Source of the DNA: Microcystis aeruginosa NIES-843
Lineage (GTDB): Bacteria; Cyanobacteriota; Cyanobacteriia; Cyanobacteriales; Microcystaceae
Direction: 5' to 3'
Assembly: GCF_000010625.1 (NCBI RefSeq)
Contig: NC_010296.1
Coordinates: forward strand, 3,600,001 to 3,632,000
Length of the DNA stretch: 32,000 nucleotides
The translations under genes were made by a program, and so were the position numbers. The notes beneath the pieces were generated by a model. It did not search any database and was not told the origin of the DNA. It saw nothing but the letters and a program-made list of their open reading frames with translations. This document shows positions 1-32,000 of the stretch, piece by piece. Positions within the stretch are counted from its first letter, which is position 1, and each line of letters opens with the position of its first letter.

Positions 1-2
1 CT

Positions 3-524
3 ATCGTTAAAAAAGGTGAACCGACTTTTGCCGAATTACAGTCCCATCTTAACTATCTTCTCGACCAAAAAAAATCTACCCCAGCTATTGCGGCAACCTC
101 TTCTATCTCCATCAGCGTCAGAGATATCCTCAAACAGATGTTACAACTGTTCAAACAGGAAGAAACCAGTGCTTCCCGTCAGCAATTAGAAAAATTAATT
201 TTATCTCTGTCTCAATTGGCTTCAGAACAGCAAAAGTGGCAATATTTAGTTAAAAATGCCCAATCAGCCCTGGCTAACCCCAAACATTCCTACCGCACTC
301 TCGCCCCGGTTATTATTAAAGAATTAAAACAAGCTAGTGATTTATTGGAATGGGGTCGCGGGGAAGAAATCACCGTCAGTCAAGAATTGCAGTTATTAGC
401 CACCGCCAAATTACCACAAATCCTGATCACCCTAGAACCGGAATTAGTAGCTAGTACCCTGCTGCAAATGTTTAATCGCCAACAGGTCTCGCAACTGGTA
501 CAGTTATTACAAATGAGACGTTGA
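3..524 (+). CDS. C-terminal part of a hypothetical protein; the gene probably starts upstream of the window
   Basis: Frame 3 has no stop from base 3 to the TGA at 522-524. The listed 138..524 ORF is therefore probably the tail of a longer gene. It is Gln/Leu-rich with no motif I recognise. Confidence 0.45.
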   Translation: MVKKGEPTFAELQSHLNYLLDQKKSTPAIAATSSISISVRDILKQMLQLFKQEETSASRQQLEKLILSLSQLASEQQKWQYLVKNAQSALANPKHSYRTLAPVIIKELKQASDLLEWGRGEEITVSQELQLLATAKLPQILITLEPELVASTLLQMFNRQQVSQLVQLLQMRR

Positions 525-581
525 CATCTGCGCTGGTGTAAAAAGGTGGGGGATTCCCAGGAGAATAAACTTAATGTTTTT

Positions 582-2003
582 GGCTCTTCGTTACCCTTTA
601 TGCTAAATCAACATACAAGATGCCAAGATAACATACTTCTAACCCAAAAATTCCGAAAGTTTCTAAAGCCATAGCCTCTCCGTTTTATTAGTTTAAGTTT
701 ATTGTTGATTCCCTCGACCACCCCATTCGTTGTCCTTCGCTCGAAATAACTAATTATTTCTCCAAACCAGTTTCGGATTGTTTGACAACTCTTGGTAAAA
801 ACACTGGAGGATTTTGCCAACCATTCCGAGATGGATAGCATTCCCTCTGTCGGATTCTCTGAGGTTTCATAAATCTTTCTAAATTCTTCCTTTAATTCCT
901 GCATCTTTTTCAAATTTGGGAATTTTTCTTTGATAGCTTCTAGTTTAATTTTTTGGGGTTCCGTTAAATCTTCTTCATTTTTTAACAGGCTATATTTACT
1001 TCGCTTTAAAACTTCTAGCTTCGCTTCTTTTTCCGCTTTCTGTTTTTTATTTTTCTGCGCTTCTACGGCTCTTTTTTCTGCTCTTCTCTGTTCGTCTAAC
1101 TCTTGATTAATTTGTTTCATTACATGGAATCTATCGGCGACTACTTCGGCCGATGGCATCAATTCTTTCACCAAATTTTTATAAGGCAACCAAAGGTCTA
1201 TGCTCACTTCTTCAATTTGCTCTAACACCTCTTTTCCCCAGCCCGTAAGCGTTTCTCTCAACTCTTCTTGTGTTCGCTTCTCTAGAATAGCTATTAGTTT
1301 TCCCGTATCTAAATTTACTAAAACCGCACAGTAATTTTTTTGTCCTTTGACTAGAGCGATTTCATCAATTCCTAGTCTTTTTAATTCCGATAGGTCTGGC
1401 TCTGTAATTTCTTCGGCGATGTCCTCTATCATTCTTTGAATCTCTTCTTCCGTTACGTCATTTATTCGACTAACATTTAAAATATCTCCTTCTTTTAATT
1501 GTTCGAGTATATTTGCGGCTAGTCTTTTCGTATAGGTTCGTTTCTTGGCGACAAAATCTAACTCTTCGCTAAAGGGTCTCTGACAATTATCGCACTTAAA
1601 TTGACGACGATTAATTTGTAGGTATACTGGTTGACCTGAGATTGGTAAATCTTTGACTAAATGTCGATGATTTTGGTGGAGTTTATCGCTCTCTAACCCA
1701 CAACGAGGACAGGTTGCTTTTTGATTTTTCGATTCGATTCGGCAAACTATACCGATATTTTCTAGGTGTAGATAGCCTTGAATACAGGTTCCTTTTAGGT
1801 TCAAAAATTTGTCAAGTATCATAAGTAAAATAATCTCGTTTTTGGCTATTATATCAAATCTTAACTCAATTGTCTATCTTTTGGTATTAACCTGTTTGTG
1901 CCTTAAGTCCTTCCCTGTATGGATTTCAGCTACTTTTGAGCGTAGGCGCTCTCATCGAATTTTATTTTAAGTTAATTATTTGCATAACAATTCCCGAAGA
2001 GCC
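582..2003 (-). mobile_element. ISL3-family insertion sequence, apparently intact (1422 bp)
   Basis: The terminal inverted repeats begin GGCTCTTCG (582-590) and CGAAGAGCC (1995-2003). A perfect 8-bp direct repeat, ATGTTTTT, flanks the element at 574-581 and 2004-2011. One full-length transposase ORF lies inside. Confidence 0.9.
608..1822 (-). CDS. ISL3-family transposase
   Basis: The 404-aa ORF has N-terminal zinc-finger pairs (CPRCG ... CDNC) and an overall layout typical of ISL3 DDE transposases. It lies between the IRs described above. Confidence 0.85.
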   Translation of the reverse strand: MILDKFLNLKGTCIQGYLHLENIGIVCRIESKNQKATCPRCGLESDKLHQNHRHLVKDLPISGQPVYLQINRRQFKCDNCQRPFSEELDFVAKKRTYTKRLAANILEQLKEGDILNVSRINDVTEEEIQRMIEDIAEEITEPDLSELKRLGIDEIALVKGQKNYCAVLVNLDTGKLIAILEKRTQEELRETLTGWGKEVLEQIEEVSIDLWLPYKNLVKELMPSAEVVADRFHVMKQINQELDEQRRAEKRAVEAQKNKKQKAEKEAKLEVLKRSKYSLLKNEEDLTEPQKIKLEAIKEKFPNLKKMQELKEEFRKIYETSENPTEGMLSISEWLAKSSSVFTKSCQTIRNWFGEIISYFERRTTNGVVEGINNKLKLIKRRGYGFRNFRNFWVRSMLSWHLVC

Positions 2004-2293
2004 ATGTTTTTAATTTTGGTGAGTTAGGAAGATATGTAATTAATTGTGCGCCCACCGAGGTGGCAATAATTCTAGAGGGTGAATTGGGATAGAGCCAAAC
2101 CGGAAAAAGCTAAGATATGGCAAGATAAAAACTTAATGCTGACGGCTGACCAATATCAGACCTGATGCAGTATCTCTTTAGTCACCGGTCAAGCTGGGAT
2201 TTACTGAGAGTAAGCAATCTGCTAGAGTTTTAACGTTCGTTAAATTTCTCGGGCAGAGAAAACAAACAAAACCATAATGGTGTTAATGGGTGT

Positions 2294-4369
2294 GTGGAAG
2301 TGCTTAAAAATCTCAAATTTTCGGGGCGATATTCCTCGCTGGCCCTGCTGCTGGCTATTTTCGGATTATTTCACGGGACGGTAATGGCCGAAGAAGAACC
2401 GCAAGAAACGGTTTTTCCCCGCGTCGAGCAGATAGTACAGTCTCCTCCTGCGACGGGAGAAACTACGCCACCCGTGGCAGCACCGACGGAAACCCCGACG
2501 GAAACCCCAAGCCCCGCAGAAACTCCCACAACAGCCCCACCGGTGCCGGCGGAGGAGTCGCGAGTTTTGGTGGCCGAAGTGGTAGTACAGGGGGCCGATC
2601 GAGAATTAGAAAATCTAGTTTATAATACCATTCGCACCCGACCAGGACGAAGCACGACTCGATCGCAACTGCAAGAAGATATTAACGCCGTTTTTGCCAC
2701 GGGCTTTTTTGCCGATGTGCGGGCAGTTCCCCAAGATACGCCTCTAGGGGTGCGAGTCACCTTTGAGGTGCAACCTAACCCCGTTTTTCAGGGCGTACAG
2801 ATTCAAATTGCCCCGGAAACCCTGGACAAATCGATTTTACCTGCCGGGGTGGTCGAGGAAATTTTCGCTAGTCAATACGGCAAAACCCTGAATTTGCGGG
2901 AATTACAGGCGGGGGTAAAAAAAATCAATGACTGGTACAGCAAAAACGGCTATGATCTGGCCCAGGTAATCGGTGCGCCGCAAGTCACTCCCGATGGTCG
3001 GGTGATTCTGGTCATTTCCGAAGGTTTAATCGAAAAAATTCAAGTACGCTACTTTAACGTTGAACAGGAACCGGTCAAGGGTAAAACTAGAGAATTTATC
3101 ATTACTAGGGAAATGCGCCTAAAAGCGGGGGATATTTTTAACCGCAATACGGCCCAACAGGATTTACAGCGTGTTTTCGGTCTCGGTTTATTCGAGGATG
3201 TGCGTCTGTCTTTTTCTCCCGGCAGCGACCCAAGGGAGGTGATTGTTAACGTCGATGTGGTGGAAGGTAATACCGGTTCCCTAGCCGCTGGGGGTGGTAT
3301 TAGCTCGAATGCGGGCTTATTCGGGACTGTTAGCTATCAACAGCGCAATTTTGGCGGTAATAACCAAACTTTAGGGGCAGAAGTCCAGTTAGGGGAACGG
3401 GAATTTTTATTCGATCTGAGTTTTTCCGATCCTTGGATTGCCACGGATAATTTCCGCACTTCCTACACGGTGAACGTTTTCCGGCGACAGTCGATTTCTC
3501 TGGTTTATGATGGGGAAAATTCCTCGATTCGGACGCTTAACGATAATGATAGTCCCCGTATTGTCCGGACGGGTGGCGGTATTACTTTTGTCCGTCCTTT
3601 GGCCGCCGATGTGTTTACGAAACCAAAATGGGTGGTTTCCCTAGGCTTTAACTATCAACAGGTACAGGTGCAAAATGCCAATGGTGACATCTCCCCCCTG
3701 TCTGCACCTCTCAACGGTTTTGGCAGTCAACAACTGGCTTTTAGTTCCTCTGGGATCGATGATCTACTTTCTCTAAATATTGGCGCTATTCGAGATTTTC
3801 GCGATAATCCCCTGCAGCCCACCAGTGGTTCTTTCCTGCGTCTAGGTTTAGAACAAACTGTCCCGGTCGGTTCTGGCAGTATTTTCGGCACTCGTGTTCG
3901 GGGTAGTTACAGTTACTTTATCCCCGTTCGCTTTATTAATTCCTTTAATCTCTTTGAAACCGATATTTTTAAAGGTCAGCAATCCCTCGCTTTTAATGTG
4001 CAAGCAGGGACAGTATTAGGGGATTTACCCCCCTACGATGCTTTTATCGTTGGGGGTAGTAACTCTGTACGGGGTTACGCCGAGGGAGAAGTGGGTAGCG
4101 GTCGCAGTTATTTCCAAGCGACGGCCGAATATCGTTTTCCCATTGTCGCTATTATTGGGGGGGCGTTATTTGTCGATTTCGGCACTACTATTGGTTCCCA
4201 AGGTGATGTCCCCGGTCAACCCGGTATTGTCCGGGATTTACCCGGTACTGGTCTCGGTTACGGTTTAGGTGTTCGGGTACAATCTCCTGTCGGCCAAATT
4301 CGGGTTGACTACGGTTTTAATGTCGATGGTAGTTCTCGTCTCCATTTCGGTATCGGGGAACGATTCTAA
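2294..4369 (+). CDS. bamA: Omp85/BamA-family outer membrane protein (cyanobacterial Toc75-like)
   Basis: The 691-aa ORF has a signal peptide, a Pro/Thr/Glu-rich linker, POTRA-like repeats and a C-terminal beta-barrel ending in F. It sits immediately upstream of lpxC, as in other cyanobacteria. The GTG start at 2294 is uncertain. Confidence 0.85.
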   Translation: MEVLKNLKFSGRYSSLALLLAIFGLFHGTVMAEEEPQETVFPRVEQIVQSPPATGETTPPVAAPTETPTETPSPAETPTTAPPVPAEESRVLVAEVVVQGADRELENLVYNTIRTRPGRSTTRSQLQEDINAVFATGFFADVRAVPQDTPLGVRVTFEVQPNPVFQGVQIQIAPETLDKSILPAGVVEEIFASQYGKTLNLRELQAGVKKINDWYSKNGYDLAQVIGAPQVTPDGRVILVISEGLIEKIQVRYFNVEQEPVKGKTREFIITREMRLKAGDIFNRNTAQQDLQRVFGLGLFEDVRLSFSPGSDPREVIVNVDVVEGNTGSLAAGGGISSNAGLFGTVSYQQRNFGGNNQTLGAEVQLGEREFLFDLSFSDPWIATDNFRTSYTVNVFRRQSISLVYDGENSSIRTLNDNDSPRIVRTGGGITFVRPLAADVFTKPKWVVSLGFNYQQVQVQNANGDISPLSAPLNGFGSQQLAFSSSGIDDLLSLNIGAIRDFRDNPLQPTSGSFLRLGLEQTVPVGSGSIFGTRVRGSYSYFIPVRFINSFNLFETDIFKGQQSLAFNVQAGTVLGDLPPYDAFIVGGSNSVRGYAEGEVGSGRSYFQATAEYRFPIVAIIGGALFVDFGTTIGSQGDVPGQPGIVRDLPGTGLGYGLGVRVQSPVGQIRVDYGFNVDGSSRLHFGIGERF

Positions 4370-4370
4370 T

Positions 4371-4412
4371 CAGTTATCAGTTATCAGTTATCAGTTATCA
4401 CTTATCAGTTAT
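4371..4412. repeat. STRR-like heptamer tandem repeat (CAGTTAT) x6
   Basis: The repeat reads cagttat cagttat cagttat cagttat cacttat cagttat, directly after the bamA stop. Confidence 0.9.
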
Positions 4413-4468
4413 CGATAAATTTAGTTCTTTTTGTTGTTCACTGATAAAAGCTTTATTACTTGATAATT

Positions 4469-5281
4469 ATGGTTTCTACTATCGCTAAACAATTTGAATT
4501 ATCGGGAATTGGCCTACATTCGGGGGAGATAACCCGGGTGCGCGTCTGTGGGGCAAATCCGGGGGAAGGACGTTATTTTGTCCGCAGAGATCTAGCCAAT
4601 CAACCGATTATTCCCGCTCTAGTTTCTTCGGTTTACCAAACGACTTTATCAACGGAATTGGGACAAGGAGAAGCCAAGGTCAGAACCGTTGAGCATTTAT
4701 TAGCGGCCTTAACCGCTTTGGGGGTAGAGGATGCTCGCATTGAGGTGGATGGTGCGGAAATTCCCCTCCTTGATGGTTCGGCCAAAATCTGGGTAGAAGC
4801 GATCGAAAATGCCGGTTTAAATAACTCTTTTTCTCCATCAGATTTAACGATTTCTCAACCGATTTGGTTGTACGAAGGAGATGCTTTTGTGGCGGCGATT
4901 CCTTCCCCTGAATTACGTTTTACCTACGGGATCGATTTTACCTATAAACCCATCGGTAATCAATGGTATAGTTGGAGTCCTGATCAGGAAAGTTTTAGTC
5001 AAGCGATCGCATCCGCCCGGACTTTCGGTTTTGCCGATCAAATTGAATATTTACAAAAGGCTGGTTTAATTAAAGGAGGCAGTTTAGAAAATGCTTTAGT
5101 CTGCGATCAAAATCAATGGTTAAATCCTCCTTTACGGTTTGAAAATGAGCCAGTAAGACATAAATTATTGGACTTAATTGGTGATTTGAGTTTACTGGGA
5201 ACTATTCCCACCGCTCATTACATGGCTTTTAAAGCCAGTCATAAACTTCACGTTCAATTAGCTAAAGCAATTCAGGGTTAA
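4469..5281 (+). CDS. lpxC: UDP-3-O-acyl-N-acetylglucosamine deacetylase
   Basis: The N-terminus ([19 protein letters not shown]...) and the rest of the 270-aa protein match the LpxC layout ([12 protein letters not shown]). I prefer the ATG at 4469 to the TTG at 4460. Confidence 0.85.
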
Positions 5282-5511
5282 TTATACTAAATTCTGTTTA
5301 AAAGGTATAGGGGAGTGGGAAGTGGGGCTGTCTGGAGGCGGGGTTTTTACTTCTATCGATGACATGGCTTTCGCTCGATCGTTCTCTACTCAAGCCTTTA
5401 TCCTAGCATTGTTGACCCTTGGCTATTAGCCGTCAGCTATCAGAATCATTCCAACATCGTCGGGTTTGCTCGGTGACAGGTTGCCAATCCAGAACTCAAC
5501 CCACCAGAGCG

Positions 5512-5610
5512 GCATCGCACTTTAACCCACAGCTTCAATAAATGTGCATGGTGCGTTCCCCAAAATCGATTGGTGGAGCAGTGGGAGTCACATTAGGGAA
5601 CGCACCCTAC
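5512..5610. repeat. Hairpin repeat family, copy R1
   Basis: The 11-12 bp arms GGTGCGTTCCCC (5550-5561) and GGGAACGCACC (5596-5606) flank a ~34-nt loop. The same ~100-bp unit recurs at 24428/26466, 29281, 30199 and 30947. The terminal CCCTAC (reverse complement GTAGGG) supplies the TAG stop of the 5607..6713 gene. Confidence 0.85.
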
Positions 5611-6713
5611 AGCTGCCACACGGTCAACGGGTTCCACAATCGGAGGCGTCGCGTGCGCTTGCCATCTTCGACCACCGCTTCCCAGTTGCGGTAGGGCTGA
5701 GGTGGCTGGTACTTCCCCTGCCCTGGGTCGTACTGCCCCTCAACACCGGTAAGCGCCGACATCGAATTGGTCGCGGCGGCCTTGACACCATCGTCGGTGG
5801 CGCGAGAGCCCCCGAAGAAGTCGTTGCCCGGCCAAGAGACATGGTCCCAGGCGACCAAACTGTACAGGGCGCATCCAGAAAAATCGTCGCCCCGCTCCGC
5901 ATAGGCGACCGGGTGGCACAGCTGCGACTTCTCCTCGTTCCCCGGCAGCCGCAGCGGACGGACTATGAACGATATGCCTTCAATCTCGACGCGGGCGTTT
6001 TCGCACTCGCTGTACGGGTCGAAGTAGACGGCCTTCAGGTTTGGAAGAGAGGTGCCGTGCTCGGTCAAGAGTCTCTGCAAAGCCATCTGCAAATGCGCGC
6101 CAAGTTGACCCCGGAACGGACCGGCGAACTGCCCGCAGCCGAGGCCCGGTAAGGTCACGAAGGCGGATTGCGGCTTAGCTGCTCGGCAGTTTATATACCG
6201 GAAGACTGGCAAGAGTCTGCGCCGGTACAGGTTGTAGTACCCCTCTGTAGACAACCGCCCATCCGCCGCAGTCGCCTCGCTCCAATCGGCCGGGGTATTC
6301 CCCCAGCCATTACACAGGAGAGCGCCTGGAGTAAATACCAACATCGCCGAAAAGGGAGGTGCGTGCGGCGTCGGGGAACGATGGTTGCCGTCGTCGAAGA
6401 CGGTCACCGGTACAGCGATCGAGATATCGCCCAGTAGACCGAGTTCGGTCAGGTTCCAATCGGAGCCGTCTCCGGACACGGCCATCTCGGCGAAGATCTG
6501 AGGTCGCTTGGTGTCGAGCAACTTGCCGAGAAGCTCCAGTTCTGTCAGTGCTTGAAGGTTCGAGTCCTGGAGGCGCTCACGCAGACAGTCTCCAGGTTGT
6601 GTCCGGCTGGCTCGCAACCTTTCCAGGTAGTCCGAAGCACGGGCCACGGTCTCCCCTGGAATGATGATGGAGTACTTGGGGGCGATAGCGTCGCCCGAAG
6701 TGTGGATGGTCAT
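5607..6713 (-). CDS. GC-rich orphan protein of unknown function; weak PARG/macrodomain-like G-C-G-x-F loop
   Basis: The long ORF is visibly far more GC-rich than its surroundings and has GC-rich third positions. As a result it spawns five overlapping spurious ORFs on both strands. I place the start at the ATG at 6713 (MTIHTSG...), 8 nt after AGGAAG, where composition switches to AT-rich. The motif LPGLGCGQFAGP resembles the diphosphate-binding loop of PARG-type macrodomains. Confidence 0.7.
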   Translation of the reverse strand: MTIHTSGDAIAPKYSIIIPGETVARASDYLERLRASRTQPGDCLRERLQDSNLQALTELELLGKLLDTKRPQIFAEMAVSGDGSDWNLTELGLLGDISIAVPVTVFDDGNHRSPTPHAPPFSAMLVFTPGALLCNGWGNTPADWSEATAADGRLSTEGYYNLYRRRLLPVFRYINCRAAKPQSAFVTLPGLGCGQFAGPFRGQLGAHLQMALQRLLTEHGTSLPNLKAVYFDPYSECENARVEIEGISFIVRPLRLPGNEEKSQLCHPVAYAERGDDFSGCALYSLVAWDHVSWPGNDFFGGSRATDDGVKAAATNSMSALTGVEGQYDPGQGKYQPPQPYRNWEAVVEDGKRTRRLRLWNPLTVWQL

Positions 6714-6741
6714 CAACGTCGCTTCCTTCGCCGAACTAAAT

Positions 6742-6810
6742 ATTATACGGAAACTTTCTCTATAACACTCTCCGGGGTAACGATATGGGTCAACCTTCTG
6801 TATAACACTC
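6742..6810 (-). promoter_or_regulatory. Putative promoter region of the GC-rich gene: TATAAT box plus two TATAACACTC direct repeats
   Basis: On the minus strand, TATAAT (6747-6742) lies ~28 nt upstream of the AGGAAG RBS. The 10-mer TATAACACTC occurs at 6761-6770 and 6801-6810, 40 bp apart. Confidence 0.3.
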
Positions 6811-7291
6811 CATTTAGGCGCAATCGCAAGAAGTCTTCCGTATATCACCCCCAAAAGCTTGTTAGTCAGATTAGCATATTGCCAAAAACCTTGTTTAACT
6901 AAATTTCTGACAACAAGCTAAAATAACAGGAGTTTTCCGGGATTCTAGAAAGGTAGAAACTAAGCACATCAAAGCTTTTAGCTTAACCAATTAGGTTTTA
7001 GATTCGGCCTTTGTTATCAGATGTGGGTTTTCAGTTCACCGATTACCGATGACTGTTTACTGATCACCGAACAAATCCCACCTCTCCGAACATTTGTCAA
7101 GACTGGGAGCGAAAAAGCCGCGTTTGTTCACACAGCTTAATTAAGAGTTGTAACTTTTAATGAACAGGAAGAGAGTCTAGGGCTGAGAGCTTGCTATAGT
7201 GAATCCTAGCCGTTTTTTCACGGCTCGTCATTATCATCTCAGAGCCTTTACTCGTCTCAATCATCATCCCAGAGTAAAATCAATAATCCCT

Positions 7292-8368
7292 ATGGTCAGC
7301 ACGATCCAAAAACCAGAATTCGAGGAAATCCGTCCGGGTATAAAAGTTCCCGCTAAAGAAACGATCCTCACTCCCCGCTTCTACACCACTGATTTTGAAG
7401 CGATGGCGGAAATGTCGATCGCCGCTAACGAGGAAGAACTGAAAGCGATTTTAGAGGAATTCCGTACCGATTATAACCGGCATCACTTCGTTCGTAATCA
7501 AGAATTCGATCGCTCTTGGGAGCATATTGATGGCGAAACTCGCCGCTTATTCGTGGAATTTCTGGAAAGATCCTGCACGGCTGAATTTTCCGGCTTTCTT
7601 CTCTACAAAGAACTCGGCAGACGTTTAAAAAACAGAAATCCCGTTCTCGCGGAATGCTTTAACCTCATGTCCCGGGACGAAGCGCGTCACGCTGGGTTCC
7701 TTAATAAGGCTTTATCGGATTTTAACCTCTCCCTTGACTTGGGATTTTTAACCAAAAGCCGTAACTACACCTTCTTTAAACCGAAATTTATCTTCTACGC
7801 CACCTATCTTTCCGAAAAAATCGGCTACTGGCGCTATATCACCATTTATCGTCATCTCGAACAACATCCCGAAGATCGGGTTTATCCGATTTTTAACTTC
7901 TTTGAGAATTGGTGTCAAGACGAAAACCGTCACGGGGACTTCTTTGATGCGATCATGCGCGCGCAGCCTGATATTCTTAATGATTGGCGCGCTCGTCTCT
8001 GGTGTCGTTTCTTCCTGCTTTCGGTCTTCGCTACTATGTATCTCAATGATACTCAGCGTTCTGGTTTCTACGCCATTCTCGGTTTGGACGCTCGCGAGTA
8101 CGATAAGTATGTGATCGAGAAGACCAATGAAACCGCCGGCCGCGTCTTCCCGATTGTTCTCGATGTGGATAGTCCTGAATTTTATGATCGCCTAGAGATT
8201 TGTGTTGGCAATAACGAGGGATTACGGGCGATCGATAGCGAAAACAGTCCCGCACCGGTTAAATTCCTGAAGAAATTGCCTATCTTCGCCTCTAACGCTT
8301 GGCAATTCCTCAAATTGTACCTGATGAAACCGATTCGGGTCGATAAATTAGCCGGTAGCGTCCGTTAA
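7292..8368 (+). CDS. acsF: Mg-protoporphyrin IX monomethyl ester oxidative cyclase (aerobic)
   Basis: The sequence matches the AcsF/CHL27 di-iron protein: TPRFYTTDF, two E..H motifs ([17 protein letters not shown]). I place the start at the ATG at 7292 ([10 protein letters not shown]); the upstream extension to 7199 looks non-native. Confidence 0.9.
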
Positions 8369-8395
8369 AAAGTTTGTTTTCTTGAGACATGGTGA

Positions 8396-8420
8396 GGGTG
8401 GGTTAAACCACCCTTTTTTT
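8396..8420 (+). terminator. Rho-independent terminator of acsF
   Basis: The stem GGGTGG (8396-8401) / CCACCC (8408-8413) has a 6-nt loop and is followed by T7 (8414-8420), about 30 nt after the acsF stop. Confidence 0.7.
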
Positions 8421-8532
8421 GTCGATAAAATTCTTAAGAAAATCCTCTAACATTTGTATCCTCGCTAGACTGGATCCTAGGGGTGTGAACTAGGTTTTTA
8501 CTTTTTACTTTTTACTTTTTCCTGTCAAAAAT

Positions 8533-9072
8533 ATGGCTATTTATAGTGAATTACCCACAGGACAACGTCTCTATCTCGATAATCAAGGGCCGCAGACGAT
8601 TGTAACCCTCGCTAGTGGTGCTGTGGGACAACAACAGCAGTCTAGCAGTAGTTTTGCCACGGGAGTTTGGACAAAAGAACCCCAAATAGAGATAATTCCC
8701 CAAGGGGCAATTATTGAAATTATCACTGAAACCGGACCCCACAGAATCCAAATTCAAGGGAGCAGTATCGGTTTTTCCTCTCCTCATACCTCTGGAGTTT
8801 CTCAGTCCTCTCAATCGACCACTGCTACCAGTTTCTCCTCCTCACCGATGCAACCGATGCAACCGATGCAACCGATGCAACCGATGCAACCGATGAAAAT
8901 GGGTAATATGTCGATGAATTTTGCCCCCATGGAAATGGAGATGGGAGAGATGAAAATGAGTATGGGAGACGCAAAAACCGTCAGCAAAGTCCGATTTTGT
9001 CGTCAATGCGGGGCAAAAGTAGCGGCAACCGATCGCTTTTGTAGTAGCTGTGGTCATCAGTTACAGCAATAG
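8533..9072 (+). CDS. Zinc-ribbon domain protein with Ser/Thr-rich and Met-rich low-complexity region
   Basis: The C-terminus is CRQCG-x11-CSSCG, a zinc ribbon. It is preceded by (PMQ)5 and a Met-rich segment. Confidence 0.6.
   Translation: MAIYSELPTGQRLYLDNQGPQTIVTLASGAVGQQQQSSSSFATGVWTKEPQIEIIPQGAIIEIITETGPHRIQIQGSSIGFSSPHTSGVSQSSQSTTATSFSSSPMQPMQPMQPMQPMQPMKMGNMSMNFAPMEMEMGEMKMSMGDAKTVSKVRFCRQCGAKVAATDRFCSSCGHQLQQ
8845..8895 (+). repeat. Perfect 9-bp tandem repeat (CCGATGCAA) x5.7 inside the CDS
   Basis: Five exact copies plus a partial copy, encoding PMQPMQPMQPMQPMQPM. Confidence 0.95.
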
Positions 9073-9173
9073 GCAAAACCTGTTTAGCTAGATTCACCAG
9101 GCCTTTTGGGGCAAAATTTTGTTTATATTGGCTGAATTGACCCGCAGAGGGGGAATATATCCCCTGTCTGGGT

Positions 9174-11834
9174 TTAATCCGAACTGAGGTTAACCACAGC
9201 TAATTCTAATGTTTGCTCTTCCTTTTCTAGCTCCTTTTTGCTAAAACTTAACACCTCATCTAGACAATCAATTACCACCGTATCCCCTTCCATAAAAGCT
9301 TGTTCGAGAATTTTTGTGGCTAAAGGATTCTCTAACTCCCGTTGGATAGCACGTTTTAAAGGTCGCGCACCGTAGGTGGGATCGTAACCAACAGTAACGA
9401 TATGATTTTCTGCAGCCGTAGTTAATTCTAGATTGATTTTTTGTTCTCCTAATAATCTTTCCAGACGCTGTAATTGCAGACGAACAATATAACGCAATTC
9501 TTCTTTTTTCAGGGTATGGAAAATAATTAAATCGTCGATACGATTCAAAAATTCGGGACGAAAATGACTCCGCAAAGCTGTTAAAACCCGTTTCCGCATC
9601 TCCTCATAATCGGCATCTTCGGAAACATTTAAAATATGGTCACTGCCAATATTACTGGTCATGACGATAATCGTATTCCGAAAATCCACCACTCGCCCCT
9701 GAGAGTCGGTAATGCGCCCATCGTCAAGCACTTGTAATAAAATGTTAAAAACATCCCGATGGGCCTTCTCCACTTCATCCAATAAAACCACAGAATAGGG
9801 ACGACGACGCACCGCTTCCGATAGTTGTCCCCCTTCCTCGTAACCCACATAACCCGGAGGAGCGCCGATTAACCGCGAAACCGCGTGTTTTTCCATGTAT
9901 TCCGACATATCGATGCGAACCATGGCTTCCTCGGAGTCGAACAGTAACCCTGCTAAGGCCCGCGCTAACTCGGTTTTACCCACTCCTGTGGGTCCCATAA
10001 ATAGGAATGAACCAATCGGACGGGAGGGATCTTTCATTCCTGCGCGTGCGCGTCGAATCGCCGCTGCTACTGCCGTGACCGCTTCATTTTGTCCGACAAC
10101 TTTTTTCTGTAAATGAGACTCTAATTCTAATAATTTTTGTCGTTCCGATTCCATTAAACGATTGACGGGAATTCCTGTCCACCGGGCAACGATTTCGGCG
10201 ATATCAGCATCAGTTACCTGTTGTCTTAATAGGGTCGAACCTGCCGCTTGAATAGTTTCTAGTTCTTTTTCTTTTACTTCTAATTCCCCCTGTAAAATCT
10301 CTAGTTTGCCATACTTTAATTGGGCCGCTTTATTGAGATCATAAGCTCGTTCCGCCTGTTCCACCTGTAGGCGCAATTGTTCTTCTTCCTCTCGCAATAA
10401 TTTAATTTCCTCGGCGATATGTTTTTCCGTTTGCCATTGGTCAGCGAGGGGCTTTTGTTTACTTTCTAATTCCTCAATTTCTTCGACAATTTTTTCTAAA
10501 CGCTCTTGAAAAGCTCGATCTTTTTTCTCCTCTTTTTCTAAGGAGAATTTTTCCATCCGTAACTGCATTAAGCGACGATCTATCATTTCCAAATCGGCGG
10601 GTTTAGTGGTACTTTCTACCTCTAATTTTGCCGCCGCTTCATCGACTAAATCGATCGCTTTATCCGGTAAAAAACGATCGCTAATATAACGATGGGATAA
10701 GGTAGCTGCTGCCACTAGGGCCGAATCGGTAATTGTCACCCCATGATGCACCTCATAACGTTCTTTTAAACCCCGGAGAATCGAGATAGTATCCTCCACG
10801 GAAGGTTCCTTAATATAAACCTGTTGAAAACGTCTTTCTAAAGGGGGATCTTTTTCAATATGATTGCGATATTCATCCAAAGTTGTCGCCCCAATACAGC
10901 GCAATTCTCCCCGAGCTAACATAGGTTTTAATAGGTTGCCTGCATCCATCGATCCCCCTTCCCTAGAACCCGCACCGACAACGGTATGCAGTTCATCAAT
11001 AAAGAGAATAATTCGCCCTTCTGATTGGGTAACTTCTTTCATGACTGACCGCAATCTTTCCTCAAATTCGCCTCGATATTTTGCCCCAGCGATTAAACTT
11101 CCCATATCGAGGGAAATTAACTGACGATTTTTCAAAGATTCGGGAACATCTCCGTTAATAATCCTTTGGGCTAATCCTTCCGCAATAGCGGTTTTTCCTA
11201 CTCCCGGTTCACCGATTAAAACCGGGTTATTTTTCGACCGTCGCGAGAGGACTTGTACCACCCGTCGAATTTCTTCATCGCGACCGATAACCGGGTCTAA
11301 TTTGCCTTCTTTGGCCGCCGCTGTTAAATCCCGGCCATATTTATCTAAAGCTTCGTATTTTTCCTCTTGATTGGGTTCAGTAACCTTTTGAGTACCGCGA
11401 ATAGCTTTGATGGCTAATTCTAAATCTTGGGGGTCAAGATTGAAAGTGCGTAAACATTTCCGGCCAACCCTTTCATCTTCGGCAAAACCGACGAGAAGAT
11501 GTTCGACGGAGATAAATTTATCTTGCCAACTTTCCCGGGATGCTTCCGCTCGATCGAGCAGCAGATCAAGACCACGACCTAGGTATAATTGATCGACGAT
11601 GGCCACTTTCGGCTGTCGGTTGGTGAAGACTTCTAGCTGTTGTTGCAGTCGGGGAATTTCAATATTAGCTTTTTGTAAAATCCGGGTGGCTAGACCGTTA
11701 TTCTGCTCTAGGAGGGCAATAATAACGTGTTCCACCTCTAAGGTCTGGTTTTTGAAGCGTCGCGCAATTTCTTGCGATTTAACGATTGAATCCCAAGCTT
11801 GTTCGGTAAATTTATTCGAGTCTGTGGGTTGCAT
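9174..11834 (-). CDS. clpB: ATP-dependent chaperone ClpB
   Basis: Two AAA+ modules are present (GEPGVGKT and GPTGVGKT Walker A motifs), with a long coiled-coil middle domain and a Clp_N repeat. I place the start at the ATG at 11834 ([14 protein letters not shown]...). Confidence 0.93.
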
Positions 11835-11934
11835 TCTGCACCAATGAGGAAAGCCAGTGTCAGAGGTATAGTATAGCAAGGAGTCTCGATCGATCACAAA
11901 GTTCCAGGCTCAACAAAGGATCTGACTTGAAAGA

Positions 11935-11972
11935 GGGTGTGGGGTGTAGGGTGTGGGGTGTAGGGTGTGGGG
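11935..11972. repeat. G-rich heptamer tandem repeat (GGGGTGT/AGGGTGT)
   Basis: The sequence is gggtgtggggtgtagggtgtggggtgtagggtgtgggg. The same heptamer forms the core of the MITE family in this window. Confidence 0.9.
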
Positions 11973-11990
11973 AGAATAAATAAAAAAGTC

Positions 11991-12032
11991 TCCTATCTCC
12001 TATCTCCTATCTCCTGACTCCTATCTCCTGAC
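11991..12032. repeat. Heptamer tandem repeat (TCCTATC/TCCTGAC) x6
   Basis: Six consecutive heptamers, read directly from the sequence. Confidence 0.9.
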
Positions 12033-12397
12033 TTGAAAATAGAAGCTGAAATAAGGCAAATTCGTCAATCATACGGCCATCCGTTGAGTATAGGCTACAT
12101 ATCAGGAGAGGCACTCCTGCGAGTGAAGTGACTCTCAAATTATTACAGATGCGTCAGCGGCTGCGTGTAAGCATCCCACCGAAAAACTAATGCGCGGGGG
12201 GTTTGGGGGGTTCTACCCCCCAAAAGCTTGGATTGAGTAATCAGATCTGAAGTAATACGGCCATCCGTTGAGTCTAGGCCACATATCAGGAAAGAAACTC
12301 CTGCAAAAGGGGGAATAAATAATCAGTTTTTAATAACCGGATTTAGGATCAGAATATTTTCATGCTTGACGGTGTAACTTGTTGCATCGGGACTGAC

Positions 12398-13014
12398 TTA
12401 TTTATCGCTATTACCCAATTGGGTTAAAGCTGTCCCGGTGAGGCGACAAATTTGCCACTCTTTGAAGACCTTAGCCCCCATTTTTCCATAAAAATCGATC
12501 GCCAGTTGATTCCGGGAGCATCTCATTTATGCAAGTGAGTAATTATACTTATCCCTAAAACTGTTTTCTAGCAAGGCTTTCAAAATAGCTTGACATAAAA
12601 ACCTGATTTAGGGGTTACAAAGGTGAGATGCTCCCGTTGATTCCACTCTAAGACAGTCCATTCTAAAAGTCCTGCATCCCTAGCGACGGCAATTTTAGCC
12701 ACAGCCATTAGTAAAGCTTTCCCGATACCTTGACTGCGATAATCGGGTAAAACGAAGATATCTTCTAGGTAAATCCCCGGTTTAGTTATAAAGGTGGAAT
12801 AGTTAGCAAAAAATAGGGCAAAACCGACTATTTTACCCTCTACTTCCACCACCAATGCTTCGATGTAGGGTTTTTCTCCGAATAAATGCTCCCCTAAAGC
12901 TTGACTATTTCCTGTCATCAAATGGCTGAGTTCTTGATAGGCCGCTAAGGCGACAATTAAGTCAAAAATAGCCTTGACATCGGTAGCAACGGCGGCACGG
13001 ATGGAATAATTCAT
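12398..13014 (-). pseudogene. GNAT-family N-acetyltransferase interrupted by a MITE
   Basis: The 144-aa ORF carries the acetyl-CoA motif (RSQGIGKALL) but diverges after LEWNQ. Removing 12514-12635 and one TSD copy restores ...LEWNQLAIDFYGKMGAKVFKEWQICRLTGTALTQLGNSDK*, in frame, ending at 12398. Confidence 0.85.
12514..12635. mobile_element. 122-bp MITE with 12-bp perfect terminal inverted repeats and a 9-bp TSD
   Basis: The IRs are GGGAGCATCTCA (12514-12525) and TGAGATGCTCCC (12624-12635). The direct repeat GTTGATTCC lies at 12505-12513 and 12636-12644. Confidence 0.9.
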
Positions 13015-13036
13015 GATTGCTGGTCAAATCTTGATT

Positions 13037-13339
13037 TTAATGCTGATGATGTTTATGGGGGGATTCAGCAGGGGGAGAATTAAGATTGGAAAAATGGCCG
13101 TTATTTAATCCCATCCCAACGCTACCAATACTAAAAAGTCCCATGGACACAAAACCGGCCGCAATTGTCCCCATGGCCACGGTTCCAATGGAAACTATTC
13201 CCATAGGAACAATACCGATGGAAATAACGCCCATGGGAACAATGCCAATAGAAATTATACCAGTGGGGGCAATACCGATCGACAACCATTTTCGCCCACC
13301 ACAACTATTCTCTTTTTCTTGACCTAGATTGGAATCCAT
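13037..13339 (-). CDS. Small membrane protein with six decapeptide Gly-zipper-like repeats and a His-rich C-terminus
   Basis: Six 10-aa SIGIVPMGxx-like units (Gly every fifth residue) are followed by SPHKHHQH. It is co-oriented with its neighbours. The antisense frame is also open because of the repeat, so strand choice is not certain. Confidence 0.45.
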   Translation of the reverse strand: MDSNLGQEKENSCGGRKWLSIGIAPTGIISIGIVPMGVISIGIVPMGIVSIGTVAMGTIAAGFVSMGLFSIGSVGMGLNNGHFSNLNSPPAESPHKHHQH

Positions 13340-13458
13340 GCTTTTAACCCCGAAGATGCTTTGAGCCTTACCATCCTAGGTTAGGGGTAGAATTCTTGTC
13401 AAAAGACCGCTAGTCAAAATGAAAGTTAATTTTTTCTAAAAACTATTGACTTTTCATC

Positions 13459-14355
13459 TCAGTTATGTACTGGCGGGATACCGGCCACGTCGAGAATTTT
13501 TGGGACTAAATCCTCCCGTTTAATCGCCATGATGTGGACACCTTGACATAACTGCTGGGCTAATTTTATTTGTTCGGCGGCGATTTTGATGCCTTCTTCG
13601 AGGGGATGGGCTGCATCGGCGAGTCTTTGAATGATATGGTCGGGAATTTGTACCCCCGGCACATTTTTATTTAAAAATACGGCGTTTTTAGCTGATTTTA
13701 ACAGAAAAATCCCCGCTAGAATCGGTTTATCGGCCAGCGAGGCCACCTGCTGCATGAACTTATCAAGACACTCGAAATCCGTAACTAATTGACTTTGAAA
13801 AAACTGCGCTCCCGCTTCGATTTTACGCTCAAAACGGCGTTGAAGACCAGACTTACTTTTTGACTGCACATCAACGGCAGCCCCAGCAAAAAGTTCTAGG
13901 GGTCCATCCGGTAAAGATTTATCGTTAAAGTCAAAACCTTTATTCAATTTATCGATTAATTTTAACAAACGTACCGATTCTAGGTCAAAAACTGCTCTAG
14001 CCTGGGGGTGATCTCCTGCTTTGACGGGATCTCCAGTTAAAGCTAGTATATTTCTCAATCCCAAAGCATGAGCGCCCATGAGATCTGCTTGTAATCCGAT
14101 CACATTGCGATCGCGACAGGCCATTTGACAGATGGGTTCGATGTCGTGTTGATAGAGAATAGCGGAGGCAGCCAGAGAGGACATTCGCACTACGGCGCGA
14201 CTGCCATCGGTAATGTTAGCCGCATGAACACGATTTTTTAGCCAGAGGGCCATTTCTAGCATATGACTGGCATTACCCCCTTTCGGGGGAGTAATCTCGG
14301 CTGTAATCAAAAATTCTCGGTCTTGAACCGCGCGTCGTAAACGAGTAGTCATCAA
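13459..14355 (-). CDS. metF: Methylenetetrahydrofolate reductase
   Basis: The 298-aa ORF has the MTHFR layout (EITPPKG, ANITDG, TGDP, QLVTD). Confidence 0.8.
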   Translation of the reverse strand: MMTTRLRRAVQDREFLITAEITPPKGGNASHMLEMALWLKNRVHAANITDGSRAVVRMSSLAASAILYQHDIEPICQMACRDRNVIGLQADLMGAHALGLRNILALTGDPVKAGDHPQARAVFDLESVRLLKLIDKLNKGFDFNDKSLPDGPLELFAGAAVDVQSKSKSGLQRRFERKIEAGAQFFQSQLVTDFECLDKFMQQVASLADKPILAGIFLLKSAKNAVFLNKNVPGVQIPDHIIQRLADAAHPLEEGIKIAAEQIKLAQQLCQGVHIMAIKREDLVPKILDVAGIPPVHN

Positions 14356-15053
14356 TTTATCTAGGTTTTAATCTTGACACTCCCATCGGTAAAACCGAGG
14401 GATTCTTGGGCTGAATCTTGCCTCTACTAGCAATGCTAATTTTGGTCTTACATTTTCATGTCTAGTCCGACTACACCTATAAGGCAAGCACTCTTGTGGA
14501 CTACTCCCCAAGCTTAAATTCGGGTATGCCCTACCCTATTTGATTATTTTTATCTCCCACCTATGCCATATTTTTTGTTAGAGGGCAGTGAGGTATTGGG
14601 GCAACCTTTTTGAGTTGGTGACACTAGCCTTTTTACAACGGTCAGTTCGCGTGCCACGACTACACATCTGATTTTCCGCTTGCTTTCACTTTAGCACAAA
14701 TTATCTTAAAACAGCAGAGTTTTAGTTGTGCTTCGCTGTTTCTATACTGGTCGGGGTTTCATCCCGTCTGTAAAACCGAGGGTCTTCACCCCGACATTTA
14801 AGATAAATTTTATAGTAGATTTAGCCCGGAAATGACTCGGAGGCAAGGAATGATCATCGGGCGGCCTTGTTTTATACTGGTCAGTGCTGGTGCTTGGCTG
14901 ATATCAGATGAGTTAACTGGCAGGAAAAAATTTCTAATGTAGTATAATACACGGACAGTTTAACCAAATTCGTTTACAAGTGTAAAGGACAACCGATTCG
15001 ATCGAGCGATCATGCAAACTCTTCCTCCTCCTACTAAAGACAAAGACGCAATC

Positions 15054-15737
15054 ATGACCCATCCCCTCAAAATCGTCGCTTTAGGAGATAGCCTTGTTTA
15101 TGGCTATGGCGACCCCGTGGGTGGCGGTTGGGCCGAACGCCTACGTCGTTTGTGGATGGAAAGTGCCGGTCATGCCCTGTATAATTTGGGGATTCGCGGC
15201 GATCGAGTGGTACAAGTGTCCGAACGTTTAGAACAGGAATTTCGTCTCAGGGGAGAAATTCGCAATCGTCTCCCCGACCTGATTCTTCTCTCCGTCGGTG
15301 TTAATGATACAGCCCGTTTAGGCCGGCCCGATGGTCGTACTTATACCGATCACGATCTTTTTCAAACTCAAATTGAACATTTACTCGGCCGGGCCCGTTC
15401 TCTTTGCCCGGTTTTGTTTATAGGTATGATTCCCGTGGATGAGCGGAAAATGCCCTTTTTAGATTGCTTTTACTTCAACCATCGCGATCAGTATCGTTTT
15501 AAAGAAACCACTAAACAAGCTTGTCTAGAGCAAAATATTCCCTATCTCGATTTATTTGATCTCTGGATGAACCGGGGTGATCTGTGGTGTCAAGAAAGAT
15601 TAATGGAAGATGGACTTCATCCCAATGTCCAGGGCTATCAATCAATTTTAGAGGATATTTTAAACTGGTCGCCCCTCACCTCCTTTGTCGGTGTGGATGG
15701 TTTTATTCAACCGTTCACAGGAATTGCCGAAAAGTGA
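15054..15737 (+). CDS. SGNH/GDSL-family hydrolase
   Basis: Block I is ALGDSLVYGYGD, with the GVND block and the C-terminal DGLHPN block containing the catalytic His. I place the start at the ATG at 15054. Confidence 0.75.
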   Translation: MTHPLKIVALGDSLVYGYGDPVGGGWAERLRRLWMESAGHALYNLGIRGDRVVQVSERLEQEFRLRGEIRNRLPDLILLSVGVNDTARLGRPDGRTYTDHDLFQTQIEHLLGRARSLCPVLFIGMIPVDERKMPFLDCFYFNHRDQYRFKETTKQACLEQNIPYLDLFDLWMNRGDLWCQERLMEDGLHPNVQGYQSILEDILNWSPLTSFVGVDGFIQPFTGIAEK

Positions 15738-16038
15738 TGTCCTCTGTTCTCAGTTTGTTTGACATTGACGCTAGATTCTTGGTTCAACAAGTTCACTTCT
15801 TCCTCTTCTGTCGAGACAACCCAATAGACCTCGACCTAATATTATCTCAAGACTAAAAGTCTTTCTAGTTAAGGAATCTATCCGAATAAAAATTATTTTA
15901 ATTGCCTCATATTTTTTCAGTAAAATTGAATTAGCAACGATAGATATACATTCCAGCCATCGAACTGTTTAGTTAGTACATAAATCAAAAGCAGGCTGTG
16001 ACTGAGTTAAGTAGTCGTGCAAAATTAATTTCCTAGTC

Positions 16039-16094
16039 GAGACAGGAGACTCCGAGACAGGAGACGGGAGACGGGAGACGGGAGACGGGAGACA
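16039..16094. repeat. Heptamer tandem repeat (GGAGACG/GGAGACA)
   Basis: The sequence is gagacaggagactccgagacaggagacgggagacgggagacgggagacgggagaca. Confidence 0.9.
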
Positions 16095-16126
16095 GCTATT
16101 AGGGATCGGATTTGAGTTTTCAGTTC

Positions 16127-17490
16127 ACTAGACCTCTTGCAAAAGTCTTAAGTCGATCCTTGTACAGCAACATTTTTGAAGATTATCAACTACTAATAAA
16201 TAATTAACTAGACCTCTTGCATAATTTTTTTATGGTATAATATAAGGTTTTGCTTTTTTCTCAATTCTTAGATTGAAGTGGAAAAAAGAATAAAATGTGA
16301 TCTTAGGTCAGGAAATCATCTATAATTTTGCTATGTTTATTAGCAAAATTATGGATTATCAAAACTTATCAGATGAACAATTCAAACGCCGTTTCGGTGT
16401 GTATAAACAAACCTATAGAAAGATGGTAGAATCAGTAAAAAGTGTTGAAGCCGACTCTAATTCACCATCTAAAAGGGGACCGAAACCTAAACTATCTATA
16501 GAAGAACAAGTTTTAGTAACGTTAGAATATTGGCGAGAATATAGAACATATTTTCACATTGGTACAAGCTGGGAACTATCAGAATCAACTATATGTCGGA
16601 TTGTAAATAAGACGGAAAAAATGCTTTTACAATCGGGAAACTTCCGTTTAAAAGGAAAAAAAGCTTTACTCAATCAAGCAGAGATACCGGTCATAACGGT
16701 AATGGATGTAACGGAAACTCCCATTGAACGCCCCCAAAAGAAACAGAAAGATTTTTTGGGGGGTAAAAGAGGTTATCATACTTTAAAATCCCAATTAGTA
16801 GCTGATCAAAATACAAAGGAAATTATCTGTGTCTTTTGTGGGAAAGGTAGAGGTCATGATTTTAGTTTATTTAAAAAAAGTCGAGTTCGTTTTCATCCTT
16901 TAACTACCAGCATAGAAGACAGTGGTTATCAGGGAATAGCTGCATACCATAGTAATAGTTATACACCGAAAAAGAAATCGAAAAATAGAAAATTAACAGA
17001 GTTAGAAAAAGAGTATAACAAGGCTTTAGCCAAAGAAAGGATTATCATTGAACATATAAATAGGAAACTCAAAATCTTTAAAATCTTATCCTGTAAATAT
17101 CGGAATCGTCGTCGAAGATATAGTTTAAGAGTTAACTTGTTGGCGGCTATTTATAACTGTGAGTTAGGGATAGGTATAGCAGCTTCTTAAAAGTTGCCTA
17201 AAGATTAATCAAGTCAAGGAGAATTTATTCTCAATTTTTATAATTGAGATAGTTTGTGCCGCTTAAATAAAGAGGTTTTGATAACCAAATTAAAGCAGCT
17301 CTAAAGAGTTTTGAGTTAAAAGTTAAACTTCAAGTTTTCATTCAGGACAAATGTACTGATTAACTAATTTTTTGGGGAAAATTAGTTAACCCATCATTAT
17401 AACATATAATTAATTTGCAAGAGTTCTACTGAAAGTCCCTCCCATTATTGTTTCTATCGTTTGTTTTCGGATTTATGCAAGAGGTCTACT
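16127..17490 (+). mobile_element. IS5-superfamily (DDE_Tnp_4 / HARBI1-like) insertion sequence with duplicated ends
   Basis: ACTAGACCTCTTGCA occurs at 16127 and 16207. Its inverted partners GCAAGAG(T/G)TCTACT occur at 17417 and 17477. One intact transposase ORF lies between them. Confidence 0.7.
16351..17190 (+). CDS. IS5-family DDE transposase (DDE_Tnp_4-like)
   Basis: An N-terminal HTH region is followed by D...D...E spacing, including the C-terminal ERIIIEHINRKLKIFKIL motif typical of this family. I place the start at the ATG at 16351. Confidence 0.7.
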   Translation: MDYQNLSDEQFKRRFGVYKQTYRKMVESVKSVEADSNSPSKRGPKPKLSIEEQVLVTLEYWREYRTYFHIGTSWELSESTICRIVNKTEKMLLQSGNFRLKGKKALLNQAEIPVITVMDVTETPIERPQKKQKDFLGGKRGYHTLKSQLVADQNTKEIICVFCGKGRGHDFSLFKKSRVRFHPLTTSIEDSGYQGIAAYHSNSYTPKKKSKNRKLTELEKEYNKALAKERIIIEHINRKLKIFKILSCKYRNRRRRYSLRVNLLAAIYNCELGIGIAAS

Positions 17491-17594
17491 GTTTCCTCAC
17501 ACCAGAAGTCTGACGGAGTAGTGGCTTAGATGTGTAATTAATTTTGCTTAGGTACTTATAATTTTTGGAGATGTCTAATTATTTGTAGGATGGG

Positions 17595-17777
17595 TTAGGG
17601 GTAGCGTAACATGAGCTGCACAGGCAAGATAGGGATTATCACCAAAATGACGGCAATTGCGGCAAAAATGCCGACGTTTGGCGGGCCTATCCGAAAATAC
17701 CTCTCGACTTTCCAGTAAATTTCCTGATTTTCGAGGGCCAGTACTTGTATCCCACATTCCGCACCCTCAACTGTCAC
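17595..17777 (-). CDS. Possible small membrane protein (60 aa)
   Basis: A GTG start is preceded by GGAGGGGG 9 nt upstream. The C-terminal hydrophobic helix is GIFAAIAVILVIIPILPV. I recognise no family. Confidence 0.3.
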   Translation of the reverse strand: MTVEGAECGIQVLALENQEIYWKVERYFRIGPPNVGIFAAIAVILVIIPILPVQLMLRYP

Positions 17778-19198
17778 ATAAGCTGTCCCCCTCCAGAGAC
17801 TTGAGTAAAAATACTTAGCTGGTGAAGGTTGTCTCGGTGGCCGCTAGGGGGGTCTTGAGACCCCTAATTATGAAAAAATAGGAATTGTTGGAAAACTTAG
17901 GCGAGTGGACTGTTCGACCATGGATCAATCGGTAATGATTTGGTAGTAGTGGCGTAGCCCTCTTGCTTACCTGGTATGAATTGTGTAAAATATTTATTAA
18001 TAAAAATAATGGTTCTTCCGAACTTACCATGTAAAATCAACTAGCAAAATGCCAATTTAATAAACATCTAAGACGGGAGCAAGTCAAAGCTGAAGAACAA
18101 ATAAACTACTTGACAAAAGCATCAATTGGGTATGGGATAGAGAAAAGAGTGGGGAAAAGACAAAAATGACTCCAGAGCAACAACAAGAACTTAACCAACA
18201 TATTCAAGCGATAGCCAAGATTCTTCATCAGGAAGCTGAGGCTGAAAAAATCCAAACTTTAGAGGGAATAGAGACGACAATAAGAGAACAGACCTGAAAA
18301 TATATAACTCCGAAACTAGGATTTTTTTTGGTCACAAAAACGACAGGAACTCAAGCCGGGAGACCGAGAAAAATAAAAAGCATCATCGGAGAATTATGCC
18401 TGACAGAAAAACAAGCAATCCGTTTAAATATTCCTCGTAATAACCAAATTAGTCCTTACTTAGAACGCTGTTGTTTAAGAGCTAGTGCCAATGTTTCTTA
18501 TGAAAATGCCGCCAGAGATCTTCAATTTTATACAGGGATGAAGGTCTCGGCTAGTGGGACTTAAACAAATTTCAAGCCCAAACAAAGCCTAAACTGGCTT
18601 TGTAAGCGGCAAACACATCCCGATTCTCGGTCAGCCACTCAAAGAAACGGAAAGACATCGCTGTCCGAAAAGCTTCCAAGGCTTCCACAAAAGTGTTTAA
18701 AGGTCGATTCGCCCACTGCCTTTGCAATCCCCCAGTTAACTGATGCCACAGGATAAATGTATAGGCACAAAACACCAAGATAAAATGACGAAGTAAGCTT
18801 CGTTTATCCCTGACTTGATATTCCCTTAACCCTAACCATCCTTTGGCTTCTCGGTAGAATACTTCCACCCAATTTCTTTCGGTGTAAGTCCTCACTATCC
18901 ACGACGCTGTTACTGTATCTGCCTCAACTACATTGGTGATGAAATAGTCCACCTCTGTGGCTTTTTCCATTGAACTTGCATTCATGACGATCGCCAAGTT
19001 CCTTTCTCCTTCTAGTTGAGATATTTTCGCTCTGAATACCGCTACCCAAACCGTTTTTTCTTTATCTAGATTTAGGGTGATTTTCTCCCAATCCTTTTCT
19101 GATAGGCTTTTTGCTAGTTGCTCAAGCTGGATTGTTTCTTCCACACCCCCTTCTTTTTCAATAATTACTTTTCGATTTTTTGCCAATCCTCCTAAGTA

Positions 19199-19412
19199 GG
19201 GCTGGCTGAATAAATCTAAAAAGTTTGTTGGATAAGGTTTTTAGGCTTTTTTGACCTCAAAAAGTGCCTAGCCTTGGAGTGATCGGGGGTAAAATTCCTG
19301 GACTTTTTCCCTGAAAATTAGGTAATTGACCACCTGAAAATGAGTAAAACCCCACACCCCACACCCCACACCCCACACCCTGCCACCACCGAAAAACTTT
19401 TTCAGCAGACCC
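19199..19412 (-). mobile_element. G-rich-core MITE, copy A (214 bp)
   Basis: The ends are GGGTCTGCTGAAAAAG... and ...TTCAGCCAGCCC (imperfect IRs). The 6-bp TSD is TACTTA (plus strand TAAGTA at 19193-19198 and 19413-19418). The core is (GGGGTGT)4. Confidence 0.85.
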
Positions 19413-20788
19413 TAAGTATTTTAGCTTTCTTTCTTCCAGGGCTTTGAGAAAATTTGTGTTGTTGCCATAACCAGCATCTATTAAGACGATTTTCGGTCGA
19501 TAGCCTCTGGTTAAGCTCCGGTCAATTAAATCTATCGCTATCTCTGGTTTCTTCTTAAATTCTTTGTCTTCTTTCCCCTCGGCTAAGGAACTAGCCGGTT
19601 GATAAATTTCCCTGTCTAGGGGTACACTTTTTTTGCCGTCGTAGAGATGGGTAGTGACGGCGACTATTCCGTTGTCTGTCTTGCCAATTTCTCCTAGGTA
19701 CTGCCTGCCAACTCCGGCGGTCAGATTGCCACTTTTTCGATGTCCTGAGTCATCGACAATCAGGGAAAATCCTCGGGGGATTTGCGTCTGGCGGCATTGG
19801 TTCATCACTTGCAACCGACATTCATTCACCTGACGGTCTGACCAAGGAGATTCGGTCAAAAAGTGATGTAATCGGTTATAAACTACTCCGACGGCATTAT
19901 TGGCCATTTGAGTGAGGTTTTTCCTCTCACTTTCCCCTAATAATCCTCCTAAATAGGGCTGGCTGAATAAATCTAAAAACCTTGTTGGATAAGACTTTTG
20001 GACTTTTTTCCCCTCAAAAAGTACCAGATATGGGAGTGATCAGGGGTAAATTCAGGGACTTTTTCCCTGAAAATTAGGTAATTGACCCCCTCAAAATCGG
20101 TCAAACCCCACACCCGTTACAGTAGAGCAGGAAGTCGCCTTCCCACCCCCTGCTTCAAAACCGGACTTACGACTTTCGCCGTATCCGGCTCCTGAGTAAC
20201 TAGGCTACTGTCATTAGTAGAATAATAATGGGAATTATTATTTCCTTGTCTATTCAACCCTCTTGGCTGTATCCCCACCAGACAAGATTGTTGGTTTTAG
20301 GGCGTATATGACCGTTGATTGTTGCTTAGACTTCCTAGTTACCCGTCCTTTGTCAGCATATCTTTGATATTACTCAAAGCCTTGGCTTTTAAGGACATCC
20401 TCTCCCTCTATTGACTTGCGGATGGTTTCCTACTGCCCCGAACGGGCAGAGTCAATCAGGGTTACTTCGTTCCCTATAACCATTGGTTGAACCCTTAGGA
20501 TGATACTGTCCACAACAGAGTAACGGGAATGCCTTACTGATAGTGGTATGAGCTATCAGCCCCAACTCTGTTAACTTTTGTTTCGAGCCTGTCAGCCTTT
20601 TGGCTCGTGGGTGTTGACGATGGTTAATTCGTATCTTCGCCCCAGGGCTATCCATAGGTTCTGGCTCAACGGGTTTCTGATTTAGGCTATCAGATACCGC
20701 TTTTTTTTCCTCGCTCACTACCTCAGATGTACCAAGTCTAAAGCAGCAGGAAATGCCGTCACTCTAGGCATCTAGAGGACAGGACTAA

Positions 20789-21930
20789 TACCATTTTTCT
20801 AAATTCCTGACAGACATAGAGCTTCTAAAATCCAAGACCATCCCGTCAAATACCCGATCGTGTCATTGGATAGAGAATTTAAAAGATGGTAAAGTTTACT
20901 TCTTAAGTTATCAAGGGAGTTAAAATTGCCCCAGGCCAATAGGTTTTTCAAATATAGCCAAACTCTCTCAATTGGATTTACTTCTGGACAATAGGGAGGT
21001 TGATAAAATAGGATAATATTATCAGGTATTTCTAGGTCGGTCGCCGTATGTGCGGGAGCATTATCTAATTGAATAATATGTAATTCCTCAGAAAAAGCTT
21101 GAGAAAAAAGCGTTAAATATTGATTAAAACATTCCCCATCTAAATGAGAAAATTCATAGAAAAAACTGCTACCTGTTCGAGGTTCTATTAAACCATAGAG
21201 CCAGAGATATTGAAAATTATACTGAAAATTACCAAGGGGCTTTATGCCTTTAATTGTTATTTTATCTCTGACAATGGTATGACAGCCGAAGCGACTTTCA
21301 TCTTGACACCAGAAGCGGACTTTTAAATATTGACTAACTTTTTCAGATTCCTTTTCTAGTAAAGCTTGTAGCTGTTCAGATAGATTATTTTGGAATATTT
21401 TTACTTCTCCTGGTAATTGTTTTAAATTTTGAGGTCGAGCCACTTTTAATTTAGCTTGTAATTCATTTCTTACGAGACGGTAAACAGTTATATAACTGGT
21501 GGGTATTTCTAAAATAATTGATACCCAAAAATGAATTTCTTTATAACTTTGAAATCCTTCTGGGTCTTTTAATTCATTCTGAATTAGAGCGGCTTCTTCC
21601 ACTGAAATCTTTTTGGGTCTTCCCAGTTTTTCTGGTTCTGACAAGAGATTTTCTATCCCTCCTTCTCGATAACAACTTAACCAGCGATGAATAGTTCTTT
21701 CTGAGCGTCCTATTAACACGGCGAGATGACGAACCGTTTCTACCTCCTTAATTTTTAGTAGATACAGGGATTGTACTTTAGCAAAGTTTAAAGAGGTTAC
21801 TTGTTGCTTCAACAAGGATTTTAAGTCTTCTACTGACTCAGCAACATTAATATTAGGGACTCCACTCATTGCCTTTTTACCACACAAACTATACCTTTAC
21901 CAAGTATGACATACTTTTTGAAAAATGGTA
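20789..21930 (-). mobile_element. IS630-family insertion sequence (innermost shell)
   Basis: The IRs are TACCATTTTTC (20789-20799) and GAAAAATGGTA (21920-21930). The flanking TA(A) duplication lies at 20786-20788 and 21931-21933. The uninterrupted intron copy reads GGACTAAGGTTAT across this site. Confidence 0.85.
20799..21869 (-). CDS. IS630/Tc1-mariner-type DDE transposase
   Basis: The ORF has N-terminal HTH domains and a DDE region (WCQDESRFG ... LDNAPAHT ... PPYCPEVNPIERVW). I place the start at the ATG at 21869. Confidence 0.85.
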   Translation of the reverse strand: MSGVPNINVAESVEDLKSLLKQQVTSLNFAKVQSLYLLKIKEVETVRHLAVLIGRSERTIHRWLSCYREGGIENLLSEPEKLGRPKKISVEEAALIQNELKDPEGFQSYKEIHFWVSIILEIPTSYITVYRLVRNELQAKLKVARPQNLKQLPGEVKIFQNNLSEQLQALLEKESEKVSQYLKVRFWCQDESRFGCHTIVRDKITIKGIKPLGNFQYNFQYLWLYGLIEPRTGSSFFYEFSHLDGECFNQYLTLFSQAFSEELHIIQLDNAPAHTATDLEIPDNIILFYQPPYCPEVNPIERVWLYLKNLLAWGNFNSLDNLRSKLYHLLNSLSNDTIGYLTGWSWILEALCLSGI

Positions 21931-23192
21931 TAAGGTTATTACTAACCCGCACCTGTAGGGTTATAAAGTTATCAAGGTACTACATTTACCAAGCGGCTAA
22001 TCCTCTAAACGTCTTACTGTCTAGTTTCTAGCCAACGAATCGCACCACACCCCACACCCTACACCCTGCCCCTAGGAAAAACTTTTTCAGCAGACCCTAA
22101 ATATTGTCTGAAGCCGTTTTTTTGCGCTTCGTTTTTGAAGCAATTGTCAAACCGCCGACACCATCGGTCAAAGCATGGGGGCATTGCGGCTGGGGTTGTC
22201 TCTTTCATCGCTGATCTTTCAACGTAAAGTGCTTACTCTTTAACGATTATACTCGATTTGATCTTTATTTGGCGTTTAAGTCCCACTAGGACTCAACAAC
22301 GATTAGTCCATCGCCACCAATTTGCCGAAGAAGAATCAGGAAACCCCGTTCAAGAAATTAGTCTAGATGGAGGAAAAGTGCGCTTAAGAACCGAAACTAA
22401 GGGAGAGGCTTGTATCTGGAAAGATTATCAAGCAATCTGTGTTGATACTTTCCTAAGAAAAGCTTGGTTTGGAGAGAATGAATCGTTAATATATTGGGTT
22501 AATCAACAACCTTTATCTGACCCCCTTACCTGTTTGGGAGACGGACATCCCGGTATTGGGAAAATTGTGAAAAACTGGGATTGTCCAGGAGAAAAAAGAG
22601 AAATACTTGACTGGTTTCATTTGGTAGAAAATCTTCATAAAGTCGGCGGTTCAGTGAAGAGATTGAAAAAAGCAGCAAGTTTATTATGGCAGGGCAAAAT
22701 TGAGGAAACAATAGCATTAATCTCTCCTTTAAAAAACGAACGAGCTGAAAATTTCTGTCGTTATTTAGAGATTCATCGTCATCGAATTGTTAATTATAAT
22801 TACTATCAACAAGAAGAGATTTGCTCTATTGCTTCGGGAGCCGTTGAATCCACGGTTAAACAGATTGACCGACGACTGAAAATTTCTGGAGCCCAGTGGA
22901 ATGAAGAAAATATCCCTCAAGTGCTTAAACACCGCTGTGCTTACCTAAATAACAGTCTTTAGCTATTGAATAGTATTTATGTTCTGACAAAACTGACTTG
23001 CTCCCTGTATCCTCCCCCATATCACGCCCAAAAGCGTGTTAGCCAGATTAGCTTACTGCAAAGAGCCTCCTTTAAGGAGACTTATCACAGAAGCCTTCTG
23101 GGAATGTAGCAAAGATTCTTGTATCTGGCTGCACTTTGTCACAAAATTTCACTATTATTTCGGGTAAGGTATCGTAAATCCCTTGATAGATA

Positions 23193-24191
23193 GGGTTTAC
23201 TGAAAAAGTTTGTTGGTGGGGCTAGGGTGTGGGGTGTGGTGCGATTCGTTGGCTAGAAACTAGACAGTAAGACGTTTAGAGGATTAGCCGCTTGGTAAAT
23301 GTAGTACCTTGATAACTTTATAACCCTACAGGTGCGGGTTAGTAATAACCTTAGTCCTGTCCTCTAGATGCCTAGAGTGACGGCATTTCCTGCTGCTTTA
23401 GACTTGGTACATCTGAGGTAGTGAGCGAGGAAAAAAAAGCGGTATCTGATAGCCTAAATCAGAAACCCGTTGAGCCAGAACCTATGGATAGCCCTGGGGC
23501 GAAGATACGAATTAACCATCGTCAACACCCACGAGCCAAAAGGCTGACAGGCTCGAAACAAAAGTTAACAGAGTTGGGGCTGATAGCTCATACCACTATC
23601 AGTAAGGCATTCCCGTTACTCTGTTGTGGACAGTATCATCCTAAGGGTTCAACCAATGGTTATAGGGAACGAAGTAACCCTGATTGACTCTGCCCGTTCG
23701 GGGCAGTAGGAAACCATCCGCAAGTCAATAGAGGGAGAGGATGTCCTTAAAAGCCAAGGCTTTGAGTAATATCAAAGATATGCTGACAAAGGACGGGTAA
23801 CTAGGAAGTCTAAGCAACAATCAACGGTCATATACGCCCTAAAACCAACAATCTTGTCTGGTGGGGATACAGCCAAGAGGGTTGAATAGACAAGGAAATA
23901 ATAATTCCCATTATTATTCTACTAATGACAGTAGCCTAGTTACTCAGGAGCCGGATACGGCGAAAGTCGTAAGTCCGGTTTTGAAGCAGGGGGTGGGAAG
24001 GCGACTTCCTGCTCTACTGTAACGGGTGTGGGGTGTAGGGTTTTACCCATTTTCAGGCGGTCAATTACCTAATTTTCAGGGAAAAAGTCCCTGAATTTTC
24101 CTCCCAATCACTCCAATCGCTGGTACTTTTTGATTTCAAAAAAGTCTAAAAATATTATCCAACAAGGTTTTTAGATTTATTCAGCAACCCC
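23193..24191 (+). mobile_element. G-rich-core MITE, copy C, carrying an intact group II intron
   Basis: The ends are GGGTTTACTGAAAAAG... and ...TTCAGCAACCCC. The 6-bp TSD TAGATA lies at 23187-23192 and 24192-24197. Confidence 0.85.
23239..24023 (+). mobile_element. ORF-less group II intron (self-splicing ribozyme retroelement), copy 2, 785 nt
   Basis: The 5' end is GUGCG. Domain V is GAGCCGGAUACGGCGAAAGUCGUAAGUCCGGUUU (23948-23981), with the AGC triad, a GAAA tetraloop and a 2-nt bulge. Domain VI has a bulged A (24017) 7 nt from the 3' end, which terminates ...AC. An AT-rich stub hairpin sits where the IEP ORF would be. Confidence 0.8.
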
Positions 24192-24427
24192 TAGATAGGC
24201 AAGCGTTTCAATCGGGACTAACTTCTGGGAAACCCGCTATATATCTCCTGCAAAAATCAAAAACCTTCCGTTAGGTTAGGAGAATCCGAGACAGGAGAAG
24301 AAAAAAGACATGAAAAATTTAGTACAAAAGCTCTACTCTCCCTGCTCTGGCGCTCCCTAGCTTACCAGAGGTCGATTATTCACTAAATGGTATCAAAAAA
24401 ATCGGGTCTAAAACCTCGTCTTTACTC

Positions 24428-24477
24428 ATTTTATTGTAACGGGATTTGGGATCACAACTTCAATAAATGTGCATGGT
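24428..24477. repeat. Hairpin repeat family, copy R2, left part (split by IS1380)
   Basis: The sequence ttattgtaacgggatttgggatcacaacttcaataaatgtgcATGGT matches the left half of copy R5. Confidence 0.8.
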
Positions 24478-26465
24478 CCCGCATTTCTCACAAACTGAAT
24501 TAAGAACCTAATTTGGAGGTTAAAAGTTGGTGTTTTTCAAAAATAAGAGAAACCCGCCTAGTTATCAAGGAATAATCTGACTAAACTAATCAAAAAATTC
24601 CTGAATTACTGGAAAAATTCCGTCAATTAGGGAAAATGTTCACGACAAAGTTAGCTGAATTTATAAGCAGCCATTTTTAAGACTATTTAATGATCTTTGA
24701 AAACTCTTCAACTTATCCAGTTCCCGCTATCGCTTGAATTCTAGAGTAAGCTATCGCTAAAATATCTTGATAGGGACAAGAACTGGCAATTGCGATTAAA
24801 ATTCTTCTGACACTAACAGTAATTCTAGCTCCTAATTTAAGGAAATTAAGGCGAATTGTTCCCACTGTCGCTTTGGCAAAAGAAGTTTTAGCCAAACAAT
24901 TTTGACGAAAAGCTTGCATTAAAACATAAGCCATTGATGACAACCAAAGTCTTAATTGATTACTCTCAAATGTCTGTGTCGAATTCCGGTCAGCAAATAA
25001 GTCTAATTGTTGCTCTTTAATTCGATTTGACCTCTCACCTCTGGGGCAATATTTTTCAGTGTAAAGTTTAGATGGGGGAATCTTTGATGCAGGTAAAGAA
25101 GTCACAACGTGGCGAATTTTTACGCCCTCACTACCAGGACAAACTTTTGTCACCACTCTTCTTGAACGGCTCCAGGATTTTTGGGTTTGATAACATAGGG
25201 AACGATACCAAGTCGATTCTGGTACCAATTTCGCCAATTCTCCTAACTCTTCATCGGGAGAAAATAACGTCTCCATTAATTCAGTAACTGGCTGAAGTCT
25301 TTGCTCGTAATCTGCCTTAGCTTTCTCAATTACATCGGTCGCTCGTAATTTTAATTGACTATTCGTTGCCATTGCTAAAACATAATCAACTCCTGCTTGA
25401 CTTTCGCAAAATTTCATGATATCTTCACGGGAATAGGCACTATCTCCTCGTACTAATATCTGCGTATCTGACCATTTTTCTCGAATTATACCGATTATTC
25501 GCTGCAATTCTTCTAATGCTCCCCCAGCAGTATCTACATGAGAAGACCGGAGTTTAGCTACTAATAAATGATGCTCACAGAAAATATACAAAGGAGCATA
25601 ACACACTCCTTTATAATAAGTATTGAAAAACGCTCCCTCTTGATTTCCATGCACTTGGTCATCGGTGACATCCATGTCTAAAATAATTGGTTTCGGTGGC
25701 TTTTTGTAGGATTCTAGAAAGATGTCCACAAAAGCTTTTTCAATTTCTTTGGGGTTAGGCTCGATTTTATGGTAACGACTGTTCTCTTGATTGATGACTG
25801 TTTCCGGACAATATTCTAGTCGATTAATTGTACTTTTTCCCGCTAAATTTGCTTGGGCTGAGTCAATAAAATTTAGTTTTTTCAATGCTATTGCTAAAGC
25901 TGGAGCATGACGTAATTTATCATGATCATTGACATCCTCATATCCCAAAACTATCCCATAAACTCTTTGTGCGAGTAGTTCATGAACTGAATAATCTAGA
26001 TAGGATGAATTTCGATAATCTCGAAAACATTCGGCAAACCGAGCCGTTATTTTTAGCTTTTGGTCTAACTCTGCCATCAAAATAATTCCTGCATCTGAGG
26101 TGATTTTTCCTCCCTCAAAATTAGCGATTACTTGTCTTCCATTGAGGTTTCCAAAATTTAATTGATTGAGTCGAGACTGGTCTGAACTAGGAGTCATAAA
26201 CTTGACATACTTTAAATAGTTTTAATGATTAAATTATAGCAAGCTTTTGACTTCATTCTCTACTTAAAATTGAGACTTTATCAACTAATTAACCTAAAAA
26301 TACTCATTTTAAATTTGTTCTTTTTTCAAGGTCTAATTGATGATGAGCTTAAGTTGAATCCTAACAACACACTGTCGTTTTTGCTACAAGGCGATCACCC
26401 AGTCAAAACCCAGATTTTGTAAGGCTTCGGGGGTTGGTGATCGTACTTTTTGTGAGAAATGCGGG
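24478..26465 (-). mobile_element. IS1380-family insertion sequence (1988 bp), inserted into hairpin repeat R2
   Basis: The 17-bp perfect IRs are CCCGCATTTCTCACAAA (24478-24494) and its complement (26449-26465). The 5-bp TSD ATGGT lies at 24473-24477 and 26466-26470. Excision restores the repeat consensus gtgcATGGTgcgttcccc. Confidence 0.9.
24713..26197 (-). CDS. IS1380-family DDE transposase
   Basis: The 494-aa ORF has an N-terminal FEGGKITSDAG motif, LGYEDVNDHD, and a C-terminal YCPRGE..NRIKEQQLDLFADR motif, all typical of IS1380. Confidence 0.85.
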   Translation of the reverse strand: MTPSSDQSRLNQLNFGNLNGRQVIANFEGGKITSDAGIILMAELDQKLKITARFAECFRDYRNSSYLDYSVHELLAQRVYGIVLGYEDVNDHDKLRHAPALAIALKKLNFIDSAQANLAGKSTINRLEYCPETVINQENSRYHKIEPNPKEIEKAFVDIFLESYKKPPKPIILDMDVTDDQVHGNQEGAFFNTYYKGVCYAPLYIFCEHHLLVAKLRSSHVDTAGGALEELQRIIGIIREKWSDTQILVRGDSAYSREDIMKFCESQAGVDYVLAMATNSQLKLRATDVIEKAKADYEQRLQPVTELMETLFSPDEELGELAKLVPESTWYRSLCYQTQKSWSRSRRVVTKVCPGSEGVKIRHVVTSLPASKIPPSKLYTEKYCPRGERSNRIKEQQLDLFADRNSTQTFESNQLRLWLSSMAYVLMQAFRQNCLAKTSFAKATVGTIRLNFLKLGARITVSVRRILIAIASSCPYQDILAIAYSRIQAIAGTG

Positions 26466-26546
26466 ATGGTGCGTTCCCCCAAAATCGATCGCTGGAGCAG
26501 TAGGACTTGCATTAGGGAACGCACCCTACAGCGATAGCGATCGCAC
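26466..26546. repeat. Hairpin repeat family, copy R2, right part
   Basis: The sequence is ATGGTgcgttccccc...attagggaacgcaccctac, followed by agcgatagcgatcgcac. Confidence 0.8.
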
Positions 26547-26729
26547 TGGTGTTTTTCAAAAAAAGCGTGAGATTTGCCATCTGGCAGGGTTGATCGCAGA
26601 GCGCCAAGAAAAGCGCAATCGCTCGTTGTTAAGCCTCTGCCTCATTGTCAAGGTTTAAGTAAATTTTGATATAAATTACAGGGCAAGAATGGAGGAGTTG
26701 GGGTGGCACAACAGAAACATTGTCCCCAT

Positions 26730-27038
26730 TTACTCGGTTACAGTTTGTCTGCGAGTTGTTAACCATCGATTCAGGGAGCGTGAACTCTCGCTACTGCGCC
26801 GACCAGCTAATAGTCCTTCGATACCAATATGCTCATCTAGATCGAGCCATTCGATAGCACATCCATCCGCTAAGAGTTGCCAATTTTGACGCTCGGCGGG
26901 GGAGGCGTGCAGTAAACGAGGGTACCATGTTAGCGGAACGGTGATGCTGCGACCGTCGGCTAGGTCGATTATTAATTTATCGTCGGTTAGGGTCACTTGA
27001 TGGGCAATTGGCTCGGTTTCAAGGGTCAAAGTAATCAT
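26730..27038 (-). CDS. DUF2442-family protein (putative TA-module component)
   Basis: The 102-aa ORF carries the LADGRSITVPLTWYPRL and IEWLDLDEHI motifs. It is a paralog of 31051..31365. Confidence 0.8.
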   Translation of the reverse strand: MITLTLETEPIAHQVTLTDDKLIIDLADGRSITVPLTWYPRLLHASPAERQNWQLLADGCAIEWLDLDEHIGIEGLLAGRRSSESSRSLNRWLTTRRQTVTE

Positions 27039-27135
27039 GCCATGGGGTTAGGATTGCGGGTTGATGTTCTGTTATTAGTTTAGCAATCTGGTTTAATTCA
27101 TGTTCTTTGAATCCTCGGTTTTTCTCTAAGGTAAT

Positions 27136-28555
27136 GTAGGGCTGTTTCATTCTCCCATCAGAATATCAAAAGTAAAAGCGATCACTGTCAGGTAAAATGA
27201 TAAGTGACCGCCAACTTTTCAAACATATGTTGAGCTTAATAGAAAAACTAAAACAAGTCAAGGACTTTCGGAAAGATAAAGGAAAAAGACACCCTTTATG
27301 GATAGTATTAATAGTAATAATACTGGGAACAATGCTAGGATACTCAGGTTATAGAGAGCTAGGAGAGTTCGCTAAAAATAATCGGCACAGGCTCAGTCAA
27401 GAATTTAACATAATTCCAGAAAGAGTCCCATCCTATTCAACAATTAGAAGGGTAATGATGGGAGTTGAATGGCAGATTTTGTTAAAAATGTTTAATGAAT
27501 GGGCATTACAAGAATATGGACAAAGAAGTGATATAAATTGGCTAGGCATAGATGGAAAAAGTCTCAAAAATACCCTAAAGAATCCTAACAATGAACAACA
27601 AAATTTTATTATGTTTGTCTCATTGTTTATTCAAGAAAGTGGATGAGTATTACACTTAAAAAGAATCGAAAACAAAAAAGGGTCTGAAATCGACGAAGAT
27701 CAAGCTATAATTCAGGATTGCTCTCTCCAAAATAAAGTTTTTACTGGCGATGCTTTACACTGTCAGAAAAAAACAATCAGCTTAATAGCCAAGAGTAAAA
27801 ATGACTATGTTATCACCGTTAAAGGAAATCAGAAAAATCTTTATAAGCGAATACAAGACCTGAGTAATTCCTCAAAGCCAGAAAGTTGCTTTCTTGAACA
27901 AAATAATAGTCATGGTCGAAAAATATCCAGAAAAATAGAAGTTTTTAAAGTGAGGAAAAATGAAAGACAAGGGTTTGAAAATCTGCGCCGAATTATTAAA
28001 GTAGAAAGAAGGGGTAGTCGCGGGGATAAAACTTATGAAGAAACAGCTTACTATATCAGTAGCCTAACCGAATCCGCCCAAGTATTTGCTAAAATTATTC
28101 GAGGACATTGGAAAATAGAAAATCAGTTACATTGGGTAAAAGATGTAATTTTTGAGGAAGATAAAAGCGAGATAAGTGATTTTCAAGCGGCCAGCAATTG
28201 GTCAATTCTCACAACTATAGGATTGAATCTTTTCAGAGGTTTGGGTTTTCTCTCAATAACAGAGGGACAGAGGTGGTTAGCTGAACGTTGGGAAAAACTG
28301 ATAGTTTTATCGACGTAAGAAGCAGAAAAATTAGCTAAATTAACAGGATGTACTCTCAGAAAATTTGAAGAGAGATAGGCTTTTAGTGGCTTGGGAACAA
28401 GCTTTATCAATTTATTCATAATCAATATTGGCAGAGGATTAAAGATTAGTTATTGTCACTAACTTTTTTGATTAGAAAAAGATAAACTTGAGAATTTTCA
28501 TTCAAATTTATTGACTCAAAATCCGCTGTACTTAATTTAAATGAATCAACCCTAC
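27136..28555 (+). mobile_element. ISAs1-family insertion sequence (1420 bp)
   Basis: The IRs are GTAGGGCTGTTTCATT (27136-27151) and AATGAATCAACCCTAC (28540-28555). The 9-bp TSD TAAGGTAAT lies at 27127-27135 and 28556-28564. Confidence 0.9.
27197..28318 (+). pseudogene. ISAs1-family (H-repeat-associated) transposase with a single in-frame TGA
   Basis: The ORFs 27197..27646 and 27950..28318 are in the same frame. The only stop between them is the TGA at 27644-27646. The C-terminal HWKIENQLHWVKDV motif is typical of ISAs1. Confidence 0.8.
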
Positions 28556-29102
28556 TAAGGTAATGGGATCAAGCCAATATTTAGCGAGTTTGCGATCGCG
28601 TTTGACATGGATATGGGCTGGCTCTTGTTGATCTGAACTGAAAAAGATAAAACTGTAAGGCCCAACTTGAAGGACGGTAGGCATGAGAAAAGCTATTTTA
28701 AAGGTATATTTAGCTCTATGCTCTTATTATCGAAAATTTGGGTTAAAACCCCGTCCTTTTAGGACGGCTTTAAGCTACAATGGAAAAAGCGATAACCAAG
28801 CTAAAAACTGAACCTTGACCACAGATAGTAGGGGGTTTTGTTCAGAAAAGAATTCAAATTCGGCCTTGAACGAGTAAAACTTTCTAGGAAATAAGGTTGA
28901 ACATTAGATTTTTTCGACTTGTTCAAAGTGGCCGTCCAGCATTCGGACACTCAAAACGGACGGGTCGAAAGAGTCAGACTTAAGCAATTAAGCGTTTTTC
29001 GCTATCTGCGTCAACCCCATTGACGCGACCACCCTAAAAAAGTGGCGTGGTGAGGAATCGCCGTCCGTTTTACGGCGGCGAGGATGTCAAATGTCAATTT
29101 CT

Positions 29103-29280
29103 CTAATTCACAATTACCCACAAAAAAAGAGACCCTTGCAGATATCCTGTTGTAATACCTTCAATTAAAGCTGAGTTTTTGTCTGCTTGGGCGCGGCGGC
29201 GCTTGAAGCCAACTCCCAGAGCGACGACAGCCCCCAGACCAACGAGGGCAGAGGGTTCCGGGGTTGTAGCGGGAGGAGCA
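29103..29280 (-). pseudogene. Remnant of a PEP-CTERM sorting-signal protein (C-terminal fragment only)
   Basis: The fragment reads TPEPSALVGLGAVVALGVGFKRRRAQ, that is, a PEP motif, a TM helix and an Arg cluster. The upstream part of the ORF is just a translated hairpin repeat (R3), so the body of the gene is missing. Confidence 0.4.
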
Positions 29281-29380
29281 GCATCGCATTTAAACCCACA
29301 GCTGCAATCAATGTGCATGGTGCGTTCCCCCAAAATCGATCGGTGGAGCAGTAGGAGTCACATTAGGGAACGCACCCTAC
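29281..29380. repeat. Hairpin repeat family, copy R3
   Basis: The arms lie at 29319-29331 and 29366-29376. The left flank gcatcgcatttaaacccacagctgcaat and right flank ccctacggctgc match subfamily R1. Confidence 0.85.
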
Positions 29381-29427
29381 GGCTGCGTTGTTAGACCGCG
29401 CCTCACCGAATCTCTTCTAGCACTGGC

Positions 29428-29796
29428 TCATAAGGCTTCAATCTTGACCTTACCGCCCTCAATGTTATCGACCTGCAACCGATATCTGTAAAGCAGCGCC
29501 ATTCCTAGTAGAGGCTCTGTTTCTGATTCTGCAATATCAATCTCTTGGTACTGCCCATCCCATATCACAGTCCCAGTGTACAGATCAAAATAAGTTTCAC
29601 TGCCATCACCCAGCGTGACAAAATCAGAACCACTCCAAGGTAAATTTAATGTAGCGATGATTGTAGAGGGCAAAGATAAAAATCCATTGAACCCGGTATC
29701 AATCACCGCGTCAACCGCTTGCAGTTGCCGATTTGAGTTTCCGACTACAATCCTTAGCGTGGCTTCACGCCGCAAATTTACAACACCTTCCATCAT
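29428..29796 (-). CDS. Retropepsin-like (clan AA) aspartic protease, single domain
   Basis: The ~122-aa ORF carries the catalytic motif VIDTGFNG. I place the start at the ATG at 29796, which overlaps the upstream gene's TGA (ATGA overlap), rather than at 29862. Confidence 0.75.
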   Translation of the reverse strand: MMEGVVNLRREATLRIVVGNSNRQLQAVDAVIDTGFNGFLSLPSTIIATLNLPWSGSDFVTLGDGSETYFDLYTGTVIWDGQYQEIDIAESETEPLLGMALLYRYRLQVDNIEGGKVKIEAL

Positions 29797-30068
29797 GGAT
29801 TTTTCTTCAAACTCCGTGCCCCGAAATGATAAACAGCGCGATGTCCGATACGAATGATCCAAGGTTGGGCATCGGGGTGACGTTCAAAGAGCCGATTAGT
29901 TGCAGGCACAACGTTTTCATCGACTTCAAACTCTCCAGTTTCAATGTCGATCGCTACAATCTTACCTTCATTACCGGCTTCGACTTGCTGCCGAATGCCA
30001 GATTCGTAGAGTTTTTGCCCTCGCTCGGCTAACTCATCTTTGGGATAACGCCGTTGACGAACTGCCAT
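29793..30068 (-). CDS. Small partner protein of the aspartic protease (DUF5678-like)
   Basis: The 91-aa ORF is translationally coupled to the protease by an ATGA overlap. The GKIVAIDIETGEFEVDEN segment resembles the small proteins that usually precede these proteases. Confidence 0.6.
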   Translation of the reverse strand: MAVRQRRYPKDELAERGQKLYESGIRQQVEAGNEGKIVAIDIETGEFEVDENVVPATNRLFERHPDAQPWIIRIGHRAVYHFGARSLKKNP

Positions 30069-30198
30069 CTGGTTGACCTCAACTCAGTATTTTGCCTTAA
30101 TTATACTTTGAGTTATTCTAACGAAGTGCTCCCGCTCTACTACTGATGAGCCGCCTCATCGCAAGCCCCCCAGTGGTGCACTTCAAATTTGAATCGGC

Positions 30199-30296
30199 GC
30201 TTCAATCAAGGTGCATGGTGCGTTCCCCAAAAATCGATCGCTGGAGCAGTAGGAGCCACATGAGGGAACGTACCCTACAAGATCGGCGATCTCACC
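30199..30296. repeat. Hairpin repeat family, copy R4
   Basis: The arms lie at 30217-30228 and 30264-30274, with one G-T mismatch. The right extension ctacaagatcggcgatctcac encodes the tail and stop of the DUF5615 pseudogene. Confidence 0.85.
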
Positions 30297-30646
30297 GTTA
30301 AGTCTCTCATTCTAATTTTGTCTTCTTCAATAACTGTAAAGTGTCCATACCAGTCATCCCGCAATGAGATAACCTTGGCAACTTTCTCAGCGACTACAGA
30401 TGCAGAAGGTACTCTTATTCTAAACAAAATAATACCAACACTGGCCGGCAACCTTGAACGAAAGGCGAGTTATCCAAAATCTTGATCAAATGTCAAGAGA
30501 ATACGATTTTCTGCTTGGGCGCGACTTAAAACTTCACGGTCCGAGATTCCGGGGGATTCCACCCTAATCCACAGGACATCATGGCCATTTTGTCGTAGGG
30601 CTTCAACCGCATCAAGGGGGAAATTTTCGTTCGCTAGAAAACGCAT
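30275..30646 (-). pseudogene. DUF5615 / PIN-like (Mut7-C-type) putative toxin with an in-frame TAA
   Basis: The protein reads MRFLANENFPLDAVEALRQNGHDVLWI...TFDQDFG*LAFR.... The family consensus at this point is DFGELAF, so the TAA at 30472-30470 is consistent with a single-base change, GAA to TAA. Confidence 0.75.
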
Positions 30647-30649
30647 CAG

Positions 30650-30880
30650 TTAAGCAGGAATAGCATAGACTTTCTCAGATTTGAGCATTACACTAGCATA
30701 GCTAAGACAAGCTTGAATATCTTCTACTGTAATACCTGGGTAGTTTCGCAGAATTTCATCAATACTCCAACCTTGGGCGAGAAGATCGATGATAAATTCA
30801 ACCGCAATCCTTGTTCCTTTAATGATAGGTTTTCCCACCAAAATATCGGGATTTAGTGTAATTCGAGTTTCCCAGTCCAT
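30650..30880 (-). CDS. DUF433-family protein (putative antitoxin partner of DUF5615)
   Basis: The sequence is MDWETRITLNPDILVGKPIIKGTRIAVEFIIDLLAQGWSIDEILRNYPGITVEDIQACLSYA. I place the start at the ATG at 30880; the longer listed ORF runs into hairpin repeat R5. Confidence 0.8.
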   Translation of the reverse strand: MDWETRITLNPDILVGKPIIKGTRIAVEFIIDLLAQGWSIDEILRNYPGITVEDIQACLSYASVMLKSEKVYAIPA

Positions 30881-30946
30881 AGCTACATCATTGAAAGTGT
30901 TTTCAAAAAGGTAAAGGCTGCGTGGGACGCACCCTACAATATCTCG

Positions 30947-31072
30947 TTTTATTATAACAGGATTTGGTATCACAACTTCAATCAATGTGCATGGTGCGTT
31001 CCCCAAAAATCGATCGGTGGAGCAGTGGGAGCCACATTAGGGAACGCACCCTACGAGATCGGCGATCGCACT
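30947..31072. repeat. Hairpin repeat family, copy R5, plus a partial right-end copy at 30924-30937
   Basis: The arms lie at 30993-31004 and 31040-31050. The right extension ctacgagatcggcgatcgcac encodes the tail (RVRSPIS) and stop of the DUF2442 gene. Confidence 0.85.
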
Positions 31073-31365
31073 CGATTATTTAACCAACGCTTCAAGGATT
31101 TTTGACTTTCCCCTGATGGTTGGCCAAGAATCAAGTTTTTAGTGCTAATGTCTTCATCTAGTTGATTCCAATGGATTCCACTGCCACCAGCGATCAAGCG
31201 ATAATCATTGCGCTCCTCAATTGAGCCATGCAGGAGCCGAGGATACCATGCCAGGGGAACAGATATAGTGCGCCCATCAGACAAATCTACACTGAGTGTG
31301 TCATCTGTGATGGCCAATTGCTGAATAGCCAATGTTTCAAATACTTCATTCGTTAAAAAAGTCAT
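31051..31365 (-). CDS. DUF2442-family protein (second copy)
   Basis: The 104-aa ORF carries the LSDGRTISVPLAWYPRL and IHWNQLDEDI motifs. Confidence 0.8.
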   Translation of the reverse strand: MTFLTNEVFETLAIQQLAITDDTLSVDLSDGRTISVPLAWYPRLLHGSIEERNDYRLIAGGSGIHWNQLDEDISTKNLILGQPSGESQKSLKRWLNNRVRSPIS

Positions 31366-31583
31366 TCCAGCCTGCTAGTAATTGTTCTTGGTTTTCTTGA
31401 ACAAGTTTTTGAATGCGGTTAATTTCGGTGCGGTTAAATCCTTGGTTACTCTGAAGACGAAGCGGCTGAAGCCAGAATTTAGCGATCTCTCGATCTCGTT
31501 CAACATGGATGTGAGGTGGCTCCGAAGCGATCGCCTGCGTAGCAAAAGAATCGATATGGGCCAACGGTCAACAGCGTGGGCAT
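31346..31583 (-). pseudogene. DUF4160-family gene with a +1 frameshift
   Basis: The ATG at 31583 gives MPTLLTVGPYRFFCYAGDR, after which the frame breaks. The remainder, SEPPHIHVERDREIAKFWL...FFNE*, is in the frame of the listed ORF 31346..31564. The span is 238 nt (3n+1), with the extra base near 31525-31526 in GATCGCTTCGG. Confidence 0.75.
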
Positions 31584-31675
31584 TCAAAAGTTTTGCTCTA
31601 AATATCTCAAACATAGCTGAATGCCTCGCTGACTGTCAATCTGTGAATATGCTCATGTAGGCCAAAGGCTATTTA

Positions 31676-31885
31676 GGGTCTGCTGAAAAAGTTTTTCGTG
31701 GGGACAGGGTGTGGGAACAGGGTGTGGGGTGTGGGTTTTTACCGATTCTCATCTGGTCAATTACCTAATTTTCAGAGAAAAAGTACCTGAATTTTCCCCG
31801 ATCTCTCCCAGAACTGGTACTTTTTGATTTCCAAAAGGTCTAAAAGTCTTATCCAACAAAGTTTTTAGATTTATTCAGCAAACCC
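31676..31885 (+). mobile_element. G-rich-core MITE, copy D (210 bp)
   Basis: The ends are GGGTCTGCTGAAAAAG... and ...TTCAGCAAACCC. The 6-bp TSD TATTTA lies at 31670-31675 and 31886-31891. Confidence 0.85.
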
Positions 31886-32000
31886 TATTTAAGGTTAAGA
31901 ACAATACAAGATTAGCGTTCGCAGTTTAGTTCCGAAGGTGTTGGATTTCTTTTCGTCAACCCAAGCTACAAGATCAGCGATCTGCTACGCAGTGCCTTCG

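What the first reader, a model, noticed from the sequence alone, without database searches (positions are those of the whole stretch)
5512..6810. Sharply GC-rich orphan gene wedged after lpxC, with a PARG/macrodomain-like loop
The ORF 5607-6713 is visibly much more GC-rich than everything else in the window. It generates five long overlapping spurious ORFs. Composition switches within a few bases of its start codon and of its stop codon, so the foreign segment is essentially just the CDS.

It has its own AT-rich upstream region, with an AGGAAG RBS, a TATAAT box and two TATAACACTC direct repeats. Its 3' end is fused to hairpin repeat R1, like the TA-like cassettes 24 kb away.

The protein matches no family I can name. 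LPGLGCGQFAGP resembles the G-C-G-x-F diphosphate-binding loop of PARG-type macrodomains. There is also a WPGNDFFGGSRATDDG segment. An ADP-ribose-processing enzyme delivered as a single-gene cassette would fit a conflict (defence or anti-defence) role, but this is speculative.
Basis: partly seen in the sequence, partly recalled or inferred. Interest (0 to 1): 0.7.

Follow-up and report, generated by a model that had tools for sequence, protein, structure and literature searches.

The report
Captured integron cassette encoding MavL-like hydrolase
A GC-rich foreign gene in a Microcystis chromosome encodes a MavL-family macrodomain enzyme, predicted to remove ADP-ribose from arginine residues; it arrived as an integron gene cassette and this copy later lost its recombination site, so the enzyme family is known but its job in a free-living cyanobacterium is not.

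Summary
ORF 5607-6713 (-) has GC 0.614 and GC3 0.74, against 0.42 for the rest of the window (z = 4.8). Composition switches 22 nt upstream of the ATG and inside the last two codons.

The protein is not an orphan. It matches Pfam PF24754 "Macrodomain effector MavL" full length (E = 3e-143) and the solved MavL structures (E = 1e-65). It keeps both class motifs and every residue shown by mutagenesis to matter in MavL. It lacks the PARG and MacroD motifs. I infer arginine-specific mono-ADP-ribosylhydrolase activity.

The new point is how it arrived. Untruncated Microcystis alleles (372 aa) and relatives in several phyla carry a 58-nt attC-like site just after the stop (R'' GCCGAAC, R' GTTAGGC, covariation-supported). 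The insert begins with GTTCGGC, the exact complement of R''. A paralogous empty copy of the native repeat reads GTTAGGC. That is the G|TT signature of integron-integrase capture.

The window allele is a deletion derivative. It lost the attC and the last five codons, and it takes its stop codon from a resident hairpin repeat. The TATAAT box and direct repeats are native repeat DNA.

The gene is strain-variable. The biological role, possibly countering Arg-ADP-ribosylating toxins, is untested.

The parts
5607..6713 (-). CDS of 368 aa including the stop codon: a MavL-family (PF24754) macrodomain, predicted Arg-specific mono-ADP-ribosylhydrolase. This is the C-terminally truncated allele, ending ...TVWQL*.
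   Evidence: Pfam E = 3.2e-143 over profile positions 1-325 of 325. PDB MavL E = 1.1e-65. Foldseek to MavL E = 1.5e-27, TM 0.76. Motifs LPGLGCGQF at residue 188 and WDHVSWPGNDFF at residue 289. Catalytic residues mapped.
5614..6735 (-). Cassette-derived foreign DNA (GC 0.61): a 22-nt leader plus codons 1-367.
   Evidence: Homology to alternative-cargo Microcystis haplotypes stops at 5613. Homology to GC-rich orthologues L107, L109 and L017 spans 5615 to 6735-6738. GC values by segment.
6730..6736 (-). Cassette 5' core site GTTCGGC (GCCGAAC on the + strand). The inferred crossover is G|TT, between 6736 and 6735.
   Evidence: It is the exact reverse complement of the attC R'' box GCCGAAC that follows the untruncated alleles. 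The same GTT[C/A]GGC-GAA[A/G]GAAGG start is found in L107, L019, L020, L023 and L025. The empty paralogous site reads GTTAGGC.
6714..6729 (-). Leader GAAGGAAGCGACGTTG, with the RBS AGGAAG at 6722-6727. It is part of the cassette.
   Evidence: The leader is conserved in orthologues from other phyla.
6742..6747 (-). TATAAT hexamer in native DNA, 5 nt upstream of the core site. It is a candidate -10 box supplying transcription to the promoterless cassette.
   Evidence: Sequence. Also present in the gene-less copy U2. Not called by the consensus promoter scan, so function is inferred only.
6752..6810 (-). Two 19-nt direct repeats at 6752-6770 and 6792-6810. On the - strand they read GAGTGTTATAGAGAAAGTT and GAGTGTTATACAGAAGGTT.
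   Evidence: Both repeats are also present in U2 of L113, so they belong to native repeat DNA.
6736..7025 (.). Native AT-rich repeat, here called U. It is absent from the alternative-cargo haplotype. Positions 6729-6951 recur at 90.6% identity 2.4 kb away in the L113-type haplotype. A partial copy lies at window 23015-23075.
5527..5613 (.). Its terminal CCCTAC supplies the TAG stop (5607-5609).
   Evidence: It is present at this position in strains without the gene (L102, L103, L106). It was found only in Microcystis loci, 23 of the 118 loci then held.
4469..5281 (+). lpxC, the left flank of the variable slot.
   Evidence: PF03331.
7199..8368 (+). acsF-like cyclase (Rubrerythrin family), divergent from the MavL-like gene; the right flank of the slot.
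   Evidence: PF02915. This flank is shared by all haplotypes.

Best explanation
The ORF encodes a cytoplasmic, single-domain macrodomain enzyme of the MavL/DUF4804 class.

Inferred chemistry, by homology to MavL:
- It binds mono-ADP-ribosylated arginine.
- The diphosphate sits on loop G192-F196.
- The distal ribose is held by F196, D290, N297 and D308.
- The arginine is held by F74, E76, D298 and T306.
- A water activated by the substrate's alpha-phosphate attacks C1'' (substrate-assisted SN2). This releases ADP-ribose and unmodified arginine.

Inferred history:
- The gene entered Microcystis as an integron gene cassette from a GC-rich (about 0.63) donor pool. The cassette was a promoterless ORF plus a 58-nt attC.
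- It recombined at the G|TT of a GTTAGGC core at the end of a native AT-rich repeat. That repeat's TATAAT may now drive it.
- The untruncated state survives in some strains: 372 aa, then the attC, next to an AAA_14/DUF4143 gene.
- In the window lineage, a deletion joined codon 367 to a resident hairpin repeat. This removed the attC and 5 codons, borrowed a stop codon and immobilised the gene.

What is shown: family membership, conserved active site, foreign composition, junctions, the attC with covariation, and strain variability.

What is inferred: the enzymatic specificity, IntI involvement and expression.

What is speculative: the physiological role. My preferred guess is erasure of arginine ADP-ribosylation imposed by phage or competitor ADP-ribosyltransferases. 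The confidence given covers identity, chemistry class and cassette origin, not the role.
For: Family:
- Pfam PF24754, 476.9 bits against a cut-off of 27.
- Solved MavL structures, E = 1e-65 over residues 12-342.
- AF2 model (pTM 0.76). Foldseek top 16 hits are all MavL (E down to 1.5e-27, TM about 0.76), followed by Larg1, CG3568 and CG2909.
- MavL F105, E107, H142, F227, P264, Y265, D315, N322, D323, T331, D332 and D333 are all conserved (roles from PMC10951314).
- Both class motifs are present.
- dN/dS is 0.18-0.31 against orthologues.

Foreignness:
- GC is +0.19 above the host, whereas homologues at 73 other loci match their hosts (mean difference 0.003, maximum 0.11).
- Strains with an identical LpxC carry other cargo in the slot.

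Cassette:
- An attC-like site follows the stop in Microcystis L113-L116 and in L107, L109, L019, L020, L023 and L026.
- Bottom-strand folds have z-scores of -2.3 to -3.6.
- 89.5% of cells are paired. Seven pairs carry compensatory changes, against 1.4 +/- 0.9 in shuffles (0 of 500). Slid controls give 22-42% paired.
- The extrahelical base is unpaired in all 8 sequences.
- The 5' GTTCGGC is the reverse complement of R''.
- An empty GTTAGGC sits in the paralogous repeat in three contigs.
- L107 is an array: MavL-attC, a 182-aa ORF with attC (GCCTAAC...GTTGGGT), then a TIR gene.
- In L023 the gene is flanked by attCs on both sides.

Deletion derivative.
Against: - No activity data exist for any member of this clade.
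- Three ADPR-contacting MavL positions differ: T224 to C, C226 to Q and K236 to G.
- The AF2 model is only moderate (pLDDT 68.7) and falls below 50 exactly in the functional loops.
- No integron integrase was found in the window, in the Microcystis loci, or within +/-6 kb in L020, L023 and L026. Microcystis genomes were not searched as a whole.
- The empty site is a paralogous repeat copy, not an empty allele of the same locus.
- Sequence 3' of the hybrid GTTAGGC in L113 does not continue as in that copy.
- The attC was identified with my own criteria and an 8-sequence alignment, not with IntegronFinder's model. The extrahelical base would be C on the bottom strand rather than the usual G.
- The protein has no PADLOC or PHROG hit.
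- No ADP-ribosyltransferase partner was found among 49 same-strand neighbours of homologues.
Confidence: 0.75

Rival explanations
1. Same enzyme, different role. It reverses an endogenous regulatory arginine ADP-ribosylation, as DraG does. Alternatively it clears NAD-derived ADP-ribose adducts or metabolites as housekeeping, rather than acting in conflict.
For: - Homologues in most genomes have host-like GC and sit among ordinary genes, for example next to fructose-1,6-bisphosphatase and sulfatase genes in Luteolibacter, and DUF6909 plus an M24 peptidase in Chloroflexota.
- Recurrent partners are NAD/ADPR-metabolic in flavour. These are a DSP-PTPase of the PTP-SAK/PTP-NADK type in 5 Verrucomicrobia loci and a Sphaerotilus plasmid, DUF1810, and ADP_ribosyl_GH.
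Against: - In Microcystis the gene is accessory and strain-variable, and was recently acquired without any partner.
- No ADP-ribosyltransferase neighbour was seen anywhere.
- Carriage on integron cassettes alongside TIR and HNH genes fits accessory or conflict functions better.
Confidence: 0.2
2. Decaying passenger. The gene is a stranded, functionless remnant of a cassette in this lineage.
For: - The attC and the last 5 codons are lost.
- An IS is inserted just upstream of the TATAAT in three complete genomes (L097-L099).
- Presence or absence is polymorphic.
- No consensus promoter was called.
- Differences within Microcystis are few and mostly nonsynonymous: dN 0.0054, dS 0.0018.
Against: - An intact ORF with the identical protein lies on all 21 contigs read, and the index lists it in 66 collection blocks.
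- All catalytic residues are intact.
- The lost residues lie outside the Pfam domain, which covers residues 14-341.
- The gene is 99.5% identical between haplotypes whose flanks differ by about 3%. This argues for recent spread or constraint rather than decay.
Confidence: 0.15
3. Ordinary horizontal transfer without integron machinery. A DNA fragment was integrated by illegitimate or microhomology-mediated recombination, and the attC-like hairpin is just a terminator or REP element.
For: - No IntI was found.
- Native and foreign sequences share TAGTT[A/C]GGCG at the junction, which could serve as microhomology.
- Microcystis genomes are rich in MITEs and ISs that promote rearrangement (PMC2779907).
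Against: - The insert's first 7 nt are the exact complement of the hairpin's R'' box.
- The 3' junction is a hybrid GTTAGGC.
- The hairpin has RYYYAAC/GTTRRRY ends, a conserved bulged base and compensatory changes. It recurs behind the gene in several phyla and in multi-attC arrays.
Confidence: 0.12
4. PARG-type poly(ADP-ribose) glycohydrolase.
For: The MavL class shares core topology with bacterial TcPARG (PMC10951314). There is a G-x-G-x-F diphosphate loop.
Against: - No GGGx6-8QEE motif.
- Foldseek gives no PARG chain with E below 0.001.
- The assayed class members do not process PARylated PARP1.
Confidence: 0.03

Closest known systems
Legionella pneumophila MavL (Lpg2526; PDB 6OMI, 8DMP-8DMS, 8IPJ, 8IPW, 8XEP)
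   Same: Same Pfam family and fold. About 37% identity over about 330 residues. Both signature motifs are present, as are all residues shown by mutagenesis to matter (F105, E107, F227, D315, D323, D333).
   Different: MavL is a Dot/Icm-translocated metaeffector that recognises ubiquitin and reverses SidE-made Arg42-ADPR-Ub in a eukaryotic host. The Microcystis protein lacks MavL's N- and C-terminal extensions. It sits in a free-living cyanobacterium with no ubiquitin or SidE context (inference), and it is integron-borne. Positions T224, C226 and K236 differ.
DUF4804 class: Drosophila CG2909 and CG3568, and Legionella Larg1
   Same: Arg-specific macrodomain class with the same two loops. Foldseek E about 1e-5.
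   Different: Much more distant (10-15% identity), with larger variable regions. Larg1 is paired with the ART Ceg3. No ART partner is seen here.
DraG, ARH1 and Tri1 (ARH-fold ADP-ribosylarginine hydrolases)
   Same: The same predicted chemistry outcome, removal of ADP-ribose from arginine. Tri1-type enzymes act as immunity against interbacterial ART toxins (my own knowledge). This is the functional model for the conflict hypothesis.
   Different: An unrelated fold and a binuclear-metal mechanism (PMC10951314 discussion). One homologue locus (L012) has an ARH gene next to the MavL-like gene.
Integron gene cassettes and CALIN or single-attC elements (Cury et al. 2016, PMC4889954)
   Same: A promoterless single ORF plus attC with RYYYAAC...GTTRRRY ends, a G|TT junction, arrays in relatives, and insertion away from any intI, as described for secondary-site integration.
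   Different: In Microcystis it is a lone cassette outside any array. In the window allele the attC is deleted, so it no longer meets the definition of a mobilisable cassette.
Sedentary-integron defence cassettes (Darracq et al. 2024, bioRxiv 10.1101/2024.07.02.601686)
   Same: A cassette-borne accessory gene in arrays with candidate defence genes: TIR matching PDC-S35 in L107, and an HNH ORF in L020.
   Different: That paper mentions no macrodomain or ADP-ribosyl cassette. No defence phenotype is known for this family, and the protein has no PADLOC model hit.

Membership tests
MavL / DUF4804 Arg-specific macrodomain class (Pfam PF24754) | Profile match above the curated threshold over the whole domain | tested here: met
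   476.9 bits against a cut-off of 27, profile positions 1-325 of 325. Phmmer to PDB MavL E = 1.1e-65.
MavL / DUF4804 Arg-specific macrodomain class (Pfam PF24754) | Diphosphate-loop motif [V/I/L]xGxGxGx[F/W/Y] | tested here: met
   LPGLGCGQF at residues 188-196. Motif taken from PMC10951314.
MavL / DUF4804 Arg-specific macrodomain class (Pfam PF24754) | Catalytic-loop motif WDxx[S/A]xPGN[D/E][F/Y][F/W/Y] | tested here: met
   WDHVSWPGNDFF at residues 289-300.
MavL / DUF4804 Arg-specific macrodomain class (Pfam PF24754) | Catalytically important residues (MavL F105, E107, F227, D315, D323, D333; also N322 and T331) | tested here: met
   They map to F74, E76, F196, D290, D298, D308, N297 and T306 and are all conserved in the window protein. 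All eight are also invariant columns in the 16-sequence alignment of close homologues.
MavL / DUF4804 Arg-specific macrodomain class (Pfam PF24754) | MavL-like macrodomain fold | tested here: met
   AF2 pTM 0.76. Foldseek to MavL chains E = 1.5e-27, TM about 0.76. Caveat: mean pLDDT is 68.7 and the functional loops are below 50.
MavL / DUF4804 Arg-specific macrodomain class (Pfam PF24754) | Hydrolysis of mono-ADP-ribosyl-arginine and not of Ser, Thr, Cys, His or DNA-linked ADPR | not testable with these tools
   Needs an enzyme assay. So far shown only for MavL, Larg1, CG2909 and CG3568.
Legionella-type MavL metaeffector (ubiquitin-ADPR specific, T4SS-translocated) | Ubiquitin recognition, a SidE partner and a Dot/Icm translocation signal | not tested
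   No SidE-like or Dot/Icm gene is in the window. The protein lacks MavL's terminal extensions. Ubiquitin binding cannot be assessed here.
PARG-like macrodomains | [quoted passage not shown] | tested here: not met
   No regex match. No PARG chain among Foldseek hits with E below 0.001.
MacroD-type macrodomains | Nx(6)GG[V/L/I] and G[V/I/A][Y/F]G motifs | tested here: not met
   Neither motif is present.
Integron gene cassette | An attC site 3' of the ORF: R'' RYYYAAC and R' GTTRRRY, an imperfect palindrome with L''/L', and a bulged base | tested here: met
   Met for the untruncated Microcystis allele (L113:7161-7218, GCCGAAC...GTTAGGC) and for relatives. Not met for the window allele itself, where the site is deleted.
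Integron gene cassette | Cassette boundaries at G|TT, with the 5' TTxxxx matching the cassette's own R' | tested here: met
   The window has GTTCGGC at 6736-6730 on the - strand, which is the reverse complement of R'' GCCGAAC. The 3' hybrid is GTTAGGC and the empty paralogous site is GTTAGGC.
Integron gene cassette | A single ORF without its own promoter | tested here: met
   There are 22 nt between the core site and the ATG, holding only an RBS.
Integron gene cassette | Occurrence in arrays of cassettes with co-oriented attC sites | tested here: met
   Met for relatives: L107 (at least two attCs and three ORFs), L023 (attC on both sides), L020 (two) and L119. In Microcystis the cassette is solitary.
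Integron gene cassette | An integron integrase (IntI) and attI in the genome or nearby | tested here: inconclusive
   None in the window or in +/-6-10 kb of the loci examined. Whole Microcystis genomes could not be searched.
Known anti-phage defence systems (PADLOC-DB) | A match to a defence-system protein model | tested here: not met
   No hit for the protein at E up to 10. Neighbours in other haplotypes or contigs hit the candidate families PDC-S01 and PDC-S35.

The most novel reading that the evidence does not exclude
A tightly conserved clade of stand-alone MavL-type hydrolases (66-87% identity among the 120 best hits, spanning many phyla) may circulate on integron cassettes as a portable single-gene antidote. 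It would erase arginine ADP-ribosylation imposed by phage (Alt/Mod-like) or interbacterial ART toxins. That would make it a new class of mobile immunity gene. Microcystis would have domesticated one copy in a small variable islet next to other candidate defence genes.
Probability: 0.25. Interest if true: 0.7.

Novelty: new member of a known kind. Interest (0 to 1): 0.5.

Why it matters
MavL-class macrodomains were described in 2024 as the first macrodomains specific for ADP-ribosyl-arginine. They are known functionally only from Legionella effectors and two fly proteins (PMC10951314). What the several hundred environmental bacterial homologues do is open (585 clusters at 50% identity).

This locus shows three things. 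First, one well-conserved clade moves between phyla as an integron cassette, which explains cross-phylum identities of 66-87%. Second, such a cassette was captured in a bloom-forming cyanobacterium at a site with a clean G|TT junction. That implies integron-integrase activity reached Microcystis. Third, the gene is accessory and sits in a polymorphic slot.

This makes testable the idea that Arg-ADP-ribosylation is a currency of conflict in aquatic bacteria. It also gives a compact 368-aa enzyme for biochemistry.

It does not overturn anything. The enzyme family and integron cassettes are both known.

Tried and rejected
- NCBIfam, PADLOC and PHROGs scans of the protein gave no hits.
- Phage genomes: no homologue in 50,697 records. 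Plasmids: 2 hits. IMG/VR: one 43%-identical hit among ORFans. Phage or plasmid carriage is therefore rejected as the usual vehicle.
- I looked for a conserved ART partner. I clustered 501 neighbour ORFs from 85 loci and ran Pfam on 49 same-strand neighbours. No ART family turned up.
- The GTDB species-representative scan returned no Microcystis hit. However, NIES-843 protein BAG03745.1 is identical to the window protein, and the tool warns of masked stretches. I did not use that scan as evidence of absence.
- I considered whether the hairpin repeat R1 is itself an attC. It reads 5'-GTTYYYY...RRRRAAC-3' on both strands, the inverse of attC polarity, so I rejected this (reading).
- The hairpin as an RNA terminator: the fold z-score is only -1.83 and there is no T-run.
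- Metagenome scan for the L108 junction: nothing. The scan for the attC core found one contig, L119, which lacks the gene but keeps its 3' remnant.
- Rfam: nothing at the locus.
- Literature searches for DUF1810 and for Microcystis with ART or integron gave nothing relevant.
- I did not run a second, deeper AF2 model. The sequence evidence was already decisive.
Full report
OBSERVATION

The ORF on the minus strand at 5607-6713 (ATG at 6713, TAG at 5607-5609; 368 aa) is a compositional outlier.
- Its GC is 0.614 and its GC3 is 0.740. The other 23 ORFs in the window have GC 0.33-0.50 and GC3 0.26-0.50.
- Of 569 windows of the same length elsewhere, none exceeds 0.51 (mean 0.42, sd 0.04, z = 4.8).
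- AGGAAG, TATAAT and two 19-nt direct repeats lie upstream.
- A hairpin repeat abuts the stop codon. Its arm motif has 10 matches in the window against 1.09 expected, which makes five inverted-repeat copies.

SOURCE AND POPULATION CONTEXT

The exact protein is encoded on Microcystis contigs, including HE973756.1 and the complete chromosome AP019314.1. The index lists it in 66 blocks of the assembly collection. It equals WP_012266666.1 / BAG03745.1, "MULTISPECIES: hypothetical protein [Microcystis]", which UniRef already calls "Macrodomain effector MavL domain-containing protein". The Microcystis aeruginosa NIES-843 genome has 42.3% GC and about 12% ISs and MITEs (PMC2779907).

Looking up the neighbouring LpxC protein (identical sequence) shows that the slot between lpxC and acsF is polymorphic.
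- Some contigs carry the MavL-like gene.
- Others (L102, L103, L106) carry a 105-aa ORF plus a trypsin-like protease instead.
- Three complete genomes (L097-L099) have an IS inserted at window position 6748.
- One contig (L104) has a tandem duplication of 5286-5613.

Homology between the window and the alternative-cargo haplotype stops at 5613 and resumes at 7026.

WHAT THE PROTEIN IS

The protein matches Pfam PF24754 "Macrodomain effector MavL" at E = 3.2e-143, covering the whole profile. Phmmer against PDB sequences finds only MavL, at E = 1.1e-65 over residues 12-342.

An AF2 model (pTM 0.76, mean pLDDT 68.7, functional loops poorly resolved) gave these Foldseek results:
- MavL chains as the top 16 hits (E down to 1.5e-27, TM about 0.76).
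- Then Larg1, CG3568 and CG2909 at E about 1e-5.
- No PARG or MacroD chain below 1e-3.

The defining paper (PMC10951314) gives two class motifs and the residues whose mutation impairs MavL. Both motifs are present: LPGLGCGQF at 188 and WDHVSWPGNDFF at 289.

In the alignment to chain 8XEP, the chain index equals MavL numbering. The residues map as follows:
- F105 = F74, E107 = E76, H142 = H111
- G221/G223/G225 = G190/G192/G194, F227 = F196
- P264/Y265 = P233/Y234, A313 = A288
- D315 = D290, N322 = N297, D323 = D298
- T331/D332/D333 = T306/D307/D308

Three ADPR-contacting positions differ: T224 to C, C226 to Q (a backbone contact in MavL) and K236 to G. The PARG motif GGGx6-8QEE and the MacroD motifs are absent.

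[quoted passage not shown] The enzyme belongs to the arginine-specific mono-ADP-ribosylhydrolase class, not to PARG, and it is not an orphan. Activity and specificity are inferred by homology. Only four members of the class have been assayed.

FAMILY DISTRIBUTION

- The 90%-clustered database holds 1463 homologues with E up to 1e-5. The best 120 are 66-99% identical.
- An exhaustive profile-free scan of 1.84 billion representatives gives 585 clusters at E up to 1e-3 and 245 at E up to 1e-30. Many are embedded in giant multidomain proteins.
- Among GTDB species representatives, 254 relatives were found. The best 80 (52-80% identity) include Desulfobacterota, Planctomycetota, Chloroflexota, Verrucomicrobiota, Acidobacteriota, Bacteroidota and Pseudomonadota, plus several cyanobacteria: Petrachloros, Synechococcus, Chamaesiphon, Mastigocoleus and Prochlorothrix.
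- At 73 loci with at least 2 kb of flank, the homologue's GC matches its host: mean difference 0.003, range -0.09 to +0.11. In Microcystis the difference is +0.19.
- dN/dS against orthologues is 0.18-0.31.
- The family is essentially absent from phages (0 of 50,697 records; one IMG/VR contig) and rare on plasmids (2 records).

HOW IT GOT THERE: AN INTEGRON CASSETTE

Some Microcystis alleles are 372 aa and end ...TVWQSTERS, like most homologues. In the contigs that carry them (L113-L116) the layout is:

acsF, then repeat U1, then the gene, then a 128-nt GC-rich tail, then a convergent AAA_14/DUF4143 gene (GC 0.40), then a second copy of the repeat (U2, 90.6% identical to window 6951-6729), then the hairpin repeat.

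The tail is conserved in the closest GC-rich relatives L107 and L109 (86% nt identity to the window gene, flanks GC 0.63-0.65).

The tail contains a 58-nt imperfect palindrome: GCCGAAC-AAGC-GCATgCACCTG-ACGGGCTTCGCCCG-CAGGTGATGC-GCAGC-GTTAGGC. This has the anatomy of an attC site:
- an R'' box fitting RYYYAAC in 6 of 7 positions,
- an R' box fitting GTTRRRY,
- L''/L' arms with one bulged base on the L'' side,
- a short terminal loop.

The same site follows the homologous gene in a Pirellulaceae MAG (L020), an Anaerolineae genome (L023), a Betaproteobacteria MAG (L019), L026, and L021 where the contig end cuts it. The bottom strands fold with z-scores of -2.3 to -3.6.

On an 8-sequence alignment:
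- 89.5% of cells pair, and 97% in the L/terminal helix.
- Seven pairs show changes on both sides, against 1.4 +/- 0.9 in shuffles (0 of 500).
- Shifting the 3' partners by 1-3 columns drops pairing to 22-42%.
- The bulged base is unpaired in all eight sequences.
- Caveat: the set is small and the structure was derived from these sequences.

The junctions fit integrase chemistry.
- The foreign DNA starts with GTTCGGC (window 6736-6730 on the minus strand). This is the exact reverse complement of R'' GCCGAAC.
- It is followed by the leader GAAGGAAG...ATG. The same GTT[C/A]GGC-GAA[A/G]GAAGG start precedes the gene in L107, L019, L020, L023 and L025.
- At the 3' end, the attC ends in a hybrid GTTAGGC.
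- The gene-less copy U2 reads ...TATAATATGTA-GTTAGGC-... at the homologous position in three independent contigs.
- The pattern of G from one partner and TTxxxx from the other is what IntI-mediated recombination at G|TT produces (established integron biology; Cury et al. 2016, PMC4889954).

Relatives sit in arrays.
- L107 has MavL-attC, then a 182-aa ORF with its own attC (GCCTAAC...GTTGGGT), then a TIR gene.
- In L023 a 74-nt attC (fold z = -9.7) immediately precedes the gene and the 58-nt one follows it.
- L020 has a second cassette with an HNH ORF and a 93-nt attC.
- L119 keeps the attC and the last roughly 30 nt of the gene behind an unrelated ORF.

I found no integron integrase in the window, in the Microcystis loci, or within 6 kb in L020, L023 and L026. 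Whole genomes could not be searched. Integrons are reported from Cyanobacteria, Chloroflexi and Verrucomicrobia, and cassettes at secondary sites without intI are known.

THE WINDOW ALLELE

In the window, the sequence from codon 368 to the end of U2 is missing. That covers the last 5 codons, the attC, the AAA_14 gene and U2. Codon 367 (CAG) is joined directly to CTG-TAG-GGTGCG..., the end of the resident hairpin repeat. This repeat is present at the same place in strains without the gene.

So the stop codon and the last Leu codon are repeat-derived. The attC is gone and the gene is immobilised.

The AT-rich upstream region is native repeat DNA, because TATAAT and both direct repeats recur in U2. 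Only the RBS leader came with the gene. A promoterless cassette landing 5 nt downstream of a TATAAT is a plausible route to expression. However, the consensus scan calls no promoter there, and expression is untested.

FUNCTION

The chemistry is a strong inference. The role is not.

Points that favour a conflict role:
- cassette carriage,
- strain variability,
- the PADLOC candidate PDC-S01 (AAA_14/DUF4143, E = 3e-59) next to the untruncated Microcystis allele,
- PDC-S35 (TIR, E = 1e-81) in the L107 array,
- an MmeI-type methyltransferase and a NERD-kinase-RNAP-alpha-CTD protein next to the Gemmataceae homologue,
- HsdM in L109,
- a WYL-ATPase-SIR2-MavL-like-DSP-phosphatase operon on a Sphaerotilus plasmid.

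Points against, or neutral:
- no PADLOC or PHROG hit for the protein itself,
- no ART partner among neighbours,
- many homologues sit in housekeeping surroundings with host-like GC.

Recurrent partners are a DSP-PTPase (5 Verrucomicrobia loci plus Sphaerotilus), DUF1810 (3 loci) and an ARH gene (1 locus). These tie the family to NAD/ADP-ribose metabolism without saying which substrate.

My preferred model is removal of arginine ADP-ribosylation imposed by foreign ARTs, analogous to Tri1-type immunity. It gets perhaps 0.25-0.3 probability.

VERDICT

This is a real, sharply bounded, horizontally acquired gene. It is a new member of a known enzyme family delivered by a known kind of mobile element.

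Within the library I could search, the integron-cassette nature of this MavL clade and its capture in Microcystis appear undescribed. Only three papers mention DUF4804, and the integron-defence preprint mentions no macrodomain. Interest is moderate.

Noticed in passing
window 30994-31053 and ORF 31051-31365 (-): A second hairpin-repeat copy supplies the TAG stop codon (CTA in its terminal CCCTAC) of a DUF2442-like small ORF, exactly as for the MavL-like gene. The repeat was found only in Microcystis loci, 23 of the 118 loci then held.
   Followed up: partly
window 5282-7025 compared with L102/L103/L106, L104, L097-L099 and L113-L116: The slot between lpxC/hairpin and acsF has at least five haplotypes: MavL(368); MavL(372) with attC, an AAA_14/DUF4143 gene (PADLOC PDC-S01) and a second U repeat; a 105-aa ORF plus a trypsin-like protease; a tandem duplication of 5286-5613; and an IS insertion at 6748.
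   Followed up: partly
L108 (Logan SRR31843398_16303) 439-1543: A copy 88% identical in nucleotides runs from codon 3 to the truncated ...WQL* end, plus 8 nt of the Microcystis hairpin. It is embedded in unrelated AT-rich (GC 0.40) DNA with no called ORFs. This looks like a secondary transfer of the window-type allele into an unknown recipient.
   Followed up: partly
L011/L022 (Petrachloros mirabilis ULC683) 4895-9119: The cyanobacterial homologue (75% aa identity, host-like GC, overlapping a DUF1810 gene) also lies about 2 kb from acsF, in the same divergent orientation as in Microcystis. No other cyanobacterial locus shows this.
   Followed up: partly
L118 (Sphaerotilus sulfidivorans plasmid NZ_CP035707.1) 1722-12205: A co-directional gene row: WYL protein, ATP-binding protein, SIR2, MavL-like (DUF4804), dual-specificity phosphatase, two hypotheticals, MoxR and VWA. 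This may be an NAD-centred conflict system containing a MavL-like hydrolase.
   Followed up: no
L052, L054, L057, L045, L044 (Verrucomicrobiota): A small DSP-PTPase of about 170 aa (Pfam PTP-SAK / Tc-R-P / PTP-NADK) is directly adjacent to the MavL homologue. In Luteolibacter sp. AS25 the pair sits among housekeeping genes.
   Followed up: partly
L016/L034 (Gemmataceae MAG) 3314-7531: The neighbour of the homologue is a 1405-aa protein combining NERD, two kinase domains and an RNA polymerase alpha C-terminal domain. From my own knowledge, that alpha domain is the classic target of T4 Alt/ModA arginine ADP-ribosylation. The locus lies next to an MmeI-type methyltransferase.
   Followed up: no
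L119 (Ga0247727_10106012) 311-1745: The MavL-type attC plus only the last roughly 30 nt of the MavL CDS sit behind an unrelated 333-aa lipoprotein-like ORF, in a contig with further attC-like sites. An ORF replacement inside a cassette seems possible.
   Followed up: partly
window 6752-6810 plus 6730-6736: On the minus strand the two direct repeats contain GTTATAC and GTTATAG. They lie 40 nt apart, and the nearer one is about 30 nt from the GTT core site. From memory this layout resembles the DR2/DR1/core arrangement of attI1. However, the repeat is multi-copy and no intI lies next to it.
   Followed up: no
window 20116-20193 (-) and 23946-24023 (+): Two inverted Rfam group II intron (domain V/VI) matches, 55 bits each, bracket a region with DDE transposase ORFs. 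The window from 16 to 28 kb is dense in IS fragments.
   Followed up: no
window 23015-23075: A partial copy (about 84% identity) of a 61-nt segment of the U repeat that lies upstream of the MavL-like gene.
   Followed up: no
one search hit list (for example P0279 of 4552 aa, P0304 of 4421 aa, P0285 of 3415 aa): Many distant homologues embed the MavL-like domain in giant multidomain proteins. This suggests polymorphic-toxin or effector contexts for other branches of the family.
   Followed up: no
L117 (IMGVR_UViG_3300033049_000041) 5881-6897: This is the only viral-contig homologue (43% identity). It sits in a co-directional run of small ORFs with no Pfam or PHROG match.
   Followed up: partly
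window 8533-9072 (+): A 179-aa ORF with a PMQ-type tandem peptide repeat and a C-terminal zinc-ribbon. It varies in length between strains (167-179 aa).
   Followed up: no

Follow-up and report, generated by a model that had tools for sequence, protein, structure and literature searches.

Background

Deletion derivatives of group II introns that lack an ORF and are mobilised by the IEPs of related introns have been described for TeI3 in T. elongatus (Mohr, Ghanem & Lambowitz 2010, PMC2882425). In Sinorhizobium meliloti, RmInt1 has its natural homing site in the multicopy ISRm2011-2 (PMC5894124). The genome of Microcystis aeruginosa NIES-843 harbors MaeMITEa, an element of 219 bp present in 240 copies (PMC2779907), and seven group II RTs of two types (PMC8934634). 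All elements of the mechanism considered here are already established, namely trans-driven ORF-less derivatives, homing sites in multicopy mobile DNA and ectopic sites. The specific case, an ORF-less intron at heptamer repeats and in a Microcystis MITE, seems undescribed. Full-text literature searches gave no account of group II introns that reside in a MITE of Microcystis or are targeted to heptamer repeats, and the MaeMITE paper mentions no intron in connection with MaeMITEs (PMC2779907).

We analyzed a stretch of 32,000 nt from NIES-843 (the window), in which an earlier note made from the sequence alone had proposed an intron that homes into a MITE, with no described precedent of which its author was aware. 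Conceptually the case is not new, as RmInt1 and a Microcystis intron in tnpB precede it for residence in a mobile element and TeI3 for ORF-less derivatives driven in trans. Our main reading, to which we assign a probability of about 0.85, is that an ORF-less IIB intron with guides to a G-rich heptamer repeat retrohomed into arrays of this repeat, both in the MITE and free-standing, with an IEP acting in trans. The current picture of group II intron mobility is left unchanged by it; the points of possible added value are the apparent absence of a cognate IEP and the microsatellite as address. An enzyme-less minimal retroelement would have reached high copy number in a bloom-forming cyanobacterium by using as its address a short tandem repeat that is multiplied by a MITE.

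The TeI3 derivatives share several properties with the Microcystis intron: both are cyanobacterial IIB introns with an IEP acting in trans (presumed in Microcystis), the anatomy of the ORF remnants is similar, and one copy per family is interrupted by an IS (PMC2882425). However, TeI3 has the closely related parental TeI4 introns in the same genome and its mobility is experimental, while the Microcystis intron is known from sequence and no close parent was found. The TeI families have also diverged to different targets, whereas the Microcystis family keeps one repeat target (PMC2882425). RmInt1 likewise has a homing site in a multicopy mobile element, so that the number of targets follows the host element, and its occasional ectopic sites with similar IBS can be compared with a Microcystis insertion in a methyltransferase ORF described below. 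It differs in encoding its own IEP, in belonging to a different class without an En domain and in having a unique target in its IS; the intron studied here is ORF-less and its tandem heptamer is found outside the mobile element as well (PMC5894124).

The ORF-less intron

Two copies of the intron are present in the window, and the domains of the intact one are listed with them.

23239-24023, plus strand: intron copy B, intact, an ORF-less group II intron of 785 nt (RF00029, MFE helices, DI-DIII alignment)
20116-22045, minus strand: intron copy C, 100% identical to copy B over the 785 nt, with an IS inserted after nt 115
~23239-23675 (~nt 1-437), plus strand: DI of copy B (MFE helices)
23678-23735 (nt 440-497), plus strand: DII of copy B (MFE helices)
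23743-23794 (nt 505-556), plus strand: DIII of copy B (MFE helices)
23795-23945 (nt 557-707), plus strand: DIV of copy B, closed by an 11-bp stem (MFE helices)
23948-23981 (nt 710-743), plus strand: DV of copy B, the catalytic hairpin with the AGC triad (Rfam)
23986-24020 (nt 748-782), plus strand: DVI of copy B, with the bulged branch-point A at nt 778 (24016) followed by 7 nt

The 785-nt element is an ORF-less group II intron of class IIB and of the chloroplast-like kind, the IIB-like character being assigned because an EBS3 is used for pairing at +1. Copy B begins with GTGCG at 23239 and ends in ...CTACTGTAAC (...UAAC), its last base being 24023. These ends agree with the GUGYG/AY rule, and the boundaries are identical in every full copy. 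The model RF00029 (Intron_gpII, DV-DVI) covers the last 78 nt of copy B with 55 bits (E = 2e-8; gathering score 40), and an equal match of 55 bits on the minus strand at 20116-20193 belongs to copy C. The best score with the Rfam D1-D4 models was 26.7 bits, below threshold. The 785-nt RNA has an MFE of -259.5 kcal/mol (z = -5.1 in comparison with dinucleotide shuffles), and six domains can be drawn. The length, the 5' GUGCG, the position of DV and the bulged A of DVI given in the earlier note were all correct, and the scan with Rfam models and the folding that it suggested support its identification of the element. It had also placed an AT-rich hairpin in DIV, which in the MFE fold is found at 23897-23918.

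DI-DIII can be aligned end to end with IEP-encoding cyanobacterial introns at 50-62% identity. The closest DNA matches outside Microcystis are IEP-encoding introns on cyanobacterial plasmids; seven non-Microcystis relatives were compared (Fremyella, Aphanizomenonaceae, Gloeothece, Oscillatoria, Planktothrix, Acaryochloris and PCC 7120), and the IEPs of the relatives contain RVT_N, RT, GIIM and HNH domains. The introns of Fremyella (AP018240), Acaryochloris (NC_009926) and Aphanizomenonaceae (CP150887) are 57-62% identical to the ORF-less intron in DI-DIII and nearly identical in the first 27 nt, with homologous EBS loops and DV/DVI, but they have their own RT-X-D-En ORF of 570-607 aa and unrelated targets.

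The host MITE

BLAST of the reconstructed empty element located four copies of the host repeat in the window.

19199-19412, minus strand: MITE copy A, empty, within a transposase gene; target duplication TAAGTA at 19193-19198 and 19413-19418
19946-22097, minus strand: MITE copy C, occupied; arms 19946-20115 and 22046-22097; target duplication TAAATA at 19940-19945 and 22098-22103
23193-24191, plus strand: MITE copy B, occupied; arms 23193-23238 and 24024-24191; target duplication TAGATA at 23187-23192 and 24192-24197
31676-31885, plus strand: MITE copy D, empty; target duplication TATTTA at 31670-31675 and 31886-31891; one cognate site at 31720-31734

This repeat is a genuine MITE. Its four copies are non-coding and 210-222 bp long (copy B has 214 bp without the intron), and each is flanked by its own 6-bp target duplication. 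The TIR pattern TAGGGNYTGCTGAAWAA has 8 occurrences, which are precisely the 8 MITE ends, where 0.14 would be expected. Every copy consists of a left arm of ~45 bp, the G-rich heptamer array and a right arm of ~165 bp. Copy D at 31676-31885 had been overlooked in the earlier count of three. Copy A, described there as unoccupied and carrying the joined-exon sequence, does have this sequence uninterrupted, with three overlapping cognate sites at 19352-19380. Further copies of the MITE are present in other assemblies. As in the published MaeMITEs (PMC2779907), the element is multicopy, ~214-222 bp long and ORF-less, with TIRs at its ends, and in size it is compatible with MaeMITEa. The intron is a further repeat class, so far unannotated, in a genome whose plasticity is credited to ISs and MITEs. 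Copies B and C face each other as a large inverted repeat with 1.2-2.6 kb between them.

Exon-binding sites and the recognized target

The positions of EBS1, EBS2 and EBS3 follow from an alignment with 7-8 IEP-encoding cyanobacterial relatives, in which the homologous segments covary with the exons of each intron. The sites in copy B, and an array in the window that contains their target, are the following.

23525-23530, plus strand: EBS2, ACACCC, in the segment AACACCCAC; pairs with GGGUGU at -14..-9
23589-23594, plus strand: EBS1, CAUACC; pairs with GGUGUG at -6..-1, one of the pairs being G-U
23631, plus strand: EBS3, C; pairs with the first base of the 3' exon, G(+1), in a conserved GUGGA-N-AG context
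11935-11972, plus strand: free-standing heptamer array upstream of clpB, unoccupied; four matches to the target pattern

EBS1 is located within the 9-nt loop CUCAUACCA of a hairpin at 23579-23603. The aligned loop forms a perfect 6 bp with the own exon in Aphanizomenonaceae (GUCGCC/GGCGAC), Acaryochloris (CCAGUA/TACTGG), PCC 7120 (UAGCGA/TCGCTA) and a full-length intron of Microcystis (GAUAGA/TCTATC); it forms 5 bp in Fremyella and 5/6 in Planktothrix. The segment homologous to EBS2 pairs with -13..-9 in PCC 7120 (UGCAA/TTGCA) and Oscillatoria (UUACG/CGTAA), and with -14..-8 in Acaryochloris (AUCAUUA/TGATGAT). The weak or ambiguous pairings of EBS1 and EBS2 in Nostoc UHCC 0926 and of EBS1 in Oscillatoria were left out of the support. 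For EBS3, the column is Watson-Crick with +1 in 7/7 introns (C/G, C/G, G/C, U/A, U/A, C/G and G/C), while another column (194) also passed a looser test. The complementarity between EBS and IBS, proposed as a check in the earlier note, thus amounts to 6 + 6 bp of EBS1 and EBS2 with the heptamer exon, plus EBS3 with +1.

The site recognized, GGGUGU-NN-GGUGUG^G, corresponds to two units of the heptamer repeat (GGGGTGT)n. Copies B and C are both flanked by GGGTGTGGGGTGTG^GGGTGTGGGG. As the earlier note had it, the intron homes into the G-rich heptamer core and has a fixed orientation relative to the MITE. The two copies are inserted in the same motif, though not at the same point in it, since the heptamer register differs: the intron is preceded by 2 units and followed by 2 in copy B, and by 3 and 1, respectively, in copy C. 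All known 5' exons (10/10; the set includes B, C, L012, L013, L014, which equals L017 and is counted once, L015, L016, L018 and L019) end in (A/G)GGGTGT(G/A)GGGTGT(G/A)^. The only variation in them is at the unpaired position -8 (G or A), plus an A at -1 once. All known 3' exons (16/16) start with GG.

Matches to the target pattern GGGTGTNNGGTGTRG number 12 in the window, where 0 would be expected, and they form five arrays, of which two are occupied. The array upstream of clpB is more than near-cognate, as it was formerly called; two of its sites (11942-11956 and 11956-11970) have G at -1 and match the consensus of occupied sites fully. Because the three EBS read exactly two heptamer units, every array with at least two units on the G-rich strand would be a homing site. 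Such arrays are present as the internal microsatellite of an abundant ~214-bp MITE and as free-standing intergenic repeats, and the intron would have entered both kinds by reverse splicing and reverse transcription (retrohoming). The intron may represent a natural case of retargeting to a repeat motif, and a system for asking how far an RT/maturase serves a foreign ribozyme.

Loss of the ORF and possible source of the enzyme

No RT ORF was found in the intron, and the two ORFs of 88 aa that overlie it have no Pfam match. Tblastn with a related IEP detected no RT gene in the 32,000-nt window or in the Microcystis flanks examined, and the sole match there was a C-terminal remnant that overlaps DV. 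Remnants of both ends of the ORF can be recognized, on either side of a single deletion.

23795-23945, plus strand: DIV stub in three parts, namely a degenerate IEP start, the AT-rich hairpin and IEP C-terminal codons

The start remnant begins at 23832, with ATG changed to ATA and followed by ~12 degenerate N-terminal codons. The IEP start of the relatives (…ATATGTCTAAAAC…GTGGAATGG) has its aligned counterpart in GGTCATATACGCCCTAAAACC...TGGTGG, located 3' of DIII. At the other end the last 33 IEP codons are retained in an open frame that runs from 23921 through DV/DVI to a stop at 24020-24022, 1 nt before the last base of the intron. Its translation is TNDSSLVTQEPDTAKVVSPVLKQGVGRRLPALL*, and tblastn gave 12/22 identical positions with the C-terminus of the Fremyella IEP, whose ORF also runs through DV/DVI to a few nt from the intron end. 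Judged by its sequence, the intron is an ORF-deletion derivative that has kept a complete ribozyme (DI-DVI) and both ORF termini.

Copies of the intron were also found in other Microcystis genomes. Full-length copies of 784-786 nt, in PCC 9443 and in two metagenome contigs (L012 and L015), are 98.6-99.7% identical; since this identity extends over the full length, a single deletion event followed by spread is likely. The 36-mer of the intron 5' end is present in seven metagenome or WGS contigs, had no match among the viral contigs scanned, and no intron 5' junction was detected within the loci collected first. The exact DV sequence marks at least nine copies in MAG M131, a GTDB representative of M. 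aeruginosa, always at contig ends; 102-117 nt were recovered from each of the nine copies, and their DV-DVI sequence is identical. The intron would account for the contig breaks at these MITEs in Microcystis assemblies. In MAG S20 there is a decayed copy without DV.

Because the identical copies are ORF-less, their mobilization in trans is the most economical reading, and because the intron has no ORF of its own, the reverse transcriptase/maturase would be supplied by another intron in the cell. The earlier note had suggested a search for an IEP-encoding relative in the genome. A search with the retained C-terminal peptide among 5.8 billion protein clusters returned only two small ORFs inside ORF-less copies, and a close IEP-encoding parent in databases was dropped as a candidate, as no full-length IEP was obtained. 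With the Fremyella IEP as query, no Microcystis protein was among the best 120 matches listed, and no Microcystis plasmid was among the top matches listed when PLSDB was searched by tblastn with the IEP. The Gloeothece IEP, in turn, retrieved RT-X-En proteins of 586 aa from M. aeruginosa NIES-2549, NIES-2519 and NIES-2522. They belong to a full-length Microcystis intron (L027-L029; P0160/P0162; CP011304 in NIES-2549), whose copies are 99.8-99.9% alike and which sits after codon 10 of an IS605-family tnpB (MLKAFKYRIY^). This intron resides in the same species as the ORF-less intron, belongs to the same broad class and is likewise in mobile DNA. However, its identity in DI-DIII is only ~52%, its ORF ends within DV, unlike in the ORF-less lineage, and it has GAUAGA as EBS1 (with TCTATC). 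As a parent of the ORF-less intron it does not qualify, and at best it would act as a heterologous driver. The search for a relative therefore yielded no cognate IEP, only this distant intron in other M. aeruginosa strains.

A bolder form of the main reading, which we consider possible and put forward tentatively, describes an orphan ORF-less intron distributed across M. aeruginosa strains without a cognate IEP, mobilized by a heterologous driver whose own intron is ~52% identical, with guides tuned to a slippage-prone microsatellite, and forming a three-level nested network of parasites with the MITE and with IS630-family elements that repeatedly hit one TA of the intron. Each array would then offer several phased targets, and expansion of the repeat would regenerate empty sites.

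The same data bear on whether the family is now stranded, having arisen by retrohoming and consisting today of inert relics with no compatible IEP left. The lack of a cognate IEP among the protein clusters, the distance of the resident full-length intron and the many copies broken by ISs or deletions are consistent with such an end. On the other hand, two 785-nt copies in one genome have zero differences, the nine copies of M131 are identical in DV-DVI, copies from different strains differ by only 0.3-1.4%, and 'driver' IEPs of relaxed specificity are documented in T. elongatus (PMC2882425). We therefore regard stranding as rather doubtful, and mobilization in trans by the IEP of another intron, possibly continuing at present, as the better account of these copies.

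Insertion sites and mode of spread

In total, 19 insertion sites were collected from the window, PCC 9443, MAG M131, MAG S20 and metagenome contigs. The MITE accounts for nine of them (B and C, L015, L019 and 5/9 M131 copies). Another nine are in G-rich repeat arrays outside the MITE; in L001, one of these nine, the G-rich repeat is of another kind (GGGAAATGGGGGAGTGGGG). The remaining site, that of M131 copy L003, falls within motif I of an ORF for a class-I SAM methyltransferase. As the assemblies are fragmented and were chosen for containing the intron, the ratio of MITE to non-MITE sites and the occupancy are rough; even with this biased sample, specificity for the MITE is ruled out, and the target is the heptamer repeat wherever it is present. 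TAACTGA-type repeats, already known from Microcystis (PMC4679880), come directly after several of the non-MITE array sites. One of the collected loci, L013, was considered as an orthologue of the array upstream of clpB in the window, but was dropped since BLAST gives no common flank.

Copies B and C are ~86% identical (~14% different) in their MITE arms, while their introns are 100% identical. Counted from the splice sites, the identity between the two inverted copies continues for 11 nt on the 3' side and 21 nt on the 5' side and stops inside the heptamers. Both observations argue for separate homing events into old MITE copies rather than for hitch-hiking. Group II introns create no target duplication, and none is present at the intron insertions here. 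Copies B and C would thus be independent, recent insertions into two old MITE copies, one of which was later hit by an IS630-family element.

The earlier note had instead taken the MITE as the specific target and suggested that the intron could spread by riding on it. Both window copies and those of PCC 9443 and L015, together with 5/9 M131 copies, do lie in the MITE in one orientation, and the MITE is abundant, with 240 copies in NIES-843 if it is MaeMITEa (PMC2779907). But 10/19 sites are outside the MITE, the EBS pairings use heptamer bases only and no base of the MITE arms, and copies B and C differ in heptamer register and target duplications as well as in their arms. Spread chiefly with the MITE is improbable on these grounds and already largely refuted, which leaves retrohoming to the heptamer repeat as the preferred reading.

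Segmental duplication, or ectopic recombination or gene conversion between arrays, would be ways of spreading as DNA. They might find support in the flanking tandem repeats and in the inverted repeat formed by the window copies, but are very improbable given that the GUGCG...AAC junctions are exact in every copy at many unlinked loci of several strains, that conservation in the exons is confined to the bases paired with EBS1, EBS2 and EBS3 and the unpaired -8 varies, and that co-duplication of the flanks does not exceed 11-21 nt of repeat.

The IS630-family insertion in copy C

The earlier note had described two apparently identical intron copies. The identity holds, as copy C aligns with copy B in blocks of 115 and 673 nt that overlap by 3 nt (TTA), giving 785/785 identical positions. 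What had been overlooked is that copy C is broken by an insertion.

20789-21930, minus strand: IS630-family element within copy C, 1142 bp; Pfam DDE_3 and HTH; TIR TACCATTTTTC; TTA/TA duplication

Its transposase ORF (20799-21887) encodes 362 aa with DDE_3 (6.7e-17) and HTH domains in Pfam. The DDE_3 transposase, the N-terminal HTH, the short TIRs and the insertion at TA are those of the IS630 family. The insertion site in the intron is the TA within AACCTTAGTCC. An IS is present at the same intron position in L014/L017; spread of an IS-bearing intron as a composite was considered and rejected, as that IS is only 74% identical to the one in copy C. Decayed or IS-hit intron copies are found in L013, L014/L017 and L020, in addition to copy C of the window.

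Intron relatives and insertion sites

M. aeruginosa has a group II intron that encodes its own IEP, a 586-aa RT-X-En protein; it was found at three loci.

L027, L028 and L029, nt 1956-4320 in each: IEP-encoding group II intron

At all three it interrupts an IS605-family tnpB after codon 10 (MLKAFKYRIY^..QPTSEQ), and the outer flanks differ. The autonomous intron of this species, too, therefore homes into multicopy mobile DNA. There is also a Nostoc relative whose first 22 nt at the 5' end are the same as in the ORF-less intron, and whose domain IV holds only a 207-aa ORF. It may represent an intermediate step of ORF loss in a separate lineage.

L011 (Nostoc sp. UHCC 0926 pn1), 3501-4629: intron relative of 1129 nt

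In MAG M131, a class-I SAM methyltransferase ORF (Pfam Methyltransf_11, 1.6e-18) is interrupted within its motif I (…G|GTGTARI…) by one of the ORF-less intron copies. Assessed from the 3' exon alone, this is a probable ectopic intragenic insertion site, where splicing would matter.

L003 (SFCA01000100.1), nt 890 to 1, minus strand: 3' exon of the intron copy

IS630-family elements inside the intron

Two IS630-family elements were detected within copies of the ORF-less intron.

Window, 20789-21930: IS630-family element
L014, 3411-4555: IS630-family element, with an identical site in L017

These are different elements: their overall identity is 74% and their right ends are almost the same, and the intron copies bearing them lie at unrelated loci. 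Both occupy exactly the same intron TA, after nt 115 (AACCTTA|GTCC). This points to a hot spot for sequence-specific IS630 insertion in a variable DI hairpin region of the intron rather than to spreading of intron and element as a composite.

Heptamer arrays

Some heptamer cores, in MITEs and free-standing arrays alike, contain a GC-rich palindrome of ~35 nt (…CCCCCCCGACATCGGGGGG…), which appears to be another small element entering the same G-rich arrays.

L016, about 7400-7480 and about 11200-11280: palindrome in heptamer core
L019, about 5080-5160: palindrome in heptamer core

A second heptamer array, separated by a short spacer, regularly lies 3' of the non-MITE G-rich arrays. Its type is CTCCTAT in the window and TAACTGA or GATAACT elsewhere, where it lies beyond the intron's 3' end in L005, L008, L012 and L020. 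Intergenic TAACTGA-type repeats have already been reported in Microcystis (PMC4679880).

Window, 11973-12040: second heptamer array

Mobile-DNA surroundings

Window positions 18500-26200 form a dense nest of mobile DNA. It contains MITE copies A, B and C, the IS630 element and, under copy A, two IS remnants. A transposase gene (18572-19907) is split by copy A (19199-19412), and copy C adjoins that same remnant of an IS. Just outside their left ends, A and C have similar stretches of 12-13 nt (AATCCTCCTAA[G/A]TA).

18572-19186: C-terminal part of the split transposase, DDE_Tnp_1-like
19420-19907: N-terminal part, DDE_5
22258-22962: ORF without Pfam match
24713-26197: intact DDE_Tnp_1_4 (IS4/IS1634-like) transposase
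27197-27646: DDE_Tnp_1_assoc ORF, just downstream of the nest

A second MITE- or REP-like family, unrelated to the intron and its MITE, is represented in the window by five copies of a ~96-nt repeat that contains a palindrome (GGTGCGTTCCC…GGGAACGCACC).

5532-5627, 26451-26546, 29302-29397, 30200-30295 and 30976-31071: ~96-nt repeat

Follow-up and report, generated by a model that had tools for sequence, protein, structure and literature searches.

Genomes of Microcystis are characterized by extreme plasticity and carry very many toxin-antitoxin (TA) and defence genes. The neisserial dRS3/RS arrays and the pdif modules of Acinetobacter plasmids are systems in which exchangeable modules are set off by short conserved repeats at which recombination takes place; the dRS3 and pdif sites are ~20-28 bp in length, and the recombinases that bind them are known (phage/IS110-like or XerC/D). 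The Microcystis repeat described here differs from both, as neither such an enzyme nor such a site architecture was seen with it. Within M. aeruginosa PCC 7806, a ParE/ParD-like TA pair is fenced by direct 'border repeats' (Klemencic et al. 2021, PMC7935541). As at our locus, a co-oriented repeat (~150 bp) stands on either side of the TA module and contains an inverted repeat; this inverted repeat (GGGCGAAGCATTCGGA) is similar to other cyanobacterial REPs of the GTAG type (GTAGGGGCGAAGCATT...). The border repeats nevertheless have another hairpin sequence and were described from a single locus, with no arrays, cross-strain shuffling or link to REPs described (PMC7935541). GTAG-tagged REPs have themselves been reported from cyanobacteria (PMC3733652), and the REPs that flank RAYT genes in Anabaena and Arthrospira are 58-71 nt long (PMC6006769 supplement). 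The same supplement places GTAGGGTGCGTCGCGACGCACC beside a RAYT in the strain coded PbraA01 and shows the subclass 2.4 RAYTs of Microcystis flanked by other REP types. Literature searches for Microcystis together with attC or integron, and for the repeat sequence itself, returned nothing relevant.

The window, by which we mean the whole 32-kb stretch of M. aeruginosa NIES-843 DNA analysed here, comes from an extremely IS-rich genome and is 95-100% identical to other Microcystis loci and to the genome AP019314.1. An initial annotation had described five copies of a repeat in a single orientation, with an 11-12 bp stem and a loop of ~34 nt. All five (R1-R5) were found, co-oriented, with the stem GGTGCGTTCCC/GGGAACGCACC enclosing a loop of 33-35 nt; the hairpin measures 57-62 nt in total, its loop is unusually long for a REP, and loops are ~85-95% alike between R1-R5. 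The 12-mer GGTGCGTTCCCC and its complement have nine matches in the window at up to one mismatch, versus 0.12 expected from shuffles, and the repeat is confirmed as a real, non-random hairpin element. Read on the gene-sense strand (minus in the window), the element consists of an optional HIP1-containing head AGTGCGATCGCCGATCTT, GTAG, the stem GGTGCGTTCCC, a loop of ~35 nt, the stem GGGAACGCACC and the tail ATGCACATTGATTGMAG. The conserved tails and heads do differ among copies, in agreement with the two flank subfamilies noted earlier. The repeats and their neighbours in the window are as follows.

5512-5610, minus strand: R1, hairpin with type-1 tail (5512-5549); arms 5550-5561/5595-5606, GTAG complement 5607-5610
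5607-6854, minus strand: cassette at the second hotspot, a MavL-family macrodomain gene; 59.5% GC versus 42.7% for the window
24428-24477, minus strand: distal part of R2, type-2 tail with the extended -10-like TGTTACAAT, ending in ATGGT as one copy of the duplication made by the IS
24478-26465, minus strand: IS inside R2, not part of the repeat, with a DDE_Tnp_1_4 transposase at 24713-26197
26466-26546, minus strand: proximal part of R2, with hairpin, GTAGG and the HIP1-containing head GTGCGATCGCTATCGCT; arms 26468-26479/26514-26525
26730-28684, minus strand: cassette of DUF2442 (26730-27038) and an upstream partner gene, the latter broken by an ISAs1-like IS (~27137-28554)
29281-29380, minus strand: R3, hairpin with type-1 tail; arms 29319-29330/29365-29376
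29428-30068, minus strand: cassette c1, overlapping small ORFs of 91 aa and 144 aa; paralogues have a weak Asp_protease_2 match
30199-30296, minus strand: R4, hairpin with type-3 tail and the head GTGAGATCGCCGATCTT; left arm 30217-30228
30275-30883, minus strand: cassette c0, DUF433 and DUF5615 (PIN-like)
30920-30945, minus strand: GTAG-family mini-hairpin (GTAGGGTGCGTCCCACGCA) within the DUF433 cassette's 5' leader
30947-31072, minus strand: R5, hairpin with a type-2 tail containing TGTTATAAT and the head GTGCGATCGCCGATCTC; arms 30993-31004/31039-31050
31051-31614, minus strand: cassette of a small upstream ORF and DUF2442
31940-31990, minus strand: head-only module (CGAAGGCACTGCGTAGCAGATCGCTGATCTTGTAG) without hairpin

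Every copy had been placed 3' of a minus-strand gene, and the gap is indeed 0-200 nt for R1-R5. In R1, R4 and R5 the TAG of the repeat's GTAGG is itself the stop codon of the preceding gene: that of the MavL-family gene in R1, that of the DUF5615 gene in R4, whose head also codes the last residues RSPIL, and that of the DUF2442 gene in R5, whose head codes RVRSPIS. On the other side of the element, the ATG of the R3 tail is the start of a 76-aa ORF ending in a PEP-CTERM signal. The right arm of R4 has one change (GGGAACGTACC), giving G.T on the plus strand and A.C on the other. A protein-coding reading of the repeat itself was rejected because copies differ by 1-nt indels in C/A runs. Two further pieces had been listed as repeat remnants; the 'partial copy' at 30924-30937 turned out to be the separate mini-hairpin at ~30920-30945, while the right-end fragment at 31966-31985 is repeat-related, as part of an upstream head module (...GATCTTGTAG), but has no hairpin.

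The genes that precede the copies largely agree with the initial annotation, with some changes of identity. The 'orphan' before R1 is GC-rich as claimed but is a MavL-family macrodomain gene; with a GC content so far from that of the window, it is therefore probably foreign, and it is precisely flanked by a native 5' module on one side and the hairpin on the other. The partner gene upstream of the DUF2442 gene that precedes R2 is taken to be DUF4160 by analogy with AP019314.1 (locus L128). The 'protease pair' before R3 has no Pfam match here, the weak Asp_protease_2 match being confined to a paralogue. R4 follows DUF433/DUF5615 as described, although the DUF5615 gene has a nonsense codon at residue 59. 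For R5, the DUF2442 assignment stands, but DUF4160 is found only in the L128 counterpart and the upstream ORF in the window has no Pfam match.

Copies are most closely packed in arrays of small cassettes, mostly of the toxin-antitoxin type, that occupy conserved hotspots of the chromosome. The proposed order of repeat, cassette and repeat holds beyond the window and generalises to related Microcystis loci, where inter-repeat segments are mostly ~0.64-1.1 kb long and many contain TA pairs. The cassette idea would have had little to recommend it had copies been scattered at random or had cassettes shown no gain or loss. Instead, with orientation set by BLAST against an asymmetric consensus (the arms themselves being palindromic), neighbouring copies are co-oriented in 41/41 cases among the Microcystis loci listed, and the longest ORF reads toward the repeat in 21 of the 24 distinct inter-repeat segments among those loci; seven short spacers between adjacent copies (19-83 nt) are ORF-less. 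Strains differ in both cassette order and content (c0>c1>c9; c0>c1>c2>c7; c3>c8>c4>c1>c5; c4>c1>c10>c5>c0), with boundaries within the repeat, and because of this variability and the co-orientation the idea of cassettes is retained. The element occupies the 3' untranslated region of a co-oriented gene or runs into its stop codon. The upstream ORF ends at the TAG of GTAGG in 13/80 cases, and most of the rest stop no more than 110 nt before the repeat; TA genes precede some copies and ordinary single genes others.

Two hotspots were recognized. At one, the neighbour of the array is a RecQ-like gene, shared by six or more genomes, and arrays contain a duplicate of the recQ 3' end together with 350 bp, which indicates general rather than site-specific recombination. 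At the other, which contains R1, the first cassette differs among the window, L028 and L031, and the junction read in the window and L028 falls directly after GTTTCTACCTTTC. Hairpin and left-loop variants go together with the cassette upstream of them, and junctions cluster 10-22 nt 3' of the stem, although few independent events underlie this pattern; an example is the hybrid tail of L011, in which TTGCAGCTGTG is followed across the junction by ATACC. Such linkage and clustering are predicted equally well by a fixed crossover and by homologous exchange. The tail variants ATGCAC, ATGCCC and ATGCAG, which seemed more array-specific among the aligned flanks, are mixed within genomes and so provide no clean evidence for genome-wide concerted evolution.

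The stem is also widespread outside Microcystis. A scan for exact stems found at least 120 loci, in Microcystis, Oscillatoria, Lyngbya, Limnospira, Calothrix, Phormidium, Leptolyngbya and others, with at least nine loci in one complete Microcystis chromosome. The 15-mer GTAGGGTGCGTTCCC recurs in many cyanobacterial genera, where identical stems enclose unrelated loops. GTAGG precedes the stem in 136 of the 163 exact-stem matches listed (116 with it on a single side, 20 with it on both), being one-sided in Microcystis and two-sided, symmetric and REPIN-like in Oscillatoria. Across 0.9 Mb of loci, GTAGGGTGCG occurs 228 times versus ~1.7 expected, and 196 of these are paired with a CGCACC no more than 100 nt further on; the pair encloses hairpins with long loops, with short loops and of other kinds. 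Among the loci listed outside Microcystis, most have just one core hairpin; short tandems occur now and then, and cassette arrays were not seen. Stem positions vary by 0-8%, versus 20-50% at many loop columns; every stem pair is kept in 86-91 of 91 distinct copies, bulges are absent, and covariation amounts to one compensatory A-T pair and a few G.T pairs. The constraint acts on sequence rather than on structure alone. A GUGG/CCAC pairing candidate within the loop showed no covariation by eye among the loop variants listed.

These properties point to a REP-like element with a preference for gene 3' ends, which the initial annotation had named as one option and which fits best given the GTAG tag, the conserved stem foot and the single copies after ordinary genes. 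As in GTAG-tagged REPs and REPINs, GTAG lies directly 5' of a GC-rich hairpin, the tag and stem foot are the constant part and the distal stem and loop the variable one, and the copies are numerous, extragenic and close to gene 3' ends; in length the element is comparable with the RAYT-flanking REPs of Anabaena and Arthrospira. It differs from them in the 33-35 nt loop conserved within Microcystis and in the spacing of copies by whole gene cassettes. Moreover, classical REPs are shorter and usually alternate in orientation, whereas the Microcystis clusters are strictly head-to-tail, with inverted (head-to-head or tail-to-tail) dimers absent among the copies.

A further difference from REP-RAYT systems is that no RAYT was found flanked by the Microcystis repeat. 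Searching 4450 ORFs from the 120 loci by phmmer and with an HMM built from published RAYT/TIRYT sequences, we found no Y1 gene directly beside copies in the loci listed, except an ordinary IS200 TnpA (L064) and a Y1_Tnp gene ~620 bp from two copies (L085). The latter belongs to a conserved cyanobacterial Y1 family, which had a flanking core in 0/7 genome loci and, in metagenomes, a core-like site within 3 kb in 4/80 loci and adjacent in none. With this one Y1 family tested, the cognate RAYT may simply lie outside the sampled set.

With moderate confidence, we hypothesize that the repeat represents, in Microcystis, a family of REP-like hairpins found throughout cyanobacteria, rather than an integron attC site, and that it is spread in trans by a protein of the RAYT kind or another hairpin-binding protein while providing portable homology for cassettes. 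The GTAG tag and stem foot would be recognised by a RAYT-like HUH/Y1 enzyme acting on single-stranded DNA, or by a different protein that binds hairpins in a sequence-specific way, and this protein, acting in trans, would spread and maintain the copies. The ~75-130 nt of conserved sequence after every cassette could then serve as portable homology, through which cassettes may be exchanged, gained, lost and duplicated by general recombination, including with incoming DNA. At the RNA level, protection or insulation of the 3' end of the upstream transcript is probably a further effect of the GC-rich stem.

The Microcystis layout is integron-like, with no integron attC sites recognised and no integrase found nearby. 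That the window holds a true cassette array (CALIN) with divergent attC sites, as the initial annotation had suggested, is hardly credible. The resemblance, e.g. to Vibrio VCRs, lies in a hairpin site that ends each co-oriented, promoter-bearing cassette of ~0.6-1.1 kb and often overlaps the ORF end, in the many TA pairs, in repeats that are near-identical within one genus, and in strain-specific cassette content and order at a fixed chromosomal site. Against the identity, the regular expression RYYYAAC-N40-130-GTTRRRY gave four pairs per strand in the window, none overlapping the repeat, and no copy has R''/R' inverse core boxes or the R''/L''/L'/R' architecture. The stem is a perfect continuous duplex of 11-12 bp with no bulges or extrahelical bases and no unpaired central spacer, and, as read from the sequence, on either strand its 5' arm has GTT and its 3' arm AAC, the reverse of attC. 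Unlike attC sites, the stems are near-identical across genera, and single copies follow ordinary genes; a tyrosine recombinase or IntI-like gene was found neither in the 32 kb of the window nor up to 10 kb away from the array in L128 and L011/L056. It is less far-fetched, though we consider it unlikely, that the hairpin is the recombination site of an unlinked site-specific or single-strand recombinase, by which cassettes (leader, genes, head and hairpin) are captured, excised and reordered in an analogue of the integron. Such an enzyme would account for the uniform co-orientation, the integron-like cassette sizes and the reordering of the same cassettes between strains, as well as for the hairpin and left-loop variants tied to the upstream cassette, the junctions just 3' of the stem, the two conserved hotspots with their variable content, and the 59.5% GC gene set exactly between native module and hairpin; a stem conserved as sequence is also expected of a protein-recognised site. 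Yet the window and the 10 kb around the arrays examined yielded no recombinase, ordinary single genes carry the same hairpin downstream, copies outside Microcystis are mostly single and without cassette arrays, the duplicated recQ end is typical of unequal homologous exchange, and the variant linkage rests on few independent events. There is correspondingly only a small chance of a second, integron-independent cassette system in Microcystis, and perhaps other cyanobacteria, whose enzyme would plausibly be a domesticated HUH/Y1 protein acting on the GTAG hairpin and moving promoter-bearing TA and defence cassettes at fixed hotspots.

Copies always come directly after a co-oriented gene or overlap its stop codon, and this position raises the question of a primarily RNA-level role for a 3'-UTR stem-loop, through which the cassette mRNA would be terminated, stabilised or processed and TA operons insulated from their neighbours, with DNA repetition being secondary. 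The stable GC-rich stem of 11-12 bp, the short-loop relatives in the same genomes that are followed by T-runs (e.g. GTAGGGTGCGTTAATGAAATGTAACGCACCTTATTTTTATT) and the promoter-like TGnTATAAT motifs that begin the next cassette just downstream are consistent with this role, which we nonetheless regard as quite improbable. The long-loop hairpin is not followed by a U-tract and the terminator scan raised no flag, so that we rejected this form as an intrinsic terminator. At gathering thresholds Rfam matched only two group II intron domain V/VI elements elsewhere in the window, and at E<=10 it gave nothing relevant in 29200-31150. The stem, moreover, is kept as sequence with almost no covariation, loops are completely different between genera, and folding z-scores with flanks are mostly unremarkable (-2.4 to +0.4). 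One copy (L049) has an inverted loop between otherwise normal flanks, which fits DNA inversion between the arms and not selection on RNA. As a DNA element, the repeat might alternatively be a MITE dependent on a DDE transposase, with the 11-15 bp arms as terminal inverted repeats; short inverted termini, high copy number, intergenic location and an extremely IS-rich genome would all suit it. We judge this to be very unlikely, as aligned flanks show no target-site duplications and are conserved modules themselves, and in a non-exhaustive scan of transposase genes in the window and loci we noticed no IS with matching termini. Strict co-orientation with genes is unexpected for MITEs, and the conserved part extends beyond the arms into the asymmetric GTAG tag and a 17-nt tail. 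Plasmid and phage collections contained no match to the repeat and thus gave no evidence for a plasmid- or phage-borne element.

The repeat provides a concrete, sequence-defined boundary of exchangeable cassettes at conserved hotspots. If the hairpin acts as portable homology only, it shows that REP-like repeats can make a chromosome region shuffle cassettes as an integron does, but with no integrase; if instead the hairpin is the substrate of a dedicated enzyme, this would represent a new kind of cassette-capture system. Either way, the 15-mer GTAGGGTGCGTTCCC is a practical marker for finding arrays, typing bloom strains and designing cyanobacterial REP/RAYT experiments.

The initial annotation had reported R2 in two pieces, which proved to be one copy with an IS between them. 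This IS is bounded by 17-bp terminal inverted repeats (CCCGCATTTCTCACAAA) and a 5-bp target duplication, ATGGT, and R2 is intact and uninterrupted in the near-identical genome AP019314.1 (locus L128, position 16221).

A GTAG hairpin under sequence constraint marks the 3' ends of genes that share its orientation, and its copies are most concentrated at fixed hotspots, in cassette arrays that vary between strains. The window, a very IS-rich segment of Microcystis chromosome (95-100% identity to Microcystis loci; genes including BamA, LpxC, ClpB, and MTHFR), holds five copies in one orientation, R1 to R5, whose coordinates and two flank subfamilies had been drawn correctly in the initial annotation. 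All adjoining genes are on the minus strand:

5512-5610, minus: R1, after a MavL-family macrodomain gene (59.5% GC vs 42.7% for the window)
24428-24477 and 26466-26546, minus: R2, after DUF2442 and an upstream partner gene split by an IS
24478-26465: DDE_Tnp_1_4 element inside R2; its ends are 17-bp inverted repeats, and the 5-bp target ATGGT is duplicated
29281-29380, minus: R3, after a pair of ORFs with no Pfam match
30199-30296, minus: R4, after DUF433/DUF5615, with a nonsense codon
30947-31072, minus: R5, after a small ORF (called DUF4160 in locus L128) and DUF2442

R2 is a single copy interrupted by an IS, and its uninterrupted counterpart is found in the near-identical genome AP019314.1 (L128). 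Alignment of the copies gives an invariant core, CTTCAAT...GTGCATGGTGCGTTCCCC, a 33-35 nt loop, and GGGAACGCACCCTAC, with one change in the right arm of R4; the stem GGTGCGTTCCCC and its complement match nine times at no more than one mismatch, against 0.12 expected from shuffles. What had been read as a partial copy near 30930 is a mini-hairpin belonging to the same GTAG family; the fragment near 31970 is the unit's upstream head module, which there lacks the hairpin.

On the gene-sense strand the unit consists of an optional head (AGTGCGATCGCCGATCTT, with HIP1 inside), GTAG, the stem GGTGCGTTCCC, the loop, the return stem GGGAACGCACC, and a tail (ATGCACATTGATTGMAG). The TAG of GTAGG is the gene stop codon at R1, R4, and R5. 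Moreover, the head encodes shared last residues, (V)RSPI(L/S), in two unrelated proteins: DUF5615 ends in (V)RSPIL* (30275-30300) and DUF2442 in RVRSPIS* (31051-31075), all repeat-encoded, and the head therefore supplies both C-terminus and stop codon.

Several of the adjoining genes carry features of their own. The DUF5615 gene (30275-30646) has a lone nonsense codon at residue 59 (30470-30472 region), which is Glu in an intact copy (L056), and its toxin-like product is probably inactivated in the window. The MavL gene (5607-6854; Pfam E = 5e-143), probably a recent acquisition because of its GC content relative to the window, fits exactly between a native 5' module and the hairpin, which supplies the gene's stop codon as TAG. 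That ~180-bp module (6734-6913, minus; GCTAATCTGRCTAACA.GCTTTTGGG.GTGATATA..., including TATAAT and direct GAGTGTTATA repeats) recurs 5' of many unrelated genes at 15 or more Microcystis loci, where it often comes immediately 3' of a hairpin tail, and resembles a portable promoter or 5' leader. The partner gene of DUF2442 is split by an ISAs1-like IS (~27137-28554; DDE_Tnp_1_assoc and DDE_Tnp_1, itself frameshifted) with a duplication of ~11 bp (CTAAGGTAATG); the same site is empty in L034. A small ORF at 29103-29333, with its ATG within a repeat tail and a terminal PEP-CTERM sorting signal (just under the curated Pfam cut-off, at E = 5e-4), also lies 3' of the hairpin in L034, L056, L022, and L057, and may be what remains of a gene that a cassette insertion cut through.

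A scan for the exact stem, with one genome per species, returned at least 120 loci; the matches listed include many from Microcystis as well as Oscillatoria, Lyngbya, Limnospira, Calothrix, Phormidium, Leptolyngbya, Pseudanabaenales, and others. The loop is kept within Microcystis and is unrelated in other genera, and Oscillatoria copies carry GTAGG on both sides. GTAGGGTGCG occurs 228 times in 0.9 Mb of loci, versus ~1.7 expected, and 196 of these sites have CGCACC no more than 100 nt away. Such pairs enclose hairpins with long loops, hairpins with short loops (T-runs follow some of these), and other forms, so that the constant part is the tag and the stem foot. Within Microcystis the stem is near-invariant (one compensatory A-T, few G.T pairs) and many loop columns vary by 20-50%, a pattern by which the constraint on the stem is judged sequence-specific, more than structural alone. 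One Microcystis copy (L049, 5434-5488) has an inverted loop between otherwise normal flanks, an arrangement that recombination of one stem arm with the other would be expected to produce.

The earlier comparison with integron attC sites is not supported, and a true integron is scarcely credible: no R''/R' box pair overlaps any copy, the stem has no bulges, and neither the window nor L128 (+-10 kb) nor L011/L056 yielded an integrase. The repeat had no match in Rfam or in plasmid and phage collections. Judged from sequence, its anatomy matches the GTAG-tagged REPs known in cyanobacteria (PMC3733652), with which it shares the GTAG tag and a conserved stem foot, and REP-like elements are an already known kind. 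RAYT-flanking REPs of 58-71 nt occur in Anabaena and Arthrospira, and GTAGGGTGCGTCGCGACGCACC adjoins a RAYT, the Y1 HUH enzyme tied to REPs, in a strain coded PbraA01 (PMC6006769 supplement); literature-listed Microcystis RAYTs are flanked by other REPs (PMC6006769). One Microcystis toxin-antitoxin pair is likewise enclosed by direct repeats, though of a different sequence (PMC7935541). In the literature we found no description of the present hairpin, its strictly head-to-tail arrays, or cross-strain cassette shuffling.

BLAST against an asymmetric consensus called 99 copies at 55 loci. All 41 pairs of neighbouring copies <4 kb apart are co-oriented, with spacers mostly of ~640-1100 bp and seven short ORF-less ones (19-83 nt) separating adjacent copies. 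The longest ORF points toward the repeat in 21 of 24 distinct segments, and a nested IS lies in at least one of the three that do not follow this rule (window R2-R3). Cassettes include VapBC/PIN, DUF433/DUF5615, DUF4160/DUF2442, UPF0175/DUF3368, Phd, PemK, and ParE-like families, as well as Asp-protease-like pairs; ordinary genes (such as lipoxygenase, methyltransferase, TetR, VWA, NACHT, and cold-shock genes) also precede copies. Gene-less units adjoin one another in a run of four in L002 (2333-2701; start-to-start period ~94 nt) and in pairs in L078 and L108 (~130 nt). Cassette order varies by strain:

Cassette order by locus (c0, DUF433 and DUF5615; c1, two overlapping small ORFs)
Window: c0>c1>c9
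L057: c0>c1>c2>c7
L011: c3>c8>c4>c1>c5
L034: c4>c1>c10>c5>c0

In at least six genomes the main array is next to one and the same RecQ-like helicase gene. At a second hotspot, beside the rubrerythrin gene, the first cassette varies: MavL, a VWA gene, and others follow the junction GTTTCTACCTTTC|. Linkage analysis, with few independent events, suggests that hairpin and left-loop variants travel with the upstream cassette and that junctions fall ~10-22 nt 3' of the stem, as in a hybrid tail in L011. The last ~15 nt of the RecQ-like gene and the following 350 bp are duplicated within arrays of several strains (L128 1614-1963; L011 6452-6801; L034 5585-5933; window 24377-24207 and 23191-23013), an arrangement indicative of unequal homologous exchange.

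One Y1_Tnp gene (L085, 329-931) was retrieved with an HMM built on published RAYTs; it lies ~620 bp from two copies and is flanked directly by a related palindrome, GTAGGGGCGTTGCAT. Its family (P0003 and relatives; ~250 aa; motifs SNHVHYL and YIHGNP) shares 70-95% identity across cyanobacterial orders; the core flanks these genes neither at loci from Microcystis, Lyngbya, and Arthrospira nor at 80 loci from metagenomes. With a single gene per locus and no flanking inverted repeats seen in the family, the protein looks like a domesticated HUH enzyme.

We hypothesize that a putative enzyme of the RAYT kind, acting in trans on single-stranded DNA, binds the tag and foot and would spread copies; that the conserved 75-130 nt after each cassette might serve as portable homology by which cassettes are swapped, inserted, deleted, or duplicated; and that the transcribed stem probably protects or insulates upstream mRNA. 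We hold this joint reading to be somewhat probable. The cassette shuffling at hotspots could instead reflect a dedicated non-integron cassette recombination system, a distinct minority possibility set beside the signs of homologous exchange at the recQ end. A primarily RNA role, to which the 3' position of a hairpin would be suited, is unlikely alongside the sequence-specific stem, and a DDE-type MITE is very unlikely.

Other repeats in the window include a 684-bp inverted repeat (20105-20788 / 23351-24034; 100% identical), both arms of which have a group II intron domain V/VI at their end (Rfam RF00029, 55 bits; 20116-20193 minus, 23946-24023 plus), with no reverse-transcriptase ORF present, and a 136-nt inverted pair (21931-22066 and 23218-23353). 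A separate dispersed family (GGGTGTGGGGTGT...ACCTAATTTTCAGGGAAAAAGT...) lies at 19185-19420, 19942-20115, 22045-22105, 23191-23220, 24024-24193, and 31674-31887; the intron 3' end adjoins it at 24024 and 20115, as though this family were a target into which the intron inserts. Within a zinc-ribbon protein ORF (8533-9072), a 9-bp unit (ACCGATGCA) is repeated six times in tandem at 8835-8906.
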